Assembly: GCA_016704275.1 (NCBI GenBank)
Contig: JADJAK010000001.1
Coordinates: forward strand, 496,985 to 560,984
Direction: 5' to 3'
From: Gemmatimonadota bacterium
GTDB lineage: Bacteria; Gemmatimonadota; Gemmatimonadetes; Gemmatimonadales; GWC2-71-9
DNA: 64,000 bases
Shown here: positions 1 through 64,000 of the stretch, piece by piece
Layout: each line of letters opens with the position of its first letter
How positions within the stretch are numbered: position 1 is the stretch's first letter
Translations under genes and position numbers: made by a program
Notes under the pieces: generated by a model
What the model was told of the DNA's origin: nothing
The model's input: the letters and a program-made list of their open reading frames with translations, nothing else
Database searches by the model: none

Positions 1-879
1 AAGGAAGTGATCGCCCAGTTCATTCACCAGCACTCGCGGCGCGCCAAGAAGACGTTGGTGCCGATCAACTGCGCTGCCTTGCCCGAGCCGTTGCTGGAGT
101 CCGAGATGTTCGGCCACCGCAAGGGCGCCTTCACCGGCGCCGATCGCGACAAGCCGGGTCTGCTGGAGACCGCCGACGGCGGGACGCTCTTCCTCGACGA
201 ACTCACGGAGATGTCGCTGCCGCTGCAGGCCAAGCTGCTGCGCGTCATCCAGGATGGCATCGTGCGTCGCGTTGGCGCCGAGACCGCGGGTGATCCGGTG
301 GACGTCCGTTTCATCTCGGCGACGAATCGCGATCCGCAGGACGCGGTCGAGCGCGGCGTGCTGCGCGGCGACCTCTTCTACCGTCTCCGCGTGGTGCCGA
401 TCGTCTTGCCGCCGCTGCGGTCGCGCCCGGAAGACATCCAGCTGCTGGCCAATCACTTCCTCGGCATCTTCTGGCATCGTCACCGCCAGATGACCGATCG
501 GGCGCCGCGCCTCAGCGACTCGGCGATCGAGTTCCTGCGTACCCGCGCCTGGCGCGGCAACGTGCGTGAATTGCAGAACGTGATCGAGCACGTCGCGGTG
601 CTGGTCGAGCCCGATCAGCTGATCGAGCCGACCGACATTCCGATGTACGAGGATTCCGAGGCGGCACCGGAGCGGATGCCCGCGGCCCAACTCGACGGGC
701 CGTTCCACGACGTGAAGGATCGGGTGATTGCCCAGTTCGAGCGCGACTATCTCGCGCGGCTGGTTGGTCGCGCCGGTGGCAACATGTCGAAGGCGGCGCG
801 GCAGGCCAACGTCGACCGCACGACGCTCTACCGCCTGATGGAGAAGCACGGATTGCAGCGTGACGATCGTGGCGAGTAG
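1..879 (+). CDS. sigma-54-dependent Fis-family transcriptional activator, C-terminal part (5' end lies outside the window)
   Basis: The frame is open to the window edge (KEVIAQFIH...). AAA+ sigma54-interaction domain with the GAFTGA loop (HRKGAFTGADRD) and Walker B 'TLFLDE'. C-terminal Fis-type HTH 'NMSKAARQANVDRTTLYRLM'. Confidence 0.9.
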   Translation, partial: KEVIAQFIHQHSRRAKKTLVPINCAALPEPLLESEMFGHRKGAFTGADRDKPGLLETADGGTLFLDELTEMSLPLQAKLLRVIQDGIVRRVGAETAGDPVDVRFISATNRDPQDAVERGVLRGDLFYRLRVVPIVLPPLRSRPEDIQLLANHFLGIFWHRHRQMTDRAPRLSDSAIEFLRTRAWRGNVRELQNVIEHVAVLVEPDQLIEPTDIPMYEDSEAAPERMPAAQLDGPFHDVKDRVIAQFERDYLARLVGRAGGNMSKAARQANVDRTTLYRLMEKHGLQRDDRGE

Positions 880-1936
880 CCTGACCCCGTTGGCCCCCGA
901 TGCTTACCGCTGGCTGGACGAGGCGGCCGAGGCGCTGGTCGAGGAGTGGCGCGGCTTTGCCGTCGACGCGATTTCGCAGGGTGAAGTGGCCGCGGCCGTC
1001 GCCGGCGTCGTCGCGCAGATTGTCGAGGCCGCCGCCGGCCGACCGCGCGCCCCCGAGCCCTCATCGCCGCTCGATCGCCGCGTGGTGGCGCTGCTTCGGC
1101 GCTATCTGCTCGAACACGACGAAGCGGTGCCGCCCGGCGGACTCCGTCCCGTACTGCGGGCCCTGGAACAGGTCGCGGCGTCGATGGAGCCGCGCTGGAC
1201 CGAGCGCTTTCAGGAACGGATGACCGGCCCCAGCGGCCTCGACCTGGTGGTCGAAGTGGCGCACGACCTGCGCTCCCCACTCACCTCGATTCTCTTCCTC
1301 GCCGAGATCATGCTCCGCGGCCGCAGCGGCCCGCTGACACCGCTGCAGGAACGTCAGCTCGGCCTGGTCTATTCGGCGGCATTCGGATTGAACGCGGTCG
1401 CCAGCGACGTGATCGAACTGGTGCGCGGCGGCGATCGCCTGGTCGGGCGGGAACCGCAGCCGTTCTCGGTCGCGGAAGTGCTCGAGTCGGTGCGCGACAT
1501 CGTCCGTCCGATCGCCGAAGAGAAAGGGTTGGAATTGCACTTCGAAGGGCCGGGGCGCGACCGTCGGGTCGGGCACCCCGGCGCCTTGAACCGCGTCCTG
1601 CTCAATCTCACAACCAACGCGCTGAAGTTTTCTTCGGTCGGCCACGTCGAAGTGACGCTGACCGACGGCGCCGGGCTGGCGCTGGATTGCACCGTCCGCG
1701 ACACCGGCCGGGGGATTCCCGAGGCCGCGATGGAAACACTCTTCGAACCGTTCCGTCGTCGGCAGCAGCCGGGTGACTATGCCTTCTCCGGTTCGGGGCT
1801 TGGCCTCTCGATCTGTCGCAAGCTGGTCGAGGCGATGGGGTCGACGCTTGAAGTCTCCGCCGTCGCGGGCGAAGGGACCTGCTTTCGCTTCACGCTCCAG
1901 CTGCCCGAGGCCGATCCCAACATGCTGATCGGCTGA
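860..1936 (+). CDS. sensor histidine kinase (HisKA + HATPase_c), apparently cytoplasmic
   Basis: H-box 'VAHDLRSPLTSILF', N-box 'LLNLTTNALKFS', G-boxes 'DTGRGIP' and 'GSGLGLSICRKLV'. GTG start overlaps the upstream regulator by 20 nt. I saw no obvious TM helices. Confidence 0.85.
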   Translation: MTIVASSLTPLAPDAYRWLDEAAEALVEEWRGFAVDAISQGEVAAAVAGVVAQIVEAAAGRPRAPEPSSPLDRRVVALLRRYLLEHDEAVPPGGLRPVLRALEQVAASMEPRWTERFQERMTGPSGLDLVVEVAHDLRSPLTSILFLAEIMLRGRSGPLTPLQERQLGLVYSAAFGLNAVASDVIELVRGGDRLVGREPQPFSVAEVLESVRDIVRPIAEEKGLELHFEGPGRDRRVGHPGALNRVLLNLTTNALKFSSVGHVEVTLTDGAGLALDCTVRDTGRGIPEAAMETLFEPFRRRQQPGDYAFSGSGLGLSICRKLVEAMGSTLEVSAVAGEGTCFRFTLQLPEADPNMLIG

Positions 1937-1956
1937 TCTAACGCCATGGGAGTCGC

Positions 1957-3153
1957 ATGAGCAAGACCGTCGTGCTGGGTGCCGATTCAATTGTCGCGTT
2001 CGCGAACGATTGGGCCACGGATCCAACGAGCAAGCACCACCTGATGGGCCGCCTGAGCAAGGAAATCGACCTTCTCTGGGTGGAATCGAGCGGCATGAGA
2101 ACCCCGTCGGCACGCAGCGGGCGAGACCTTCGGCGCATCGGTGCCAAGGTGCGACGGATCCTGGGTGGTGGCGGGTTGCGGCTGGAACGGCCCGGCCTCT
2201 CCGTCTTGAGTCCTCCCGCATTGCCGTTTCCCACGAATGCACTTGCCCGGGCGATCAACGCCAGGCTGTACGGCCGGGCCGTGCGTCGAGCGCTTCGTGC
2301 GTCTGGGCATTCGACTCCTCCGCTGCTTTGGGTGTACACACCGACCGTCGCTCGGTATCTCGACCACATTCCCCATTCAGGTCTCGTGTACCACTGCGTT
2401 GACCGGTGGTGGGCCTTCGATGACTATGATCCTGCCGAGATGCGGGCGTGTCACGAAATTCTCTGCCGGAGAGCCGACCACGTGTTCGCGTCGGCGCTTG
2501 AGCTTGAGGCCGACTGCCTGGCGTTCACGAACGCCGTCTCGTACGTACCGCATGGTGTGGACTGGGCGCATTTTCGAACGGCGGTCGAGGCGGATCTTCC
2601 GCGGCCCGCTGATCTCCCAACCGATGGACACCCGATCGTCGGCTTCATCGGACTGATCGACCACTGGATCGACCTGCCGCTGCTGCAGGCACTGGCCCGT
2701 CGCATCGCACCGGCGCACCTGGTCATGGTGGGGCAGACGAGAGTGGATGTGAGCGCGCTGGCCGCCGAGCCGAATGTCCACATGCTCGGCCGCAAGTCCT
2801 TTGCGGACCTGCCCGCCTACTGCCGCGCGTTCGACGTTGCCCTCGTGCCGTTTCTTGTCAACGACCTCACCAGGGCAGTCAACCCGATCAAGCTCCGGGA
2901 GTACCTGTCGGCCGGTCTGCCGGTGGTCAGCACCCCGCTCCCGGAAATCCTGCCGTTCGCCGATCGACCGGGAACCACGATCCATGAGGATCACGACCAG
3001 TTCATCGAGGCAGTACGACTGGAACTCCGCGCCGGCCGAGCCATCGAGCAACGGCGAGCGTTGAGCGACGCCATGCGGGAGGAGTCCTGGGAAGGACGGC
3101 TGGCAGCGATGCTCTCTGTCCTGAAGGCCACTCAATCTCCGGAGGCCGCGTGA
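1957..3153 (+). CDS. glycosyltransferase (GT-B, family 1/4-like)
   Basis: 398-aa ORF. C-terminal GT1-type motif '...VALVPFLVNDLTRAVNPIKLREYLSAGLPVVST'. GGGAG about 6 nt upstream of the ATG. Stop overlaps the wecB start (GTGA). Confidence 0.8.
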   Translation: MSKTVVLGADSIVAFANDWATDPTSKHHLMGRLSKEIDLLWVESSGMRTPSARSGRDLRRIGAKVRRILGGGGLRLERPGLSVLSPPALPFPTNALARAINARLYGRAVRRALRASGHSTPPLLWVYTPTVARYLDHIPHSGLVYHCVDRWWAFDDYDPAEMRACHEILCRRADHVFASALELEADCLAFTNAVSYVPHGVDWAHFRTAVEADLPRPADLPTDGHPIVGFIGLIDHWIDLPLLQALARRIAPAHLVMVGQTRVDVSALAAEPNVHMLGRKSFADLPAYCRAFDVALVPFLVNDLTRAVNPIKLREYLSAGLPVVSTPLPEILPFADRPGTTIHEDHDQFIEAVRLELRAGRAIEQRRALSDAMREESWEGRLAAMLSVLKATQSPEAA

Positions 3154-4298
3154 AGGCCGTTGTCGTCGTGGGTGCCCGCCCCAATTTCATGAAGGTCGCC
3201 CCCATTCTTGACGCACTGGCGCGCCGTGGTCACGAGTCGATCCTGGTGCATACAGGCCAGCACTACGACGCCGCGATGTCGGACGCCTTCTTTGCTGATC
3301 TTGGGATGCGGGCGCCGGACCACCATCTCGGGGTTGGGGCGGGTTCCCATGCGGAGCAGACGGCCAGGGTCATGGAGCGCTTCGATCCGGTGCTTCTGGC
3401 GGAGCGCCCGGACTGGTTGATCGTCGTGGGGGACGTGAATTCCACGTTGGCGACATCGCTCGTGGCGGCGAAGCGGCGGCCGGAAATCGGGGTACGTATC
3501 GCGCACGTCGAGGCCGGGCTGCGCAGCGGGGATTGGTCGATGCCGGAAGAGGTCAACCGGGTCCTGACCGACCAACTTGCCGACCTGCTGCTGACGCATT
3601 CGCCCGAGGCCGAGGCGTATCTGCTCGGCGAGGGCATTGCGCCCGCTCGGATCGACTTCGTGGGCAACGTCATGATGGACGCCCTCTTTGCCATCCGCGA
3701 ACGTGCGGCCGATGATGTACCCTGGCAACGGCATGGGCTGGAACGGGGCCGTTACGGCTTGGTGACGCTGCATCGCCCCTCCAATGTGGATGATCCGGTC
3801 CGGCTCCAGGCGCTCCTCGCGGGATTGCAGTTGGTCGCGCGCGACCTTCCACTGCTGTGGCCGGTGCACCCCCGCACGCGTCGGACGCTTGACCAGCTGA
3901 GTGATCAGGATCTCACGCGGATCATGCTGATCGAGCCGGCAGGATACCGTGACATGACCGGCCTCCTCGATGGGTGCGCGGTCGTGGTGACAGACAGCGG
4001 CGGGTTGCAGGAAGAGAGCACGGCGCTTGGCGTCCCGTGCGTGACGGTTCGGGAGAGCACCGAACGACCAGTCACCGTCACGGAGGGGACCAACCTCATG
4101 GTTCCTTGGCCGCCAACCGCGGCAGGCATCCACGACACCACGCTCGCGGCGTTGGCGCGAGGCAGGGGGGTGGGTAGCCGAGGAGGGGTCCCTCGTGGCT
4201 GGGATGGGCGGGCAGCAGAGCGGATTGTCATCGCGCTGGAAGCCGCACCACGCTCGGCGGCCCGCTCGCCTCTGCCAGACGCTCCCAAGATGTCGTAG
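3150..4298 (+). CDS. wecB: UDP-N-acetylglucosamine 2-epimerase (non-hydrolysing)
   Basis: N-terminus '[20 protein letters not shown]...HTGQHYD', then '...HVEAGLRS...PEEVNR' and 'TDSGGLQEE', all typical of WecB/MnaA. Confidence 0.9.
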
Positions 4299-4333
4299 CT
4301 TACGGGCCTTGTCCCGACACACCGAGACGGCCC

Positions 4334-5890
4334 GTGATCACCACGCACCTCGCCCATCAGTTCGGCGCTCGCGCCGCCAGCCATCCCACGCGACCCTTCC
4401 TCATCGAGGGGGAGGACCGTCACAGCTGGGGCGAGATCGCGCTCCGCAGTGATGCGCTCGCGCGCGCCTTTCGCGGGCAGGGGCTCGCCGCCGGCGATCG
4501 GATCGGGATCGACCTGCCCACCGGGACAGAGTGGGTGGTGGCGATGTTGGCCGCGGCCCAGGCCGGACTCACCATCGTGCCGCTCGATCCCGAGCTCGGC
4601 TATCACGAACTGAAGTACCAGTTGCGGCATGCGGAAGTCTCGGCCGTCGTGATCCCCGAGGCGCCGACCCCCGTCGACTATCTCGAGCTCTTCGACGAGA
4701 TCCTCCCCGAGTTGCCGTCGCTGCACCTGATCGTCTATGCCGGGCCGGGGACACGCTGGTTCGACGATCGTGCCGTCCCCTTCGGCGAGATGCTGGCGCG
4801 CGGCGAACGACTGCCCGCGCTTGAGGCGGGTGACGACGCGGATGCCGCGTTGGCGCTGGTCTACACCTCCGGCACGATGGGGAAGCCGAAGGGCGTGCTG
4901 CTCTCGCATCGCGCGATGGTCGCCTCCGCCATGGGCACCGCGAGTGCGCTCGGCCTCGCCGACGATGATTGCATCCTGCAGGCGCTCCCGCTCTTCCACG
5001 TCTTCGGCCTGTCGGTGCTGCTCACCGCGATCAGTGCGGGCGCAACGGTCGTGCTGATGCCGCGCTTCGACGCCGCGGGCGCCCTCGCGCTGATTGCCAA
5101 CGCCGGTGTCACCCACTTGCCCGGTGTGCCGACGATGTTCGAGTTGCTGATGCGCGACCCGGCGTTCGGTACCACGCCGCTTGGTCGGCTGCGCGGCGGC
5201 GTGGTCGCGGGGAGCATGGTGCTCCCGCCGCTGGTGGATCGGATTCGCCAATGGTGCGACGTGGAGATTGCGTACGGGCTCACCGAGGCGGGACCGACGG
5301 TCACCGCCACCCGGCGGAGCGATCCCCTCGAGAAGCGGCGCACGACGGTCGGGCGTCCGATCGACGGCGTCGAGGTGCGCGTGGTCGATGTGCGGAGTGG
5401 CGTGCTGCACGGGGCCGAGGCGGTGGGTGAACTGGTCGTGAAGGGCACCACGCTGATGGATGGCTACCACCGGATGCCGAACGAGACCGCGCGGACGCTC
5501 ACCCCGGAAGGGTATCTGCTGACGGGGGACCTTGCCCTGCTCGATGAGGACGGCTTCGTCACCATCGTCGCGCGCCGCAAGGAAGTGATCGTGCGGGCGG
5601 GACAGACCGTGACGCCGCGGGAGTTGGAGGACGTGATCCGCACCCACCCGGGCGTCGAGGAGGTCTGTGTCGTCGGCATCCCCCACGACGTGCTGGGCGA
5701 GCTGATCTGCGCCTGCGTGGTGCTGCTGGAGGGCGCCGTGGTCACCGGCCCCGATCTGCGCCGCTTCTGCCAGGACCTCCTCTCCGCCACCAAGGTCCCC
5801 GACCTGGTCCGCTTCTTCGACGGCCTCCCGATGACGGCCAGCGGGAAGGTCAAGCGCCAGGAGTTGGCGCGGGTGGTCGCGCTCGGCTAG
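4334..5890 (+). CDS. AMP-dependent synthetase/ligase (acyl-CoA synthetase family)
   Basis: AMP-binding signature '[19 protein letters not shown]', 'YGLTEAG', '[25 protein letters not shown]', and a C-terminal 'SGKVKR' lysine motif. Confidence 0.9.
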
Positions 5891-6077
5891 CTTTGAGGGT
5901 CCGACGCGCGGGCGCCATTGGGGCGCCGCACGGACCGCACGCCGTCTCGATCGTTGCCTGCCCCGACCCCACGATGTCCGCCACTCGGCGTGACGGGGTC
6001 GGGAGGACAAGACCGGGGACGGCCACACACACAGGACCGTCGTGACTTCGCTCCCCGCTTTTCGGGCCGGACGGCAT

Positions 6078-7698
6078 ATGGCCGTACCCGCCCTGCACGC
6101 GCCCAATGCGGCGCTGCTGATCGACTTCGACAATGTGACCCTTGGCGTTCGTTCCGACCTCACCAAGGAACTCCGCACCCTCCTCAACTCCGACATCATC
6201 AAGGGCAAGGTCGCCGTTCAGCGCGCCTATGCCGACTGGCGCCGCTACCCGCAGTACATCGTGCCGCTGTCGGAATCCTCGATCGACCTGATTTTCGCCC
6301 CCGCCTTCGGCACCAACAAGAAGAACGCCACCGACATCCGGCTCGCCGTCGATGCGGTGGAGCTCGTCTTCACGCGTCCCGAGATCGGCACCTTCATCCT
6401 GCTCTCGGGTGACAGCGATTTCTCGTCGCTCGTGCTCAAGCTGAAGGAGTACGGCAAGTACGTCATCGGGGTCGGTATCCGTGAGTCGGCGTCCGACATC
6501 CTGATCCAGAATTGCGACGAGTACTTCTCGTACTCCGACCTCGCGGGCCTGACCAAGGAGAGCGACGCCCCGTCGGCGCAGCGCGATCCGTGGGAGCTCG
6601 TGGTCGAGGCCGTGCAGAAGATGGCGGCGCAGGGCGACGTCATGCGTTCCGATCGCCTGAAGCAGGTCATGCAGCAGCTCGACCCGAACTTCGACGAGAG
6701 CAACGCCGGCTTCAATCGCTTCTCGAAGTTCGTCACCGAGGCGGGTGCGCGCGGCCTGATCCAGGTGATCAAGCAGGAGAACGGTCAGTACGACGTCGCG
6801 CCGGGCAAGGGTGTGCCGGGTCGCGCCGGTGAAGGAGAGCCGCCCGCCGCGCGGTCGCGGCGGACGTGGTCCGGCGACGGCAGCGGTCGTTACGCCGGCG
6901 CCTGCGGTACGCGCCGTCGAGGCCGCACCGGCCGATGGCAAGTCCGCCGAAGAGCGGGCTGGGCGTCGTCGCGGTCGGGGTCGTGGACGCGGGCGCGGGA
7001 AGGGTGAGGAGGGCGCCACTCCGTCGATCGCCGCGCCGAGTGCCGCGGCACCGTCGGCGCCGTATGTCGCCGAGCCGAGTGGGCTGACCCTTGCCGAGTC
7101 GTTCCATCTCCTCGGTCGTGCGCTTGGCGAATTGCCGACGCCGGCCGGTCACGAGGTGGTGCGGGCCCGCATGGCCGCCCTGCACGGCACCGAGGATGTG
7201 TTGCTCGAAGTGCCGCGCTTCTTCAAGCTGCTGCGCCAGGCCAACGACGCCGAAGTCGCCGATGTCCGCCTGCTCGGCGACGATCAGTACGAGGTGTCGC
7301 CGCACCGGATGGAGTTGGCGATGCAGCGTCGGTCGGCGCCCGAAGCGAACGCGGCCCCGGTGCTCGACGCCGATGGCAATGCGGCACCGCGTCCGGGGAT
7401 CCGTTTCCGTGGCGGTGCGCGCACCCCGGCATCCTCCGGGATGCCGATGGTCGGTGTGATCAACCTCACGCCGGTTGGTGCAGTGACGCTCGAGGCGCCG
7501 GCGGCGAAGCCGGCGGCCGAGGCCGCCACCAAGGCGACCAAGCCGGCCAAGGGTCCCAAGCCCGAGGCGAAGCCCGCCGCGAAGGCCGCCAAGGCAGCTG
7601 CCCCGGCGAAGCAGGCCAAGACGGCGAAGGCCGCCGCCAAGCCCGCGCCGAAGGCCAAGGCGGCCGTGAAGAAGGCGGCGCCCAAAAAGAAGTCGTAA
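6078..7698 (+). pseudogene. NYN (LabA-like) ribonuclease-domain protein with two OST-HTH/LOTUS domains, an RG-rich linker and a Lys/Ala-rich H1-like tail, split over two frames (apparent 1-nt frame change near 6795-6830)
   Basis: Frame of 6042: NYN motifs 'LLIDFDNV', 'NATDIRLAVDAVEL', 'FILLSGDSDFSSLVLKLKEYGKYVIGVG', then a LOTUS domain ending 'ENGQYDVAPG'. Frame of 6811: 'RGRGGRG...RGRGRGRGRGKG', a second LOTUS-like domain ending 'GDDQYEVSP', then 'AKPAAKAAKAAAPAKQAKTAKAAAKPAPKAKAAVKKAAPKKKS'. The two ORFs overlap by about 200 nt, which is implausible for separate genes. Confidence 0.7.
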
Positions 7699-7720
7699 GT
7701 CGTAGGTCGTAGGTCGTAGG
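7692..7720 (+). repeat. tandem heptamer array GTCGTAA-(GTCGTAG)x3, an orphan arm of the heptad element family
   Basis: Read directly. The first unit supplies the TAA stop of the upstream gene (..AAG TCG TAA). Stops at 7696, 7703 and 7710 fall in three different frames. Confidence 0.85.
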
Positions 7721-7741
7721 AAGTGATCAAACGCGAAACGT

Positions 7742-7770
7742 GGCCCGGCGGGAGGGATCTCCGCCGGGCC
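7742..7770. terminator. GC-rich hairpin between convergent genes (possible terminator)
   Basis: Perfect 10-bp stem GGCCCGGCGG/CCGCCGGGCC with a 9-nt loop. On the minus strand it is followed by the T-containing tract 'acgtttcgcgtttga'. There is no clean U-tract. Confidence 0.45.
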
Positions 7771-7826
7771 TCGCCGTTGCCGTTCGCCGTCTACTTACGG
7801 CCCAACACCGCCCGCCCCCTTCGACG

Positions 7827-8465
7827 TTAGTAGCCGCCCGCCTTCACCCCTTCCTTGGCACTCCCCAGCCCGATCCGGATGCCGCCGTGGAACGAGTAGC
7901 TCGCGCCGCGGATCAGCTTGTCATCGCCGGGGGCGGTGTGGATCTGCGCCTGGGCGAATGCGGTGAAGCGATTCCAGCGGCCCTGCACGCCGGCGAGGCC
8001 GGTCATGAAGGCGTACGCCGAGGCGTCCTGCGCAGAGCTGAGGAGATCGGCGCGGGTGAAGGGATCCTGCACGACGGGATCGACCCGCGGCGAGATCACC
8101 TGCATGATGCCGCCGCCGACGCCGAAGTACGGCTCGAGCGGGGCCTTCACCGGGAACGCCATCAAGACGGCCTGATAGCGACGGACGTCGTTGAAGAGGA
8201 TCAGCCCCGACTGCTCGTCGGACCCGAGTCCCTCGTCGACGCCGACCATCAGCCCGCCGCGGCGGCCCATGATCAGGATGTGGGCACCGGCCGAGGGCAG
8301 GATCTTCGTGTCCTGGGTCCGGGTCTGGATCATCATGGAGCCGGCCTGCAACCCGAGCTTCCAGGTGTAGGAGTCGTCCCGCTGGGCGGTAGCGCGGCCC
8401 GGGGTGACCGCGGCCAGGGCCAGGGCGACGAGACAGGCGCCGAACGCCCGCTGGATCTGCGACAT
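7827..8465 (-). CDS. hypothetical outer-membrane beta-barrel-like protein with signal peptide
   Basis: Signal peptide 'MSQIQRAFGACLVALALAAVTPGRATAQ'. Gly-rich sequence with alternating hydrophobic residues. Terminal aromatic '...KAGGY'. Start taken at the internal Met of ORF 7827..8498. Confidence 0.7.
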   Translation of the reverse strand: MSQIQRAFGACLVALALAAVTPGRATAQRDDSYTWKLGLQAGSMMIQTRTQDTKILPSAGAHILIMGRRGGLMVGVDEGLGSDEQSGLILFNDVRRYQAVLMAFPVKAPLEPYFGVGGGIMQVISPRVDPVVQDPFTRADLLSSAQDASAYAFMTGLAGVQGRWNRFTAFAQAQIHTAPGDDKLIRGASYSFHGGIRIGLGSAKEGVKAGGY

Positions 8466-8523
8466 CAGAATGCCTCCGGTAGGGAATCGACGGTGCAATC
8501 AGCAAGGAACAGGCCGATGTGGC

Positions 8524-9729
8524 TCATACCAGCCCCAACTGCCGTCCCACCCGCTCGAACGCGGCCAGGGCAGCGTCCAGATCCTCCCGGGTGTGATCCG
8601 CCGACAGCTGGCAGCGCACCCGGGCGGCCCCCTGAGGCACCACCGGAAAACCGAAGCCGGTGACGAAGATGCCTTCATCCAGCAGGAGCTCGCTCATCCG
8701 GATGGCGGCGGCGGTTTCGCCGAGAATCACGGGGACAATGGGAGTATCGCCCGGAAGTGGCTGGAAGTGGAGGTCCTGCAGCCGCTGCCGGAAATAGCGG
8801 GCATTCTCCCGCAGCCGGGTGACCCGTTCGGGCTCCGCCTCGAGGACCTGGATGGCGGCCAGGGCCGACGCCGCCACGGTGGCCGGAAGGGCATTGGTGA
8901 AGAGCTGCGGCCGAGCGCGTTGCGTGAGGTAATCGCAGAGCGCGGCAGAGCCGGCGACGAAGCCGCCCGCCGCCCCGCCGAGCGCCTTGCCGAGGGTCGA
9001 GGTGATGATGTCGATCTCGCCGACGAGGCCGAAATGTTCGGCGGTCCCGCGGCCGGTGGCGCCCAGGACTCCGGTCGCGTGGGAGTCGTCGATCCAGAGC
9101 ACCGCGCCATGCTTGCGGCAGACCGCGAGCAGGGCGGGGAGGTCGACGATCGACCCTTCCATGGAGAAGACGCCGTCGGAGACGACCATCTTGACCTGCT
9201 TGTCGGCCGCGGCCGTCAGCTTGGCGTCGAGGTCCGCGAAGTCGCCGTGCTTGTAGACGCCGGTCTCGCACTTGGTGATCGACTTCGCCAGCCGCAGCCC
9301 GTCGATGATCGAGGCGTGGTTGAGCTGGTCGGAGAGGATGATGTCGTCGGCGGTCAGCACCGTGGCCGGGAGCGCCTCGTTGGCATTCCAGCAGCTCACG
9401 AACGAAAGCGCGGCCTCGGTGCCGACCAGCCGGGCACAGGCGGCCTCGAGGTCACGGTGAATGGTGAAGGTGCCGCAGATGAAGCGCACCGAGCCGGTTC
9501 CCGCGCCGAAGTGGTCGATCCCGGCCTTGCCGGCGGCCATCACGGTGGGATGCGCGGCGAGGCCGAGATAGTTGTTGGACGAGAGGATCAGCACCTCGCC
9601 ACGCCCCTCCATCTGTACCCGGGCAGCCTGCGGCGAGGCGATGTGATTGAGCGTCTTGTACACGCCGTCCCGGCGGAACTGTGCCAGCGCGGCGGTGAGG
9701 CGCGTGTCGAGCGCGGTCGGGGTACTCAT
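8524..9729 (-). CDS. kbl: glycine C-acetyltransferase (2-amino-3-ketobutyrate CoA ligase)
   Basis: 401 aa starting 'MSTPTALD...'. Typical Kbl/AONS-family sequence 'ILSSNNYLGLAAHP', 'FICGTFTIHRDLE', 'DDSHATGVLGATGRGT', 'TLGKALGG' (PLP lysine). ATGA overlap with the tdh stop. Confidence 0.92.
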   Translation of the reverse strand: MSTPTALDTRLTAALAQFRRDGVYKTLNHIASPQAARVQMEGRGEVLILSSNNYLGLAAHPTVMAAGKAGIDHFGAGTGSVRFICGTFTIHRDLEAACARLVGTEAALSFVSCWNANEALPATVLTADDIILSDQLNHASIIDGLRLAKSITKCETGVYKHGDFADLDAKLTAAADKQVKMVVSDGVFSMEGSIVDLPALLAVCRKHGAVLWIDDSHATGVLGATGRGTAEHFGLVGEIDIITSTLGKALGGAAGGFVAGSAALCDYLTQRARPQLFTNALPATVAASALAAIQVLEAEPERVTRLRENARYFRQRLQDLHFQPLPGDTPIVPVILGETAAAIRMSELLLDEGIFVTGFGFPVVPQGAARVRCQLSADHTREDLDAALAAFERVGRQLGLV

Positions 9730-10769
9730 GCGCCGATCTCCAGGATGACCTTCCCCGCCTGACCCGCCTTGATGACCGCGATGGCGTCGGCGATCTGCTC
9801 GAGCGGGAAGCGGTGGGTGATGACGGGGCGAGGGTCGAGTTGGCCGGCGCGGAGAAACCGGAACATCTCGATCCAGGTGCGATACATCCGTCGGCCGGTG
9901 ACGCCGTAGAGGGTCAATCCCTTGAAGATGATGTCGCGGGCGAACTCCACTTCGGTCGTCTTGCTCGGTGTGCCGAGGAGGTTCACGCGGCCCCCGGGAC
10001 GGGCCGCGGCGAACGCCTGCGCATGTCCCGCCGGATGCCCGCTCATCTCGCACACCAGGTCGACGCCGATCCCGCCGGTGAGCTCGCGACACCGCGCGAC
10101 GACGTCGTCGCTGGCCGGGTCGAAGGTGTGGTGGGCCCCCATCTGCTCGGCGAGTTGCCGGCGGAAGGGGTTGAAGTCGGAGGCCAGGACCAGGGAGGCG
10201 CCGGCCGCCCGGAGGACCCCCACGGCGAAGCAGCCGATCGGGCCGCAACCCAGGACCAGCACGGTCGAGCCCGGGACCGCCCCCCCCTCAAGGGCGGTGT
10301 GGACCCCGTTCCCGATCGGGTCCATGATGGCGCCGATATCGGTCGGAATCCCGTCCAGCTTCATCACGTTGTCGGCGGGCATCGCGATGAAATCGGCGAA
10401 GGCGCCGTCGCGGTCGACGCCGATGATCCGGGTCCGCGCGCAGAGGTGTGCGTTGCCGGTGCGGCAGGGGATGCAGTGGCCACAGACGATGTGTCCCTCC
10501 GCGGTCACCAGGTCGCCGATGTGAAAAAGTCCCTCGCGTTCCGTCTCTGCTCCGAGCGCGACGATCTCGCCGGCGAACTCGTGGCCGATCACCACCGGTG
10601 GCTTCAGTCGGGCCGACGCCCACGCGTCCCACTCCCAGATGTGCAGGTCGGTGCCGCAGACGCCGGCGTGGTGCACCTTGATGAGGACGTCGCGTGAACC
10701 GACGTCGGGGACCGGTCGTTCGACGACGTCCATCCCGACGCCAGGAGCTGCCTTCACGACTGCACGCAT
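9726..10769 (-). CDS. tdh: L-threonine 3-dehydrogenase (Zn-dependent MDR family)
   Basis: 'MRAVVKAAPGVGMDVVERPVP...HAGVCGTDLHIWEWDAW...GHEFAGEIVALG...CGHCIPCRTGNAHLC'. Classic tdh-kbl gene pair. The upstream 76 codons of the track ORF look non-coding. Confidence 0.92.
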   Translation of the reverse strand: MRAVVKAAPGVGMDVVERPVPDVGSRDVLIKVHHAGVCGTDLHIWEWDAWASARLKPPVVIGHEFAGEIVALGAETEREGLFHIGDLVTAEGHIVCGHCIPCRTGNAHLCARTRIIGVDRDGAFADFIAMPADNVMKLDGIPTDIGAIMDPIGNGVHTALEGGAVPGSTVLVLGCGPIGCFAVGVLRAAGASLVLASDFNPFRRQLAEQMGAHHTFDPASDDVVARCRELTGGIGVDLVCEMSGHPAGHAQAFAAARPGGRVNLLGTPSKTTEVEFARDIIFKGLTLYGVTGRRMYRTWIEMFRFLRAGQLDPRPVITHRFPLEQIADAIAVIKAGQAGKVILEIGA

Positions 10770-11355
10770 GATGAATCCGGTGGTGAGGAAGCGCCAAATA
10801 TGGGTGACCGACCGGAGCAACCCAAGGTCCCCCCGCCGATGCCGCCAGAAAGATTTTGACCGTTCGTGGCCATTTTCGGGGGAGCGGCGGACCGGGCGCG
10901 CGGAGGGGAAAAATCCCCCGCTCGTGGCCGGTTGGAGGATCTCGTCGCGTGCGCGGCGCGCACCGCGCGGCATCGGCGCGTTCGTGACGCGCTGCACGGG
11001 ATGGTGCGTGTCGTGCGCTCACGCGTATCGTGGAAAGCCGCATTTCACAAGGCTTTGCGGCCGACGCGCGCACAGTGCGACATCGCGACGCGCCGGTGCG
11101 CGCGATGCAACACACGCCGCGCGCGCATCATGATGCCGCCCCGTGGCGCCGTATTCTCGGTGCCAAATTCATGTGGACGATCGGTGGAAGCCGATGCCCC
11201 GGTGAGGGTTCCGGGTTGCGGGGGGTATTGCGCCCGGAAGGAAAATTTTGATCTTGTATATGCCGACGCTACTCCGCCGACAGGAGCGGGTCGTCGCCGT
11301 GAGTACCGCACGTACGTCGAGTGCTCACGAATTTTTTAATCCTCAGGGAGGCTCC

Positions 11356-11559
11356 ATGGCTACCAAGAAGGCTGCGAAGAAGGCCGCGAAGCGGCCGGCG
11401 AAGAAGGCCGCGAAGAAGGCTGCCAAGCGTCCGGCGAAGAAGGCCGCGAAGAAGGGCGCGAAGAAGGCTGCCAAGCGTCCGGCGAAGAAGGCTGCCAAGA
11501 AGGCCGCCAAGCGTCCGGCGAAGAAGGCCGCCAAGAAGGCCGCGAAGAAGGCTGCGTAA
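11356..11559 (+). CDS. histone H1-like Lys/Ala-rich DNA-binding protein (67 aa)
   Basis: ATG preceded by GGGAGG. Protein is 'MATKKAAKKAAKRPAKKAAKK...' throughout. Followed by a strong hairpin terminator. The track ORF start at 11248 is probably too far upstream. Confidence 0.75.
   Translation: MATKKAAKKAAKRPAKKAAKKAAKRPAKKAAKKGAKKAAKRPAKKAAKKAAKRPAKKAAKKAAKKAA
11365..11556 (+). repeat. in-frame coding tandem repeat (12-nt KKAA sub-unit organised in 36/48-nt KRPAKKAAKKAA units)
   Basis: KRP recurs at residues 12, 24, 40 and 52. The DNA units 'aagcgtccggcgaagaaggc(c/t)gc(c/g)aagaaggc...' are near-identical. Confidence 0.85.
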
Positions 11560-11600
11560 GCAGTCGCTCTCGCGGCCTTCGCCGTGAGAGGCAGCTAAGT

Positions 11601-11635
11601 AAAAAGGGCCGGCACGTTGCCGGCCCTATGCTTTT
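11601..11635. terminator. bidirectional rho-independent terminator
   Basis: AAAAA-GGGCCGGCA-cgt-TGCCGGCCC-tatgCTTTT. Perfect 9-bp GC stem flanked by an A-run and a T-run. It lies between convergent genes (H1-like on +, methyltransferase-like on -). Confidence 0.85.
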
Positions 11636-11650
11636 CCCCCCACCGCCAAA

Positions 11651-12517
11651 TCAGGCTCGGGCGTTGTGTCGCCCGGTCACCGTCTGTTCGGCCGCCGGCT
11701 TGCAGAAGAGCGCGCCGCGCGACGCCATCCCGCGCGTCCGACGTCCGGTCGGCGGCAGGGTTTCCCGCAGCCAACTGGTGTAGTGTCCGGCAAAGCCCTC
11801 CGGCCCGGCCCCCTGGCCGTCCGGCACCAGGGCGTGCAGCCCGCCGGGGGCGGTCAATCCCTGGAGTTCGGTCAGCAGGACCTGGCGCTCACCCGGCGAG
11901 AGGGAGGAGAGGGTGCCCGCGTCGAGCACCACCAGCGCGAAGCCCCCCGGAATGCAGGGGAGCCACTGGCCGAACTGGACGCAGATCGCATCGAAGGTCG
12001 ACGACAGCGATTCATCGGCGACCCGACCCTCGGCCCGCTCGACGACGGTGAAGTCCCGGTCGAGGAAGGTCACGTCGGCATCATGGGCAGCGAGGAGGTA
12101 GGCGCACTGCTCGGCGCCGACGCCGACCACGAGCGCCTGGTCGCCCGGCTCGATCCGCGGTGCCAGCCCCGCCACCAGATGGGTGTCGTCGAGGTTCCAG
12201 TGGATCGGTTCGCGCTGCGCCGCCCGACGCTTCGGGTAGGACTTCCGCCACGCCTCGAAGCCGCGGATCCCGAGCATCTGGATGATCAGCGCGTCGACCG
12301 CTTCCTGCGCGAGGACTTCGGTGAGGAGGAACTGGTCGGCGTCCGAGCGGCGCACTTCGCAAACGGCCTTGTCCGCGAGGCGCATCAGCTCCTCGCGGGA
12401 GATCCGGTTCTTGTACTGCTCGACCCGGTCCATGATGTAGAGATCGTATTGCTGGCGCAGCGAGCGGAGGGGACGCCGCCGGGGGGCGGTCGCGAGAAGC
12501 TGCTGCTGGGAAAGCAT
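11651..12517 (-). CDS. hypothetical protein with class I SAM-methyltransferase-like core
   Basis: 288-aa ORF with protein-like composition. Possible motif I 'ALVVGVGAEQCAYLLAAHDADVTFLD'. The opposite-strand ORF here is Arg/Gly-rich junk. Confidence 0.7.
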   Translation of the reverse strand: MLSQQQLLATAPRRRPLRSLRQQYDLYIMDRVEQYKNRISREELMRLADKAVCEVRRSDADQFLLTEVLAQEAVDALIIQMLGIRGFEAWRKSYPKRRAAQREPIHWNLDDTHLVAGLAPRIEPGDQALVVGVGAEQCAYLLAAHDADVTFLDRDFTVVERAEGRVADESLSSTFDAICVQFGQWLPCIPGGFALVVLDAGTLSSLSPGERQVLLTELQGLTAPGGLHALVPDGQGAGPEGFAGHYTSWLRETLPPTGRRTRGMASRGALFCKPAAEQTVTGRHNARA

Positions 12518-12547
12518 CCCACAACTTTGCGAAATTGCGCCCCCGCG

Positions 12548-13702
12548 TCAATCCGCTCGGAGGATGGCCCCCTTCAAATAGCCGGTTTCCGGGATGGTGA
12601 TGACCTCCGGATGGTCGACGCCCTGGCCCAGCACACTGTGCAGCGTCAGCCGGCGGCCACTGTCGGCGGCGGCCCCGGCGAGCATCGCGAGGAATTCCGG
12701 TCGCCGCACGTGGAAGGAACAGGAGGCGCTGACGAGCCAGCCCCCCGGGGCCAGCAGGCGCATCGCCCGGCGATTGACCTCATGGTAGCCGCGGAGCGCG
12801 GCGGGGACGCTGGCCTTGCTCTTCGCGAAGGCCGGCGGGTCGACCACGACGACATCGAAGCGGCGGCCCTCGCGCCCCCAGGCCGGGAGGACGTCGAAGG
12901 CGTCGCCGGTCACGAACTCGATCTGGCCGAAGCCGTTGAGCGCCGCGTGCTCTGCCCCACGGGCGAGCGCGTCCGCCGAGACGTCGAGCGCCGTCACGGC
13001 GGAGGCGCGCTGCGCGAGGTGGAGCGCAAAGGAGCCATGGTAGGAGAAGCAGTCGAGCGCGGTGCCGCCCTCCGGGACGAGGGCGCCGGCGAGTTGGCGG
13101 TTCTCCCGCTGGTCGAGAAAGGCGCCGGTCTTCTGTCCGGTCCACGGCGCGGCGTACCAGCGCACCGACCCCTCGCGCACCTCGACCTGTTCCGGCACCG
13201 TCCCCATCGCGAGCTCGACGCGATCGTCGAGCCCCTCGAGCCGGCGGGTGGGGACGTCGTGTCGGAGGAGAATCCCCTCGGGCTGGAACACCTCGCGAAG
13301 CGCCTCGACAATCATCGCCCGCTGCGTCTCAAGACCGGCCGAGAGCAGCTGCACCACGAGCCATCGGTCGTAGCGGTCGACGATCAATGCCGGGAGCCCG
13401 TCGCCCTCGGCGTGCACCGCGCGCCACGCCGAGGCATCGAGACCGAGCCGCCGGTCGCGGCATTCAGTGAGCCGCTCGCGCCACCAGCCACCATCGATCG
13501 GGACGTCGCGCCGCTCGAGCAGGCGCAGGCGGATCTCCGAGCTCGGCGAGCAGAGTGCCCGCCCGAGAAAGCGGCCGCGTCCGTCGCGCACCGCGACCAC
13601 GCCAGCTTCCGGCGGGTGCTCGCGCACGTCGCTTCGGTAAATCCACGGGTGGCCCGTGGTCCATCGCTTGGCCCCGCGATCGCTCACGATGGCGTCGGTC
13701 AT
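12548..13702 (-). CDS. rlmI: class I SAM-dependent rRNA methyltransferase, RlmI-like (PUA + MTase)
   Basis: 'GHPWIYRSDV' PUA-like N-terminus, 'WTGQKTGAFLDQRENR', 'ALDCFSYHGSFALH', 'VVVDPPAFAKSK'. Canonical RlmI/YwbD-family blocks. Confidence 0.85.
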   Translation of the reverse strand: MTDAIVSDRGAKRWTTGHPWIYRSDVREHPPEAGVVAVRDGRGRFLGRALCSPSSEIRLRLLERRDVPIDGGWWRERLTECRDRRLGLDASAWRAVHAEGDGLPALIVDRYDRWLVVQLLSAGLETQRAMIVEALREVFQPEGILLRHDVPTRRLEGLDDRVELAMGTVPEQVEVREGSVRWYAAPWTGQKTGAFLDQRENRQLAGALVPEGGTALDCFSYHGSFALHLAQRASAVTALDVSADALARGAEHAALNGFGQIEFVTGDAFDVLPAWGREGRRFDVVVVDPPAFAKSKASVPAALRGYHEVNRRAMRLLAPGGWLVSASCSFHVRRPEFLAMLAGAAADSGRRLTLHSVLGQGVDHPEVITIPETGYLKGAILRAD

Positions 13703-13753
13703 CGGTCCCTCCGGCTGGCGTTGCCGGGGCGACCCCCGCTGATTTCGTTCCGC

Positions 13754-14377
13754 ATGCGCGAGAATCTAGCCGCCACCCTCCGTCTCCTGCTCGTGACCGA
13801 CGACGCCCTGCTGGGCGCGCGCGACCCGATCGCCGTGGCGCGCGCCGCCGTCGCGGGAGGCGTCACCGCCATTCAGCTCCGGCTCAAGCACGCCACCGAT
13901 CGCGACCTTCTCGCGCTGGCCCGCCACCTCGTGGCGCTCCTGCCGGTCCCGATCTTCGTCAACGACCGGCTCGACATCGCCATCGCCGCCGGCGCGGCGG
14001 GCGTCCATCTCGGCGCCGACGACCTCCCGCCAGCCCGGGCCCGGCGAATCGTCCCCGCGGGATTCCTCCTGGGTGCGTCGGTGGGCAGTCACGCCGAAAT
14101 CGAGCGCGGGCTCGCCGCCGACTATTGGGGCATCGGGCCGCTGCATGGCACCCGCACCAAGGATGATGCCGGCCTGGCCCTCGGACGCGATGGGGCCGCG
14201 ATGCTGCTGGCGGCGGCGGGCACTCGTCCATGCGTGGTCATCGGTGGCGTACAGCCGGAGGATGTCGCGCCGGCGCTCGCCGCAGGCTTTGCGGGCGTCG
14301 CCGTGGCGAGCGGGATTCTGGGGGGGGAGGATGTGGAGGGGGGGGCGAGGAAGTACCGGATGATGGATGATGGATGA
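13754..14377 (+). CDS. thiE: thiamine-phosphate synthase
   Basis: Last 207 codons of track ORF 11666..14377: 'LLLVTDD...GGVTAIQLRLK...IFVNDRLDIAIAAGAAGVHLGADD...GASVGS...YWGIGPLHGTRTK...VIGGV...GVAVASGIL'. The C-terminal 'RMMDDG*' is encoded by the heptamer repeat. Confidence 0.9.
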   Translation: MRENLAATLRLLLVTDDALLGARDPIAVARAAVAGGVTAIQLRLKHATDRDLLALARHLVALLPVPIFVNDRLDIAIAAGAAGVHLGADDLPPARARRIVPAGFLLGASVGSHAEIERGLAADYWGIGPLHGTRTKDDAGLALGRDGAAMLLAAAGTRPCVVIGGVQPEDVAPALAAGFAGVAVASGILGGEDVEGGARKYRMMDDG

Positions 14378-14545
14378 TGGATAATTGCAGAATGCTGTCA
14401 TCCTGAGCGGAGCAGCCCGCAGGGCTGCGCAGTCGAAGGACCTCTTCCCCGAAGCGCTCGGAGAGGGGTCCTTCGACTTCGCGACGGCTACGCCGCCGCT
14501 TCGCTCAGGATGACAATTCCATCACCCATCATCCATCATCCATCG
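14358..14545. repeat. composite nested palindromic element (heptad arms plus inner inverted repeats)
   Basis: Outer arms are (GGATGAT)x3-GGATAAT at 14358-14385 and (ATCATCC)n at about 14521-14545. Inner perfect 14-bp IR TGTCATCCTGAGCG (14396-14409) / CGCTCAGGATGACA (14502-14515). 7-bp hairpin GCAGCCC-gca-GGGCTGC. 11-bp IR GTCGAAGGACC (14432-14442) / GGTCCTTCGAC (14467-14477). Confidence 0.9.
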
Positions 14546-14548
14546 TCC

Positions 14549-15514
14549 CTATCGGCCTCGCACCTGCTTGATATTCCGCAAATGCTGCGAGTACTCCACC
14601 GCAAAGAGATGCGTCCCGTCGCCCACGGCGACGAAGTAGAGCTCGCGCCCCGGGGCGGGGGAGAGCACCGCCTCGATCGCGGCATCGCTCGGGTTGCCGA
14701 TCGGTGTCGGTGGCAGGCCGGTGTGGAGATAGCTGTTGTAGGGTGACGGGTAGGCGTAATCCTTGTTGTAGAGCCGCGGCTTCCGCGCGCCCGAATCGAC
14801 CAGGTAGGCGTACTGGATTGTCGGGTCGGCCTGGAGGGGCATGCCCAGGCGGAGCCGGTTCCGATAGACGGCCGCGATCCGCGGCAGCTCGACGGCGCGC
14901 ATCGCCTCGGCCTCGATGATCGAAGCGAGGGAGATCACGTCGGCCTGGTCGAGGTCGGCGGCGTCGGCACGTGCCTTCCAATCAGCCGGCCAATGCGAAC
15001 GGCGGGCGTCGAGGAACGCCTCGAGCACCTCCTTCGCTCCGCCGAGACCGGTGAAGGTGAAGGTGACCGGACGGAGCCACCCTTCGACGGTGGCACCCGG
15101 GATCCCGAATTCCCGGCGCAGGGCGCTGTCGCGGGCCGCGCGGAGCAAGGTGTCGGCGGGAATCGCCAGCACACTCTCGGCCCGGCGGGCGAGGTCGAAG
15201 AGCGTGGCGCCTTCGGGGAGCGTGATCTTGAATCGGACGGCATCGCCGCTCGCCAGCCGGTCGAGCAGTGCGGCGGTCGAACTGCCGGGGACGAATTCGT
15301 AGACGCCGGGCTTGAGCCGCCGATCGACACCCTGCATCCGCCCACGCAGCCGGAACCAGCGCGCGTTGGCGATGATGCCACGCGCCACGAGCGAGTCGCC
15401 GATGCTGGCCAGCGTGCTCCCCTTGGGGACGCCCACGCGGACCGCCGGACCGTCGCCTCCGCCACACGCGGTGAGGAGAGCGAGCGCCACGAACGCCACG
15501 CGCCGGCGGCTCAT
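14549..15514 (-). CDS. mltG: endolytic murein transglycosylase MltG (YceG-like)
   Basis: Signal-anchor 'MSRRRVAFVALALLTACGG'. YceG blocks 'ASIIEAEA', 'VYRNRLRLGMPLQADPTIQYA', 'YNSYLHTGLPPTPIGNPS'. Follows ruvX as in many bacteria. Start taken at the internal Met (aa 8 of the track ORF). Confidence 0.88.
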   Translation of the reverse strand: MSRRRVAFVALALLTACGGGDGPAVRVGVPKGSTLASIGDSLVARGIIANARWFRLRGRMQGVDRRLKPGVYEFVPGSSTAALLDRLASGDAVRFKITLPEGATLFDLARRAESVLAIPADTLLRAARDSALRREFGIPGATVEGWLRPVTFTFTGLGGAKEVLEAFLDARRSHWPADWKARADAADLDQADVISLASIIEAEAMRAVELPRIAAVYRNRLRLGMPLQADPTIQYAYLVDSGARKPRLYNKDYAYPSPYNSYLHTGLPPTPIGNPSDAAIEAVLSPAPGRELYFVAVGDGTHLFAVEYSQHLRNIKQVRGR

Positions 15515-15996
15515 TTCCGCCTCGCGTCGAGCCAACGCTCCAGCACGATCGCGGCGGCCATCGCATCGATGTCGGCCTTCCGCTGGCGCGGGGCGATGCC
15601 GCGCTCGGTCAGCCGCTCGAGCGTTTCGGCGGTCGTGAAGCTCTCATCGATCCACGCGATCGGCAGCGATGCGCGGGCTGCGAACTGCTCCCCCATGGCG
15701 CGTGCTGCCAGCGCGGACTCTCCTTCGGCCCCCTCGTCATCGAGGGGGAGCCCGACCACCAGGCCGACCGGATGCTCGCGCTCGACCAGATCGAGAAACT
15801 GCCCCAACGGCAAGCGTTTCCCCGCCCGGCGCGTGAGCGTGCCGAGCGGGGAGGCGAGAAGCTGCGTCTCATCGGTGATCGCGACGCCGATGCGGGCGTG
15901 GCCCCAGTCGAGGGCCAGGACGCGGCCAGTGTGGATGGTCGTGGAGGCGGTGTAGGTCGATGAGTCGTAGTCGATCGAGGGGGGGTCATCGATCAT
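15511..15996 (-). CDS. ruvX: Holliday junction resolvase-like nuclease RuvX/YqgF
   Basis: 'RVLALDWGHARIGVAITDE...PLGTL...VGLVVGLPLDDEG...' YqgF family. The first ~25 codons overlap a repeat region, so the true start may be further downstream. Confidence 0.8.
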   Translation of the reverse strand: MIDDPPSIDYDSSTYTASTTIHTGRVLALDWGHARIGVAITDETQLLASPLGTLTRRAGKRLPLGQFLDLVEREHPVGLVVGLPLDDEGAEGESALAARAMGEQFAARASLPIAWIDESFTTAETLERLTERGIAPRQRKADIDAMAAAIVLERWLDARRK

Positions 15997-16008
15997 CGAT
16001 TCCGAACC

Positions 16009-17256
<1,248 letters not shown>

Positions 17257-17373
17257 GGATATCTCCGGGTGGCGTCGCCAACCCCGCCGGCCAACGCGGC
17301 ACGACAGGATGGAGCGGGCTTTGGGCGTTCGGTCTGGTTGCTGGGCGTATGGGGCTCGCGCGAAGGCGCGAAG

Positions 17374-18585
17374 ATGACCATCGGAAGGGACGCGGGGGTT
17401 CCTGCAATTGCCCAATCATATGGGGCGTTTGGCGCCCCGTCAACACCAGCGATGACCGACCCGCGCGCGTTCTTCTCCGTCTGGCGGTCCCAGCCGCTGG
17501 CCGGGACCCGCGAGGTGCTGGATGGCGTGGTCGCCCCGGAACACCGGGGTCCCTCGCCTGCGCTCTCGGCGCTCCTGGCCTCGTGGCCGGGGGCGTGGTA
17601 TTGGGCCGACGACGCGAAGTCCCGACTGGTCCTTATCCAAGGGACGGTCCCGGCCCGCCCCGAACGCTGGTTGTGGCACGGCGCGCTCTTGGCGCTGACG
17701 GTCCTCTGCACGCTCGGCGCGGGCGCCGTGCTGCAGAGCCGCTGGGTGCCGACCGTTCATCCCGGGTTCTGGGGCGCGGTGCGTTCCGTGGTCGAATTCG
17801 CGGAATTTGCGCTCCAGGGTGGCTGGCGGACCTTGCTGCCGGGGTGGGAGTTCGCCGCGCCGCTGCTCTCCATCCTCCTCGTCCACGAACTGGGCCATTA
17901 CTGGACCGCGCGGCGCTATGCCATCGATGTCTCGCCGCCCTACTTCCTGCCGGTGCCCCCAAACCTCTCGCCGATCGGTGGACTCGGGGCGTACATCCGC
18001 CTCCGGTCACCGATCTATGATCGGCGGCAGCTGCTCGATGTCGGCGCCGCGGGGCCGCTGGCGGGGTTCGTGGTGGCTATTGGCGTGATGATCTGGGGCT
18101 ACCAGCTCTCGCATCGCATGGAGCTCCCGCTGGCCGGATCTGCGTCCTTCGTGCTGTTTGCCGGGAAGCCGGCGTTCCTGGGTGACTCGTTTCTGACCCA
18201 TCAGCTGAGGGAGTGGCTCCTGCCGGGCACTGGGGCAGTGCTCCTCTCGCCGCAGGCCTTTGCCGGTTGGGTCGGTCTCTTCATTACGGGGCTCAACCTG
18301 CTGCCCCTGTCGCAGTTGGACGGCGGGCATGTCCTCTACGGCTTGGTCGGCCGCCGGCAGAAGACGATCGGGCTGCTCTGTGTCGGCGCCTTGCTCCTCC
18401 TCGCGCCGCGGGCACCGATGTGGTATCTCTGGGTTGTCCTGACCTTCGCCATTGGTGGCGGACGCTGGACCCACCCGGAAGTGGTGTTGCCTGAACGTCC
18501 GGTGCTCGCGGCCGGACGCTGGACCGGCTTCTTCTGCATCGTCGTCTTCCTGCTGACCTTCGTGCCAGTCCCCTTCCTTCGCTGA
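17374..18585 (+). CDS. site-2 protease family (peptidase M50) membrane metalloprotease
   Basis: HExxH '[15 protein letters not shown]', multiple TM helices, '[13 protein letters not shown]' motif. Only the 3' third of track ORF 16012..18585 is coding. An alternative start is at 17452. Confidence 0.82.
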
Positions 18586-18596
18586 CGAGGTCCCGC

Positions 18597-18797
18597 ATGG
18601 CCGAGCCCGATCCGATTGCCAAGTTGCGCCACGACCTCGCCAATCCGCTGGCCGCCATTCTCGCCGAGACGCAACTGCTGCTGATCGGCGACGAGGAGAT
18701 GTCGGCCGATGTGAAGCAGGCGCTGAAGGAGATCGAGAAGCTGGCGATCCGGATGCGCGCGATCCTGCGCGGCACCCAGGAAGCCCCGGGCGCCTAG
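18597..18797 (+). CDS. stand-alone HisKA/DHp-like mini-protein (66 aa)
   Basis: 'IAKLRHDLANPLAAILAETQLLL' is a canonical H-box helix. A second helix is 'SADVKQALKEIEKLAIRMRAILRG'. No ATPase domain. Lies 12 nt downstream of the M50 gene. Confidence 0.6.
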   Translation: MAEPDPIAKLRHDLANPLAAILAETQLLLIGDEEMSADVKQALKEIEKLAIRMRAILRGTQEAPGA

Positions 18798-18803
18798 CCG
18801 ACG

Positions 18804-20120
18804 CTACTCCTCGCGCCGTGCCCGGTCGCCGGCAACGAGGTCGTCGAGGCCGGGCTGGAAGTCAGGCGAAGCAGTCCGCGATCCGCGGCCGCCACCGCGA
18901 CGAGAGAGCGCTGCGAGCCACGGCGGTGTCACGACCGTGGTGCCGATGACCATCAGCATCACCGCCCCGAAATGCTCGGACGTGAGCGCACCGGTCGCCA
19001 GCCCCATCTGGGCAAAGATCAATCCGACCTCGCCGCGCGGCACCATCGCGGCGCCGATCAGCGCGTGCCGAACCGGCAGCCAGAACGGGGCATAGCCCGC
19101 GACGAACTTCCCCACGATCCCGATCACCAGGAGCAGGCCGCCGAGCTGCAGCGCCGCCGGCTGCATCATCGCCGCGACGTCCACCGACGCGCCGACGGAG
19201 GCGAAGAAGATCGGCACGAAGAAGTGCCCCAGTCCGGTCGTGGCCTCTTCGATCGTGTGACGCTGCTTCGTCTCGTGCAGGATCAGCCCCGCGGCGAAGG
19301 CGCCGATGATCATCGCCGACCCGGCCAGGCCGGCGGCCGCCGCAAGGGCGAGCGCGAACGCGAGGGCGAGCGCGCCGGTGGCACCGCTGACGTGCAGGCG
19401 TGAGATCGTGGCGAAGAGTCGCGGCGCGACGAGTCGGCCGGCGAGCAACGCGACGACCAGGAAGCCGACGGCCACACCGCCGGTCTTCAGGGCGCTCGCG
19501 GTGGTGACCACGCCCCCCTCGGCGAGCGTGGCGACGATCGCAAGGATGACCAGCCCGACAACGTCATCAAGCACGGCGGCGCCGAGGACGGTCTTCCCCT
19601 CCGTGGTCTCGAGCTCGCCAAGGTCACCAAGAATGCGCGCCGAAATCCCGATCGAGGTGGCGGTGAGCGCTGCGGCACAGACGACCGAGGGCAGCATCGG
19701 CAGTCCGAGGGCCGTGGTCACGAGGTAGCCCGCAGCGAAGGGGAGCACGACGCCGATGGTCCCGACCGATGCTGCGGCCGGCCCCACCTTGAGCAGCGAG
19801 GCGAGATCGGTATGCAGCCCGATCTGGAAGAGGAGGATGACGACACCGAATTCGGCGATCATCGCCAGCATCGGATCGCCAGGGGTCACCAGGCCAAGCA
19901 GCGACGGCCCGACGAGGATGCCGGCCAGGAGTTCGCCGAGGACGGCTGGTTGGCCGACGCGCATCGCGACCCAGCCCCCGAGGCGCGCCACCGTGACCAG
20001 GGCGGCGAGGACCAGGAAGAGTCCGGTCACGGCATGTCCATCGGCGGATGGAGCCGTCGAGAAGAGTCCGAGTACGATCATACCCCCAAGGTACACTCCC
20101 GAATGGAACCCTTGCACCAT
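18804..20120 (-). CDS. cation:proton antiporter (CPA2 / Kef-type Na+/H+ exchanger family)
   Basis: About 12 TM helices. 'GQPAVLGELLAGILVGPSLLG' is the typical CPA N-terminal helix. An alternative start is at 20081 (MIVLGLF). Confidence 0.85.
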   Translation of the reverse strand: MVQGFHSGVYLGGMIVLGLFSTAPSADGHAVTGLFLVLAALVTVARLGGWVAMRVGQPAVLGELLAGILVGPSLLGLVTPGDPMLAMIAEFGVVILLFQIGLHTDLASLLKVGPAAASVGTIGVVLPFAAGYLVTTALGLPMLPSVVCAAALTATSIGISARILGDLGELETTEGKTVLGAAVLDDVVGLVILAIVATLAEGGVVTTASALKTGGVAVGFLVVALLAGRLVAPRLFATISRLHVSGATGALALAFALALAAAAGLAGSAMIIGAFAAGLILHETKQRHTIEEATTGLGHFFVPIFFASVGASVDVAAMMQPAALQLGGLLLVIGIVGKFVAGYAPFWLPVRHALIGAAMVPRGEVGLIFAQMGLATGALTSEHFGAVMLMVIGTTVVTPPWLAALSRRGGGRGSRTASPDFQPGLDDLVAGDRARREE

Positions 20121-20167
20121 GGCATTACACTTCGAAACGCGCCACGCGGTGCGTCGAGGAGATTGCG

Positions 20168-22279
20168 ATGAGCAGGGATCAGAGTTGGTTGGAACGGACC
20201 TTGTACGGGACCGGCACGCCGTCGCCCTTGGCGCGGCTGCTCGCGAAGCACGAGGGGCTCGCCTGGGCCAGCGTCGCGGGGCTGCTGCTCTTCACCAGCT
20301 GGATCGTCGAGCGGACCGCGATCTTCGCGCCGTGGGTCGCCCTCGTCGGGTACGGCCTCGTCGGCGTGATTGGCGGCCGCCAGCCGGTGCTGCACTTGGT
20401 GCGCGCGCTGCGTCGCGGCGCCTTCCACCTCGACATCGACTTCCTGATGGTCGTCGCCGCGATCGGGGCGGCCAGCGTCGGCGCGTGGGCGGAAGGTGCC
20501 TTCCTGCTCTTTCTCTTTGCGCTGGCGAATGCGCTGGAGGAATACGCCCTCGACCGCGCACGGTCGGCGATCCGCAATCTGGCCGATCTGGCACCGGCGC
20601 AGGCGCGCCTGCTGCGCGACGGGGTCGAAGTGGAGATCCCGGTCGAGCAGGTGCGCATCGGCGATGTGCTGGTCGTTCGTCCCGCCGAGCGGCTCCCGGC
20701 GGACGGCACGGTACGGACCGGCCGATCGGCCATCAACCAGGCGCCGATCACCGGCGAATCGGTGCCGGTGGAGAAGGAGCCCGGCGATGAGGTGTTTGCC
20801 GGCACGGTGAATGGTGACGGTGCGCTCGAGATCACCGCGACGCGCGCGGTCGGTGACCGGACACTCGACCGCGTCATCCGACTGGTCGAGGAAGCGCAGG
20901 CGGCGAAGGCACCGGTCCAGCGGATCACCGAACGGTTCGAACGGATCTTCGTGCCTGGCGTCGTGGTCGCCGACATCCTGCTGATCGTGGTGCCCGGACT
21001 GATGGGGTGGATGCCGTGGGGCGAGAGCCTCTATCGCGGCATGACGGTGCTGGTCGCCGCCTCGCCCTGCGCGATCGCCCTCGGCGCGCCGGCGGCGATG
21101 CTCGCCGGCATCGCGCAGGCGGCAAAGCACGGCATCCTGCTGAAGGGCGGCGCCTCGCTTGAGGCACTCGCCACCGTCCGCGCCGTCGCCTTCGACAAGA
21201 CGGGCACGCTCACCATCGGGCGCCCCGAGGTGACCGACGTGACCCCGATGCCCGGCGTCACCGTCCCGGAGCTCCTCGGCATTGCAGCGGCGGTCGAAGC
21301 GCGGTCACAGCATCCGCTGGCCCAGGCGGTGGTGCGACGTGCGGCGGCGGACGGCGTGACGCTGCCCGCCGCCGGCGAGTTGCAGAGCATGACGGCGCGG
21401 GGTGTGCGCGCCGACGTCGCCGGCCTGCCCGTGCTGATCGGCAGTGCGCGGCTCTGGACGGACGACGGCGTCGCCTTCCCGGCCGAGATCACGGCGGCGT
21501 TGGCGGAGATGAGTGCCCGCGGCCGCAGCATGATGATCGTCCGCCACGGCGACCGCTGGCTCGGCGTGCTGGGGCTCCTCGATCCGCCGCGGCCGTCGGT
21601 CCACGCCACGCTGGAGCGACTGCGGGCGTTGCACCTCAAGCCGTTGGTGATGCTTACCGGCGACCACCGGGGTGTCGGCGAGGCGATCGGGCGGGAAGTG
21701 GGCGTCGACGAGGTGCGCGCCGACCTCCTTCCCGAGGACAAGGTCACCGCCATCCACGAGCTGATGGCCGCGCATGGCACAATGGTGATGGTGGGCGACG
21801 GCGTGAATGACGCGCCGGCACTCGCTGCGTCGACGGTGGGGATCGCGATGGGCGGCGCCGGCACCGCGGCCGCGCTCGAGACTGCCGACGCCGCCCTCAT
21901 GGGTGACGATCTGGCCCGCCTCCCCTGGGCAATCGGTTTGGCCAGGGCCACGCGACGGATCGTCTTCCAGAATCTGGCGATCGCCGGCGGCGTCATGCTC
22001 GTCCTGCTGATCCTCGCGGCCAGCGGCATCCTCACCATTGGCCCCGCCGTGATCGGCCATGAGGGGAGCACGTTGGTGGTGATCGCGAATGCGCTGCGGT
22101 TGCTGGCGCATAGAGTAGCGAAGGGAAGATCGAACAGGGGATCGATGATCCCATCGCGTCACCCCTACCCCAGCCGCCCGCCGTCGACTCCACGCCCTCG
22201 TCGCCGCCTGGAAATTCGCCGCAACTGCCATGGCCGGTCCGCCACACGGTCCCGGCACGGCGGGAGGACGAGCCCGTGA
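20168..22279 (+). CDS. heavy-metal translocating P1B-type ATPase (SPC motif, no N-terminal HMA domain; P1B-4-like)
   Basis: 'DKTGTLT' phosphorylation site, 'ITGESVPVEK', TM6 'AASPCA', 'MLTGD', 'VGDGVNDAPAL'. Start at 'MSRDQSW'. The last ~55 codons (RSNRGS...RRRLEIRR) look like read-through. Confidence 0.9.
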   Translation: MSRDQSWLERTLYGTGTPSPLARLLAKHEGLAWASVAGLLLFTSWIVERTAIFAPWVALVGYGLVGVIGGRQPVLHLVRALRRGAFHLDIDFLMVVAAIGAASVGAWAEGAFLLFLFALANALEEYALDRARSAIRNLADLAPAQARLLRDGVEVEIPVEQVRIGDVLVVRPAERLPADGTVRTGRSAINQAPITGESVPVEKEPGDEVFAGTVNGDGALEITATRAVGDRTLDRVIRLVEEAQAAKAPVQRITERFERIFVPGVVVADILLIVVPGLMGWMPWGESLYRGMTVLVAASPCAIALGAPAAMLAGIAQAAKHGILLKGGASLEALATVRAVAFDKTGTLTIGRPEVTDVTPMPGVTVPELLGIAAAVEARSQHPLAQAVVRRAAADGVTLPAAGELQSMTARGVRADVAGLPVLIGSARLWTDDGVAFPAEITAALAEMSARGRSMMIVRHGDRWLGVLGLLDPPRPSVHATLERLRALHLKPLVMLTGDHRGVGEAIGREVGVDEVRADLLPEDKVTAIHELMAAHGTMVMVGDGVNDAPALAASTVGIAMGGAGTAAALETADAALMGDDLARLPWAIGLARATRRIVFQNLAIAGGVMLVLLILAASGILTIGPAVIGHEGSTLVVIANALRLLAHRVAKGRSNRGSMIPSRHPYPSRPPSTPRPRRRLEIRRNCHGRSATRSRHGGRTSP

Positions 22280-22371
22280 CGCTTCGAGTCGGGCGGCCGC
22301 GCGCAGCACTGCGACGGCGGAATCGGGGAGGCCACTCCCCTGCAGGAAGAGGGCGCGCGCCTGCGGCTCGA

Positions 22372-22783
22372 TCAACTGGAGTTCGACCGACTGCGGGTTG
22401 GCCTTTCGAAGGGCGGCGAGTGCTCGGCTTCCTTCCGGACTTCGACGGTGAAGCCATGATTCCACGCGTCGACCGCCCACGCCAGCAGGGTCAAGGGATG
22501 CGAGGTCATTTCCGCCGTGCGTTCGCCCCACGGGACTTGGTCGAAGAGCCCGACGGTGAACTGCCAGTCGAGTTCGATCTCCTTCTTCCGGCGCCGCTGC
22601 TCCAGCGATGCGTCGGCGGGCAGGAGTCGAGTCTGCTGCTGCAACCAGCGGATGGACTCCTTCCACTGGCCCTGCTGCACGCGGGCGTACTGCTCCGTGA
22701 CCCCATCCTGGGCAGTCGCGGGAGCGGCGAGGAGCAGCAGGATACGGAAGTGCCCCGAGGAGGGGCCAGCGGGGTGATCGCAT
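22372..22783 (-). pseudogene. hypothetical secreted protein, reading frame apparently disrupted
   Basis: The ATG at 22783 opens a junk-like frame. One base later, the adjacent frame encodes a good signal peptide 'HFRILLLLAAPATAQD' and the protein-like 'QYARVQQGQWKESIRWLQQQ...TLLAWAVDAWNHGFTVE'. It has no start codon of its own. Removing one C from the CCCC run after the ATG would join them. Confidence 0.35.
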
Positions 22784-22899
22784 CCGGAATCCAGGGCAGG
22801 GGGTTCCGGAATATCGGCCTTGGTACCGATCGCCGCTACGCTTCCCCTCGCCCCCCTCCCCGGCGATCCTTCCTGCATCCCGTTCCGTGCGAGGCCCGC

Positions 22900-24015
22900 A
22901 TGCCCCAGTTGGGCGAGACCATTCGTGCCGCAGTCATCGACTCCCCCAATGCGCCGGTCCGCGTCGTCAACTTCGGCGCGCCGACATTGGCACCGGGGTC
23001 GGCGCTCTTGCGCACCTCCTACTCGGAAGTGTGCGGCACCGATGTGCACATCTGGCGGGGCCGCATGCCGGGGGTGCCGTTCCCGATCATTCCCGGGCAC
23101 GTCAGCGTCGGCGTCCTCGCCGCGGTGAGTGGCAAGCTGCTCGACATCCACGGCGCGCGCTTCAAGGAAGGCGACCTGGTCACCTTTCTCGACGTCCATG
23201 GGACCTGCGGCAACTGCTGGTATTGCCTCGTCGCGAAGCAGACCACGCGCTGCCCGCATCGGCGCGTCTACGGCATCACCTACGGCGTCGACGACGGCCT
23301 GCTCGGCGGATGGTCCGAGGCGATCTGGATGAAGCCCGGCCTCAAGATGATTCGCATCCCGACCGGCCTCCGGCCGGAGACCTTCATCGGGGGCGGCTGC
23401 GGCCTGGTGACCGCAGTGCACGTGATGGACCGCGCTGATGTGCAGCTCGGGCAGACGGTCGTGGTGCTTGGCGTCGGTCCGGTGGGGCAGTCGATCATCG
23501 CCCTGTCGGCACAGGCCGGCGCCGGGCAGGTGATCGGCATCGGTGAACCGGTCGATCGGCTGGCCTACGCCAAGCGGATGGGGGCGACGCATGTGATCGG
23601 ACTCGACTTGCCGCCCGCCGATCGGGTGGCCGAAGTTCGCCGGATGACCCAAGGCCGCGGCGCGGACATCGTGATCGAGGCGACCGGTGCGCCGGCGGCA
23701 GTCACGCAGGCACTCGACCTGGTGCGCGATGGCGGCCGCGTGGTGGTCTGTGGCCAGTATTCCGACCACGGCGACACCCCGATCAATCCGCATCGGCAGA
23801 TCAATCGCACCCACGTGGAGATCCGCGGGGTCTGGGGTTCCGACTACTCGCATTTCCATCGGGCCGTCGAATTCGCCACGCACTGGGGTGACCGCATCCC
23901 CTGGGCCGAACAGGTCTCGGGCCGCTATCCGCTCGAGCGGGTGCAGGAGGCACTCGAAGCGGTCGAACAGCGCCGCGTGCTCAAGGCACTGGTGGTGCCG
24001 GGCGCCTCGGCGTGA
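22900..24015 (+). CDS. zinc-dependent alcohol dehydrogenase family (MDR) oxidoreductase
   Basis: 'SEVCGTDVHIWRG...PGHVSVG', structural Zn 'CGNCWYCLVAKQTTRC', Rossmann 'VLGVGPVGQ'. Only the last 371 codons of ORF 22276..24015 are coding. Stop overlaps the next start (GTGA). Confidence 0.88.
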   Translation: MPQLGETIRAAVIDSPNAPVRVVNFGAPTLAPGSALLRTSYSEVCGTDVHIWRGRMPGVPFPIIPGHVSVGVLAAVSGKLLDIHGARFKEGDLVTFLDVHGTCGNCWYCLVAKQTTRCPHRRVYGITYGVDDGLLGGWSEAIWMKPGLKMIRIPTGLRPETFIGGGCGLVTAVHVMDRADVQLGQTVVVLGVGPVGQSIIALSAQAGAGQVIGIGEPVDRLAYAKRMGATHVIGLDLPPADRVAEVRRMTQGRGADIVIEATGAPAAVTQALDLVRDGGRVVVCGQYSDHGDTPINPHRQINRTHVEIRGVWGSDYSHFHRAVEFATHWGDRIPWAEQVSGRYPLERVQEALEAVEQRRVLKALVVPGASA

Positions 24016-25931
24016 CCTCAGCTGACCATTCCCGCCCTGCCACCGAAGCGCTCGCGGCATGGTTCCTCGGACCCGGCGGCGAGAACGCTGCGGAGCTCGA
24101 ACAGCTGGCCGCCGAGGCCATCCGCGACCACGTCGACTGGCGGCGTGCGTTCCACCCGGAAGACGGTGCCGTCCTCTCGCCCGAGCGAATCGCCGCGCCA
24201 GGCGCTGAAGCCGCGCGCACCCTCTTGGCCCGTGAGTTCCGCTCGCTGCTGGTCGCACTCAAGCGCGATGTCCCCTTCTACAGCGGGCGCTACCTCGGGC
24301 ACATGCTCGGTGAGCAGACGCTGGCCGCGCAGCTGGGCTATCTCGCGGCGATGCTCTACAACCCGAACAACGTCGCGGCCGAAGTGTCGCCAGTCACCAC
24401 GCGGCTGGAAGTGGAGGTGGCCGAACAGCTCGCGGCGATGATTGGCTATCCCGCCGGCGCGTCGTGGGGCCACCTCACCTCCGGCGGGACGATCGCGAAC
24501 TTCGAGGCGCTGTGGATCGCGCGGAGCATCCGCTATCACGGCGTGGCGCTGGCGCTGGCTGCGGCCGGCGCCGCCGTTTCGCTGATGGTTCGCCTGCCGG
24601 ACGGCACGCGTCGCGACCTGCGGGACCTTTCGCTCTGGCAGCTGCTCAATCTCGAACCGACCGAAACGCTCGATGCCGACCGTGAACTGCATCGGCTGCT
24701 TCCACCGGCCGAGGCGCGTGCGGCGCTCGACGCGCATTCGCTCGCCACGATCGGCTATCAGGACTACGCGCGCCAGCTCTCGAGTGCGTACGGCGATGCC
24801 CTGGCGCCAGGTGTCGTGCTGGTGGCCTCGACGGCGCACTACTCCTGGGAGAAGATCACCCGGGCGCTTGGCATCGGCGGGCACTGCATGCTGGCGGTGC
24901 CGGTTGATGCGCACGCGCGGATGGACCCGGCCGCGCTTTGGAGCATCCTGCAGGAGTGCGCGGCCACGCGAACGCCGGTGCTGGCGCTCGTGAGTGTCTG
25001 CGGCAGCACGGAGGAAGGGGCGGTCGACCAGCTCGACCAGATCGCCGAGGTGCGTGCTCGCGCCGCCCACGACCTGGGCCTCACCTTTCACTGGCACGCC
25101 GACGCCTGCTTCGGAGGCTACGCCGCCTCGGTGACGCGCGCGGCCGATGGCACGCGGCGGAGCGGCACAACGATCCGCGCTGCGACCGGGATCTCATGGC
25201 CCTCGGATGCCTGGGTCGCCGCGATGACGGCGCTCGAACAGACCGACTCGGTCACCATCGATCCGCACAAGCTCGGCTACATCCCCTATCCGGCCGGGGC
25301 GTTCCTCCTCCGCGATCGACGCGCGCGCGCCCTCGTCGCGATCGACCCGCCCTACCTCTCCCAACCGACCCACGACGCGCGCGACGACGAGCGATTCCTC
25401 GGTCGCTGGATACTCGAGGGGTCAAAGCCGGGGGCGGCGGCGGCTGCGGTGTGGCTGTCCCATCGTGTGGTGCCACTCGACGAGCGGGGGTATGGCACCA
25501 TCATCGCACGCGCCGTCGCCGGCGCACACCGATTGCACGAGGCGCTCGAGGTGCCCGGCGCCGTGCGACTGTCCGTGCCCGACCTTTCGGTGGTCAACTG
25601 GGTGATGACGAGCCCAGTGGTGCACGGCATCGAGGCGCTCAACGCGATGAACGAATCGGTCTACCGCCAGCTGTCGCCGGGTGACGAGACGCCGAACTAC
25701 TACATCACGCGGACGCGGCTCGCCTCACCCTCGGCCGACGGGATTGTCCTGCCGTTGCTGGGGGCGCTGGGCGTGTCGGACGCCGAGTGGCGACGCCACG
25801 GCCTGGTCGTGCTGCGAGCGGTGGTGATGACGCCGTACCTCGTCGATCCGCCGGGAACGGCCGATCACTGCGCCGGGCTGGTCGCCGCGCTGCGGGCAGC
25901 CACCCTGCGCGCGGCGGCCGAAGTCAGCTGA
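24012..25931 (+). CDS. pyridoxal-dependent decarboxylase (group II, large ~640-aa form)
   Basis: 'HLTSGGTIANFEALWIAR', 'CGSTEEGAVD', PLP-lysine block 'SVTIDPHKLGYIPYPAGAFLLRD'. Confidence 0.85.
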   Translation: MTSADHSRPATEALAAWFLGPGGENAAELEQLAAEAIRDHVDWRRAFHPEDGAVLSPERIAAPGAEAARTLLAREFRSLLVALKRDVPFYSGRYLGHMLGEQTLAAQLGYLAAMLYNPNNVAAEVSPVTTRLEVEVAEQLAAMIGYPAGASWGHLTSGGTIANFEALWIARSIRYHGVALALAAAGAAVSLMVRLPDGTRRDLRDLSLWQLLNLEPTETLDADRELHRLLPPAEARAALDAHSLATIGYQDYARQLSSAYGDALAPGVVLVASTAHYSWEKITRALGIGGHCMLAVPVDAHARMDPAALWSILQECAATRTPVLALVSVCGSTEEGAVDQLDQIAEVRARAAHDLGLTFHWHADACFGGYAASVTRAADGTRRSGTTIRAATGISWPSDAWVAAMTALEQTDSVTIDPHKLGYIPYPAGAFLLRDRRARALVAIDPPYLSQPTHDARDDERFLGRWILEGSKPGAAAAAVWLSHRVVPLDERGYGTIIARAVAGAHRLHEALEVPGAVRLSVPDLSVVNWVMTSPVVHGIEALNAMNESVYRQLSPGDETPNYYITRTRLASPSADGIVLPLLGALGVSDAEWRRHGLVVLRAVVMTPYLVDPPGTADHCAGLVAALRAATLRAAAEVS

Positions 25932-27342
25932 AGAGCGGGCGCGGCTCGCTGGGCCCGACGCCGAGCCAGGCGCAGATGACCGGGTAAAGGTCAACGGTGC
26001 GGAGTGGACCGGACGGGAGCGGCCGGTTCGACCACGCCGGGGTCAGCATGTGGCCGGCGATCAACGAGCCGTGCCCGGATTTGTGCTCCGGATATTCCCA
26101 TGCCTCGCGGAAGTCCCACCCCTCGGCGGCTGCGATCACGAGGTCGCCGGTGCGCGGCGCCTGGAATTGATCGAGCAGCGAGACCGGCCCATCGGGAAAG
26201 GGGCCGTCGATCGTGCGCGCCAACCACTCGCGATGATCATGCGTCGCATCGGCGCCGATCACCAGGGGATCACCGCTCTCGCGCGTGTAATGAATCGCCT
26301 CGCCGTCGCGGCGGAGCGTCGCCTCGCCAGCCGCCGAGGCCACCCGTACGCCACCGCCCGGTTCCGCACCCGCCACCAGTGCAATCCCCGCCTCGGCAGT
26401 GAGTGACGCGACCGCGTCGCCGGCGATGCCGAGGGCGCCCGGGGTGCGGAGCATCGAGAGTGGATGCCGTGCCGCGCGTGGGACGTTGGGTGTGGCGTAG
26501 ACGGCGGCCTGCGCGTTGCCCGCCACCATCACCGCGACCTGCGGGTCCCGAGTCCAGAGGACCGGATGCGCCAGCGTCCGCGCGCCACGCTTCCGGAACC
26601 AGGTGGCAAGGTCGAGGTGGTGGTGCACCGGGGCCGCGCCGTGGTCGCTCACGATCATGATCAGCGTGTCGTCGAGCCGGCCGAGGGCACGCAGCCGCTC
26701 GGTGAGCGCGCCGATGGTGGCGTCGACCTTTCGGAGCGAGTCGAGCACGCGGGGCGCGTCGGGGGTGGCGGCGTGGGTGTGGCCATCGACGGCGGGGAAC
26801 TGCGCAAAGCAGAACCGCCAATCGCCGCCCGCCTGTGCCAGCAATTCGGCGGCGACCGCGTCGTCGCCCGGCTGGTGGTTCTCGGTGTAGTGCGAGATGG
26901 TCCCCCAGAACTTCCGAGCGCCCTGGATCCTGTCGGCCTCCGTCGGGAGGCCGCGGGTGATCATCGAGAAGATCGCGATGCTCTCCGGCACCAGCTCGAA
27001 GATCGTGGCCACGTCGGGCGCGATGTCGCGATTCAGGTGCCCCGCCTGCCAGCCGCAGTAGCTGCGCACCGCGTCGCGGTCGGCCCACCAGCGGCCGGTA
27101 TAGGCCTCGCGATCGAGCCAGCGAATGGACGGGACGTTGCAGCGCCCGGGCAACGCGCCGGTCAGGAAGGGGAGATAGGCCACGCTGGTCGTGGATGGGA
27201 AAGCCGTGGCCGCACGCGACCGCGTGCCACCCGCCGTCAGGGCGGCAAGGTGCGGCAGGTGGCCCGCGGCGAGTTCGCGCTCGGCGACATCGGCCCGGAG
27301 GCCATCGATCAGGAGGAGGAGGACGCGTTTCACGGCGGGCAT
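25924..27342 (-). CDS. alkaline-phosphatase-superfamily nucleotide pyrophosphatase/phosphodiesterase (NPP-like)
   Basis: 'VLLLLIDGLRADV', 'FPSTTSVAYLPFLTG', 'DGHTHA', 'MIVSDHG'. These are the metal and nucleophile motifs of PF01663-type enzymes. Confidence 0.82.
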   Translation of the reverse strand: MPAVKRVLLLLIDGLRADVAERELAAGHLPHLAALTAGGTRSRAATAFPSTTSVAYLPFLTGALPGRCNVPSIRWLDREAYTGRWWADRDAVRSYCGWQAGHLNRDIAPDVATIFELVPESIAIFSMITRGLPTEADRIQGARKFWGTISHYTENHQPGDDAVAAELLAQAGGDWRFCFAQFPAVDGHTHAATPDAPRVLDSLRKVDATIGALTERLRALGRLDDTLIMIVSDHGAAPVHHHLDLATWFRKRGARTLAHPVLWTRDPQVAVMVAGNAQAAVYATPNVPRAARHPLSMLRTPGALGIAGDAVASLTAEAGIALVAGAEPGGGVRVASAAGEATLRRDGEAIHYTRESGDPLVIGADATHDHREWLARTIDGPFPDGPVSLLDQFQAPRTGDLVIAAAEGWDFREAWEYPEHKSGHGSLIAGHMLTPAWSNRPLPSGPLRTVDLYPVICAWLGVGPSEPRPLFS

Positions 27343-27348
27343 TTTAAC

Positions 27349-27405
27349 GCGAGAAGCGAGCAGCGAGAAGCGAGAGCGGAGTCGTAAGTCGGTCGTAGGT
27401 CGAGG
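27349..27405. repeat. two abutting 7-nt periodic arrays in a divergent promoter region
   Basis: GCGAGAA-GCGAGCA-GCGAGAA-GCGAGAG (27349-27376), then GTCGTAA-GTCG-GTCGTAG-GTCGAGG (27381-27405). Confidence 0.8.
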
Positions 27406-27458
27406 GGCAGGGGCCGGGCCCGGGTATACTCCAGCACCCCCCTGACACAGGATGTTGC

Positions 27459-28772
27459 ATGGCGCCTGACCCCCCGATCGTGGAACGTCCGACCGACTCG
27501 GCGCGATGGGTCCGTGGCGGCCCCCGCGCCGTGCGTCGGTTCTGGCACTCCCTCGGGCCGGGGCTGGTGACGGGCGCGGCCGACGACGATCCGTCGGGGA
27601 TCGCCACCTACTCCATCGCCGGCGCCCGCTACGGCACCTCGCTGCTCTGGATGTCGCTGCTCACCTGGCCGCTGATGGCAGCCGTGCAGACGATGTGCGC
27701 GCGGATCGGCATGGTGACCGGGCACGGACTGGCGGCGGCCCTGCAGCAGAAGTTCTCCCGCTCGGTGCTGCTGGTGATGTGCGTCGGGTTGATGATCGCC
27801 AACACCATCAACATCGGCGCCGATCTCGCCGGGATGGCCGACGCCGCCGAGCTGATCACCGGGGTCAATTCCCACCTGATGGTGGTCGTCTTCGGCGGCC
27901 TGATTGCCTGGGCAACGGTGCAACTGCGGTACGCGGTCTTCGCGCGCGTGCTCAAGTGGCTCGCCCTGGTGCTCGGCGTCTACATCATCGCCGCGATCGA
28001 TCTCAAGCCGGTCTGGAGCTCCGTGCTCCACGACACCTTCTTCCCCTCCGGCCTGCGCTCGCGCGAGGCCTGGTCGACGGTCGTCGCGATCCTCGGCACC
28101 ACGATCTCCCCCTACCTCTTCTTCTGGCAGGCCAGTCAGGAGGTCGAGGAGGAAAAGGCCGCGGGCAAGGTGACGGAAGAAGCCCGGCGGGGCGCGACCG
28201 AGGCGCAACTCCACGCCCGGAAGCTCGACGTCGGCTTCGGCACCTTCTTCTCGAACCTCGCGATGTTCTTCATCATCCTGACGACGGCACTGACGCTGCA
28301 CAAGGCGGGCATCACCGAACTGGCGACCGGTGCCGAAGTGGCGAAGGCGCTCGAGCCACTCGCCGGGCGCTTCTCGTCCTGGCTGTACGCCATCGGCGTG
28401 ATCGGCACCGGCGCCTTGGCGATTCCCACACTGGCCGGCTCGGCGGCGTATGCCTTCGCCGAGACGCTTGGCTGGCAGCAGGGAATGGACGAACAGTTCA
28501 AACGCGCCAAGCCGTTCTACGCCGTGATCGTCGTCTCGCTCCTGATCGGGGTACTGCTCGACTTCGCCGACATCTCGCCCGTCAAGGCGCTGTACTGGAC
28601 CGCCGTCCTCAACGGGGTGCTGGCGCCCTTTCTCCTCACGGCGATCCTCATGGTCGCGGGCAACAAGGCCATCATGCAGGGGCAGCCGTCGTCGCGGCTC
28701 GGGATGGTGACGGTGGGCGTGACGACGGTGGTGATGTTCGGGGCGGCGATTGCGATGTTTGCGACGGGATAG
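27459..28772 (+). CDS. mntH: Nramp-family divalent metal (Mn2+/Fe2+) transporter
   Basis: 'GLVTGAADDDPSGIATYSIAGARYG' is the Nramp signature. 10-11 TM helices. 437 aa. Confidence 0.88.
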   Translation: MAPDPPIVERPTDSARWVRGGPRAVRRFWHSLGPGLVTGAADDDPSGIATYSIAGARYGTSLLWMSLLTWPLMAAVQTMCARIGMVTGHGLAAALQQKFSRSVLLVMCVGLMIANTINIGADLAGMADAAELITGVNSHLMVVVFGGLIAWATVQLRYAVFARVLKWLALVLGVYIIAAIDLKPVWSSVLHDTFFPSGLRSREAWSTVVAILGTTISPYLFFWQASQEVEEEKAAGKVTEEARRGATEAQLHARKLDVGFGTFFSNLAMFFIILTTALTLHKAGITELATGAEVAKALEPLAGRFSSWLYAIGVIGTGALAIPTLAGSAAYAFAETLGWQQGMDEQFKRAKPFYAVIVVSLLIGVLLDFADISPVKALYWTAVLNGVLAPFLLTAILMVAGNKAIMQGQPSSRLGMVTVGVTTVVMFGAAIAMFATG

Positions 28773-28889
28773 TCGATGATCGATGATCGATGATCGATGA
28801 TCGATGGTCGAGTGGCGGGAACGGGGAGAGAGTGTTCGGTAACGAACCGTGGCTGATCGATCATCGATCATCGCCCATCGATCATCGAG
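28773..28889. repeat. heptad inverted-repeat element (TCGATGA arms)
   Basis: Left arm (TCGATGA)x4-TCGATGG-TCGAG at 28773-28812, starting right after the Nramp TAG. Right arm CTGATCGATCATCGATCATCGCCCATCGATCATCGAG at 28853-28889. The spacer contains the mini-hairpin GTTCG-GTAA-CGAAC. Confidence 0.9.
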
Positions 28890-28911
28890 AACCAGGAGAG
28901 TAGATTTCCGC

Positions 28912-30894
28912 ATGCGCTCTCTTTGGTCCGACTCCGACGCCGCTCGCTGCCAGACGCCGCTCGATTTCCGGGTCCATTCCTCCCGATTGCTGGGGCAGGA
29001 TCCCGCCCTGGTGCTGCACGGCGGCGGCAACACCTCCGTGAAGGACACGGTCCCCGATCTCTTCGGCGACGAGGTCCCGGTCCTCCATATCAAGGGGAGT
29101 GGCTGGGACCTCGCGACCATCGAGGCCGCCGGCTTCGCGCCGGTGCGTCTCGACGTGCTGCAGCGGATGGCGGACCTTCCCGTTCTCTCCGATACCGACA
29201 TGGTGCGTGCGCAGCGCGCGGCGATGCTCGACCCGGGCGCACCGACGCCCTCGGTCGAGGCGATTCTCCACGCCATCATCCCCTTCACGTACGTCGACCA
29301 CACCCACGCCGACGCGGTGGTGGCGGTGAGCAACTCACCGGGCGGCGAGGCCGCGATCCGCGCCATCTATGGTCCTCGCGTGCTGGTGGTGCCGTACGTG
29401 ATGCCGGGCTTCGTGCTCGCGCGCGCCGTGCGGGAGATGACCAAGGTGACTGACTGGAGCGCGGTCGACGGGATCGTCCTCCTCAACCACGGCGTCTTCT
29501 CCTTCGGCGATGACGCCAAGAGCAGCTATGAGCGGATGATCGGGCTGGTCACCCGCGCGGAGGAGTACCTCGCGTCGAAGGGTGCGTCGCTGGCACCGCC
29601 GAGCACGGCGCAGGGGGCCGCGCCAGGTCACGACGAGATGCTGCGCCTTGCCGCGCTGCGGCGCGCGGTTGGCCTCGCCAAGGGCACGCCGGTGATCGCC
29701 GCGCTCGACCGCGCCGACGATTCCGTCGCCTTCGCGTCACGGCCGGACGCGGCCCAGGTCGCCACGCGCGGCCCGCTCACGCCGGACCACGTCATTCGCA
29801 CCAAGCCGCTGGCGCTGGTGGCGAGTGGCGACTGGGAGACGGCACTCGCCGAATACGCCGAGTGGTACCGCGCCTACTTTGGCCGCCATGCGACGCCGGA
29901 GCTCACGTGCCTCGATCCGGCGCCGCGCTGGATCCTCTGGCCCGGCGTCGGTTTCGTGGCCATCGGCGCCTCGGTGAAGGACGCCGCGATCGTGACTGAC
30001 CTCGCCAGGCACACCGCCCGCGCCATCACTTGGGGTGAGCAGCTGGGCGGCTGGACGCCACTCCCCGAGGCCGACCTCTTCGCCGTCGAGTACTGGGAGC
30101 TCGAACAGGCCAAGCTGCGGCAGGGTGGCGCGCCGCCGTCGATGCAGGGGAAGGTGGCGCTGGTGACCGGAGCGGCGAGCGGGATCGGGCGCGCCGTGGC
30201 GCTGGCGCTGCACGCGCAGGGGGCGGCGGTGCTGGCGACCGACATCAATCCCGAGGTGACGGCGCTCTCGCGCGGCGGATCACTGGTGGGGTGGGTGGCC
30301 GATGCGACCGACGCGGCCGCGATGGCAAGTGCGATCGCGGAATGTGTCCGCCGCTTCGGCGGCCTCGACCACGTGGTGAGCAACGCGGGGGTCTTTGCGG
30401 CGGGGGCGCGGATCGAGCAGCTCGACGACGCGCGCTGGGCCGAGAGTCTGCAGCTCAACCTGACCAGCCACATGACGCTGCTCCGGAGCGCCGTGCCGTT
30501 CCTGCGTCATGGCTTCGATCCGAGCGTGGTGATCGTCGGGTCGAAGAATGTCCCCGCGCCCGGCCCTGGCGCGGCGGCCTATTCCGTGGCCAAGGCCGGG
30601 CTCGCCCAGCTGGCGCGGGTTGCCGCCCTCGAGCTGGGCACGGACGGCATCCGCATCAACACCGTGCACCCGCATCTGGTGGTCGACACCGCGCTTTGGA
30701 CCCCCGAGGTGCTGGCGGCGCGGGCAGAGTCCTACGGCCTCACCACCGAGGACTACATCCGCAACAACCTCCTCGGCGTCGAGATCACCACGCGCGACGT
30801 CTCGAACGCGGTGTTGGCGCTCCTCGGGCCGACCTTCGCGAAGACGACCGGCGCACAGATTCCGATTGACGGCGGCAGCGATCGCGTGGTGTAG
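28912..30894 (+). CDS. bifunctional class II aldolase / short-chain dehydrogenase (rhamnulose-1-phosphate aldolase/ADH-like)
   Basis: N-terminus 'ALVLHGGGNTSVK', 'LHIKGSGWDL', 'VDHTHADAV'. C-terminal SDR 'ALVTGAASGIGRA', 'YSVAKAG'. AGGAGAG upstream of the ATG at 28912. Confidence 0.88.
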   Translation: MRSLWSDSDAARCQTPLDFRVHSSRLLGQDPALVLHGGGNTSVKDTVPDLFGDEVPVLHIKGSGWDLATIEAAGFAPVRLDVLQRMADLPVLSDTDMVRAQRAAMLDPGAPTPSVEAILHAIIPFTYVDHTHADAVVAVSNSPGGEAAIRAIYGPRVLVVPYVMPGFVLARAVREMTKVTDWSAVDGIVLLNHGVFSFGDDAKSSYERMIGLVTRAEEYLASKGASLAPPSTAQGAAPGHDEMLRLAALRRAVGLAKGTPVIAALDRADDSVAFASRPDAAQVATRGPLTPDHVIRTKPLALVASGDWETALAEYAEWYRAYFGRHATPELTCLDPAPRWILWPGVGFVAIGASVKDAAIVTDLARHTARAITWGEQLGGWTPLPEADLFAVEYWELEQAKLRQGGAPPSMQGKVALVTGAASGIGRAVALALHAQGAAVLATDINPEVTALSRGGSLVGWVADATDAAAMASAIAECVRRFGGLDHVVSNAGVFAAGARIEQLDDARWAESLQLNLTSHMTLLRSAVPFLRHGFDPSVVIVGSKNVPAPGPGAAAYSVAKAGLAQLARVAALELGTDGIRINTVHPHLVVDTALWTPEVLAARAESYGLTTEDYIRNNLLGVEITTRDVSNAVLALLGPTFAKTTGAQIPIDGGSDRVV

Positions 30895-31933
30895 TCAGGC
30901 GCGCTCTGGAAAGAGCCCCAGCAACCCGGCTTCCGACGCGGGGCAGACGCCGCGTTCGGTGATCAGCGCGGTGACGAGGCGGGCCGGCGTGACGTCGAAG
31001 CCGGGGTTGTGCGCCGCCACACCGGGGAGGGAATGCACCTCGCCCGGGTCGCGTTCCTCGATCACGATGCGCATCCCGTCCCGGGTCTCCCAATCGATGC
31101 TCGACGACGGTGCCGCCACGTAGAACGGGATGCCGTTGTCGTGTGCCGCGAGCGCCTTCAGGTAGGTCCCGATCTTGTTGGCGACGTCACCGGTGCGCGT
31201 GGTGCGGTCGGTCCCCACGATGCAGGCGTCGACCTTCCCCTTGCCGCATCAGCAATCCGCCGGCGTTGTCGACGATCACCGTGTGCGGCATGCCGTGCTG
31301 CCCCAGCTCCCACGCCGTCAGGTAGCCCTGATTGCGCGGGCGGGTCTCGTCGACCCAGACATGGAGCGGAATGCCGGCGTCGTGGGCGCGGTAGATCGGG
31401 CCGAGGGCGGTGCCCCAATCGATGGTGGCGAGCCAGCCGGCGTTGCAGTGGGTGAGGAGTTGCAGCGGCCGTTCGGGATGCTGCGCCCAGAGGGCACGGA
31501 GCAGCGGCTCGCCGTGCGCCGCCATCGCCGCACACGCCGCCACGTCGTCGTCCGCCATCTGGGCTGCCGCCTGATAGGCCGCCTCGACGCGCTCGGCAGG
31601 GGCGAGGGGGCGCAGCAGTGCCACCATCCGGTCGAGCGCCCAGCGGAGGTTCACCGCGGTGGGGCGGGTGGCGAGCAGCGTGGTGGCCGCGGCGTCGAGG
31701 GCAGCATCGGACGGATCGGCGTGCATCGCCAGCGCGATGCCGTACGCGCCGGCCACACCGATCAATGGCGCGCCGCGGAGCTGCATGCTCCGGATCGCGT
31801 GGGCCATTGCGTCCAGTGTGTCGAGGCGGAGCACGACGAAGTCGTGCGGGAGGCGCGTCTGGTCGATGATCTCGACCCCGCGTCCATCGGGGGCAATCCA
31901 GAGGGTGCGGGTCGGTTGGCCTGCGACGTTCAC
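30895..31933 (-). pseudogene. mtnA: S-methyl-5-thioribose-1-phosphate isomerase, interrupted by a 1-nt frameshift
   Basis: ORF 31187..31933 ends '...[16 protein letters not shown]'. ORF 30895..31218 continues '...[41 protein letters not shown]'. Together they form a normal MtnA/eIF-2B-like protein. The shift maps to the run CCCC at 31237-31240, read as CAAGGGGAAGGTCGACGCC on the minus strand, where CAAGGGAAGGTCGAC would restore '...[13 protein letters not shown]'. Confidence 0.85.
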
Positions 31934-32036
31934 GGACGGCTCCGGGGCGGGGCGGGGTGCCGGAGAATAACCCCGGCATTCCGTGGCCGCCGTCGCGCGC
32001 TATACTCCACTCCATCCCCGCCTCGTGGAGCCTGCC

Positions 32037-32483
32037 ATGTCACCACTCTCCTTCGCCGGTCGTTCAGCCGCCATACTGCTGATGGTCGGCTGTGCCTCGC
32101 CCGAAGCCGAAGCCGGCGTCGACAGCGCCGCCGCGGCCGCGGCGCATGCCGACTCCCTCGCAAAGGTCGCTGTGGTCGAGGCGGCGGCGCTGCGCGACTC
32201 CGCCCAGGCCACACTCGCCACGCTGCTGAAGAACCCGGCGACCGCCGTCTTCGACAGCGTAGTGGTGATGCAGCCGCCGGCCGTCGGCGACCGTCTCCCG
32301 CCGATGGTGGTCTGCGGTCAGATCAACGGGAAGCCCGGGATCGGCGGCCGTTCCACGCCGACCCGCTTCGTCTATCAGACCAAGTTCGCGCTCTTCGTGG
32401 AAGAGGCGGCGAACCGGCAGGCGTTCGCGGACCTCGTCGGGCGGACCTGCGGCGCAACCGGCGCGCGTGTCGTGGTGCCGTAA
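32037..32483 (+). CDS. hypothetical lipoprotein
   Basis: Lipobox 'AAILLMVGC|ASPEA' after 'MSPLSFAGRS'. 148 aa. Start is the internal Met of ORF 31983..32483. Confidence 0.65.
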   Translation: MSPLSFAGRSAAILLMVGCASPEAEAGVDSAAAAAAHADSLAKVAVVEAAALRDSAQATLATLLKNPATAVFDSVVVMQPPAVGDRLPPMVVCGQINGKPGIGGRSTPTRFVYQTKFALFVEEAANRQAFADLVGRTCGATGARVVVP

Positions 32484-32561
32484 CCGCTGTCATCTGGCAC
32501 TCCCTACCTCGATCCCCGGGGCCGCAAAGGGTCGAGATGATAGTCTACGGCGGATCTGGCG

Positions 32562-34922
32562 GTGGTTGCTGCGTCCCTCGCCATCCCCGGGGCGCCGCTC
32601 GCGGCCCAGACCACCATGTCCGCGGGGGCGTTGCAGCTCTCCGTGAACCGCCAGGGAACCCTCACCGCGCTCCGCAACAACGCAACCAAGACCGACTACC
32701 TGGCGCCATCCCAGCCGGCGCCGTTGCTGACGCTGGTGAGCGGCGGCCGCCGCCTCCTCCCGACCGCGATGTCGGTGTCTCAGAGCCGCACCGGCAAGCT
32801 GCTCACCCTCCAGTACGCCACGACCGGCGTGCGGATCGTGGTACGCGCCAGGGAGACGCCGACCCACCTCGCGCTCGACATTGTCAGTGCGCTGCCCGCC
32901 GCAAAGGTGGACGCCGTCGTCTGGGGGCCGTACCCCACCACGATCACCAAGACTGTCGGCGAGGTGATCGGCGTGGTGCGCGACGGCTCGGTCGCCGTCG
33001 GCCTGCAGGTGCTGAACGCGAAGACCCTCGGCGGCGACCTCCCCAACAACGAAGGGAGCACCTGGGCGCGCGGCATTGCCGCGACTGCGTACCCGTGGGG
33101 GAGCACCATCCAGGCATACGCGATCAACCGCGCCCGCGAGCGCCGGGTCGATGCCTGGGGTGGCACGCGCAAGAACATGCCGGTCCCCCCGATTCCTGGC
33201 GAGACGGTGGTCGGCAGCAGCATCGCGCTCTTCACGGCGGCCGAGTCGGAGACGCTCGATCGGCTGGAGCGGATTGGAGTGGCGGAGGGGCTGCCGCATC
33301 CCACGATTGACGGCGTGTGGTTCCCGAAGTCGGCGCTGTTCGGGCGGTCGTACCTGATCTCGTCCTTCGGCGAGGGTGAGGTCGACGAAATGCTCGGCTA
33401 CACCAAGCGCGCGGGGCTCTATTCGCTCTACCACGAGGGCCCCTTCAAGAGCTGGGGGCACTTCGTGTTGTCGGAGAGCCAGTTTCCGAATGGCCGAGCC
33501 GGGATGCGGGTCGCGGCCGAGAAGGCGCACGCGGCCGGACTGCACCTCGGGGTGCACACGCTGACCAACTTCATCAACACCAACGACCCGTACGTGACGC
33601 CGGTGCCTGACGACCGGCTCTCGCTCACCGGATCGTCGAAGCTCGTGCAGGCGGTGGATGCCGTGCAGCGCGAGATCGAGGTCGCCTCGCCGGAGTATTT
33701 CAACGAGGAGAAGGAGAATCATCTCCACACCGTCAAGATCGGGCACGAGCTGATCAGGTACCGCACCGTCACCGCCGCGGCACCGTACCGCCTGCTCGAC
33801 GCCCAACGGGGTGCGTTCGGCACCACGGCCTCGGCGCACGCAGCGGGCGAGTCAGTCGGCAAGCTCTTCGATCACAGCTACAACGTCTTCTTCCCGAACT
33901 TCGCCATGCAGCGCGAGGTGGCCAGCAACCTCGCCGACTTCCTCAACGAGACCGGCGTCGATCACATTGACTTCGACGGACACGAGGGTGGCCTCGCCTC
34001 GGGGCAGGGGGACTACGCGGTCGGGCTCTTCGCCGAGGATGTTCTCAAGCAGGTCAAGCACGACCTGATCAACGGCACCAGCATCAGCAAGACCTTCTAC
34101 TGGCGCATCGGGTCGTACTACAACTGGGGTGAGCCGTGGTACGGCGGGTTCAAGGAGAGCATGCAGCAGTACCGCATCGACAACCAGGGGTTGTTCGACC
34201 GGAACTACATGCCGCACATGCTCGGCTGGTACCTCCTGACCGACAAGACGACGTTGCCGGAGATGGAGTGGATGCTCGCTCGGGCGGCCGGGTACAGCGC
34301 GGGCTTCGCGATGGTGGCGCGGCCGCCGGCGTTGCGTGCCAACGCGCTCACGCCGGTCCTGCTCGACGCCATCCGCGAATGGGAGGCGGCCAGGACCAGC
34401 GGGGCGTTCGACAGCGCGCAGCGGGAGCGGCTCAAGGATCCGAAGAACGAGTTCCACCTGGAGCGGACCGCCCCGGGGGCATGGACCGTGGCGCAGTATC
34501 TCGTGTCGCCGCTCTTCGTGCGCACCAAGGTGGAGCGGCAGCCGGGCGAGCCGACGCAGACGACGTGGGACGTGTCGCAGCCGTGGGGGGAGCAGCGGTT
34601 GCAGTTCCGCCTCTCACTGGCAGGCAAGACGGCGACGGCGAAGAACTTCCGGTTGCAGATCGACCGCGCCGTCGAGGTGGTGATCCCGGTGGAGCTGCAG
34701 GGCGGCGAGAGCCTGGTCTGTGATGGCTCGACGACGATCCGGGTGTATGACGCTGGTGGCCGGCCGAAGACGACGTTCACGTTGGCGGCACTCCCACCGA
34801 TGGTGGCTCAGGGGGCGCACACGGTGACGCTCGATTCGGACTTCGGTGGCGACGAGCCGCCGAGAATCGAGGTGCAGTTCAAGGGGCTGGGGAAGGAGGA
34901 GGCGATCCGGGCGAGACGGTAG
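32562..34922 (+). CDS. large secreted hypothetical protein (possibly carbohydrate-active, family not recognised)
   Basis: 786-aa ORF with protein-like composition throughout. N-terminus 'VAASLAIPGAPLAAQT' is signal-like. I found no motif I can assign. The antisense ORFs are junk. Confidence 0.75.
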   Translation: MVAASLAIPGAPLAAQTTMSAGALQLSVNRQGTLTALRNNATKTDYLAPSQPAPLLTLVSGGRRLLPTAMSVSQSRTGKLLTLQYATTGVRIVVRARETPTHLALDIVSALPAAKVDAVVWGPYPTTITKTVGEVIGVVRDGSVAVGLQVLNAKTLGGDLPNNEGSTWARGIAATAYPWGSTIQAYAINRARERRVDAWGGTRKNMPVPPIPGETVVGSSIALFTAAESETLDRLERIGVAEGLPHPTIDGVWFPKSALFGRSYLISSFGEGEVDEMLGYTKRAGLYSLYHEGPFKSWGHFVLSESQFPNGRAGMRVAAEKAHAAGLHLGVHTLTNFINTNDPYVTPVPDDRLSLTGSSKLVQAVDAVQREIEVASPEYFNEEKENHLHTVKIGHELIRYRTVTAAAPYRLLDAQRGAFGTTASAHAAGESVGKLFDHSYNVFFPNFAMQREVASNLADFLNETGVDHIDFDGHEGGLASGQGDYAVGLFAEDVLKQVKHDLINGTSISKTFYWRIGSYYNWGEPWYGGFKESMQQYRIDNQGLFDRNYMPHMLGWYLLTDKTTLPEMEWMLARAAGYSAGFAMVARPPALRANALTPVLLDAIREWEAARTSGAFDSAQRERLKDPKNEFHLERTAPGAWTVAQYLVSPLFVRTKVERQPGEPTQTTWDVSQPWGEQRLQFRLSLAGKTATAKNFRLQIDRAVEVVIPVELQGGESLVCDGSTTIRVYDAGGRPKTTFTLAALPPMVAQGAHTVTLDSDFGGDEPPRIEVQFKGLGKEEAIRARR

Positions 34923-34961
34923 TTGGGGACCGCCTGTCGATCGGGGCTCGGCGAGCGCCGG

Positions 34962-36974
34962 TCAGGGACCGGCCACGCCCGCCGTCGTGAGCGTCCACGC
35001 CTGCCCGCCCACGGTGATCGTGTCCCCACTCCGAGTCACGGGAAGCGGTGGCCCGATCTGGACCACCGACCACAGGACGGGTGCGGCGGTGTTGGCCCGG
35101 GTCTGCCACCCGACTTCACTTGCGCGGATGGCGGGGCAAGGGCTGCCCCAGAGCGTGGCCTCGTCATACGTCGCCGTCTGGATCGGTTGGTCTGGCAACA
35201 ACTCCACCTGCACGGCCTGCCCTCCCACGGTCGCCCACGTCAGCAGGTTCCCGTGCACATTCGGCGGCACCGGCGAGTGCCAAATCGTCCACGGCAAGCC
35301 GTTGGCGTCGTTGATCCATGCCTGGTGCGGAGACGAGCTGTGCGTGGTCGGGCGGTAGCGATCAAAACGTGGAAGGGTTCTCGGATCATCCATGTCCACC
35401 GTGTCGCGGGTAATGACCACGGTCGTCGCGCCGACTGTCCCTGCCACAGAGGTGCGCCCCGCGTACCGAATGAACGGCGGTGGAGGCAGGTAGTAGTTGG
35501 ACGCGTACGGTGACCCACCGGTCACGCCAGCGATGGCAATCCATCCGGAGCCACTCGTGGTCCACGTCATCCGGCGATTGAACATCGCCCCGAGCCCGGC
35601 CAGCGAGAGTCCATTTGATGTGGTGACGCGGGCGACTTCCACGCCGTAGCCGAGCGGGTGTGTCAGCGCCCACTCGCCATTCTTGTACACCTGCGCGTCA
35701 AAGAGATGGTCGTACTGGTGATCCTCAAACGTGTTGTTGAACGCGGCGAGCCAGAGTGTCTGCGTTGGCTGCCTGGAGTAGATCATCCCGTGCCCGTTCG
35801 CCACCCAATCCCCAAACAGCGGGGACGCCACCGGGGCGTAGGGATCGAAGAAAAGGAGCGCCCGCGCCCACGGTTCCGCCGACCCGTTGCCCGTCCAGCC
35901 GTATTTGGCGGCGAGGTCGCGGATCAGCGAGTGCAGGAAGGGATCTTTCGTGACCCCTTGCACACCGAGATACAGCGTCATGCGCTTGAACAGTCGCCCC
36001 GTTTGGTCGCGGGGGTCCTGTTCGTCGCCGTGCTGAACCCACTGTCTCAGGTCGCCGGTCGTGGACGCGATGTGGTAGCGCGCAAGGTCCGCCACGGGGA
36101 ACTCGGGGAAGTGATTGACCCCGGTTGCGGACTTGACCACCTCGACGCCGATCAGCGCGAGCATCGCGGTCCCCATGTCGTAGGCGAAGGACTCCCCAAG
36201 CGCCCCGCCTTCCATGGCGTCGAAGTACCCGCCAATCGTGTTGCGGTAGGTGCTACGATCGAAACCCGTGCGGACCAGGCCACCCGCCACCATGACATCG
36301 GCACTGTCGCCCGTCGCATAGGCATAGGCCACGCGCCCGAAGTAGCACCCGATCGCCTGGTCGCCGTCCTCCATCCGGACTGTCCGGCAGACACTCTTCC
36401 ACGAGTCAAGCCGGGATCGCATCGTGGCGCATTGACTGGGCGTCGCCACGCCACCCGCACAGAGCCAGTCGTACGTGACGGCTTTCTCGACGAAGTCCTC
36501 GCGGATCGCGTTGAGTGATACGCCTGATGTCGTCGCGAGCCATGTCCCCACGGCCTTCCTGCCCGCCACGCTATCGCGAGTGGCCATGAACCACCAGGCA
36601 CACCAGAGGCCACCGTCCCCATAGCGATTTGCCTGGCAGTTGGCATCGGCAAGTCTCGCCAGTGGGTGGCCCTCCGCCACCATCCGTTGCCACGTCGCCA
36701 GACGCGCGGGGGTCACGAGCAGGCGCGCCGACATGACCGGCGGCGGCACAACGATCGTATCCATCGCGGGGACCACCACCGCCGTATCCACCACCGCCGA
36801 ATCCACCGGAGGCTGGTCAACCAGGGTATCGATCGGTTGGGGTGGAATGACCGAATCCACCACCGCCGGCGCCGGGTTGGGTGTCATCGTTGGGGTCGCA
36901 TCGCAACCGACCAGCCCGGTCGGGGTCGCGATGGCAACGATGAGGGCGAATCTGAGACAGGCCACACTCGGCAA
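34962..36974 (-). CDS. hypothetical lipoprotein, possibly a polysaccharide-lyase (heparinase II/III / alginate-lyase-like) fold
   Basis: TTG start gives 'MPSVACLRFALIVAIATPTGLVGC|D' (lipobox), then a Pro/Val/Asp-rich linker and an ~600-aa globular region. The functional guess rests only on overall resemblance and is weak. Alternative starts are at 36986 and 36965. Confidence 0.7.
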   Translation of the reverse strand: MPSVACLRFALIVAIATPTGLVGCDATPTMTPNPAPAVVDSVIPPQPIDTLVDQPPVDSAVVDTAVVVPAMDTIVVPPPVMSARLLVTPARLATWQRMVAEGHPLARLADANCQANRYGDGGLWCAWWFMATRDSVAGRKAVGTWLATTSGVSLNAIREDFVEKAVTYDWLCAGGVATPSQCATMRSRLDSWKSVCRTVRMEDGDQAIGCYFGRVAYAYATGDSADVMVAGGLVRTGFDRSTYRNTIGGYFDAMEGGALGESFAYDMGTAMLALIGVEVVKSATGVNHFPEFPVADLARYHIASTTGDLRQWVQHGDEQDPRDQTGRLFKRMTLYLGVQGVTKDPFLHSLIRDLAAKYGWTGNGSAEPWARALLFFDPYAPVASPLFGDWVANGHGMIYSRQPTQTLWLAAFNNTFEDHQYDHLFDAQVYKNGEWALTHPLGYGVEVARVTTSNGLSLAGLGAMFNRRMTWTTSGSGWIAIAGVTGGSPYASNYYLPPPPFIRYAGRTSVAGTVGATTVVITRDTVDMDDPRTLPRFDRYRPTTHSSSPHQAWINDANGLPWTIWHSPVPPNVHGNLLTWATVGGQAVQVELLPDQPIQTATYDEATLWGSPCPAIRASEVGWQTRANTAAPVLWSVVQIGPPLPVTRSGDTITVGGQAWTLTTAGVAGP

Positions 36975-37221
36975 GTGATGCTCCACAGGCAGCGGCGAGT
37001 TCAAGACGAAATCAAGCACCCGAAACCTAGTGCACGTCCGCCCCATTACAGCGAATCCCGCCAGATCAACGAGCAACGACGACCAGAGGGGCCTGCGTCC
37101 ACTCAGTAGTATCGGTCGGGTTGCTCGGCGGCGGACCTGCCAGCGGGATGTCGGAGGCTTGCGTTCCAGAGTTGTACGCCGCTTCGGCGCACCTGATTCT
37201 GCACTCCTCAACGATTCCGAA

Positions 37222-37265
37222 CGAAAACCAGAATCCCCGCCAGACGAAAGTCGTGGCGGGGATTC
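37222..37265 (-). terminator. rho-independent terminator of the tRNA operon
   Basis: 11-bp stem AATCCCCGCCA/TGGCGGGGATT, extended by GAC-GAAA-GTC. On the minus strand it is followed by 'cugGUUUUCGUU'. Confidence 0.8.
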
Positions 37266-37276
37266 GTGTTATCTCA

Positions 37277-37350
37277 TGGGCCCGGCGCGATTCGAACGCG
37301 CGACCTCTTGCTCCGGAGGCAAGCGCTCTATCCAGCTGAGCTACGGACCC
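37277..37350 (-). tRNA. tRNA-Arg (anticodon CCG)
   Basis: Hand-folded cloverleaf: GGGTCCG/CGGGCCC acceptor, anticodon loop CTCCGGA, T-arm GCGCG-TTCGAAT-CGCGC. 74 nt. CCA not encoded. Confidence 0.9.
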
Positions 37351-37361
37351 CTTTGTTCTAG

Positions 37362-37436
37362 TCGGGGCGAGAGGATTTGAACCTCCGGCCTCCTGCTCCC
37401 GAAGCAGGCGCGCTAACCGGGCTGCGCTACGCCCCG
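37362..37436 (-). tRNA. tRNA-Pro (anticodon CGG)
   Basis: CGGGGCG/CGCCCCG acceptor, anticodon stem-loop CCTGC-TTCGGGA-GCAGG, T-loop TTCAAAT. 75 nt. Confidence 0.9.
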
Positions 37437-37474
37437 AATACTCTGTTGGTGCCGACGGACGGCACCGCACTGCA

Positions 37475-37548
37475 TGGGCCCAAAGGGAGTCGAACCCCTA
37501 ACCTTCTGATCCGTAGTCAGATGCTCTATCCAGTTGAGCTATGGACCC
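37475..37548 (-). tRNA. tRNA-Arg (anticodon ACG)
   Basis: GGGTCCA/TGGGCCC acceptor, anticodon stem-loop TCTGA-CTACGGA-TCAGA, T-loop TTCGACT. 74 nt. Confidence 0.9.
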
Positions 37549-37576
37549 CTACCCCTGCAACTGCAACTCGAATCCA

Positions 37577-37650
37577 TGGGCGGTACAAGACTCGAACTTG
37601 TGACCTCCACGATGTCAACGTGGCGCTCTAACCAACTGAGCTAACCGCCC
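37577..37650 (-). tRNA. tRNA-Val (anticodon GAC)
   Basis: GGGCGGT/ACCGCCC acceptor, anticodon stem-loop CCACG-TTGACAT-CGTGG, T-loop TTCGAGT. 74 nt. Confidence 0.9.
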
Positions 37651-37704
37651 GATCACAACAACGGGCAGACGACCCTGGGGCCGACTGCCCGTCGCCGTCC
37701 TGCA

Positions 37705-37778
37705 TGGCGGGGGTGGGATTTGAACCCACGACCTCCGGGTTATGAGCCCGGCGAGCTACCAGACTGCTCCACCCCGCG
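37705..37778 (-). tRNA. initiator tRNA-fMet (anticodon CAT)
   Basis: Near-identical to the E. coli tRNAfMet layout as I recall it. 5' CGCGGGG with an unpaired 1:72 position (C1 opposite C72). Three consecutive G:C pairs closing the anticodon loop (CCGGG-CTCATAA-CCCGG). 74 nt. Confidence 0.85.
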
Positions 37779-37795
37779 ACGTTTTCTCTGCTCAG

Positions 37796-37868
37796 AGCGG
37801 GAAACGGGACTCGAACCCGCGACCCCAACCTTGGCAAGGTTGTGCTCTACCAACTGAGCTATTCCCGC
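37796..37868 (-). tRNA. tRNA-Gly (anticodon GCC)
   Basis: GCGGGAA/TTCCCGC acceptor, discriminator U, anticodon stem-loop CAACC-TTGCCAA-GGTTG. 73 nt. Confidence 0.9.
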
Positions 37869-37949
37869 AACTTCCCGATCAAGGGAGGCCCAACCTACCC
37901 GGCCCCTCGACTCTACGCAACCGGTCGACCTTCCAACCGGTCGTGGGAG

Positions 37950-38022
<73 letters not shown>

Positions 38023-38074
38023 CATTACCTTTGCGCCCCGGTTCACCATCCCGACGGGCCCTCGGTAGCACGAG

Positions 38075-38103
38075 AAGCTATCCGGCGCCGACGGGAGTGT
38101 CAA
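38075..38103 (-). promoter_or_regulatory. candidate sigma70-type promoter of the tRNA operon
   Basis: Minus strand reads TTGACA-N17-TAGCTT, about 50 nt upstream of tRNA-Ala. The -35 is perfect and the -10 is weak (TAnnnT). Confidence 0.4.
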
Positions 38104-38157
38104 GGAAACCCGGGGCGTTCATACAGTCCCGCCACAGCGAGTTATCGTTCCTGCGCC

Positions 38158-39159
38158 ATGCTGAGCAGCCCCCTTCCCCCCGATCCCGACGACGCCCTCC
38201 CCGACGCCCCACTCGTCCCGCGCCCCGCGCTGGCCGAGCTGCCGTCGCTGTCGGAGATCCTGGCCACGGGTGCTCCGACCCTCCGCACCCGCCGCAAGCG
38301 CGAGACCGCCCGCTCCCTCGGCGTCTTCGACGGCGATCGTGACATTCTCGACCAGTACCTCCACGAGGTGTCGCGCACGCCCCTGTTGACGCAGGCGCAG
38401 GAGATCGCGATCGCGCGCCGCGTGCAGGCCGGCGACGAGGAGTCGATGCAGGAACTGGTGAAGCGCAATCTCCGCTTCGTCATCTCCGTCGCCAAGAAAT
38501 ATCAGAACCGCGGCCTCGCCCTCACCGACCTCATCGGCGAAGGCAACATCGGCCTGATGACCGCCGCCCGAAAGTTCGATCCCGATCAGGGCGTGAAGTT
38601 CATCTCGTACGCGGTGTGGTGGATCCGGCAGTCGATCCTCGCCGCGCTCGCGCGCCACGGCCGCACCGTGCGCGTCCCGCTCAATCGCACCGCCGATCTC
38701 TCGCGGATCATCAAGAGCACCGAGACCCTGCGCCAGGAACTGCGGCGCGAACCGACCCCCGAGGAAGTCGCCAAGGCGACCAACCTCACGGTCGAGGTGG
38801 TGCAGGCCCTCGCCGCGCTCAACACCGCCGAGGTCCGCCTCGATGCGCCACTCGACATGGACGGCGATCGCACGCTGATCGATCGCTTCCTCGCCGACGG
38901 CCCGGGCAACACCGAGCAGGAAGTGATGGACCGCTTCCTCACCGAGGAAGTCGAGCGCGCGCTCCGCTCCTTGCCGCCGCGCGACTCCAAGGTGCTCCGG
39001 CTCTACTTCGGTCTCGATGGCGGGCGCGAACACACCCTCGAAGAGATCGGCGGCATGCTCGGCGTCACCCGCGAACGGGTCCGCCAGCTCCGCGACCGCG
39101 CGCTCAAGCGGCTCAAGGAAGGTGACGTCGGCCGCGCCCTCGCGTCGTTCGCCGCATGA
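38158..39159 (+). CDS. RNA polymerase sigma-70 family factor, RpoD-like (regions 1.2-4; possibly the housekeeping sigma of an FCB-type organism)
   Basis: 'ILDQYLHEVSRTPLLT' (1.2), 'NLRFVISVAKKYQNRGLALTDLIGEGNIGLMTAARKFD', 'FISYAVWWIRQSI' (2.x), 'TPEEVA' (3), 'TLEEIGGMLGVTRERVRQLRDRALKRL' (4.2). Confidence 0.88.
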   Translation: MLSSPLPPDPDDALPDAPLVPRPALAELPSLSEILATGAPTLRTRRKRETARSLGVFDGDRDILDQYLHEVSRTPLLTQAQEIAIARRVQAGDEESMQELVKRNLRFVISVAKKYQNRGLALTDLIGEGNIGLMTAARKFDPDQGVKFISYAVWWIRQSILAALARHGRTVRVPLNRTADLSRIIKSTETLRQELRREPTPEEVAKATNLTVEVVQALAALNTAEVRLDAPLDMDGDRTLIDRFLADGPGNTEQEVMDRFLTEEVERALRSLPPRDSKVLRLYFGLDGGREHTLEEIGGMLGVTRERVRQLRDRALKRLKEGDVGRALASFAA

Positions 39160-39875
39160 TAGCTGCGCTCGGCGTCGCCACCCGACGCACCGCGCGTGCA
39201 CTCAGTGAGCGCGACGTCTGGGGTCCGCTCCTCCTCCCGCAGATGCGCCGCCTCGGCGTCGATTCCATTCCGATCGCCCTCTTCATCGCCACCTTCACCG
39301 GCATCGTCCTCGCCCTCCTTGCCTCGTACATCTTCACCGGCACGGTGCCGGTGTATTTCGTCGGCGCACTGGTCGGCAAGACGATCATGATGGAGCTCGG
39401 GCCGGTGCTCACCGGGATGGCACTCGCCGGCCGCGTCGGCGCGTCGATCGCCGCCGAACTCGGCACCATGAAGGTGACCGAACAGGTCGACGCGTTGGAG
39501 ACGTTGGCGTACAGTCCCGACAGCTACCTCGTCGTGCCGCGCGTCCTCGCCGCGACCCTGATGTTCCCCGTGGTCACCGCCTTCGCGATTGCGCTCGGCG
39601 TCATCGCGGGATGGGTCACCGCGATCAACCTCCTCGACCTCACCACGCTCGAGTTCACCAAGGGGCTGCGCGCGTTCTACGAGTTCAAGGATGTCTGGTT
39701 CGGGTTGCTGAAGGCGGCGTCGTTCGGCGGCGCGGTGGCGCTGATGGGCTGCCTCCGCGGATTGCGCGCCGGTGGCGGAGCGGAAGGCGTCGGTCGCGAG
39801 ACGACGCGCGCCGTCGTGCTCGGCTGCGAGGCGATCCTGGTGCTCGACGCCTTCTGGGCGGTGGTGCTGCTGTGA
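39156..39875 (+). CDS. mlaE: ABC transporter permease, MlaE/Ttg2B family
   Basis: ATGA overlap with the sigma gene. 'LGVDSIPIALFIATFTGIVLAL', 'GRVGASIAAELGTMKVTEQVDALETLA'. These are MlaE hallmark blocks. Confidence 0.85.
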   Translation: MIAALGVATRRTARALSERDVWGPLLLPQMRRLGVDSIPIALFIATFTGIVLALLASYIFTGTVPVYFVGALVGKTIMMELGPVLTGMALAGRVGASIAAELGTMKVTEQVDALETLAYSPDSYLVVPRVLAATLMFPVVTAFAIALGVIAGWVTAINLLDLTTLEFTKGLRAFYEFKDVWFGLLKAASFGGAVALMGCLRGLRAGGGAEGVGRETTRAVVLGCEAILVLDAFWAVVLL

Positions 39876-40597
39876 TCCGCTTCGTCGACGTCCACAAGCG
39901 TTTCGGCGACCGCGTGGTGCTCGACGGTTTTTCGCTCGACGTCCCCGATGGCCAGACCACCGTCCTCCTCGGCGCCTCGGGCGCCGGGAAGAGCGTGACG
40001 CTCAAGCACGTCGTCGGCCTGATCACCCCAGATGCCGGCCACGTGGAGGTCGACGGCCAGCGCGTCGACACGCTCGACCCGGCCGGGTTGGCCGCCCTGC
40101 GCCGGACGATCGGCTACGTCTTCCAGTTCGCCGCCCTCTTCGATTCGCTGACGATCGCCGACAACCTCCGCTTGGGGCTGGTCCGTCAGGCGCTGGGTGC
40201 GGACGAGATCGCCCATCGGGTGCAGGAGGCGCTGGCGCATGTCGGGCTCGCCGATTCGGCCGAGCGCTTTCCGGCGGAGCTGTCGGGGGGGATGCGGAAG
40301 CGGGCGGGGATCGCCCGCGCCATCGCGCTGCGCCCGCGTTACATTCTCTGGGATGAGCCGACCACCGGCCTCGACCCCGTGACAGCTGCCACCATGGATC
40401 GCCTGATGCGGCGCACGGCCGAGGAACTCGGGGTCACCAGCGTGGTCGTGACCCACGACATGCGCTCTGCCTTCACCGTCGGCGACCGGATCGCGATGCT
40501 ACATCACGGCACGCTGCGCACTGTCGGGACCGTTGCCGAAATCAAGGCGACGACGGATCCGGTGGTCCGCCAATTCATCGAAGGGCTGCCCGAATGA
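39872..40597 (+). CDS. mlaF: ABC transporter ATP-binding protein, MlaF family
   Basis: GTGA overlap with mlaE. Walker A 'GASGAGKS', signature 'LSGGMRKRAGIARA', Walker B 'ILWDEPTTGLD'. Only the last 241 codons of ORF 39611..40597 are coding. Confidence 0.9.
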   Translation: MIRFVDVHKRFGDRVVLDGFSLDVPDGQTTVLLGASGAGKSVTLKHVVGLITPDAGHVEVDGQRVDTLDPAGLAALRRTIGYVFQFAALFDSLTIADNLRLGLVRQALGADEIAHRVQEALAHVGLADSAERFPAELSGGMRKRAGIARAIALRPRYILWDEPTTGLDPVTAATMDRLMRRTAEELGVTSVVVTHDMRSAFTVGDRIAMLHHGTLRTVGTVAEIKATTDPVVRQFIEGLPE

Positions 40598-41600
40598 GTC
40601 GCCGGAGCGACTTCTCGGTCGGCCTCGCCGTCGTCGGCGCCCTCGCGGTGGTGATCGTGGCGGCCCTTTGGCTCGGCGACCTCGGCCCGCGCGGTCCCAA
40701 GTCGCTGCACACGGCACGCTTCCGCACGGTCGGCGGCGTGAAGGTCGGCGACCCGGTCGTGCTGCGCGGCGTGAAGGTCGGTCGGGTCGAGGCGATTCGC
40801 CTGGCCGCCGATGACTGGGTCGAGACCGATCTCCGGATGAGCGCGCCAGAGGAAGTCCCCGAGCGCGCGGTGGCGATTGCGGTGTCGGCGTCGCTCTTCG
40901 GCGAGTGGCAGATCGCCGTGATGGACTCGGCGCGTGCCCCGGCCGACCCCGACGTGCAGAAGGCGCTCACCGAGGCGCGCAGCGGGCGGGGACGTCGTGG
41001 CCGGGCGCCACGCTGCCGGACATCGGCCAGCTCACCGCGCAGGCCTCGCGCATTGCCGGCGACATCGCCGCGGTGACGGCGCGCGTGCAGGACGCCGTCG
41101 ACTCGCAGGCGATCGGTGACATCCGCGGGTCGGTGCGCGACCTCCGCCGAATGGCCGATCAGCTGCTCTCGTTCACGCAGCGCCAGACGGCCTCGATGGA
41201 CAAGGTCGTCGGCAACGCTGCCAACTCGTCGGATGACATCGCCAAGGCGTCGAAGCATCTCGACGCGACCCTCTCGCGCATCGATTCGTCGACGTCCTCG
41301 GGCGAGCTCTCCGCCCTGGTGGCCGACGCGCGCAGCGCCACCGGTGAGCTGAAGGCCGCCAGCGGCGACCTGCGCCTCTTGACCACCGCCGCCGCCCAGC
41401 AGCGCGACAAGATGGTGCACATCCTCACCGCGACCGACGACGTGCTCACCCGGTTGCAGCAGGGCCAAGGCACCCTCGGCCTGCTCACCTCCGACTCGAC
41501 GCTCTATCGCGAGACCACCAAGACCGTGGTGCAACTGCGCACGCTGCTGGCGGATATCCAGGCCAACCCGCGGCGGTATTTCAGGTTCTCCGTCTTCTAG
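40594..41600 (+). pseudogene. mlaD: MCE/MlaD-family substrate-binding protein, split by a frame change near 40981-41005
   Basis: ORF 40594..41076 has a TM anchor plus the MCE domain ('FRTVGGVKVGDPVVLRGVKVGRVEAI'), then degenerates into Arg-rich junk. ORF 40905..41600 resumes with 'WPGATLPDIGQLTAQASRIAGDI...' and a long coiled-coil C-terminus. The junction lies at G-runs (gcgggcggggac). Confidence 0.8.
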
Positions 41601-41603
41601 GCA

Positions 41604-41694
41604 GTCGTTAGTCGTTGGTCGTTAGTCATAGGGGCTCCGGCCCGTGAGATCATCGATGGCGCGCCCCAACGACTAACGACTAACGACCAACGAC
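41604..41694. repeat. heptad inverted-repeat element (GTCGTTA arms)
   Basis: Left arm GTCGTTA-GTCGTTG-GTCGTTA-GTCATAG-G at 41604-41631, 3 nt after the mlaD TAG. Right arm AACGACTAACGACTAACGACCAACGAC at 41668-41694. Spacer of about 36 nt. Confidence 0.9.
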
Positions 41695-41704
41695 TTCGAG
41701 CCCC

Positions 41705-42214
41705 ATGGCCTCCAAAAAGCGCGCCGAACGTGAAGTCTCTGCCGGTGGCATCGTCTTTCGACGAGATGCCGACGGGACACCGCGCTTTCTCCTCATTCGC
41801 GACAGCTATCAGCACTGGGGCTTCCCGAAGGGCCACCTCGAGGACGAGGAGAGCCCGGCCTCGGCGGCGATGCGCGAGACGCGGGAAGAGACCGGCCTCG
41901 AGCAGCTGGTGATGGTCGGGCCGATTCGATTGATCGATTGGCACTTCCGCTTCCGTGGTCGCTACATCCACAAGTTCTGCCACTTCTTCCTCTTCGAGTC
42001 GGCAGCGGGCGAGGCCGTGCCCCAGGTCGAAGAGGGGATCACGGCGGTGCGCTGGGAGCTGCTCGACAAGGCGCTCGAGGTGCTCAGCTACGACAATGCG
42101 CGTGGCGTGTTGCGTCGTGGCGCCGAGATGGCGCGCGCGCTGGTCGCGGTCGGCGCCGGGCGTCCGCCGCGCCCTCGTCCCGCCCCGCTCCCGATCCCGC
42201 CGGCCGGGGAGTAG
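41705..42214 (+). CDS. NUDIX hydrolase
   Basis: Nudix box 'GFPKGHLEDEESPASAAMRETREETGL'. 169 aa. Confidence 0.88.
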   Translation: MASKKRAEREVSAGGIVFRRDADGTPRFLLIRDSYQHWGFPKGHLEDEESPASAAMRETREETGLEQLVMVGPIRLIDWHFRFRGRYIHKFCHFFLFESAAGEAVPQVEEGITAVRWELLDKALEVLSYDNARGVLRRGAEMARALVAVGAGRPPRPRPAPLPIPPAGE

Positions 42215-42219
42215 CGGCG

Positions 42220-42990
42220 ATGGCACTCGCCGTCGCCGCGCTCCTCGAGCGACGGCCGGCGGCGCTGGCGGCGCGCCGAGCGCTCTCCGCCGCCGGGATC
42301 CACCTCACCGTCGCCCGATCACCTGCCCACCTCGCCACCCTGCTCGGCCGCGAACTCCTCGATGCCGTCCTGATCGGCCTGGACGCCGCCCGCGGCCCGG
42401 CCCTCGACGCGCTTCGCGCCGATTACCCCGCCATCCCGTTGCTGCTCTTCGCGCCCGTGCGTGCCGAGGACGCTGGCGTCCTGCTCCGGGCGGCGCGGGA
42501 GCGCGTGGCGGCGCTGGCGGTCGAGGGGCTCGACGAGCCGGTCCTGGCCCGACTGGTCCACCGGCATGGGGTGGCGGCCCGGCGCCGGGATGCCCTCCTG
42601 CCCCTCGCCCCGGCCCTCGGGCTCACCGACGACCTGCAACAGAAGGCGTGGGCGCTGGTGGTCAGCGAGGCCCCATTGGGGCTGACCACCGCCGCCTTGG
42701 CCAAGCGGCTCAGGGTGTCCCGCGAGACCCTCTCCCGGCGCTTCGCGGCCGGCGGGGCACCATCGCTCAAGCAGGCGATCGACGGCGTCCGCCTGGTGGC
42801 GGCCTCGCAGCTGTTGGGCAACCCCGCCTACCGGGTCGACGACGTCGCCCGGCTGCTCGGATTTACCTCCTCCTCGCTGCTCCACCGGACCGCGCGGCGG
42901 GCCTTCGGGGTCCCCCTCCGGGAGGTCGCCCATCTGGACGGGATGCCGCTGGCAGAGCGGCTCCGCGGGGCACCGGCCGGGTGGCGCTGA
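42220..42990 (+). CDS. AraC-family HTH transcriptional regulator with receiver-like N-terminal domain
   Basis: C-terminus 'LTTAALAKRLRVSRETLSRRF...SLKQAIDGVRLVAASQLLGNPAYRVDDVARLLGFTSSSLLHRTARRAFG' is the AraC double HTH. Start at 'MALAVAALL' (aa 95 of the track ORF). Confidence 0.78.
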   Translation: MALAVAALLERRPAALAARRALSAAGIHLTVARSPAHLATLLGRELLDAVLIGLDAARGPALDALRADYPAIPLLLFAPVRAEDAGVLLRAARERVAALAVEGLDEPVLARLVHRHGVAARRRDALLPLAPALGLTDDLQQKAWALVVSEAPLGLTTAALAKRLRVSRETLSRRFAAGGAPSLKQAIDGVRLVAASQLLGNPAYRVDDVARLLGFTSSSLLHRTARRAFGVPLREVAHLDGMPLAERLRGAPAGWR

Positions 42991-43016
42991 GTCCCGAGTG
43001 AGGTAGTCGGCTTCCC

Positions 43017-43048
43017 TTGTCCCGTTGGGCTTTGTGACTATTTTCACA
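43017..43048 (+). promoter_or_regulatory. candidate atp promoter (TTGTCC-N16-TATTTT) overlapped by a perfect CRP-type palindrome TGTGA-N6-TCACA
   Basis: -35 at 43017-43022 and -10 at 43039-43044. The palindrome TGTGActatttTCACA is at 43033-43048. All lie about 50 nt upstream of the atpA ATG. Confidence 0.4.
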
Positions 43049-43095
43049 AGCTGTCTTCGGGACCCTGTATTTCCACCTCTTTGCGACTGAGTGCC

Positions 43096-44673
43096 ATGGC
43101 CACGGATTCGATGCTGCGCCCCGGCGAGCTGAAGGACATTCTCCTCAAGGAGATCGAGGCAGCTGACCTCGGCTCCATGGACGTGAACGATGTCGGTACC
43201 GTCCTCGAAGTGAAGGACGGGGTCGCGCTGATCTACGGGCTCCGCCGGGCAATCGCCGGCGAGATGCTCGAGTTCACGGCGCGCGAGACCGGCGAGACGA
43301 TCACCGGCCTGGTGCTCAACCTGGAACAGGATTCGGTCGGCGCCGCGATCATGGGCGACTACCTGAAGCTCAAGGAAGGCGACGAGGTGCGCTGCACCGG
43401 CCGCCTCCTCGACGTGCAGGTCGGTCCGGCCATCCTCGGTCGCGTCGTGGACGGCCTCGGCCGCCCGGTCGACGGCCTCGGCGCGATCGAGACGATCAAT
43501 GCCCGACCGGTCGAGATGATCGCCCCGGGCATCATCGTCCGGCAGCCGGTCACCGAGCCGATGCAGACGGGCATCAAGGCGATCGACGCCATGATCCCGA
43601 TCGGCCGCGGCCAGCGCGAACTGATCATCGGCGACCGTGGCACCGGCAAGACCGCCATCGCGATCGACACGATCATCAACCAGAAGGGCACCGGCGTCGT
43701 CTGCGTCTACGTCGCCATCGGGCAGAAGCGCTCGACGGTCGCGACGGTCGTGGAGAAGCTCAAGGAAGCCGGCGCGATGGAGTACACCGTCGTCGTCGTC
43801 GCCTCGGCCTCGGACCCGGCGCCGCTGCAGTTCATCGCCCCGTACGTCGGTTGCGCCATCGCCGAGTATTTCATGTACGAAGAGGGGAAGGCGACCCTCT
43901 GCGTGTACGACGACCTCTCCAAGCAGGCCGCCGCGTACCGGCAGATGTCGCTGATTCTCCGCCGTCCCCCGGGCCGCGAAGCGTATCCGGGCGACATCTT
44001 CTATCTCCACTCGCGCCTCCTCGAGCGCGCCGCGAAGATCAGCACCGATCCGGAGCTGACCAAGAACGACCCGCGCATCAAGGTGCCGGGCGGTTCGCTC
44101 ACGGCGCTGCCGATCATCGAGACGCAGGCCGGCGACGTCTCGGCCTACATCCCGACCAACGTGATCTCGATCACGGACGGGCAGATCTTCCTGCAGACCG
44201 ACCTCTTCTACGCCAACGTCCGTCCGGCCGTCGACGTCGGCATCTCGGTGTCGCGCGTCGGTGGCAATGCGCAGATCAAGGCGATGAAGCAGGTCGCCGG
44301 TCCGCTCCGCCTCTCGCTGGCGCAGTACCGTGAGCTCGAGGCGTTCGCGCAGTTCGGCTCCGACCTCGACGCCGCCACGCAGCGTCAGCTGGCGCGTGGC
44401 GCCCGCATGGTCGAGATCCTCAAGCAGCCGCAGTACGCCCCGGTCCCGGTCGAAGAGCAGATCGTCGCGCTCTACGCGGTGACCAACGGCTTCCTCGACG
44501 GCGTCGATGTCAAGGCGATCCGGAAGTGGGAAGCGGACTTCCTCGCCTGGGCGCGCGTGTCGCGGCCGCAGGTGTTGCAGCTGGTGCGCGAGAAGAAGGC
44601 GCTCACCGACGAAGTCACCGGCGAGCTGCGGGCGGCGATCGACGCGTTCACCCCGATGTTCGCGCCGGCCTGA
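43096..44673 (+). CDS. atpA: F0F1 ATP synthase subunit alpha
   Basis: '[18 protein letters not shown]' Walker A, '[28 protein letters not shown]' and related blocks. Start at '[11 protein letters not shown]'. Confidence 0.95.
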
Positions 44674-44674
44674 G

Positions 44675-45553
44675 ATGGCGACCAATCGCGCGCTCAAGGG
44701 ACGGATTCGTTCCGTCACCAACACGCGGAAGATCACGCGGACGATGGAGCTCGTCTCCACGTCCAAGCTGAAGCGCGCCCAGGACCGCGTGGTCGCCGCC
44801 CGGCCGTACGCCGAGGCGCTGCGCCAGGTCATTGCCGACCTGGTGACGCCGGAACTGGCGGAGCGCTTTCCGCTGCTGCGGAGTCCGCAGTCCCCGGCGA
44901 AGGGCGGGCCGTCGCGTGCGGTGATCATCCTCGTCACGTCGAATCGCGGGCTGGCGGGTGGCTTCAATGCCAACCTGATCAAGGAAGCCCGTCGTCGGAT
45001 CGACGCGCTCGAGGCCGAGGGCTATCAGGTCGAGCTCGTCGGGGTCGGCAAGAAGGGTATCGGCTTCTTCAAGTATCTCGGCCGCGCCTTCCGGAGCGAG
45101 CGCCCCGACATCGGCGACCGCCCGACGGCGGAGCATGCCGTCTCGCTGGTGCAGGACCTGATGGATGGCTTCGCCGACGGCAGCATCGGCGTCGTCGAAC
45201 TGGTGCAGTCGCGCTTCATCTCGGTGCTGAACTCGCCGCCGGCCACCATCCGCATCCTGCCGATCACGCCGCCCGAGCAGCAGGCCGGTGGCGTGCGTCC
45301 GGACTACATCCTGTCGCCCGATCCCGAGACGCTGCTGGAGCAGGTGCTCCCGCTCTACGTCCGGAACATGATGTACCGCGGCCTGGTCGAGACCGTGGCC
45401 GCAGAGCATGCGGCGCGCCGCACCGCGATGAAGAACGCCACCGACAACGCCGGCGACCTCATCGATGCGCTGAAGCGGACGTACAACCGCCAGCGTCAGG
45501 CGCAGATCACGCAGGAAATCGCCGAGCTGGTCGGCGGCGCTGCCGCACTTTAA
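44675..45553 (+). CDS. atpG: F0F1 ATP synthase subunit gamma
   Basis: 'MATNRALKGRIRSVTNTRKITRTMELVSTSKLKRAQ' and C-terminus 'YNRQRQAQITQEIAELVGGAAAL'. Start is 2 nt after the atpA stop. Confidence 0.93.
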   Translation: MATNRALKGRIRSVTNTRKITRTMELVSTSKLKRAQDRVVAARPYAEALRQVIADLVTPELAERFPLLRSPQSPAKGGPSRAVIILVTSNRGLAGGFNANLIKEARRRIDALEAEGYQVELVGVGKKGIGFFKYLGRAFRSERPDIGDRPTAEHAVSLVQDLMDGFADGSIGVVELVQSRFISVLNSPPATIRILPITPPEQQAGGVRPDYILSPDPETLLEQVLPLYVRNMMYRGLVETVAAEHAARRTAMKNATDNAGDLIDALKRTYNRQRQAQITQEIAELVGGAAAL

Positions 45554-47041
<1,488 letters not shown>

Positions 47042-47042
<1 letters not shown>

Positions 47043-47299
47043 TGCGCGTCACCGTCATCTCCCCCGAGCGCGCGGTCTTCGATGGCCAGGCCGAGGCGGT
47101 CAGCGCCACGGCCTTCGACGGCGAGATCGGCATCCTGCCGAATCACGCGCCGCTGATGACCGTGCTCGGGACCGGCCCCCTCCGCATCCGCACCGCGGGC
47201 GGGGCCAGGACCTTCCATGTGCAAGGCGGGTTCCTGCAGGTCGTCTCCAACACGGTCCGCATTCTCGCGGAACAGATTTCAGGAGATGCCGATGCGTAA
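47042..47299 (+). CDS. atpC: F0F1 ATP synthase subunit epsilon (short, beta-sandwich only)
   Basis: 'VISPERAVFDGQAEAVSATAFDGEIGILPNHAPLMT...'. ATGA-type overlap with the atpD stop. 85 aa. Confidence 0.88.
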
Positions 47300-47906
47300 C
47301 ACGACCCTGCTGGTCCTTGCCACGCTCGCCTCGGCGCCGCTTGCGGCGCCGTCACTGCTTTCAGCCCAGTCCACCGGGACGCCGGTCTATGCCGCGCCGT
47401 ATCGCGCCTTCGGCCAGAACGAGATCGGCCTCTCGCTCTCCGATCCGGGCAACGGCTTCGCGCTCGAGGGCTCGTACCGCACCGCCTTCAACCGCACCGT
47501 CGACATCGGCTTCCGCGGTGGTCTCGCCGACGGCGGGCGCGGCAACAACAGCGCCCTCCTCCTCGGTTCCGATCTCCGCGCGCGTGTGCTCGACCACAAC
47601 CAGTCCTTCCCGCTCGACGGCTCGTTCACGCTCGGCGTCGGCGTGGCCTCGGGCGACGGCTACACCGTCGGCTATCTGCCGCTCGGCTTCACGATGGGTC
47701 GGCGTGTCCTGATTGAGGGGTCGTCGGCGTCGTTGGTGCCGTACGTGCATCCGGTGCTGATGCCGAAGTTCGGCGACGGCAGCGGGACCGATTTCTCGAT
47801 CGGCTTCGGGCTCGACGCCAAGCTGAACAACCGCCTCGACGTCCGCTTCTCGGCGGCGCTGGGTGATCGTGACGGCATCGCCTTCACGGTCGCATGGGTG
47901 CGCTGA
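47292..47906 (+). CDS. hypothetical secreted / outer-membrane beta-barrel-like protein (paralogue 1)
   Basis: Signal peptide 'MRNTTLLVLATLASAPLAAPSLLSAQ'. Gly/Ser/Leu-rich with an alternating pattern. Start overlaps the atpC end by 8 nt. Confidence 0.65.
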   Translation: MRNTTLLVLATLASAPLAAPSLLSAQSTGTPVYAAPYRAFGQNEIGLSLSDPGNGFALEGSYRTAFNRTVDIGFRGGLADGGRGNNSALLLGSDLRARVLDHNQSFPLDGSFTLGVGVASGDGYTVGYLPLGFTMGRRVLIEGSSASLVPYVHPVLMPKFGDGSGTDFSIGFGLDAKLNNRLDVRFSAALGDRDGIAFTVAWVR

Positions 47907-47938
47907 TCTCCCCCCTCGTCTCTTCGCGGAGTCGTCCG

Positions 47939-48550
47939 ATGCGGTCCATCACCACGCTTGCCATCCTGGCCACCATGGCCGCAGCTCCCCTCGCGGCGCA
48001 GGTGCGCGGCCTGCCGGTCGTGAACAACGGCGTCCCGACCGGCATCGGGCTGGCGGCGGATGTCGGCTTTGCCAATCAGGACTTCGGCAAGGCGACGACG
48101 TTCGGCGTCTCGGCGGCGGTCGGGCTCGGTTTCGTCGGGATCGGTGGCGCCGTGTCGCGCACCGAGCCGGACAATGGGCCGTCCGGCTATTCGCAGGCGG
48201 TCTCGGCGTCGCTCAACATTCTGGGCGGTCCGCTGGTGCCGATTCGCGTCACGGTGCTGGCAGGCGTGGGGCAGTGGAAGGCCGGCTCGGAGACGGTGCG
48301 GCACATCCCGGTCTCGCTCGGCCTCTCGGCCACGATCCCGATCCCGGCGCTGTCGATCAAGCCGTGGATTGCGCCGCGCTTCGACCGGGTCAGCGTGTCG
48401 AACGGTGGCAGCGACAACCGCTTCGGCATTGCGGGGGGGATCGAGTTGGCGATGCTCAACGGGCTCTCGTTGCGGGCGTCGTACGATCGCCTCTTCGTCA
48501 GCAATCTCAAGCCGGGGATCTTCTCCATCGGCGTCGGATTCGCGCCGTGA
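47939..48550 (+). CDS. hypothetical secreted / outer-membrane beta-barrel-like protein (paralogue 2)
   Basis: Signal peptide 'MRSITTLAILATMAAAPLAAQ'. Similar length and composition to the preceding gene, with shared blocks such as 'G..FTLGVGVASG' and 'VTVLAGVGQW'. Confidence 0.65.
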   Translation: MRSITTLAILATMAAAPLAAQVRGLPVVNNGVPTGIGLAADVGFANQDFGKATTFGVSAAVGLGFVGIGGAVSRTEPDNGPSGYSQAVSASLNILGGPLVPIRVTVLAGVGQWKAGSETVRHIPVSLGLSATIPIPALSIKPWIAPRFDRVSVSNGGSDNRFGIAGGIELAMLNGLSLRASYDRLFVSNLKPGIFSIGVGFAP

Positions 48551-48563
48551 GCTGAGGCGTCCT

Positions 48564-49850
48564 TCAGCCGAGCAGCCGCACCAACATCGACGCACTTCGT
48601 TCCGCCGCGCCGCGCTCTCCCTCGAGCGCGGCGCGATTGCGTTTCCCATCGGCGGCGGTCGCGTCGGGATGGTCGAGCATCGCCTCCCAGCGCTGGAGCA
48701 GGGCGTCGATGGCGGAGTCGCGCGGCAACACGTCGATCTGCCCGGCCGCACGCAGCAACTCCACATCACGCGAACCACGGTCGGCCGGGCCGATCACGAT
48801 GGCCCGGCCCCACGCGGCGGGCTCGAGCACGGAGTGAATGCCTGACGTGCCGAAGCCGCCGCCGACGTAGGCGATGCGGCCATTGGCGTAGAGCCGCGCG
48901 AGGATGCCGACGCGATCGCCCACCACGATGGCCGGTGTGCTCCCCGGGGCGAGCTGGCCGAGCCGGACCGGGGCGGGCAGGCCGAGCCGTGCGGCATCGC
49001 CATCAATCCGGTCGAGGTGTTCCGCCGTGGGCTCGTGCGGAACCAGCACGAGGCGCGCGGCGGGATGCCGGGTGCGCAATTGCGCGAAGGCAGGCAACAG
49101 CACCGCCTCGTCGGCGGGCCAGGTACTGCCGGCGACCATGGTCTGCGCCGGGTCGGCGAGTCCGAGCAGCGGATCGTCGGGATCGACCGCGGCCACCACG
49201 GCGAGGACCGAATCGATGCGCGGGTCACCGGTCACCTCGATGCACTCGCGGCGCGCGCCGAGGGCGGCCATGCGGCCACCGTCGGCGGCGGTGATTGCCC
49301 CCACGGCATCGAGCACCTGGTAGCCACTCCGCGTCGCCTCGACGGCCGGCCACCGCAACCGACTGCTCACCGGGGACACCGTGGCGGCCACCATCGCGAC
49401 CGGAATGCGCCGCGCCGCGGCCTGGGTCGCCAGCTCGGGCCAGAGGTCGAGCTTGGTGAAGACCAGCAGCGAGGGGCGGACGGCGTCGAGGGCAGCCCGC
49501 ACGTCGCCGGCGAGGTCATAGGGGAGGTAGCTGGTGCCGTCGACCGCGAGCGAGGCCGCGAAGCGCTCCGCGGACGGTGAGAAGTGGGTGTACAGCAACT
49601 GCATGTCGGGGCGCCTCGCCCTCAGGGCCTCGAACACCGCCCTGGCCTGCAGCCCCTCGCCGACGGACGGGGCGTGGAACCAGGCGAGCGGGCGGGTGGC
49701 GTCGCGGTGGAGGCGTGCCCAGGCCGACAGCGCCGCGGGTGCCCCCCGGCGGCCTGCGTGGGCGCGCTGCTGGCGGTCATCCCGCAGGAGCATCGGGACG
49801 AGCGGGACGGCAGCGCGCACCAGGGCGCGGTAGAGCGGGGAGGTGGCCAC
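48564..49850 (-). CDS. waaA: 3-deoxy-D-manno-octulosonic acid (Kdo) transferase
   Basis: 'LAWFHAPSVGEGLQARAVFEALR', 'LLYTHFSPSAERFA', 'FTKLDLWPEL'. C-terminal GT-B half 'VGGGFGTSGIHSVLEPAAWG'. GTG start at 'VATSPLYRAL'. Confidence 0.85.
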   Translation of the reverse strand: MATSPLYRALVRAAVPLVPMLLRDDRQQRAHAGRRGAPAALSAWARLHRDATRPLAWFHAPSVGEGLQARAVFEALRARRPDMQLLYTHFSPSAERFAASLAVDGTSYLPYDLAGDVRAALDAVRPSLLVFTKLDLWPELATQAAARRIPVAMVAATVSPVSSRLRWPAVEATRSGYQVLDAVGAITAADGGRMAALGARRECIEVTGDPRIDSVLAVVAAVDPDDPLLGLADPAQTMVAGSTWPADEAVLLPAFAQLRTRHPAARLVLVPHEPTAEHLDRIDGDAARLGLPAPVRLGQLAPGSTPAIVVGDRVGILARLYANGRIAYVGGGFGTSGIHSVLEPAAWGRAIVIGPADRGSRDVELLRAAGQIDVLPRDSAIDALLQRWEAMLDHPDATAADGKRNRAALEGERGAAERSASMLVRLLG

Positions 49851-49944
49851 GTCGGAACGATGCGGGGGAAGGGAAGGCGGGGCAAGCCGTCCTGGTTGTT
49901 TCGGGATTGAAACACCCCGGATGCCCCCCAGTGTAGCTTCAATC

Positions 49945-50670
49945 ATGGCTGCCTCGCGCTACGTCACGGATAGTCGCGCCCCGCGCTACTCGCTCCTCTT
50001 CGCATTGCCACTCCTGCTGGCATATGAGGGGCTGGCCTGGTTTCTGAGTGACCCGACGGCCGGTGGCGTCCGCAACGGCGCCGACGTGATCCTCAAGGGG
50101 CTCTTCGCCGCTGCGGGTGGGGCGCGCGGCGTCCTCGCCTTCGAGGTGGGGCTGGGGCTCCTCGGCGTCTGGCTGATCGGGCGTGACTGGCGCCGCCATC
50201 CTGGGCCCCTCCGCGCGTCCTACTTCGGCGGGATGCTGCTGGAGTCCTCGGTGCTGGCGGTGCTGGTGGGGCTGATCGTGGGCCGGGCCACGAACTCGCT
50301 GCTGCACATTCTCGCGATCGGCCAGACCGGCGCGTCGATCGACCTGCCGACGCAGCTGATGATCTCCCTCGGCGCGGGGATCTACGAAGAACTCCTCTTT
50401 CGTGTGGTGCTGGTGGGGTCGCTGGCCTGGGCCGGGGCGCGCCTCTTCGGCTGGGCGCCGCGCACCGCGGGGATCGTCGCCGCGGTGGCGGGGGCCCTGC
50501 TCTTTTCGGCCTTTCACTACATCGGCGCCTACGGCGATCCGCTCGAACTGCCGTCGTTCCTGTTCCGCTTCCTCGCCGGGCTGGTCTTCAGCGGCATCTA
50601 CCTGCTCCGCGGCTTCGGCATCGCCGCGTGGACGCACGCGCTCTACGACGTCTTCGTCACCCTCGGCTGA
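49945..50670 (+). CDS. CPBP-family intramembrane glutamic endopeptidase (CAAX protease-like)
   Basis: Motif 1 'GIYEELLFRVVL', motif 2 'FSAFHYIG', motif 3 'AAWTHALYD'. Multiple TM helices. Confidence 0.85.
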   Translation: MAASRYVTDSRAPRYSLLFALPLLLAYEGLAWFLSDPTAGGVRNGADVILKGLFAAAGGARGVLAFEVGLGLLGVWLIGRDWRRHPGPLRASYFGGMLLESSVLAVLVGLIVGRATNSLLHILAIGQTGASIDLPTQLMISLGAGIYEELLFRVVLVGSLAWAGARLFGWAPRTAGIVAAVAGALLFSAFHYIGAYGDPLELPSFLFRFLAGLVFSGIYLLRGFGIAAWTHALYDVFVTLG

Positions 50671-50685
50671 CGCGCCATGCGCAGA

Positions 50686-51312
50686 CTACTTGCCGGCCTT
50701 CGCCGGCTTGGCCGTCTTCACGGTCACGACGCTGTCGAGCACATGACGGAAGGCCTCGATCGGATAGGCGCCTTCCATGATGCCCCCTTCGATGAAGAAG
50801 GTCGGCGTGCTTTTCGCACCCGCGCGGATCGCACCGGCGGCGTCGCTGCGCACGATGCGCGCGGCATCGGGGCTCGCGAGGCAGGCGTTCAGGGCGGGCC
50901 GCTGCAGGCCGAGTCCGCCGGCCAGCGAGAGGAAGAAGGCCGCGGGATCGGCGAGCTTCTCCCACTTCTCCTGTTGCGCGTAGAGGGCGTCGTGGGTCGG
51001 CCAGAACTTCCCCTGCTTCATGGCGCAGGTGGCGAAGATCGCGGCGGCCGCGGCGTTCTGGTGGATCTGCGTGAGCGGAAAGTGCACATAGACCCAGCGC
51101 ACCTTGCCGGTCTTGATGTACTCCTTCTCGATCGTCGGGAAGGTCTCGGTCGCGAAGCGCCGGCAGTACGGGCACTGCAGATCGGACATCTCGTAGACGG
51201 TCACCGGCGCCGTGGCGGACCCCTTGGCGCGGGGGGCAATCAGCGTGTCCTGCTGAGCGGCGGCGGCTGCCGGGGCGAGCAGAAGGAACAACGGGAGCAG
51301 GCGGCGCACCAT
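50686..51312 (-). CDS. DsbA-family thiol:disulfide oxidoreductase
   Basis: Signal peptide 'MVRRLLPLFLLLAPAAAAAQ'. Active site 'CPYC'. 'STPTFFIEG' cis-Pro loop region. Confidence 0.85.
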   Translation of the reverse strand: MVRRLLPLFLLLAPAAAAAQQDTLIAPRAKGSATAPVTVYEMSDLQCPYCRRFATETFPTIEKEYIKTGKVRWVYVHFPLTQIHQNAAAAAIFATCAMKQGKFWPTHDALYAQQEKWEKLADPAAFFLSLAGGLGLQRPALNACLASPDAARIVRSDAAGAIRAGAKSTPTFFIEGGIMEGAYPIEAFRHVLDSVVTVKTAKPAKAGK

Positions 51313-51354
51313 GGCAGTTCCGGTCGGGTAGGTGAAGGCCGAGTATCTTTCGGC

Positions 51355-52164
51355 ATGTGGCAGAAAGGTATCGGCGCGTTGATGGTGCTCCAACTGGGTC
51401 TCCTGAACGGGGTCGCGGCGCAGGGTGGGGTGGCAACACTCTTCCCGGCACAACCGACCGGGATGGTCACCGATGTCGCCAAGGTGCTGGACGCGGCCAG
51501 CCTGGCCCGCATTGAGTCGCGCCTCACGCTGCTGCGCCAGCAGACCGGTGCCGAGGTGGCGGTGGTCACCCTGCCGACGCTGGGGGGGCGGGAGCCGGCC
51601 GAAGTGGCGCTCGCCATCGGACGTGCCTGGGGCGTCGGGGCGAAGGCCGCGGTCGGCGATCAGACGCGCAACGCCGGCGCCGTCTTCCTGCTGGTGCCAC
51701 GGTCCGGCGACCAGCGGGGCGAGATTCGGCTCGAGGTCGGCAACGGCCTCGAAGGGATCCTCACCGACGCGCGCACGGGGCAGCTCCTCGACGCGCTGAT
51801 CCCCCAGCTCCGTGAGCAGCAGTACGGTGCGGCGCTCGATGCCGGGACCGTCGCCATCGCCGATCTGGTGGCGCGGACGATGGGCATCAGCGACACGTCG
51901 CTGGTGCAGCCCCGAGCGCCGCCGCGACGCGGCTTCCCCCGCGGCCTCCTGACGCTGCTCATCATCGTGTTGTGGCTGGTCATCAACACGCGAGGCGGCG
52001 GGCGCGGCGGCAGGTATCGCCGAGGCGGGATGGGGCCGTTCATCATCGGCGGTGGCGGCTTCGGCGGCGGTGGCTTCGGGGGTGGCGGCTTTGGTGGTGG
52101 TGGCTTTGGCGGCTTCGGTGGCGGCGGGGGTTTCAGCGGCGGCGGCGGCGGGAGGAGCTTCTGA
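51355..52164 (+). CDS. TPM-domain (YgcG-like) protein with TM helix and Gly-rich tail
   Basis: Signal peptide, 'VTDVAKVLD...IESRLTLLRQQTGAEVAVVTLPTL', 'GNGLEGILTDA', TM 'LLTLLIIVLWLVI', tail '(GGGGF)n'. Confidence 0.85.
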   Translation: MWQKGIGALMVLQLGLLNGVAAQGGVATLFPAQPTGMVTDVAKVLDAASLARIESRLTLLRQQTGAEVAVVTLPTLGGREPAEVALAIGRAWGVGAKAAVGDQTRNAGAVFLLVPRSGDQRGEIRLEVGNGLEGILTDARTGQLLDALIPQLREQQYGAALDAGTVAIADLVARTMGISDTSLVQPRAPPRRGFPRGLLTLLIIVLWLVINTRGGGRGGRYRRGGMGPFIIGGGGFGGGGFGGGGFGGGGFGGFGGGGGFSGGGGGRSF

Positions 52165-52886
52165 TGGATCGTGGCCAACTTGATGCGGATATTGCGCGCC
52201 TTGTGACGCGCCTGCAGGCGGACGATGCGCCGGCAGGCAGCGCGCTGCTCTACGGTTCGGTGGTGCGGGGCGACTGGATCGCCACGCGCTCCGACGTGAA
52301 CCTCCTCTTGGTGATGGACGATGCGTCGCCGACTGGACTGCGCCGGCTCGCCGGGGCGGTGTCGGAGTGGCATCGGGCCGGTCACACGGCGCCGTTGATC
52401 ATCGGTCGCGAGGAATGGCAGCGCTCCGTCGATGTCTTTCCGATCGAGATGACCGACATGCAGCTTGCCTACCGCGTGCTGCACGGCACCGACCCGCTCG
52501 CGGGCGTCCGCGTGGCACCGTCGGACCTGCGTCGTGCGCTGGAGTCGGAGCTGCGCGGCAAGCTGGTGCGCTTGCGCCAGGCCTATGTCCGCTTCGGCGA
52601 GTCGATGGTGACGCTGGGTGGTTTTGCCACCGCCTCCGTCGGCCAGCTGCTGGTGCTGTTTCGGTGCACCGGTGCACTGCTCGGGCGTCCCCTGAGCGCG
52701 ACGGCCGCCGAAACCATCGCTGGTCTCTCCGACGTACTCGGCGAGGATGCGGCGGTGATCACCGAGATCGCGGGGCACCGGGCCGAACCCGAGTGGCACT
52801 GCCCCCCCGCCACGTTCGCCCGGTATCTTGAGGTGGTCCACCGGGCGGTTGAGTTCATTGACCACTACCCACAGGGAGATGCTTGA
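52164..52886 (+). CDS. nucleotidyltransferase-domain protein (minimal NTase plus helical C-terminal domain)
   Basis: TGATG junction with the TPM gene. 'LLYGSVVRGDWIATRSDVNLLLVMDD' is a GS...D.D NTase motif. The C-terminal part contains 'HRAEPEWH' (R-x5-H). Confidence 0.75.
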   Translation: MDRGQLDADIARLVTRLQADDAPAGSALLYGSVVRGDWIATRSDVNLLLVMDDASPTGLRRLAGAVSEWHRAGHTAPLIIGREEWQRSVDVFPIEMTDMQLAYRVLHGTDPLAGVRVAPSDLRRALESELRGKLVRLRQAYVRFGESMVTLGGFATASVGQLLVLFRCTGALLGRPLSATAAETIAGLSDVLGEDAAVITEIAGHRAEPEWHCPPATFARYLEVVHRAVEFIDHYPQGDA

Positions 52887-53455
52887 TGCGCCGCATGCTT
52901 CGTAGTGCCTCGTTCCTCGTCGCCGTGACGGTCCTCGCCAGCGGCTGCGGGTACAACTCGCTGCAGGGGCTCGATGAGCAGGTGAACAAGGCCAAGGGAC
53001 AGATCGAGGTGCAGTTGCAGCGCCGTGCCGACCTGATCCCGAACCTGGTGGCCACCGTGAAGGGGGTCGCCGCGCAGGAGACGACGGTGTTCATCGCCGT
53101 CGCCGAGGCGCGCGCCAAGCTCTCCGGCGCGGTGCAGGGCGGCAATCTCGGCGAGATGGCCAATGCCAACCAGGCACTGACCGCGCCGCTCGGGCGCTTG
53201 ATTGCCATCTCGGAGGCGTATCCGGAACTCAAGAGCAACGCGAACTTCCTGCAGTTGCAGGATCAGCTCGAGGGGACGGAGAACCGGATCGCGGTCGCGC
53301 GGACGGACTACAACACCGCCGTGGAGCAGTTCAACACCACGACGCGGAAGTTTCCGACCAACCTGACGGCGAAGATGTTCGGCTTGGGGAAGGCGCGCGA
53401 GTACTTCGAGGTCACGACGCCGGGTGCGAAGGATGCGCCGGCGGTGAAGTTCTGA
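52883..53455 (+). CDS. lemA: LemA family protein
   Basis: Lipobox-like 'VLASGCGYNSLQ', 'QLQRRADLIPNLV', 'EAYPELKSNANFLQLQDQLEGTENRIAVAR.DYN'. Canonical LemA. 4-nt overlap with the NTase gene. Confidence 0.9.
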   Translation: MMRRMLRSASFLVAVTVLASGCGYNSLQGLDEQVNKAKGQIEVQLQRRADLIPNLVATVKGVAAQETTVFIAVAEARAKLSGAVQGGNLGEMANANQALTAPLGRLIAISEAYPELKSNANFLQLQDQLEGTENRIAVARTDYNTAVEQFNTTTRKFPTNLTAKMFGLGKAREYFEVTTPGAKDAPAVKF

Positions 53456-53459
53456 AGGG

Positions 53460-53532
53460 GTCGTAAGTCGTAGGTCGTAAGTCGTAGGTCAGTCGCCACA
53501 GGACCTACGACCTATGACATATGACTTACGAC
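53460..53532. repeat. heptad inverted-repeat element (GTCGTAR arms), ~31-bp stem with 11-nt loop
   Basis: Left arm at 53460-53490 and right arm at 53502-53532. 27 of 31 positions are complementary and 2 more are G.U-compatible. It lies between convergent lemA and metG, and the metG TAA is inside the right arm. Confidence 0.92.
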
Positions 53533-55031
53533 TTTCTCTGAAAGAGATTTTCCGGCTTCCGCACCGACGCCCCGCCCATCGCGGGGCGTTTGGCGTTTGC
53601 CCAGGCGGCGTCAGGCGTGCCGTCCTGGCCGAGTGCCGTCCAGAGGGCGGTGGCCTTCTCGGGCATGAAGGGGAACAGCATCACGGAGAGACGATAGAGA
53701 CACGACACGAGCTCGCAGAGGGCCGTGTCGAGCTCGGCGTCCTTCCCCTCCTTGGCGAGCGTCCATGGTGCGTGGACCACGATGTACCGATTGCCCTCGC
53801 TCACGAGTTCGTTGATCGCCTCGGCCGCCCCCTTGAGTCCCTGCGCCTCCATTGCCGTCTCGTAGCGCGCGAGTGCCTCGCTGCCTGCCTCTGCGAGAGT
53901 TGCTGGCTCCGCCGACGGGACGACGCCATCCCGGTACTTCTCGACCATCGCGAGCACGCGTGAGGCCAGGTTGCCGAGGCCATTGGCGAGCTCGCTCTCG
54001 TAGACGGCGTCGAACCGCTCGAACGTGAAGTCGCCGTCGTGCTCGAAGCCGACCTCGCGCAGCAGGAACCAGCGGAGCGCGTCGGCGCCGTGCCGCTCGG
54101 CCGCTTCCGCGATCGTCACCGAACTCCCCTCCGACTTGCTCACCTTGGCGCCGCCCCACTGCACGTAGCCGTGGGCCCAGATCGCCGTCGGCAGCGGCAG
54201 GTCGGCGGCCAGCAGCATCGCCGGCCAGATGATGCAGTGGAAGCGGGTGATCCCCTTGCAGACGACGTGGAGATCGGCCGGCCAGATGGCGTCCCAGCCG
54301 TCGTTCGGATAGCCCGTCGCGCTCAGGTAGTTGATGAGCGCGTCGAACCAGACGTAGACGGTCTCGTCGTCGGTGCCGGGGAACGGAATGCCCCATGGCA
54401 ACCGCGCGCGCGAGATCGAGATGTCCTGCAATCCCTCGCGCAGCGTGCTGAGGATTTCGTTGCGACGGATCTGCGGCTCGACCCGAAAGGCCTCGTTGGC
54501 CTCGACGAGCGCGAGGACGCGGTCGCGATACGCCGAGAGGCGGAAGAAGGTGTTCTTCTCCTTGGTGCGCACGAGGTCGCGCGACGGATGCTCGGGACAC
54601 CGACCGTCGACGAGTTGCCCTTCCTGCTTGAACTCCTCGCAGCCGACGCAATACAGCCCCTCGTACTCACCGACGAAGAGATCCTCCGGGTGCCGCTCGC
54701 GGATCCGTTCGAGCAGTGCCTGCACCCCGGCGGCGTGGCGCGGCTCGGTGGTACGCATCCAGTCGTCGTGGGCGCAGTGGAGGCTGAGCCAGGTCTGCTC
54801 GAAGTGCCTCGAGATGCCGTCAACCCAGGCCTGTGGAGACATCCCCGCGGCCTGCGCCGACTGAAAGACTTTCTGGCCGTGCTCGTCCATCCCCATCAGG
54901 AAACGCACCGGCTGCCCCTGCAGGCGATGCCAGCGGGCAATGGCGTCGGCGCCGATCTTCTCGAGGGCGTGGCCCAGATGCGGGTCGCCGTTGGCGTAGT
55001 CGATGGCGGTGGTGATGTACCAGGGCTTCAC
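53526..55031 (-). CDS. metG: methionine--tRNA ligase (short form)
   Basis: 'AIDYANGDPHLGHALE' (HIGH-type), 'KVSKSEGS' (KMSKS-type), Zn knuckle 'CVGCEEF...CPEH'. Confidence 0.93.
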   Translation of the reverse strand: MKPWYITTAIDYANGDPHLGHALEKIGADAIARWHRLQGQPVRFLMGMDEHGQKVFQSAQAAGMSPQAWVDGISRHFEQTWLSLHCAHDDWMRTTEPRHAAGVQALLERIRERHPEDLFVGEYEGLYCVGCEEFKQEGQLVDGRCPEHPSRDLVRTKEKNTFFRLSAYRDRVLALVEANEAFRVEPQIRRNEILSTLREGLQDISISRARLPWGIPFPGTDDETVYVWFDALINYLSATGYPNDGWDAIWPADLHVVCKGITRFHCIIWPAMLLAADLPLPTAIWAHGYVQWGGAKVSKSEGSSVTIAEAAERHGADALRWFLLREVGFEHDGDFTFERFDAVYESELANGLGNLASRVLAMVEKYRDGVVPSAEPATLAEAGSEALARYETAMEAQGLKGAAEAINELVSEGNRYIVVHAPWTLAKEGKDAELDTALCELVSCLYRLSVMLFPFMPEKATALWTALGQDGTPDAAWANAKRPAMGGASVRKPENLFQRKS

Positions 55032-56044
55032 GCCGAACTCCCGTCGGGGGGGCCGCCGCGTTGCGGGCGGCGGGGTGCGCCAGGCGGGCGGCGGGTCGGC
55101 GGTGCGGCGGCTTCGGGGGCCGGCGTCGGCGCGGTGGTTGCCGCCGGGGCCTGCTCGACCTCATCGCGCAACTCGAGCAGGCCGATCACGCGCGGGCCAT
55201 GCTCGTCACTGCGCAGGAAGACCCGCTCACGGAGGATGTCGACCGCCACCACCTTTTCTGCCCCGCGCGATGTCTGAATCAGCTTCCCTTCCTTCGGGAA
55301 GCGCTTCCGCGCGGTCAGATAGAACTCATGCTCGTACTTGAGGCAGCAAAGCAGTCGCCCGCAACCACCGGAGATCTGCGCGGGGTTGAGCGAGAGTCGC
55401 TGATCCTTTGCCAGGGCGAGATTCACCGGGCCCGGCTCGGTCAACCAGGTGCTGCAGCAGAGCTCGCGTCCGCAGCGACCGACGCCGCCGAGGCGCGCCG
55501 CCTCCTCGCGCACGCCGATCTGTCGCAGGTCAATCCGGGTCCGGAAGCTGGTGGCGAGCTCGCGGACCAGGGTCCGGAAGTCCACCCGCTTGTCGGCCGT
55601 GAAGTAGATGGTGAGCCGATTCCGGTCCCACTGCCACTCGGTGTCGGAGATCCGCATCGGGAGGTCGTGAGCGGCGGCGCGCGCGATCACGGCACGCCGT
55701 GCCTCTTCCTCGCCTCGTCGCAACTCCTCGTGCTGCAGTACGTCGGCGGGGGACGCACGCCGCACGACCGCCGCACGGACGCCCGGCGCGGCCGCCACCG
55801 GCTCCGCAGCAGCATCGCTTGGTGCGGCGATCGCATCGGGGGCCGGGGCGTCGGTGCCGCAGCTGGTGCAACCGCCGCACTTGGCCAGCGCCGCCTCTCC
55901 GACGGTGTTGACGCGGCCCAGGTCGAAGCCGCGCTCCACCGCCACCACAACCGGTTCGTTGAGCCGCAGTGGCGCGGCGTCATCGGACCAGTCAAAGAAG
56001 TCGCGGCGGTTGCCCTTGAAGCGGACTTCGACAGTTTGCGGCAT
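55028..56044 (-). CDS. PSP1 domain protein (YaaT/RicT-like)
   Basis: 'RLTIYFTADKRVDFRTLVRELA', 'CGRELCCSTWL', 'GGCGRLLCCLKYEHEFY'. 4-nt overlap with metG and 1-nt overlap with accA. Confidence 0.85.
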   Translation of the reverse strand: MPQTVEVRFKGNRRDFFDWSDDAAPLRLNEPVVVAVERGFDLGRVNTVGEAALAKCGGCTSCGTDAPAPDAIAAPSDAAAEPVAAAPGVRAAVVRRASPADVLQHEELRRGEEEARRAVIARAAAHDLPMRISDTEWQWDRNRLTIYFTADKRVDFRTLVRELATSFRTRIDLRQIGVREEAARLGGVGRCGRELCCSTWLTEPGPVNLALAKDQRLSLNPAQISGGCGRLLCCLKYEHEFYLTARKRFPKEGKLIQTSRGAEKVVAVDILRERVFLRSDEHGPRVIGLLELRDEVEQAPAATTAPTPAPEAAAPPTRRPPGAPRRPQRGGPPDGSSA

Positions 56045-57006
56045 CAGGCGTCCGCGTACGCCCCCATCGCCGCGAACTTGTCGTGGCGACGCTTGATGAG
56101 CTTGTCGGCCTTCAGCTTGCGCAGCTCGGTCATCTGGCGGATCAACGCCGCGCGCAGCGATTCACCGGCCGCGTCGGGATCGAAGTGCGCCCCGCCCACC
56201 GGCTCGGGGATGATCTCGTCGACCAGGCCAAGGCGGAGCAAGTCGTCCGACGTGAGCTTGAGCGCCTCGGCGGCGCGCTCGCGCTGCGAGGCATCCTTCC
56301 AGAGGATCGCCGCGCAGCCCTCGGGAGAGATCACCGAGTAGACGGAGTTCTCGAACATCAGGATCCGATCGGCGACGCCCAGCGCCAGCGCACCACCCGA
56401 CCCGCCCTCGCCGATGACCACCGTGATGATCGGCGTCGGCAGGATCGACATCTCGAGGATGTTGCGCGCAAGCGCCTCGGACTGGCCGCGCTCTTCCGCG
56501 CCCAGACCGGGGTAGGCCCCCGGCGTGTCGATCAGCGTGATGACCGGCGCATGGAAGCGTGCAGCGATCTGCATCAGCCGCAGCGCCTTCCGGTAGCCCT
56601 CGGGATGCGGCATCCCGAAGTTGCGCTTGATGTTCTCCTTGGTGTCGCGTCCCTTCTGGTGGCCGATCACCATCACCGACTGGCCGGCGAGCCGGGCCCA
56701 GCCGCCGACGATCGCAGGATCGTCGCGGAAGAGCCGGTCGCCGTGGAGCTCGATGAAGTCGGTGAAGATCGACGAGAGGTAGTCGAGGGTATACGGCCGC
56801 CGGGCATGCCGTGCCACCAGCACGCGCTGCATCGGCGTGAGGCCGGCATAGATCTCGGCGCGCTTCGCGTCGAGCTTCTCCTCGAGCGTCGTGAGCTCGC
56901 CGAGGACGTCGATTTCGCGCTCGCTGCCCACGCGCTTCAGCTCGTCGATCTGCTTCTCGAGCTCCGCGAGGGGCTTCTCGAATTCGAGGGTGTAGCTGGT
57001 CGCCAT
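56044..57006 (-). CDS. accA: acetyl-CoA carboxylase carboxyltransferase subunit alpha
   Basis: 'LEFEKPLAELEKQIDEL', 'ARHARRPYTLDY', 'FGMPHPEGYRKALRLM', 'TLIDTPGAYPGLGAEERGQSEA'. Confidence 0.93.
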   Translation of the reverse strand: MATSYTLEFEKPLAELEKQIDELKRVGSEREIDVLGELTTLEEKLDAKRAEIYAGLTPMQRVLVARHARRPYTLDYLSSIFTDFIELHGDRLFRDDPAIVGGWARLAGQSVMVIGHQKGRDTKENIKRNFGMPHPEGYRKALRLMQIAARFHAPVITLIDTPGAYPGLGAEERGQSEALARNILEMSILPTPIITVVIGEGGSGGALALGVADRILMFENSVYSVISPEGCAAILWKDASQRERAAEALKLTSDDLLRLGLVDEIIPEPVGGAHFDPDAAGESLRAALIRQMTELRKLKADKLIKRRHDKFAAMGAYADA

Positions 57007-57012
57007 CCTGCC

Positions 57013-60000
57013 TTACCCCGCGCGGATGAAGGAAACGGCGTCGCCGCCAAAGAGGTCCCGCAGGTCGCGCAGAGTCTCCTCGCGCGGTTCCACCCGCAGG
57101 CGTCGGGAGCGGAGGCGCGCGGCCGTACCGTTCCCGTCGGACCATTGAATATAGAGCGGCGCCGGCCCAGGGTGGGCCATGCAGAGGCGGGCCAGGGTCC
57201 GGATCGTCTCGGGGGCGGGGGCATCCGGGGCGGCCCACTGGATCGCGATCCCGAGCAACCCGGCGCTCTCGAGTTCCGCCAGCGGCCGGGCCCCCTCCAC
57301 GATGAAGGGGACCTGGTCCTCGCCTCGGTCACGGGCCGAATAGCCGCCGCTGAGCAGCATCGCCTCGTCGACCCGGATCACCTGGTTGAGCTTGGCCCAG
57401 GCATCGGGGAAGACGATCGCCTCGGCGGTGCCGTGGAAGTCCTCGACCGTCACCCGGGCGTACTCCTTCCCGGTCTTCTTGGAAATCTGCCGCTTGACCG
57501 CCGTGAGCACCCCCGCGACCGCGACCTGGTGCTCGCTCCAGCTCCCCATCGTGGCGGTCGTCCGCGTGCCGAACAGCTCCACCAACGGACGGTAGCGCTC
57601 GAGCGGATGCCCGGAGATGAAGAAGCCGAGGATCTCCTTCTCCTTCGCGAGGCGGTCCGCCTCGGTCCACAGCGGCACGTCGGGGAGCGTCGGCTCGACC
57701 GGGGTCGTCTTGACGACTTCGCCGAAGAGCGATTCCTGCCCCGCCTCGAGTTCCTGCGCGAGCAGCTGCGCCTCGCCGATCGCCTGGTCCACCGCTGCGA
57801 CGAGTTGGGCGCGATGCCCACCGAGCGAGTCGCAGGCCCCGGCCGCGATCAGCGATTCGAAGACCCGCTTGTTGCAGAGTCGCGCGTCGATGCGTCGGGC
57901 AAAATTCGCGAGGGACGTGAAGCGGCCCTGCTGGCGCGCGGCGATGATCGACTCGATCGCCCCCGCGCCAACGTTGCGCACGGCCCCGAGCCCGAAGCGG
58001 ATGCGACGATCGCCGATGACCGTGAACTTGAAGCCCGACTCGTGCACGTCGGGCGGCAGCACTTCGATGCCGAGCTCGCGGGCCTCGTTGATGTACTGGA
58101 CGACCTTGTCGGTGCTGCCGATTTCACTCGAGAGCAGCGCCGCCATGAACTCGGCAGGATGGTGCGTCTTGAGCCAGGCGGTCTGGTAGGAGAGGACCGA
58201 GTAGGCGACCGAGTGCGACTTGTTGAAGCCGTACCGGCCGAAGGTCTCGATCTGCGCCGCGAGTTCGTCGAGCAGGCCGCGCTCGTGGCCGAGGGCCGTG
58301 CCGCGCGTGATGAACTTCCCCAGCTCCTTCTTGATCAGCTCCGCGTCCTTCTTGCCGACGGCCTTCCGGAGGACGTCGGCTTCGGCCAGCGTGAATCCGG
58401 CGATCACGTTGGCGATCCGCATCACCTGTTCCTGATAGGTGATGACGCCGTAGGTCGGCTCCAGCACCTCGACCAGCGAGGGATGCGGGTAGGTGACCGG
58501 CTCGTGGCCCAGCTTCCGCTTGATGAAGACGGTGTGCATGCCGGCGTCGAGCGGACCCGGGCGCAGCAAGGCGTTCGAGGCGACGAGGTCGTCGAAGCGG
58601 TCGCACTTCATGCTGCGCAGCGTGTCCGTCGCGAGGGCCGATTCGAACTGGAAGACGCCCGCCGTGCGTCCCCGACGCAGCAGCGCATAGACCTCGGGGT
58701 CGTCGTACGGGAGCGCGTCGATGTCGAGCGGCGTGCCGGTCTTCGCCACGATCATCTGCACTGCGTCGTGAATCACCGTCAGCGTCTTGAGGCCGAGGAT
58801 GTCCATCTTGAGCATCCCGACCTTTTCGAGCGCGCCCATCTCGTACTGGCAGATGATCGAGTCTTCGCCGTTCGCGGCGGCACCGGCACCCTTGGTCGGC
58901 GCCGTGCAGACCGGCACATAGTCGGCGAGCGGCCCCGGGGCGATCACCACGCCGGCGGCGTGCACCGAGGCGTGGCGACTGAGCCCCTCGATCCGCGAGG
59001 CGTAGGTGAAGACGCGGCGGTAGGCCTCGCTCTCCTTCAGCATCGCCTTCAGCTCGTCGATCTTCTCGCCGGCTTCCGCCACCGTCATCGAGAAGGCCGG
59101 CCCCGAGGGGATCAGCTTGGTGAGCTTGTCGGCCTCGCCCGGCGGGATCTTCAGGGTCCGCGCGACGTCCTTCACCGCGGCCCGCGCCTTCATCGTCCCG
59201 AAGGTGATGATCTGCCCCACCGAATCGCGCCCATAGCGCTCGCGCACGTACTCGATCACCTCGCCACGCCGCTCGAAACAGAAGTCGACGTCGATGTCGG
59301 GCATCGACACGCGCTCCGGATTGAGGAAGCGCTCGAACAGCAGGTCGAAGCGGAGCGGGTCGACGTTGGTGATGCCGAGGCCATAGGCGACGATCGAGCC
59401 CGCGGCCGACCCGCGGCCGGGACCGACGGGAATGCCCCGCGCCCGCGCGGCGTTGATGAAGTCCTGCGTGATCAGGAAGTAGCCGGCGTAGCCCGCCGTG
59501 TTGATCACGCCGAGCTCGAAGTCGAGTCGCTGCTGCACCGCGTCAGGCAGCGGCTTGGCGTAGCGCGCTTCAAGGCCCGTGGTGGCGAGTGTGGCGAGCA
59601 GCGTCTCGTCGGAGGTGACGCCCTCGGGCAGCGGATACTTCGGCACGAAGTAGCGCTTCTCGAAGTCGAACTCGCAGAGGTTGGCGACGTCCTGCGTCCG
59701 CTCGATGGCGTCGATCTGGTCGGGGAAGAGCGTCCGCATCTCGGCTTCGCTCTTGACGTACGACTCGCTGCCGGTGAAGCGGAAGCGCTTCGGGTCGTCG
59801 AGATCGGCGCCGGTGCCGATGGCCAGCAGGACGTCGTGCGCCTCGGCATCGTCCCGCGTGAGATAGTGGGCGTCGTTGGTCGCCACGACCGGGAGGCCCA
59901 GCTCCTTGCCGAGGGCGATCATCCCCTTGGCGACCTCGAGTTCCTCCGGGATGCCGTGATCCTGGATCTCGAGATAGAAGCCATCCTTGCCGAAGGTCTC

Positions 60001-60492
60001 CGCCATCCAGACCGCCGACTCGCGCGCCTTGTCGAAGCGTCCCTGGCGCAGGTACAGCGCGACTTCACCCGAGAGGCACGCCGCGAGGCAGACGATTCCC
60101 TCGCTGTGTGACGCGAGGATCTCCTTGTCGATGCGGGGACGCCGATAGAAGCCCTCGGTGTAACCGATCGAGGAGAGCTTGATCAGGTTCTTGTAGCCGA
60201 CGGCGTTGCGGGCGAGGAGGACGAGGTGCGAGTACTGCGCCGGGGCCCACGAGGGCTTCTCGCGCGCCTGTCGCGGACCGAAGGCGAGATAGGCCTCGAA
60301 GCCGAGAATTGGCCGGATCCCCTGCTTCTTCGCCTGGTCGTAGAAGCTCCACGCCGCGTGCAGGTTGCCGTGGTCGGTGACGGCGAGCGAGTCCATCCCC
60401 AACTTCTTGACGTGACTCACCAGCTCGGGGATGCGATTGGCACCGTCGAGCAGCGAGTATTCGCTGTGGGTATGGAGGTGGACGAAGGCCAT
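57013..60492 (-). CDS. dnaE: DNA polymerase III subunit alpha
   Basis: PHP domain 'FVHLHTHSEYSLLDG', 'PDIDVDF', 'FNKSHSVAYS', OB-fold C-terminus. 1159 aa. Confidence 0.96.
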   Translation of the reverse strand: MAFVHLHTHSEYSLLDGANRIPELVSHVKKLGMDSLAVTDHGNLHAAWSFYDQAKKQGIRPILGFEAYLAFGPRQAREKPSWAPAQYSHLVLLARNAVGYKNLIKLSSIGYTEGFYRRPRIDKEILASHSEGIVCLAACLSGEVALYLRQGRFDKARESAVWMAETFGKDGFYLEIQDHGIPEELEVAKGMIALGKELGLPVVATNDAHYLTRDDAEAHDVLLAIGTGADLDDPKRFRFTGSESYVKSEAEMRTLFPDQIDAIERTQDVANLCEFDFEKRYFVPKYPLPEGVTSDETLLATLATTGLEARYAKPLPDAVQQRLDFELGVINTAGYAGYFLITQDFINAARARGIPVGPGRGSAAGSIVAYGLGITNVDPLRFDLLFERFLNPERVSMPDIDVDFCFERRGEVIEYVRERYGRDSVGQIITFGTMKARAAVKDVARTLKIPPGEADKLTKLIPSGPAFSMTVAEAGEKIDELKAMLKESEAYRRVFTYASRIEGLSRHASVHAAGVVIAPGPLADYVPVCTAPTKGAGAAANGEDSIICQYEMGALEKVGMLKMDILGLKTLTVIHDAVQMIVAKTGTPLDIDALPYDDPEVYALLRRGRTAGVFQFESALATDTLRSMKCDRFDDLVASNALLRPGPLDAGMHTVFIKRKLGHEPVTYPHPSLVEVLEPTYGVITYQEQVMRIANVIAGFTLAEADVLRKAVGKKDAELIKKELGKFITRGTALGHERGLLDELAAQIETFGRYGFNKSHSVAYSVLSYQTAWLKTHHPAEFMAALLSSEIGSTDKVVQYINEARELGIEVLPPDVHESGFKFTVIGDRRIRFGLGAVRNVGAGAIESIIAARQQGRFTSLANFARRIDARLCNKRVFESLIAAGACDSLGGHRAQLVAAVDQAIGEAQLLAQELEAGQESLFGEVVKTTPVEPTLPDVPLWTEADRLAKEKEILGFFISGHPLERYRPLVELFGTRTTATMGSWSEHQVAVAGVLTAVKRQISKKTGKEYARVTVEDFHGTAEAIVFPDAWAKLNQVIRVDEAMLLSGGYSARDRGEDQVPFIVEGARPLAELESAGLLGIAIQWAAPDAPAPETIRTLARLCMAHPGPAPLYIQWSDGNGTAARLRSRRLRVEPREETLRDLRDLFGGDAVSFIRAG

Positions 60493-61175
60493 CAGCGCAC
60501 CCGCTGGCTGAGTTCGGCCAACACGGCCCCGAAGGGCACGCCACGCGCCTGCAGCAGGACCATGAGGTGGAAGAGCAGGTCAGCCGATTCACTGGCGAGC
60601 CGCTCATCGCTTTCGGACAACGCCGCAATGACCGTCTCGACCCCTTCCTCGCCGACCTTCTGGGCGATCTTGGGGAGCCCGCGTTCGAAGAGCGTGGCGG
60701 TGTACGATTCCGGTGGCCGGGTGGCGTGGCGATCGGCGATCATTCGCGCCAGGCGGGTCAACAAATGACCCCCCTGATCGTCCTCATCGACGAGCTGCCC
60801 GTCCGTCGTGATCCGCCGGAAGAAGCAAGTCGGACGCTCGGTATGGCAGGCGGGACCCTTTTGTGTGACGCGGTAGAGAATGGCGTCCGCGTCGCAGTCC
60901 AGACGCACCTCGACCACCTGCTGGGTGTGACCGGACTGTTCGCCCTTCTTCCAGAGCGCCTGACGCGAGCGGCTCCAGTAGTGGGCATGACCCGTCGACA
61001 GCGTCGCCTCGAGGGCGGCGCGATCGGCCCAGGCGAGCATCAGGAGGTTGCCGGAAAGGGCATCCTGCGCCACCACGGGCACCAAGCCGGCGGTATCAAA
61101 CCGGACGGCATCGAGGGCCGGAGCGTCTGTCACCCGGGAATCGTATCCCGACACCGCCCGATTGTCAAAAGTCAT
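60492..61175 (-). CDS. hisIE: bifunctional phosphoribosyl-AMP cyclohydrolase / phosphoribosyl-ATP diphosphatase
   Basis: '[46 protein letters not shown]' (HisI). 'LARMIADR...SYT..L...G...[17 protein letters not shown]' (HisE). Start at 'MTFDNRAV'. Confidence 0.9.
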
Positions 61176-61190
61176 TGTCCTGCTTACGCT
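61162..61190 (+). promoter_or_regulatory. candidate sigma70-type promoter for the metalloprotease operon
   Basis: TTGTCA-N17-TACGCT, 38 nt upstream of the ATG at 61228. It overlaps the hisIE start on the other strand. Confidence 0.3.
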
Positions 61191-61227
61191 TAGGTCAGTT
61201 TTCCTGCGCCCACGGAGCCAACCGCGC

Positions 61228-62907
61228 ATGCCCGCTTCCCGCACGATGTGGCCGTCCACGCTCACCCTGCTCGCGCTGGCCGCGTGTGGTGGGTCCGGCA
61301 CCGGCCCAGGCCCGGTAACGGTCACCTGCACCACCCCGACGCCGGTGGTCCTTGAGCCGGGCGCCCAGGTGCTCATCGATGCGGCACGGACCAGCAACTG
61401 CCTCTCCCTCCCCGGTGGCGGCGAGGCCCGCGAGTACCTCGTGGTGGCCTATTCTGGGGCCGGCACCGAAACCACCAGTGGCATCTCGACCAGTTATGCC
61501 CTCGCGTCAGGCGCCACCGGCGGCGGGAGCGCCCTGCTGGACGGCCTGCCCGCCCCGGTGGCCTCCTTCGGGCGCTCGGCCGAGGGAGCCGACGCCTTCC
61601 ACCGGAACCTCCGCCGCGCAGAGGCCCGGATCGCGGCCGACCCGGCCACCCGGCTCGGGAATTCGTGGGGCGGGAGCCCCCCGATGGCCTCGATCCCGAT
61701 CGTCGGGCAACGCGATTCGTTCTACGTCTGCCGGACCAGCAGCTGTGCCGCGTTCGATCGGGTCGGCGCCACGGTGCGCTTCGTGGGTCGTCAGGGCGCC
61801 ATCTACACCGACGATGCCAATCCGGTCACGGCCGAGTCGCTGACCGAGTCGGACATCACCCAGCTCGGCACGCTCTTCGACGATTACCTCTTTCCGATTG
61901 ATACCACCGCCTTCGGTCGCGAGTCGGACATCGATGGCGACCAGCGCGTGGCGATCCTGATCTCGGCCGCCGTCAACGACCTCACGAGCGACTGCGCGAA
62001 TGGGCGGATCATCGGCTACTTCTATGGTGCCGACCTGATTGCGTCGCTCGCCGGCAGCAATCGCCGCGAGGTCTTTTACGCCTTCGCACCGAAGGCGGCG
62101 ACGACGAGCTGTCCTGCCGTCACCCGCAGCATTGCGCTGCGCGCCTTGCCACCGGTGCTCATTCACGAACTGCAGCACATGATCTCGTTCAACCAGCGGG
62201 TCCTCGTGCGCGGCGCGGGCCAGGAGGATCTCTGGCTGAACGAGGGGCTCTCCCACTTCGCCGAGGAGCTCGGCTATCGTGGCGTGCCCGACGCGCGCTG
62301 CCCGAATTCGGCGAGCTGCTTTGCCCAGTTCTCCTCGGGCGACATCGACAACGCGTACAGCTATCTGTCGGACCCCGAGGCGACCGCGCTCGTGACCCCG
62401 GGCAACAACAGCGGCCCGCTGGCGTATCGCGGTGCCTCGTGGCTCTTCGTGCGCTGGTTGGCCGACCACTTCAGCAGCGACACGTTGCTCGGGACGCAGG
62501 TGACGCGGGGGCTGGTGCAGTCCACGCGAGATGGCGCCACCAACGTCAGCGCCGTGGCTGGCGTCGACTTTCCGACCCTGGTCGGCGAGTGGCAACTGGC
62601 CAACTATCTCGAGAATCTCCCGGGCTTCGCGCAGGTCGGGCGGCTACGCTACCGCACCTGGAATTTCCGGTCTCTCTATCAGGCCAATTTCCCGACGCTC
62701 TTCGCCAAGCCGTACCCGCTGACACCCGACTCCACGGCCGGGAGCTACAGCCGCACCGGGACACTGCGGGGCGGCAGCGGGCGTCACGTCCGGTACCGGT
62801 TGGCGGCGGGGGCGGCCGGTGTGACCGTGCAGCTCACCGGCAGCAACGGCAATGGCGCCCCGTCGAGTACGGCCGAACCGCGCTTCGCGGTGGTGCGCAT
62901 CCGGTGA
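61228..62907 (+). CDS. lipoprotein zinc metallopeptidase (HExxH...E, gluzincin-like)
   Basis: Lipobox 'LTLLALAAC|GGSG'. '[14 protein letters not shown]', followed about 25 aa later by '[10 protein letters not shown]'. 559 aa. Confidence 0.78.
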
Positions 62908-63776
62908 GGCGCACGGTGGGGCAGCTCGTGCTCGCGCTCGCGCCGACGCTGCTGGCAGCTCAGCTGCCGCCGCGTCCGGCGCTGCCCGATCTGGCCGCCT
63001 CCGTCCGGGTGGCCGGGCTCGCCGGGGCCGGGGTGGCGATGCCCGGCTACGCCGCCGGCGTCTTCGACAATCCGGCCAACATCGGACCGATCAAGGTGCT
63101 CTCGCTCGAGGCCGCCTACGCCAAGTTGCCCGATCAATCCACCTACACGACCGGTGCCGCGGCCGTTCGGGCGGGTGACTTCAACTTCGGCGGCGGACTC
63201 CGCTACCTGCGCTACCAGGGCGACCGTCCCGTGGTCGACAACCTCTCCTGGGTGGCGGCGGCGGTCTACCGCGTGAAGGGCATCGCGCTCGGTACGTCGG
63301 CGAAGTACGTCTCCGTCGAGGATTCCACTGGAACCATCTTCCGCACGCTGACGTCGGATGCCGGAGTGACGCTTGCCTTCTTCGACATCGCGGCGCTGGC
63401 CGTTTCGTTCCACAACCTCGGCCGCTACGCGCTGAGCGGTGAGCGGCTGGAACTTCCTGCGAGCACGCATCTTGGCTTTTCGATGAACTTGATCGACACC
63501 TACTCCAACGGCCGACTCCTGGCGACCATCGAGAGCGACTGGACGGCCGGGACCCCGCGTCGCACCGTGATCGGCCTCGAAGCGGGCGTGGTCGTTCGCG
63601 GCATCGGGCTGATCGGGCGAATCGGCAACGGCGGGCAGCCGACCGGCAGCGGCGTGGGCAAGACGTCCTACGGCGGGTCCGTTGTCCTCTCCCGCGCCAG
63701 ACTCGACTATGCCTATCAGCGGCGCAGCGCCATCGGCCGCAGCGTGCACCTCGTCGGCGCGCGGTGGACCCCATGA
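62904..63776 (+). CDS. hypothetical outer-membrane beta-barrel-like protein
   Basis: GTGA overlap with the peptidase gene. Signal '[20 protein letters not shown]'. Alternating beta-strand-like pattern ('LSLEAAYAKL', 'VTLAFFDIAALAVSFHNLG', 'GGSVVLSRARLDYAYQ'). Confidence 0.65.
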   Translation: MRRTVGQLVLALAPTLLAAQLPPRPALPDLAASVRVAGLAGAGVAMPGYAAGVFDNPANIGPIKVLSLEAAYAKLPDQSTYTTGAAAVRAGDFNFGGGLRYLRYQGDRPVVDNLSWVAAAVYRVKGIALGTSAKYVSVEDSTGTIFRTLTSDAGVTLAFFDIAALAVSFHNLGRYALSGERLELPASTHLGFSMNLIDTYSNGRLLATIESDWTAGTPRRTVIGLEAGVVVRGIGLIGRIGNGGQPTGSGVGKTSYGGSVVLSRARLDYAYQRRSAIGRSVHLVGARWTP

Positions 63777-64000
63777 CGGGAAGGAGACGCTTCAGGATGG
63801 GATTGCTCATCACGGCGGCCGCACTGCTCTTCGGCTTCGGCACGGCCTATGTCGCGTCCGAGGAGGTGCGCTACCTCAGCCGCGCCGGGATCGAGGAGAC
63901 CCGCATCCTGGTGTCGCGGGTGCCGATCATCAAACTGGCCAAGGACCCGCAGGTCCCCGATTCGCTGCGCGAGATGGCGGGCCTCGTCATCGAGGTGCGC
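63773..64000 (+). CDS. hypothetical membrane-anchored protein, N-terminal fragment (resembles 'predicted aminopeptidase' COG4324-type N-termini; 3' end outside the window)
   Basis: ATGA overlap with the upstream gene. 'MTGRRRFRMGLLITAAALLFGFGTAYVASEEVRYLSRAGIEETRILVSRVPI...'. The frame is open to the window end. Not in the ORF track because it is unterminated. Confidence 0.5.
   Translation, partial: MTGRRRFRMGLLITAAALLFGFGTAYVASEEVRYLSRAGIEETRILVSRVPIIKLAKDPQVPDSLREMAGLVIEVR

Follow-up and report, generated by a model that had tools for sequence, protein, structure and literature searches.

The window analyzed in this study, a stretch of 64 kb from a Gemmatimonadota bacterium, contains a nested palindrome between the converging genes thiE and mltG (Table 1). 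The palindrome is real, and all features of the preliminary description, including the outer arms and the 14-bp, 7-bp and 11-bp inverted repeats, were found where that description had placed them. The 11-bp inverted repeat, GTCGAAGGACC/GGTCCTTCGAC, occupies positions 14432–14442 and 14467–14477 and stretches to 19 nt with 89% complementarity (14427–14445/14464–14482). One additional hairpin (side hairpin 2) was absent from that description, and with it included the inner element becomes a four-way junction. The right arm ends at position 14548 according to TRF, which is 3 nt past the end given previously (14545). The mltG stop codon (14549–14551) lies outside the right arm as had been claimed, but not at a distance of 4 nt, as it is 3 nt away from the arm end given previously and directly abuts the arm drawn by TRF.

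Table 1. Positions of the genes, palindrome components and other heptad loci in the window.
Feature	Position	Strand	Remarks
Heptad array (GTCGTAG)x4	7692–7720	+	Overlaps stop of Lys/Ala-rich protein gene
thiE (thiamine-phosphate synthase)	13754–14377	+	Pfam TMP-TENI, E = 2.9e-43, residues 11–188
Left arm, (GGATGAT)x3 + GGATAAT	14358–14385	+	Pairs with 14526–14548 in MFE fold
Asymmetric linker TGCAGAATGC	14386–14395	+	Between left arm and core
Inner palindromic element, GTCATCCTGAGCG...GAAGGAYC family member	14396–14515	.	Folds as four-way junction
Left terminal inverted repeat TGTCATCCTGAGCG	14396–14409	+	Perfect 14 bp with 14502–14515
Side hairpin 1, GCAGCCC-gca-GGGCTGC	14412–14428	+	7-bp arms 14412–14418/14422–14428
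Central hairpin with conserved subterminal block GAAGGACC/GGTCCTTC	14427–14482	+	Inverted repeat and folds
Side hairpin 2, GCGACGGC-tac-GCCGCCGC	14481–14499	+	Imperfect 8-bp; fold
Right terminal inverted repeat CGCTCAGGATGACA	14502–14515	+	Complement of 14396–14409
Right arm, inverted (TCCATCA)x4.4	14518–14548	+	Left-arm complement with 2–3 substitutions
mltG (YceG family)	14549–15535	-	Pfam YceG, E = 8.5e-72; start codon uncertain
Heptad hairpin (TCGATGA)x5.6/(ATCGATC)x4.7	28773–28888	+	Starts 1 nt past stop; without inner element
Heptad hairpin (AGTCGTT)/(AACGACT)	41603–41695	+	Starts 3 nt past stop codon
Self-complementary heptad array ATCGATGATCGATC x2.6	45553–45588	+	Overlaps stop; upstream of ATP synthase beta-like gene
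Heptad hairpin (GTCGTAA/G)/(GACCTAC)	53460–53532	+	Between converging stops 53455 and 53526

The thiE/mltG composite is far above chance level. For the 207-nt region, the predicted folding energy was -129.3 kcal/mol for RNA (z = -12.5) and -72.8 kcal/mol for DNA (z = -10.8), and the two strands of the inner element alone fold as RNA at -84.5 and -87.4 kcal/mol, with z scores of -9 and -11, respectively. Moreover, GGATGATGGATGAT had 10 matches with up to 2 mismatches, compared with 0.37 expected. The six translated frames of the element yielded no significant Pfam or NCBIfam family. Rfam searches of the locus with E values up to 10 returned only sub-threshold matches to miRNA precursors, which reflect a generic long hairpin, and at the gathering score only tRNAs were identified in the whole window.

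The final 20 nt of thiE, including its TGA stop, are heptad repeat. The protein ends with ...KYRMMDDG*, and the codons contributed by the heptads are CGG ATG ATG GAT GAT GGA TGA, which confirms that the repeat units encode the C-terminus and stop of thiE. Among 120 ThiE homologs, the conserved part stops near ...AARRY(R), and the tails resemble translated repeat units. Only 4 of these homologs end with MMDDG and the RMMDDG* tail is confined to the lineages with GGATGAT arms; the tail is lineage-specific.

At least eight loci with 7-nt repeats were identified in the window, of which seven overlap a stop codon or begin 0–5 nt from one. The locus at 27349–27402 is between diverging genes, not at a 3' end. 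The number of period-7 arrays with at least three copies was 11, compared with none in 30 dinucleotide shuffles, and arrays of other periods were rare. The units identified are GGATGAT, TCGATGA, AGTCGTT, GTCGTAR and GCGAGAA, and a small common repertoire includes ATCATCC, ATCATCG, AACGACT, ACCTACG, and AAGCGAG. The predicted folding energies of the heptad hairpins ranged from -48 to -72 kcal/mol, with no consistent difference between the sense and antisense strands. The outer arms at thiE/mltG are one case of hairpins whose arms consist of short tandem repeats and whose unit varies by locus. The sense arm of most units in the window contains TGA, TAA or TAG. As a general rule, the idea that the arrays provide stops in three frames was rejected, because at the thiE loci of relatives no more than roughly half of the different units have stops, and the GC-rich ones have no stop triplets.

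Similar arrays, with other units, were found at the same gene junctions in relatives. Period-7 or period-8 arrays were present at 23 of 49 distinct converging thiE/mltG loci. In the relative L005, the arms (GGATGAT)3 ... (ATCCATC)3 are present and the core is absent; this locus serves as an empty site. In the relative L004, the core is present but the right arm, (CGACCTA)n, is not complementary, and a different hairpin, GCCCGCttcGCGGGC, occupies the position of side hairpin 2. Between the window and L004, identity was about 90% over the core and its left junction, compared with only 77% for thiE. As the linker TGCAGAATGC accompanies the core in L004 and is missing from the empty site, it probably arrived with the insertion. 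Other core variants with other junctions were found at thiE/mltG in L128, L138/L139, L161, and L143. Neither the occurrence of the core nor the kind of heptad unit tracks the thiE tree, and instead of an insertion, whole-cassette lateral replacement or precise loss in L005 is possible. At 99% ThiE identity, the right arm of two strains also varied, with CACCC in the window, CACCA in L137 and CATCC in L140. Comparison with L140 revealed no hypermutation of the element.

The inner element belongs to a non-coding family whose members have the 14-nt ends YGTCATCCTGAGCG and, in a subterminal position, the block GAAGGAYC, with a center that varies. Exact matches to both ends were found at no fewer than 120 genome loci of a dozen or more phyla among GTDB species genomes. 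The cultured hosts among the matches listed included Hymenobacter, Flavobacterium, Granulicella, Bifidobacterium, and Gordonibacter, and gut Clostridia and Treponemataceae are also hosts. This core had been likened to a palindromic repeat that is frequent between the genes of soil bacteria; the family exists, and its range is wider than soil, including gut Clostridia, Bifidobacterium, and Treponemataceae. The YGTCATCCTGAGCG ends, which read (T/C)GTCATCC, are conserved in 108 simple copies, and the center differs in nearly every copy yet is self-complementary. The AGGAT motif occurs four times per element and covaries. Within each arm, ATCCY/RGGAT covaries from T:A to C:G (145/4/1/0). The local stem of each half is only the 5-bp ATCCT/AGGAT, and among its 145 T:A, 4 C:G and 1 mixed pairs, the variants represent only about three independent elements.

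Of the copies listed, 37 are between converging, 51 between co-directional and 10 between diverging genes, and the upstream stop codon lies a median of 29 nt away. About 20% of the listed core copies are nested inside some larger hairpin, as the flank complementarity of 25 of the 121 exceeds the 99th percentile of controls. A composite between diverging genes (L012) and cores flanked by inverted heptad arrays in Hymenobacter (L014, L030, and L101) were also found. In L047, the ends are tandemly multiplied, with four left ends and six right ends, and L027, L019, and L049 display the same pattern; in L047, the spacers in the left array do not complement those in the right one.

No target-site duplication was evident when thiE/mltG was compared with the L005 empty site, and direct repeats of 2–8 nt at offsets of 0–6 nt around the family copies were about as frequent as in controls. 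An all-vs-all comparison of 3,978 ORFs from the 120 listed loci identified only ABC ATPases, SDRs and ECF sigma factors as recurrent neighbors, and no RAYT gene was found near any copy listed in 8-kb windows of other genomes. Rfam searches of 18 other family loci at the gathering score yielded tRNAs only. PLSDB contained only chance 47-nt matches within Rhizobium flagellin genes. In IMG/VR, eight contigs carried a short-spacer form of the family and the subtype of the window was not found. Literature searches with the DNA strings of the family and with the peptides they encode (VILSEAKDL, HPERSEG, FAQDD, and others) retrieved no relevant paper; CATCCTGAGCG appears in unrelated papers only, and the element goes unmentioned in a pan-prokaryote survey of MITEs. 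Both the heptad-arm hairpins and the inner palindromic repeat seem to be largely undescribed classes.

These results support two separable hairpin layers at thiE/mltG, with one repeat inside another. The inner and outer parts occur independently, as L005 has arms without a core and most core copies elsewhere lack heptad arms (more than 100 among the matches listed). The earlier proposal of one repeat family inserted inside another was right about the nesting, but the outer arms cannot be read as copies of a single mobile repeat. That the entire 190 nt are one mobile MITE with the heptad arrays as terminal inverted repeats is extremely improbable. The inverted arms do surround a structured core, and the Hymenobacter cores mentioned above also lie between inverted heptad arrays. 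However, a single unit with terminal inverted repeats and target-site duplication is ruled out by the coreless arms of L005, by the armless cores and by the lack of target-site duplication. The non-complementary right arm of L004 and the absence of the core from the seven other heptad loci of the window also argue against it. Quite unlikely is outward growth, in which the palindrome came first and the arms were made around it by hairpin-induced slippage or by snap-back synthesis at the stem base, as a self-extending palindrome. The extended complementary flanks of 21% of the listed cores, the ends multiplied on both sides in L047, L027, L019, and L049, and the match of the unit GGATGAT to the element end GGATGAC at six of seven positions are consistent with such growth, but most heptad hairpins are coreless, including the one in L005 at the same locus, the spacers on the two sides of L047 are not complementary, and similar cores are flanked by arms of quite different units.

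Two further explanations concern the inner element itself. It could be a structured RNA with a function of its own, for example a 3'-UTR element, an RNase III-processed element or a small RNA, whose four-way junction would be under selection. We regard this as very unlikely. The stability of the folds, the higher identity of the core than of the adjacent thiE between the window and L004, the short distance from stop codons and the ATCCY/RGGAT covariation all point to it. However, no Rfam match was found for this copy or for the 18 other loci, both strands fold equally well with no excess stability of the sense strand (Wilcoxon p = 0.18 for 51 oriented core copies), and the center differs in almost all copies. 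In addition, the conserved sequence is in the stems and palindromic, which suggests that what is recognized is DNA in double-stranded or hairpin form. Similarly improbable is a function at the DNA level, with the element serving chromosome biology or gene regulation as a protein-binding site or a cruciform instead of working at the 3' ends of transcripts. Identical 13–14-nt ends across phyla and the stable DNA fold are in line with such a site, and the four covarying AGGAT motifs per element suggest a sequence-specific protein. Weak outward promoter-like matches were also found at both core/arm junctions, but they match at just 9 of 12 positions and the symmetry of the element yields them automatically. 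The family is also biased toward the 3' ends of genes, and neither a candidate protein nor a recurrent neighbor gene was found in the 120 listed loci.

The explanation that we consider fairly probable is that of two layers, in which the composite most likely functions as a bidirectional structure at 3' ends or is tolerated as such. The heptad stem-loop occupies the entire gap between the converging thiE and mltG stops, as one of the many such hairpins that the source organism and its relatives bear right after stops, with their position and architecture kept, the repeat unit not kept and a period of 8 in some lineages. The arms probably arose by replication slippage of 7-nt units, and template switching between the halves of the quasi-palindrome would maintain their complementarity. 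The array has extended into the 3' end of thiE, providing its last codons and stop. The loop of the heptad hairpin contains a copy of the widespread non-coding palindrome, and this palindrome, itself a hairpin, extends the stem-loop coaxially with no disruption, which probably explains why the insertion is tolerated. The inner element probably spreads without target duplication, possibly by an HUH/REPIN-like or hairpin-targeting route.

The 3'-end role for both converging transcripts might consist of termination that needs no U-tract, of protecting the 3' ends of the mRNAs, or of the two combined. Across all bacterial phyla, the DNA just past stop codons is enriched in inverted repeats (PMC13155455). 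The window shows no enrichment of canonical terminators, as its hairpin-plus-T-run sites numbered 21 versus about 20 expected. No U-tract follows the hairpin, no terminator-like site was found in 13600–15700, and the DNA past the arms is GC-rich coding sequence. Because of the lack of a U-tract, we can only infer a terminator or stabilizer role. The stems of 25–35 bp far exceed those of typical terminators. Between sense and antisense strands, the folding energies showed no consistent difference for the heptad hairpins and no significant one for the 51 cores, which lends no support to selection at the RNA level. A broader scenario is rather unlikely. In this scenario, a palindromic family undescribed so far and spread across more than 10 phyla would home into the apices of 3'-end hairpins already in place or would seed such hairpins; the locus-specific heptad or octad arms would also arise from these hairpin-centered dynamics, through stem-base slippage and template switching between arms; and the results would be terminator cassettes that extend themselves, can be exchanged laterally and have a history independent of the genes on either side.

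The thiE/mltG locus itself is probably harmless. To our knowledge, the excess of 7-nt repeats in bacterial intergenic regions, known since 2007, has no accepted explanation. Our results give such repeats a clear anatomy, that of complementary inverted arrays forming long stems exactly at stop codons, with the position kept while the unit sequence turns over, and the old 7-nt puzzle becomes testable. For the inner repeat, whose exact ends are common to Bacteroidota, Actinomycetota, and Acidobacteriota, the sharing of these ends across phyla, the lack of target duplication and the lack of a visible transposase suggest an unrecognized mobilizing enzyme or recognition by a housekeeping protein. 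Such palindromes also disrupt short-read assemblies. They matter for annotation, too, since they generate spurious ORFs and C-terminal tails confined to certain lineages, like the ...MMDDG of ThiE.

Similar to intrinsic terminators, including bidirectional ones, the composite is a stable GC-rich hairpin right behind both stops. Different from them, it has neither a U-tract nor an A-tract, and its stem is several times the usual length. The inner element resembles the REP/REPIN elements of the RAYT/TnpA-REP system in being a non-coding hairpin of about 100 nt with two inverted halves and variable loops, mostly just downstream of genes and without target-site duplication. However, its ends lack a GTAG or CGTC tag, its 13-mer end is common to many phyla whereas REPs are species-specific, and no RAYT gene accompanies any listed copy. 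Like MITEs, the inner element is small, multicopy and non-coding and possesses perfect 14-bp terminal inverted repeats. Unlike MITEs, it has no target-site duplication, no cognate insertion sequence among the neighbors in the 120 listed loci and a center that is unique to almost each copy, though self-complementary. The composite is also analogous to the eukaryotic foldback (FB) transposons, in which long inverted arms built from short tandem repeats likewise surround a central domain, but it is a bacterial locus, its arms do not consist of copies of any one element, and there is no evidence that it moves as a unit.

Heptanucleotide intergenic repeats have been described as the cyanobacterial STRR, the GGGAATC repeats of Xanthomonas and the GGGGAYT repeats of Nostoc (PMC4692102), as well as the TAACTGA repeats of Beggiatoaceae (PMC4679880); no report of such repeats from Gemmatimonadota was found in the literature. 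The units identified here match none of the described families CCCCAGT, TTGGTCA, CAACAGT, GGGAATC, and TAACTGA. Different from the known repeats, their units vary from locus to locus, the arrays are mostly complementary inverted pairs with 25–35-bp stems, they adjoin stop rather than start codons, and they have no G-quadruplex potential. Similar to the known repeats, they consist of tandem 7-nt units that are strongly over-represented and nearly all intergenic, and their copy number and sequence vary among close relatives at the same junctions. Moreover, some of the Xanthomonas arrays are also inverted pairs, and the forward TAACTGA arrays of Beggiatoaceae overlap stops and give stops in three frames, as GGATGAT does at thiE.

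The structure between the converging thiE and mltG genes occupies the entire gap between their stop codons. Every element named in the preliminary description of a nested palindrome was found when positions 14100-14800 were read and analyzed with a repeat finder (table). With the additional imperfect hairpin, either strand of the inner 120 nt folds into a four-way junction. The two strands, folded as RNA, gave -84.5 kcal/mol (z = -9) and -87.4 kcal/mol (z = -11). For the whole 207 nt, RNA folding gave -129.3 kcal/mol (z = -12.5) and DNA folding -72.8 kcal/mol (z = -10.8). Given that the left-arm heptad GGATGAT is identical at six of seven positions to the inner element's own end, GGATGAC (14508-14515), local pairing of this arm with the left end of the element is also possible. 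Symmetric promoter-like matches facing outward (ATGACA-N16/18-CATCAT, 9/12 positions) lie at both core/arm junctions, at 14374-14401 (minus strand) and 14510-14539 (plus strand), and are probably a by-product of symmetry.

Features of the thiE/mltG palindrome and heptad loci of the window
Feature	Position	Unit or sequence	Evidence or remark
thiE	13754-14377		Pfam TMP-TENI
Left arm	14358-14385	(GGATGAT)x3-GGATAAT	sequence reading, repeat finder
Perfect 14-bp inverted repeat	14396-14409 / 14502-14515	TGTCATCCTGAGCG / CGCTCAGGATGACA	repeat finder
7-bp hairpin	14412-14428		repeat finder
Inverted repeat, extending to 19 nt		GTCGAAGGACC	repeat finder
Additional imperfect hairpin	14481-14499		in inner element
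Right arm, inverted array	14518-14548		sequence reading, repeat finder
mltG (YceG family), minus strand	stop 14549-14551		directly adjoins right arm
Heptad locus	7692-7720	GTCGTAG
Heptad locus	14358 / 14518	GGATGAT / TCCATCA	thiE/mltG
Heptad locus	15986-16000	TCATCGA
Heptad locus	27349-27402	GCGAGAA	between diverging genes
Heptad locus	28773-28888 (arrays 28773 / 28856)	TCGATGA / ATCGATC
Heptad locus	41603-41695 (arrays 41603 / 41668)	AGTCGTT / AACGACT
Heptad locus	45553-45588	ATCGATG / ATCGATC	self-complementary
Heptad locus	53460-53532 (arrays 53460 / 53502)	GTCGTAA / GACCTAC

The arms are one instance of a repeat class that dominates the tandem repeats of the window, where periods other than 7 were rare. 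Tandem Repeats Finder (score >= 40, >= 3 copies) identified 11 period-7 arrays, compared with none in 30 dinucleotide-preserving shuffles, and these arrays group into eight loci, the thiE/mltG locus and seven more. Most are complementary inverted pairs with stems of 25-35 bp; those paired loci that were folded ranged from -48 to -72 kcal/mol and the short self-complementary arrays were about -22 kcal/mol. The loci are biased toward gene 3' ends: except at 27349, a stop codon was overlapped by the array or lay 0-5 nt upstream of its start (7 of 8 loci). Canonical hairpin-plus-T-run terminators were not enriched in the window (21 found, about 20 expected), and none was found at the thiE/mltG junction. 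The units GTCGTAA and GTCGTAG (53460-53490 and 7692-7720) appear to resemble the conserved 3' segment of 16S rRNA, AAGTCGTAACAAGG, probably by coincidence. Further tandem repeats of the window lie at 11365-11556 (units of 24, 36 and 48 nt) and 7528-7595 (9-12 nt). Translated, AAGAAGGCCGCG and similar units would give Lys/Ala-rich, histone-H1-like protein segments of low complexity; one such gene terminates within the heptad array at 7692. Seven tRNA genes are clustered on the minus strand at 37277-38022.

ThiE ends in KYRMMDDG*, and its final codons and TGA lie within the heptads. Among 120 homologues, whose named sources were Gemmatimonadota and Gemmatimonadales, conservation ended around ...AARRY(R). 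Only four homologues ended in MMDDG, and GGATGAT arrays were present in all three of these whose contigs were read. Other tails resemble translations of other repeat units, and two, ...FATLRMTE and ...SSRTQRETCL, run into core-family sequence. Thus, the tail is a by-product of the array extending into the gene.

The order methyltransferase, thiE, mltG, ruvX and rho was kept in the recovered contigs of relatives (L numbers denote loci from other genomes or metagenomes), and the junction structure kept its position while its sequence turned over. L003 (ThiE identity 89%) carries (GTGACCA)n / (TTACTGG)n, and L001 (87%) a self-complementary ATCGATC / ATCGATG array in a thiE-mltG gap of only 4 nt. 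L004 (81%) has the window's left arm, linker TTGCAGAATGC and core, followed by (CACCCCT)3 and (CGACCTA)4, which are not complementary to its left arm. L005 (80%) is an empty site, (GGATGAT)3 ... (CACCCCT)4 ... (ATCCATC)3, without the inner element. With 80 further thiE loci from a metagenome scan, 23 of 49 distinct converging thiE/mltG junctions had arrays of period 7 or 8, built from many different units, and 6 had core-family elements. Core variants with differing junctions were present in L128, L138/L139 (ends GTCATCCCGAACG, enclosed by a 13-bp non-repeat palindrome), L161 (octad arms) and L143. Period 8 occurs in some lineages, e.g., GCGGGGCA / CTGCCCCG. Similarly, hairpin position at the rho-ruvX junction was constant and the units differed. 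A small repertoire (ATCATCC, ATCATCG, AACGACT, ACCTACG, AAGCGAG, ACCCCTC and AACGGTG) recurs across loci and genomes (L001, L003, L005, L012 and the window); close relatives differ in the unit at a given junction, and unit type does not follow the thiE tree. L140, a strain with 99% ThiE identity, has exactly the window's inner element. Nine substitutions within 25 nt (14566-14590), in the mltG 3' end beside the hairpin, resemble a small patch of recombination. In close relatives, short-read contigs (L126, L127 and L138) terminate inside heptads or the inner palindrome; such structures break assemblies.

The core 13-mer is unique to the thiE/mltG locus within the window. The inner element belongs to a very widespread repeat family: with one genome scanned per GTDB species, at least 120 loci match GTCATCCTGAGCG-N70-100-CGCTCAGGATGAC. 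The matches listed include Bacteroidota (many cultured Hymenobacter and Flavobacterium), Acidobacteriota (Granulicella rosea), Actinomycetota (Bifidobacterium, Gordonibacter), Planctomycetota, Chloroflexota, Gemmatimonadales, Clostridia, Treponemataceae, Verrucomicrobiota, Proteobacteria, Bdellovibrionales, Patescibacteria and Eremiobacterota. The consensus runs YGTCATCCTGAGCG, a short variable linker (sometimes with a side hairpin), (AGTC)GAAGGAYC, a self-complementary centre, of different sequence in almost all copies, and the mirror image. Of the copies listed, 37 lie between converging, 51 between co-directional and 10 between diverging genes, at a median of 29 nt from the upstream stop. 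End and subterminal positions covary: (T,A) 145, (C,G) 4, (T,G) 1 and (C,A) 0. The rare ATCCC end, from about three independent variant elements only, is always paired with GGGAT in the subterminal block, which suggests either that a short stem forms locally or that a protein-recognition motif is repeated. Copies had no flanking target-site duplication, and no neighbouring gene recurred among the matches listed. Core translations matched no Pfam or NCBIfam entry, the core had no Rfam family and no real match in PLSDB, IMG/VR gave few matches, and the sequence was not found in the literature.

Arms and core were each found alone. This independent occurrence rules out a single MITE covering both and bears out the earlier suggestion of one repeat inside another. 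Nesting nevertheless recurs: at 25 of 121 cores, compared with about 1 expected, the complementarity of the flanks exceeded the 99th percentile of shuffled pairings. In several of these cases the flanks are tandem-repeat arms, as in Hymenobacter L014, L030 and L101 and, at an unrelated locus, in Gemmatimonadales L012. Of the lineages with GGATGAT arms, about 3 of 4 had a core at the thiE junction, versus 3 of about 45 others, small numbers from lineages that are not phylogenetically independent. Core ends may also be multiplied in tandem, on both sides in L027 (4009-4136) and as four left (26-nt period) and six right ends (23-nt period) with non-complementary spacers in L047 (2611-2880); L054 (6309-7260, Eremiobacterota) has seven whole elements in tandem (136-nt period). 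Inverted heptad-array pairs lie within 8 kb of cores in L006, L017, L023, L039, L046 (9 arrays within 8 kb), L055, L088, L102 and L107, from Bacteroidota, Chloroflexia, Fimbriimonadales and Clostridiales. The empty site of L005 speaks for insertion into the loop of a hairpin that was already there. Two observations argue against taking this direction as proven: the window and L004 share about 90% identity in core and linker and only 77% in thiE, and neither core presence nor unit type tracks the thiE tree. The intergenic cassette thus has a history of its own, which could reflect targeted insertion on more than one occasion, lateral replacement or a precise loss.

Template switching in quasi-palindromes is established in E. 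coli and would maintain the complementarity of the arms, which probably arise through slippage of 7-nt units. Among the long simple repeats of bacteria, heptamers show the strongest over-representation (summarised in PMC4679880, PMC4692102). The core would insert without target duplication and be tolerated because it extends the stem coaxially. The hairpin probably serves, or is tolerated, as a bidirectional 3'-end structure, a role that fits the lack of canonical terminators here and the general pattern that, in all bacterial phyla, inverted repeats are enriched immediately downstream of stop codons (PMC13155455). Neither the folded heptad hairpins nor 51 oriented cores (p = 0.18) showed a stability bias toward the sense strand, and RNA-level selection is thus not demonstrated.

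Taken by itself, the locus is probably a tolerated repeat-in-hairpin insertion. Its interest is that it brings to light two classes of hairpin DNA, both widespread and poorly described, and the recurrent nesting of the two. Among known systems, the arms most resemble intergenic heptanucleotide repeats such as STRR, Xanthomonas GGGAATC (inverted in some cases) and Beggiatoaceae TAACTGA, whose arrays overlap stop codons. Different from these, however, the arms have locus-specific units and form paired hairpins abutting stops. The core is closest to REPINs in architecture, but lacks their GTAG/CGTC head, and to MITEs in its ends, but lacks their target duplication. Moreover, its sequence identity crosses phyla, whereas REPs are species-specific.

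Follow-up and report, generated by a model that had tools for sequence, protein, structure and literature searches.

Inverted pairs of heptamer and octamer tandem arrays at gene ends in Gemmatimonadota

Results

A heptad-periodic hairpin between lemA and metG

In the 64-kb stretch of DNA from a Gemmatimonadales bacterium (Gemmatimonadota) analyzed here (the window), the space between the convergent genes lemA and metG is occupied by a hairpin whose arms are built from tandem 7-nt units (locus H, Table 1). Both genes were identified by Pfam, and the identifications are also backed by synteny with annotated relatives. The 5′ arm consists of the units GTCGTAA, GTCGTAG, GTCGTAA and GTCGTAG followed by GTC, while the 3′ arm, read on the minus strand, consists of GTCGTAA, GTCATAT, GTCATAG and GTCGTAG followed by GTC. 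The arms, the 11-nt loop and the convergent lemA/metG setting are as claimed in the original prediction, which was made from the letters of the sequence, and so is the location of the metG stop codon within the first unit of the right arm (TAA, read as TTA on the plus strand, at 53526–53528). The 3′ arm also includes the last two sense codons of metG, and the MetG C-terminus, which reads ...QRKS* and is encoded by the first arm unit, reads ...PRLA* in relatives.

RNA folding of locus H predicts a strong hairpin on the plus strand (−49.4 kcal/mol, z = −8.5) and on the minus strand (−43.3 kcal/mol, z = −7.1), and none of 200 shuffled sequences folded as well. Over 75 nt, the locus closes all six reading frames, which is true of 1.1% of the other 75-nt intergenic segments of the window.

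Table 1 Coordinates of the lemA–metG hairpin, its flanking genes and the other array loci of the window
Feature	Coordinates	Strand	Composition	Setting
Locus H, whole	53458–53534		hairpin of two 33-nt arms with 7-nt periodicity	between convergent lemA and metG
Locus H, 5′ arm	53458–53490		(GTCGTAA/GTCGTAG) ×4.4	3–4 nt downstream of the lemA stop codon (53453–53455)
Locus H, loop	53491–53501		AGTCGCCACAG (11 nt)	
Locus H, 3′ arm	53502–53534		inverted array CTACGAC/TTACGAC, 2 units variant	
lemA	52883–53455	+	LemA family (Pfam E = 1e-54)	3′ end toward the hairpin
metG	53526–55031	−	methionine-tRNA ligase (Pfam E = 5e-92)	
Locus A	7690–7720		GTCGTAA + GTCGTAG ×3	flanking genes convergent
Locus B	14358–14548		arms GGATGAT ×3.6 (14358–14382) and ATCATCC-type ×4.4 (14519–14548)	right arm adjoins the stop of a minus-strand gene (14549–15514)
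Locus C	15955–16000 (approx.)		weak, degenerate ATCGATS-type palindrome	8 nt from the stop of a minus-strand gene (16009–17256)
Locus D	27349–27402		direct arrays GCGAGAA ×3.9 + GTCGTAA/G ×2, solo, without inverted partner	divergent promoter region between a minus-strand gene (25924–27342) and the plus-strand Nramp gene (27459–28772)
Locus E	28773–28888		arms TCGATGA ×5.6 (28773–28811) and ATCGATC ×4.7 (28856–28888), 44-nt core	immediately 3′ of the Nramp stop codon (28770–28772)
Locus F	41603–41694		arms AGTCGTT ×3.6 and AACGACT ×4, 40-nt core	2 nt past the stop of a gene (40905–41600), 10 nt ahead of the next start codon
Locus G	45553–45588		self-complementary (ATCGATG ATCGATC) ×2.6	between atpG (stop 45551–45553) and atpD

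Array loci across the window

Eight array loci were found in the 64 kb, six of which form hairpins with periodic arms (B, E, F, G, H and, weakly, C). All of the copies listed in the original prediction exist, although the one at 15986 (locus C) is weak. Arrays were collected with Tandem Repeats Finder and a scan of our own at a score of at least 11, with dinucleotide shuffles as the control. At this threshold the window holds 11 period-7 arrays against 0.1 expected, and no arrays at all with periods of 4, 5, 8, 10, 11 or 13 nt. The mean GC content of the array units is 47%, compared with 69% for the window, which bears out the earlier remark that the units are less GC-rich than their surroundings.

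Several unrelated units coexist in this one genome, among them GTCGTAR, ATCGATS, GGATGAT and GCGAGAA, and the cores enclosed by the arms are mutually unrelated as well. Except for the ATCGATS unit, the arms are tandem heptads that are not self-complementary. At locus B, the arms enclose a 136-nt inner palindrome (GTCATCCTGAGCG...), with a predicted folding energy of about −135 kcal/mol for the element. At locus A, the TAA of the first unit is the stop codon of a Lys/Ala-rich ORF (7132–7698); downstream lie a GC-rich hairpin (~7742–7770) and a decayed partner, CTACTTACG (~7791–7799), which is the only partner of this array.

Period, pairing, position and orientation across the phylum

The best MetG relatives of the window all come from metagenome-assembled Gemmatimonadota or Gemmatimonadales genomes. 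A phylum sample of 1.22 Mb from 81 species was assembled from the window and 80 loci recovered by an AtpD scan (one genome per species), each read over at most about 21 kb. Genes were called with a home-made codon log-odds model, which on one relative (L001) recovered 19 of 21 listed genes, in 18 cases placing both boundaries to within a few nt. In this sample, period-7 arrays are found 60 times in intergenic and 6 times in coding sequence, and period-8 arrays 29 and 10 times, respectively; periods of 4, 5, 10, 11 and 13 nt yield few intergenic arrays and at most 7 in total each. Such arrays recur throughout the phylum, where units of 7 nt are preferred and units of 8 nt come second. They occupy 76 places in the 1.22 Mb (~62 per Mb) and contain between 2 and 27 units.

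An inverted partner lies within 300 nt of 66 of 105 arrays (63%), compared with 1 of 105 in a shuffled-query control, and the arms of a pair are separated by 7–176 nt. In spacers between co-directional genes, paired elements lie at a median of 1.5 nt from the upstream stop codon and 24.5 nt from the next start codon, and 23 of them are closer to the stop, as opposed to 6 closer to the start (p = 0.002). No such stop-side bias is seen for solo arrays in co-directional spacers. The placement at gene ends that had been proposed for almost all copies holds for the pairs but not for the arrays at 27349/27381, which lie in a divergent promoter region and have no partner. Elsewhere in the sample, array-bearing spacers scored as divergent are mostly gaps of >900 nt that probably hide genes missed by the caller.

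The pairs also have a consistent orientation. In 19 of 23 explicit pairs the G-rich arm is the 5′ arm (vs. 4 in which it is not), and in a scan of metagenomes for (GTCGTAR)3 the partner follows the G-strand arm in 23 cases and never precedes it. On both strands, then, the 5′ arm is almost always the G-rich one. Arrays of GTCGTAR were found in >120 metagenome contigs with GC contents of 29–74%. A special cross-taxa status for this unit was rejected: three permuted control heptamers of identical composition are equally common in viral contigs (14, 14 and 18 contigs, vs. 11), which indicates that heptamer arrays arise generically and that the unit itself is not special.

RNA signals and known element classes

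The hairpins had been proposed to act as terminators or to stabilize RNA. A T-rich run follows only 3 of the 23 pairs, and a canonical terminator scan of 40–60 kb returned 7 hits against 6.3 expected, none of them at an array. With no U-tract rule and a consensus scan at chance level, canonical intrinsic terminators were rejected. Searched against Rfam 15 at the gathering score, the whole window yields 7 tRNAs and no other family, and permissive scans of loci H and B return chance-level matches far below the gathering scores; no known RNA family gives a credible match.

A strand-specific RNA signature was also sought in the stems themselves. The sense strand is the more stable one in 13 elements and the antisense strand in 16, and G-U pairs number 61 and 82, respectively; RNA-level selection on sense stability or G-U pairing was rejected on this lack of asymmetry. 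Since the stems are equally good on both strands, the complementarity looks to be maintained at the level of Watson–Crick pairing in DNA rather than in the sense RNA. Integron attC sites, CRISPR arrays and G-quadruplex motifs were dismissed on anatomy alone, given the core housekeeping genes in the flanks, the lack of spacers and the lack of G-runs. No GGG run occurs in the window units GTCGTAR, ATCGATS, GGATGAT and GTCGTTR; units with GGG are present in some relatives.

Stop codons in the array units

According to the original prediction, the elements are selected modules with two purposes, combining a terminator or stabilizing hairpin with a frame-independent stop for read-through or frameshifted ribosomes in a genome where stop triplets are rare. 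The underlying arithmetic stands: with any heptamer that carries one stop triplet, three units close all three frames. Both locus H and locus B close six frames, against the 1.1% of control segments given above, and window arms adjoining a gene end usually close three frames in the sense of that gene. Stop triplets are also moderately enriched in period-7 unit families, 23 of 42 of which carry one on either strand, compared with 15.0 ± 2.3 for letter-permuted units (P ~ 3e-4). In some cases the array supplies the stop codon of the gene, as seen for metG and the ORF ending at 7698. Among 14 high-GC GTCGTAR contigs with a credible upstream gene, the stop comes from unit 1 in 2 and from unit 2 in 3, while in the other 9 the gene has its own stop 0–22 nt before the array.

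Closure of all six frames does not, however, extend beyond H and B in the window, where loci E and G close 3 + 2 frames, F 2 + 2 and A 3 + 0. Across the phylum, 13 of 23 arm pairs are entirely free of stops, and in 16 of 23 neither arm closes three frames; the arm with more stops has no preferred side (5′ in 6 pairs, 3′ in 5), and the 8-nt units show no enrichment (5 of 25 vs. 4.4 expected). Orthologous atpG–atpD elements in relatives can be built from stop-free units (GTTCGCA, TTGGATA, GGGAGAC), and the GGGAATC unit of the comparable Xanthomonas arrays, as read from the unit, has a stop triplet on neither strand. The G-first orientation is a more general rule than stop content; it makes 5′ arms poor in C and, because stop codons contain no C, would by itself raise their stop content. 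All-frame stops are not a property of the class and look like a side effect rather than a purpose, and we regard a selected terminator-and-stop module as quite unlikely.

Evolution at orthologous junctions and within genomes

The position of the metG–lemA element is kept in the closest relatives, while its unit sequence changes. A strain whose MetG is 99% identical (L208) has the same hairpin with one additional unit in one arm. At 88–89% MetG identity the hairpin is in the same place and is built from GTCGTTR (L001–L003) or, in a third lineage, from GTCCTGR (L209/L210, in which only the metG-side arm is visible because the contig ends before the other arm). The A-to-T unit change between GTCGTAR in the window and GTCGTTR in L001–L003 is mirrored, with four stem pairs altered on both sides. 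In more distant relatives with 80% (L004) and 77% (L005) MetG identity the element is absent and the two stop codons stand back to back.

A periodic palindrome is present at the atpG–atpD junction in every readable member of the window's clade and is kept across lineages down to 77% MetG identity. Its units form a chain of single substitutions, from CGATGAT/CGATCAT (window, L001) through CGATCAG/CGAACAG (L002) and GGATGAT (L004) to GGATGTT/GGATATT (L005), and such single-substitution differences between orthologous arrays suggest descent in place. Across the phylum, approximately one-third of species carry some periodic palindrome at this junction, with very different units, and the remaining species have a spacer of a few bases to ~40 nt without a periodic array. 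Together these comparisons show that the arms gain and lose whole units, as in variable-number tandem repeats, and that they stay Watson–Crick complementary as the unit drifts, a substitution appearing in all units and in both arms. When the order of unit variants was compared between the two arms, mirroring gave P = 0.27.

Within genomes, units are reused. Array-bearing places in the same genome share a unit (at most one mismatch) in 20 of 70 pairs, compared with 72 of 2780 pairs drawn from different genomes, and in two genomes (L074 and L035) the copies share not only the arms but also the inter-arm core. Each genome has a small repertoire of unit “dialects” of its own that serve at several loci, and the recurrence of units and cores within a genome points to some copying between loci.

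Extragenic palindromes of the REP/BIME type, which are found in enterobacteria and pseudomonads, are genome-specific and often paired in inverted orientation; they lie at the 3′ ends of genes and within operons and have effects on mRNA 3′-end stabilization and termination. A REP is a fixed, imperfect palindrome of 20–40 nt with a conserved GTAG/GTGG head and a cognate RAYT transposase. Compared with REP elements, the arrays described here are alike in being extragenic, in lying at 3′ ends or within operons and in forming genome-specific families. They differ in that their arms are tandem arrays of variable length, non-palindromic with the exception of ATCGATS, and have no conserved GTAG/GTGG head; GTAG occurs only within the GTCGTAG unit and is absent from ATCGATS, GGATGAT, GTCGTTR and most of the relatives' units. 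The REP-like character proposed earlier thus extends to position at gene 3′ ends but not to the form of the palindrome or to its head.

Copying between loci could also mean that the elements are non-autonomous mobile elements of REP/BIME or MITE type, copied by a genome-encoded transposase (e.g., a RAYT or an IS200/IS605-type Y1 enzyme), with the heptads being secondary. The genome-specific units at several loci and the shared cores and arms in L074 and L035 are in keeping with this, as is the comparison of L001 with L002, which are 95% identical around atpG–atpD and whose alignment breaks exactly at that spacer, the entire spacer being different. The third of species with a palindromic element at atpG–atpD includes three (L016, L017 and L052) with the unrelated GTCATCCTGAGCG palindromic element, and in Geobacter metallireducens insertion sequences lie at a fixed distance from one class of comparable sites (PMC2700814). 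Other observations speak against mobility. The longest word shared between 12-nt flanks averages 2.9 nt, compared with 3.35 in the control, and thus gives no sign of target-site duplication, on which ground a MITE with such a duplication was rejected. The termini are not conserved and length is not fixed. Unit number ranges from 2 to 27 and varies between strains, orthologous arrays are one unit substitution apart, as expected from descent in place, and within the window the elements have cores with no relation to one another. On balance, we consider a mobile origin unlikely.

Discussion

Relationship to described repeats

The original prediction did not recognize these repeats as a described class. 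A literature search found no description of such elements in Gemmatimonadota, but inverted pairs of heptamer or octamer arrays have been reported from Xanthomonas (PMC4692102) and Geobacter metallireducens (PMC2700814). The GGGAATC heptameric repeats of Xanthomonas, also a high-GC genome, comprise 186 arrays, 89–93% of them intergenic, with 70–75 cases per genome in which close sites lie convergently on opposite strands (Rehm et al. 2015, PMC4692102). They lie on average 28 nt from the upstream ORF and 160 nt from the next one, their length and sequence differ between sister species at the same gene pairs, and they form G-quadruplexes in vitro, which is the suspected role, with function left open (PMC4692102). 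The Gemmatimonadota elements resemble them in their tandem 7-nt units, their convergent inverted pairs, their intergenic location and their greater proximity to the end of the upstream ORF. Unlike Xanthomonas, which has one dominant G-tract unit, the window has several unit families without G-runs and with stop triplets. Because the window units lack G-runs, G-quadruplex potential is not the common denominator.

The paired “global regulator binding sites” of Geobacter metallireducens, classes 1–3, consist of 3–5 tandem repeats of 7–9 nt (units GTTGCTYN, TCTCCGTS and MTYCTGA) and occur as opposite-strand pairs at 24, 21 and 8 locations, at variable distance (Aklujkar et al. 2009, PMC2700814). 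Their positions are intergenic, for instance between proB and proA; they are missing from the sister species and were read as binding sites for IHF/HU; the insertion sequences at a fixed distance accompany class 1 (PMC2700814). Shared with the elements described here are the opposite-strand tandem pairs, the variable spacing (7–176 nt in our sample), the genome-specific units and, in relatives of the window, 8-nt versions. The Geobacter description (PMC2700814) contains no positional statistics with respect to stop codons.

This precedent suggests a further possibility, that the elements are DNA-level binding arrays for a nucleoid-associated protein or global regulator, or chromosome structures that form cruciforms. 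Strand-symmetric stems without an RNA-specific signature would fit, and genome-specific units would be expected of a co-evolving binding protein. Yet unrelated units (GTCGTAR, ATCGATS, GGATGAT, GCGAGAA) occur together in one genome, arm spacing varies over the whole range from 7 to 176 nt, the elements are flush with stop codons and not in promoters, and a 7-bp repeat places successive sites on different faces of the helix. We hold this reading to be highly improbable.

Among the long simple-sequence repeats of bacteria, heptamers are the most abundant, and polymerase slippage has been named as their source (Mrazek 2007, as quoted in PMC4692102 and PMC4679880). As they are presented in these two papers, the long simple-sequence repeats of 5–11 nt (Mrazek et al. 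2007) and the STRR heptanucleotides of cyanobacteria (Mazel et al. 1990) are like the present arrays in the preference for heptamers, intergenic location, slippage and strain variation; as presented there, they are mainly direct arrays, with no mention of inverted pairs, of a G-rich first arm or of a position flush with the preceding stop codon. The TAACTGA repeats of Beggiatoaceae, cyanobacteria and Bacteroidetes are intergenic tandem heptamers with forward stops in three frames, which were noted as a placement constraint that limits coding overlap to ~18 nt (MacGregor 2015, PMC4679880). In contrast to the window arrays, they comprise 169 direct sets and 1 indirect set, lie just upstream of start codons and use one unit across phyla (PMC4679880).

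The architecture has already been described, without an established function, in Xanthomonas, Geobacter metallireducens and cyanobacteria. The window elements share the defining features of this loosely recognized kind but not its G-quadruplex feature, and what defines REP elements, intrinsic terminators and MITEs is missing from them.

Palindromic microsatellites in the space after stop codons

The explanation that we favor, and to which we give roughly an even chance, is that the elements are palindromic microsatellites driven by slippage, which take up the unconstrained space following stop codons and form 3′ stem-loops as an incidental consequence. Replication slippage would create and resize the arrays, and palindromy would be kept either by templated correction between the arms at the DNA level or by selection on pairing. 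The elements fill the stretch from the stop codon to the start-proximal signals of the next gene, and growth of the arrays may be halted by purifying selection, on one side at the stop codon and on the other at the ribosome-binding or promoter region. The distances of ~1.5 nt to the stop and ~25 nt to the next start are those expected if arrays expand until they reach these limits.

Where transcribed, the arrays should fold into stems with predicted energies between −45 and −135 kcal/mol, located where the upstream cistron has its 3′ end. They would most probably act as a 3′ stem-loop, whether as a barrier to 3′-exonucleases, as a pause site or terminator without a U-tract, or as an insulator between convergent genes. 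With the G-rich arm first, a C-rich segment on which Rho could load would possibly not be exposed ahead of stem closure. In those unit families of this genome that are richer in AT, the stops within units would allow an array to extend into the last codons of a gene without harm, as a permissive by-product.

Three observations weigh against parts of this explanation. Slippage alone does not explain the reuse of units at several loci or the shared cores in L074 and L035. As far as can be judged from sequence, the RNA half of the explanation finds no support in a U-tract or in a wobble signature on the sense strand, both being lacking. The persistence of the atpG–atpD palindrome down to 77% MetG identity could mean that it has a selected function rather than being tolerated DNA.

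A more radical version holds that palindromic microsatellites of 7–8 nt are a distinct class across phyla (Gemmatimonadota, Xanthomonas, Geobacter and cyanobacteria), made by a dedicated mechanism and not by plain slippage. At a break or stalled fork, for instance, both 3′ ends might be extended with G-rich units before they are joined, the unit being supplied by a genome-encoded template or specificity factor. Such a mechanism would jointly explain the dialects, the strict G-first, head-to-head orientation, which has the geometry of fused telomeres, and the strand-symmetric complementarity; we rate it as very unlikely.

If the density in our sample is representative, elements of this kind would number a few hundred per genome and would thereby leave their mark on most gene ends and on several operon junctions, atpG–atpD among them. 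Passing mentions of this architecture exist for three other phyla, where it was read variously as G-quadruplexes, IHF sites and fingerprinting markers. The Gemmatimonadota data supply the common features, namely a 7–8-nt unit, inverted pairing, the G-rich arm first, flush placement after the stop codon, genome-specific units and joint change of the two arms. Neither G-quadruplex potential nor stop codons are general, and a scattered curiosity thereby becomes a defined class with testable hypotheses. For annotators, such arrays are a reason for miscalled gene ends and start codons.

Composite elements and shared cores

Copies of the heptad hairpins within each of two compared genomes (L074 and L035) are alike both in their arms and in the core between the arms, for example CAGTGAAC-GNCCTCGGGG. 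Since the core as well as the arms is common to these copies, true duplication or mobility of the composite element is therefore suggested. At locus H, between lemA and metG in the window, a direct 6-nt repeat (TCTGAA) lies on both sides of the element; it is probably due to chance, because no other of the 23 explicit inverted arm pairs across the phylum is flanked by a repeat of 5 nt or longer.

Within hairpin B of the window, a second, unrelated dispersed palindromic element was observed, GTCATCCTGAGCG(G/A)AGC...GCTCAGGATGAC. Three further species (L016, L017 and L052) carry this element between atpG and atpD, right before the latter gene, and after metG in L209/L210 it immediately follows an array of GTCCTGR, the counterpart there of the GTCGTAR unit of locus H. 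Its terminal heptamers are GGATGAC and ATCCTGA, which differ by one base each from the adjoining heptad units GGATGAT and GTCCTGA.

Unit variants and genomic settings

In other Gemmatimonadota (L010, L012 and L017), the same palindromic architecture contains the 8-nt units GAGGCAAG, GGCGGGAC and CGGAACGG, and one array repeats CTGACCCG for 27 units. Two GTCGTAR palindromes, both with the G-rich arm first and approximately 5.6 kb between them, were found on an IMG/VR contig classed as viral (L214). Ahead of an Nramp transporter gene of the window, the divergent promoter region contains a solo direct array that lacks an inverted counterpart. It consists of GCGAGAA x3.9 and, after these units, GTCGTAA/G x2; GCGAGAA is the sole unit family of the window lacking a stop.

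Just 6–12 nt separate the end of several hairpins from the start codon that follows, and no Shine-Dalgarno sequence is visible there. Because of this spacing, the stem foot places the stop codon of the upstream gene close to the start codon of the downstream one, so that termination-reinitiation coupling might occur across the folded-out element.

A Lys/Ala-rich ORF without a Pfam match has as its stop codon the TAA in the first unit of a heptad array. A distinct repeat (TRF periods of 24, 36 and 48 nt), whose consensus is of the AAGAAGGCCGCG type, likewise consists of Lys/Ala codons. Seven tRNA genes are clustered elsewhere in the window.

Coordinates of repeat elements and associated features in the window and compared loci
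Feature	Locus	Position	Detail
Copies with common arms and core	L074	2000-2135, 5125-5290, 11165-11330	
Copies with common arms and core	L035	1020-1180, 8070-8220	
TCTGAA flank repeat	Window	53449-53454 and 53536-53541	
Second palindromic element	Window	14395-14512	
8-nt-unit palindrome	L010	920-993	
8-nt-unit palindrome	L012	7254-7376	
8-nt-unit palindromes	L017	6027-6159 and 7039-7257	
GTCGTAR palindromes	L214	2436-2592 and 8041-8197	G-first
Solo direct array	Window	27349-27402	
Hairpin-to-start interval	Window	41695-41704	
Hairpin-to-start interval	L010	994-999	
Hairpin-to-start interval	L041	9993-10000	
Lys/Ala-rich ORF	Window	7132-7698 (+)	
Lys/Ala-codon repeat	Window	11365-11556	
tRNA cluster	Window	37277-38022 (-)	Arg-CCG, Pro-CGG, Arg-ACG, Val-GAC, Met-CAT, Gly-GCC, Ala-GGC
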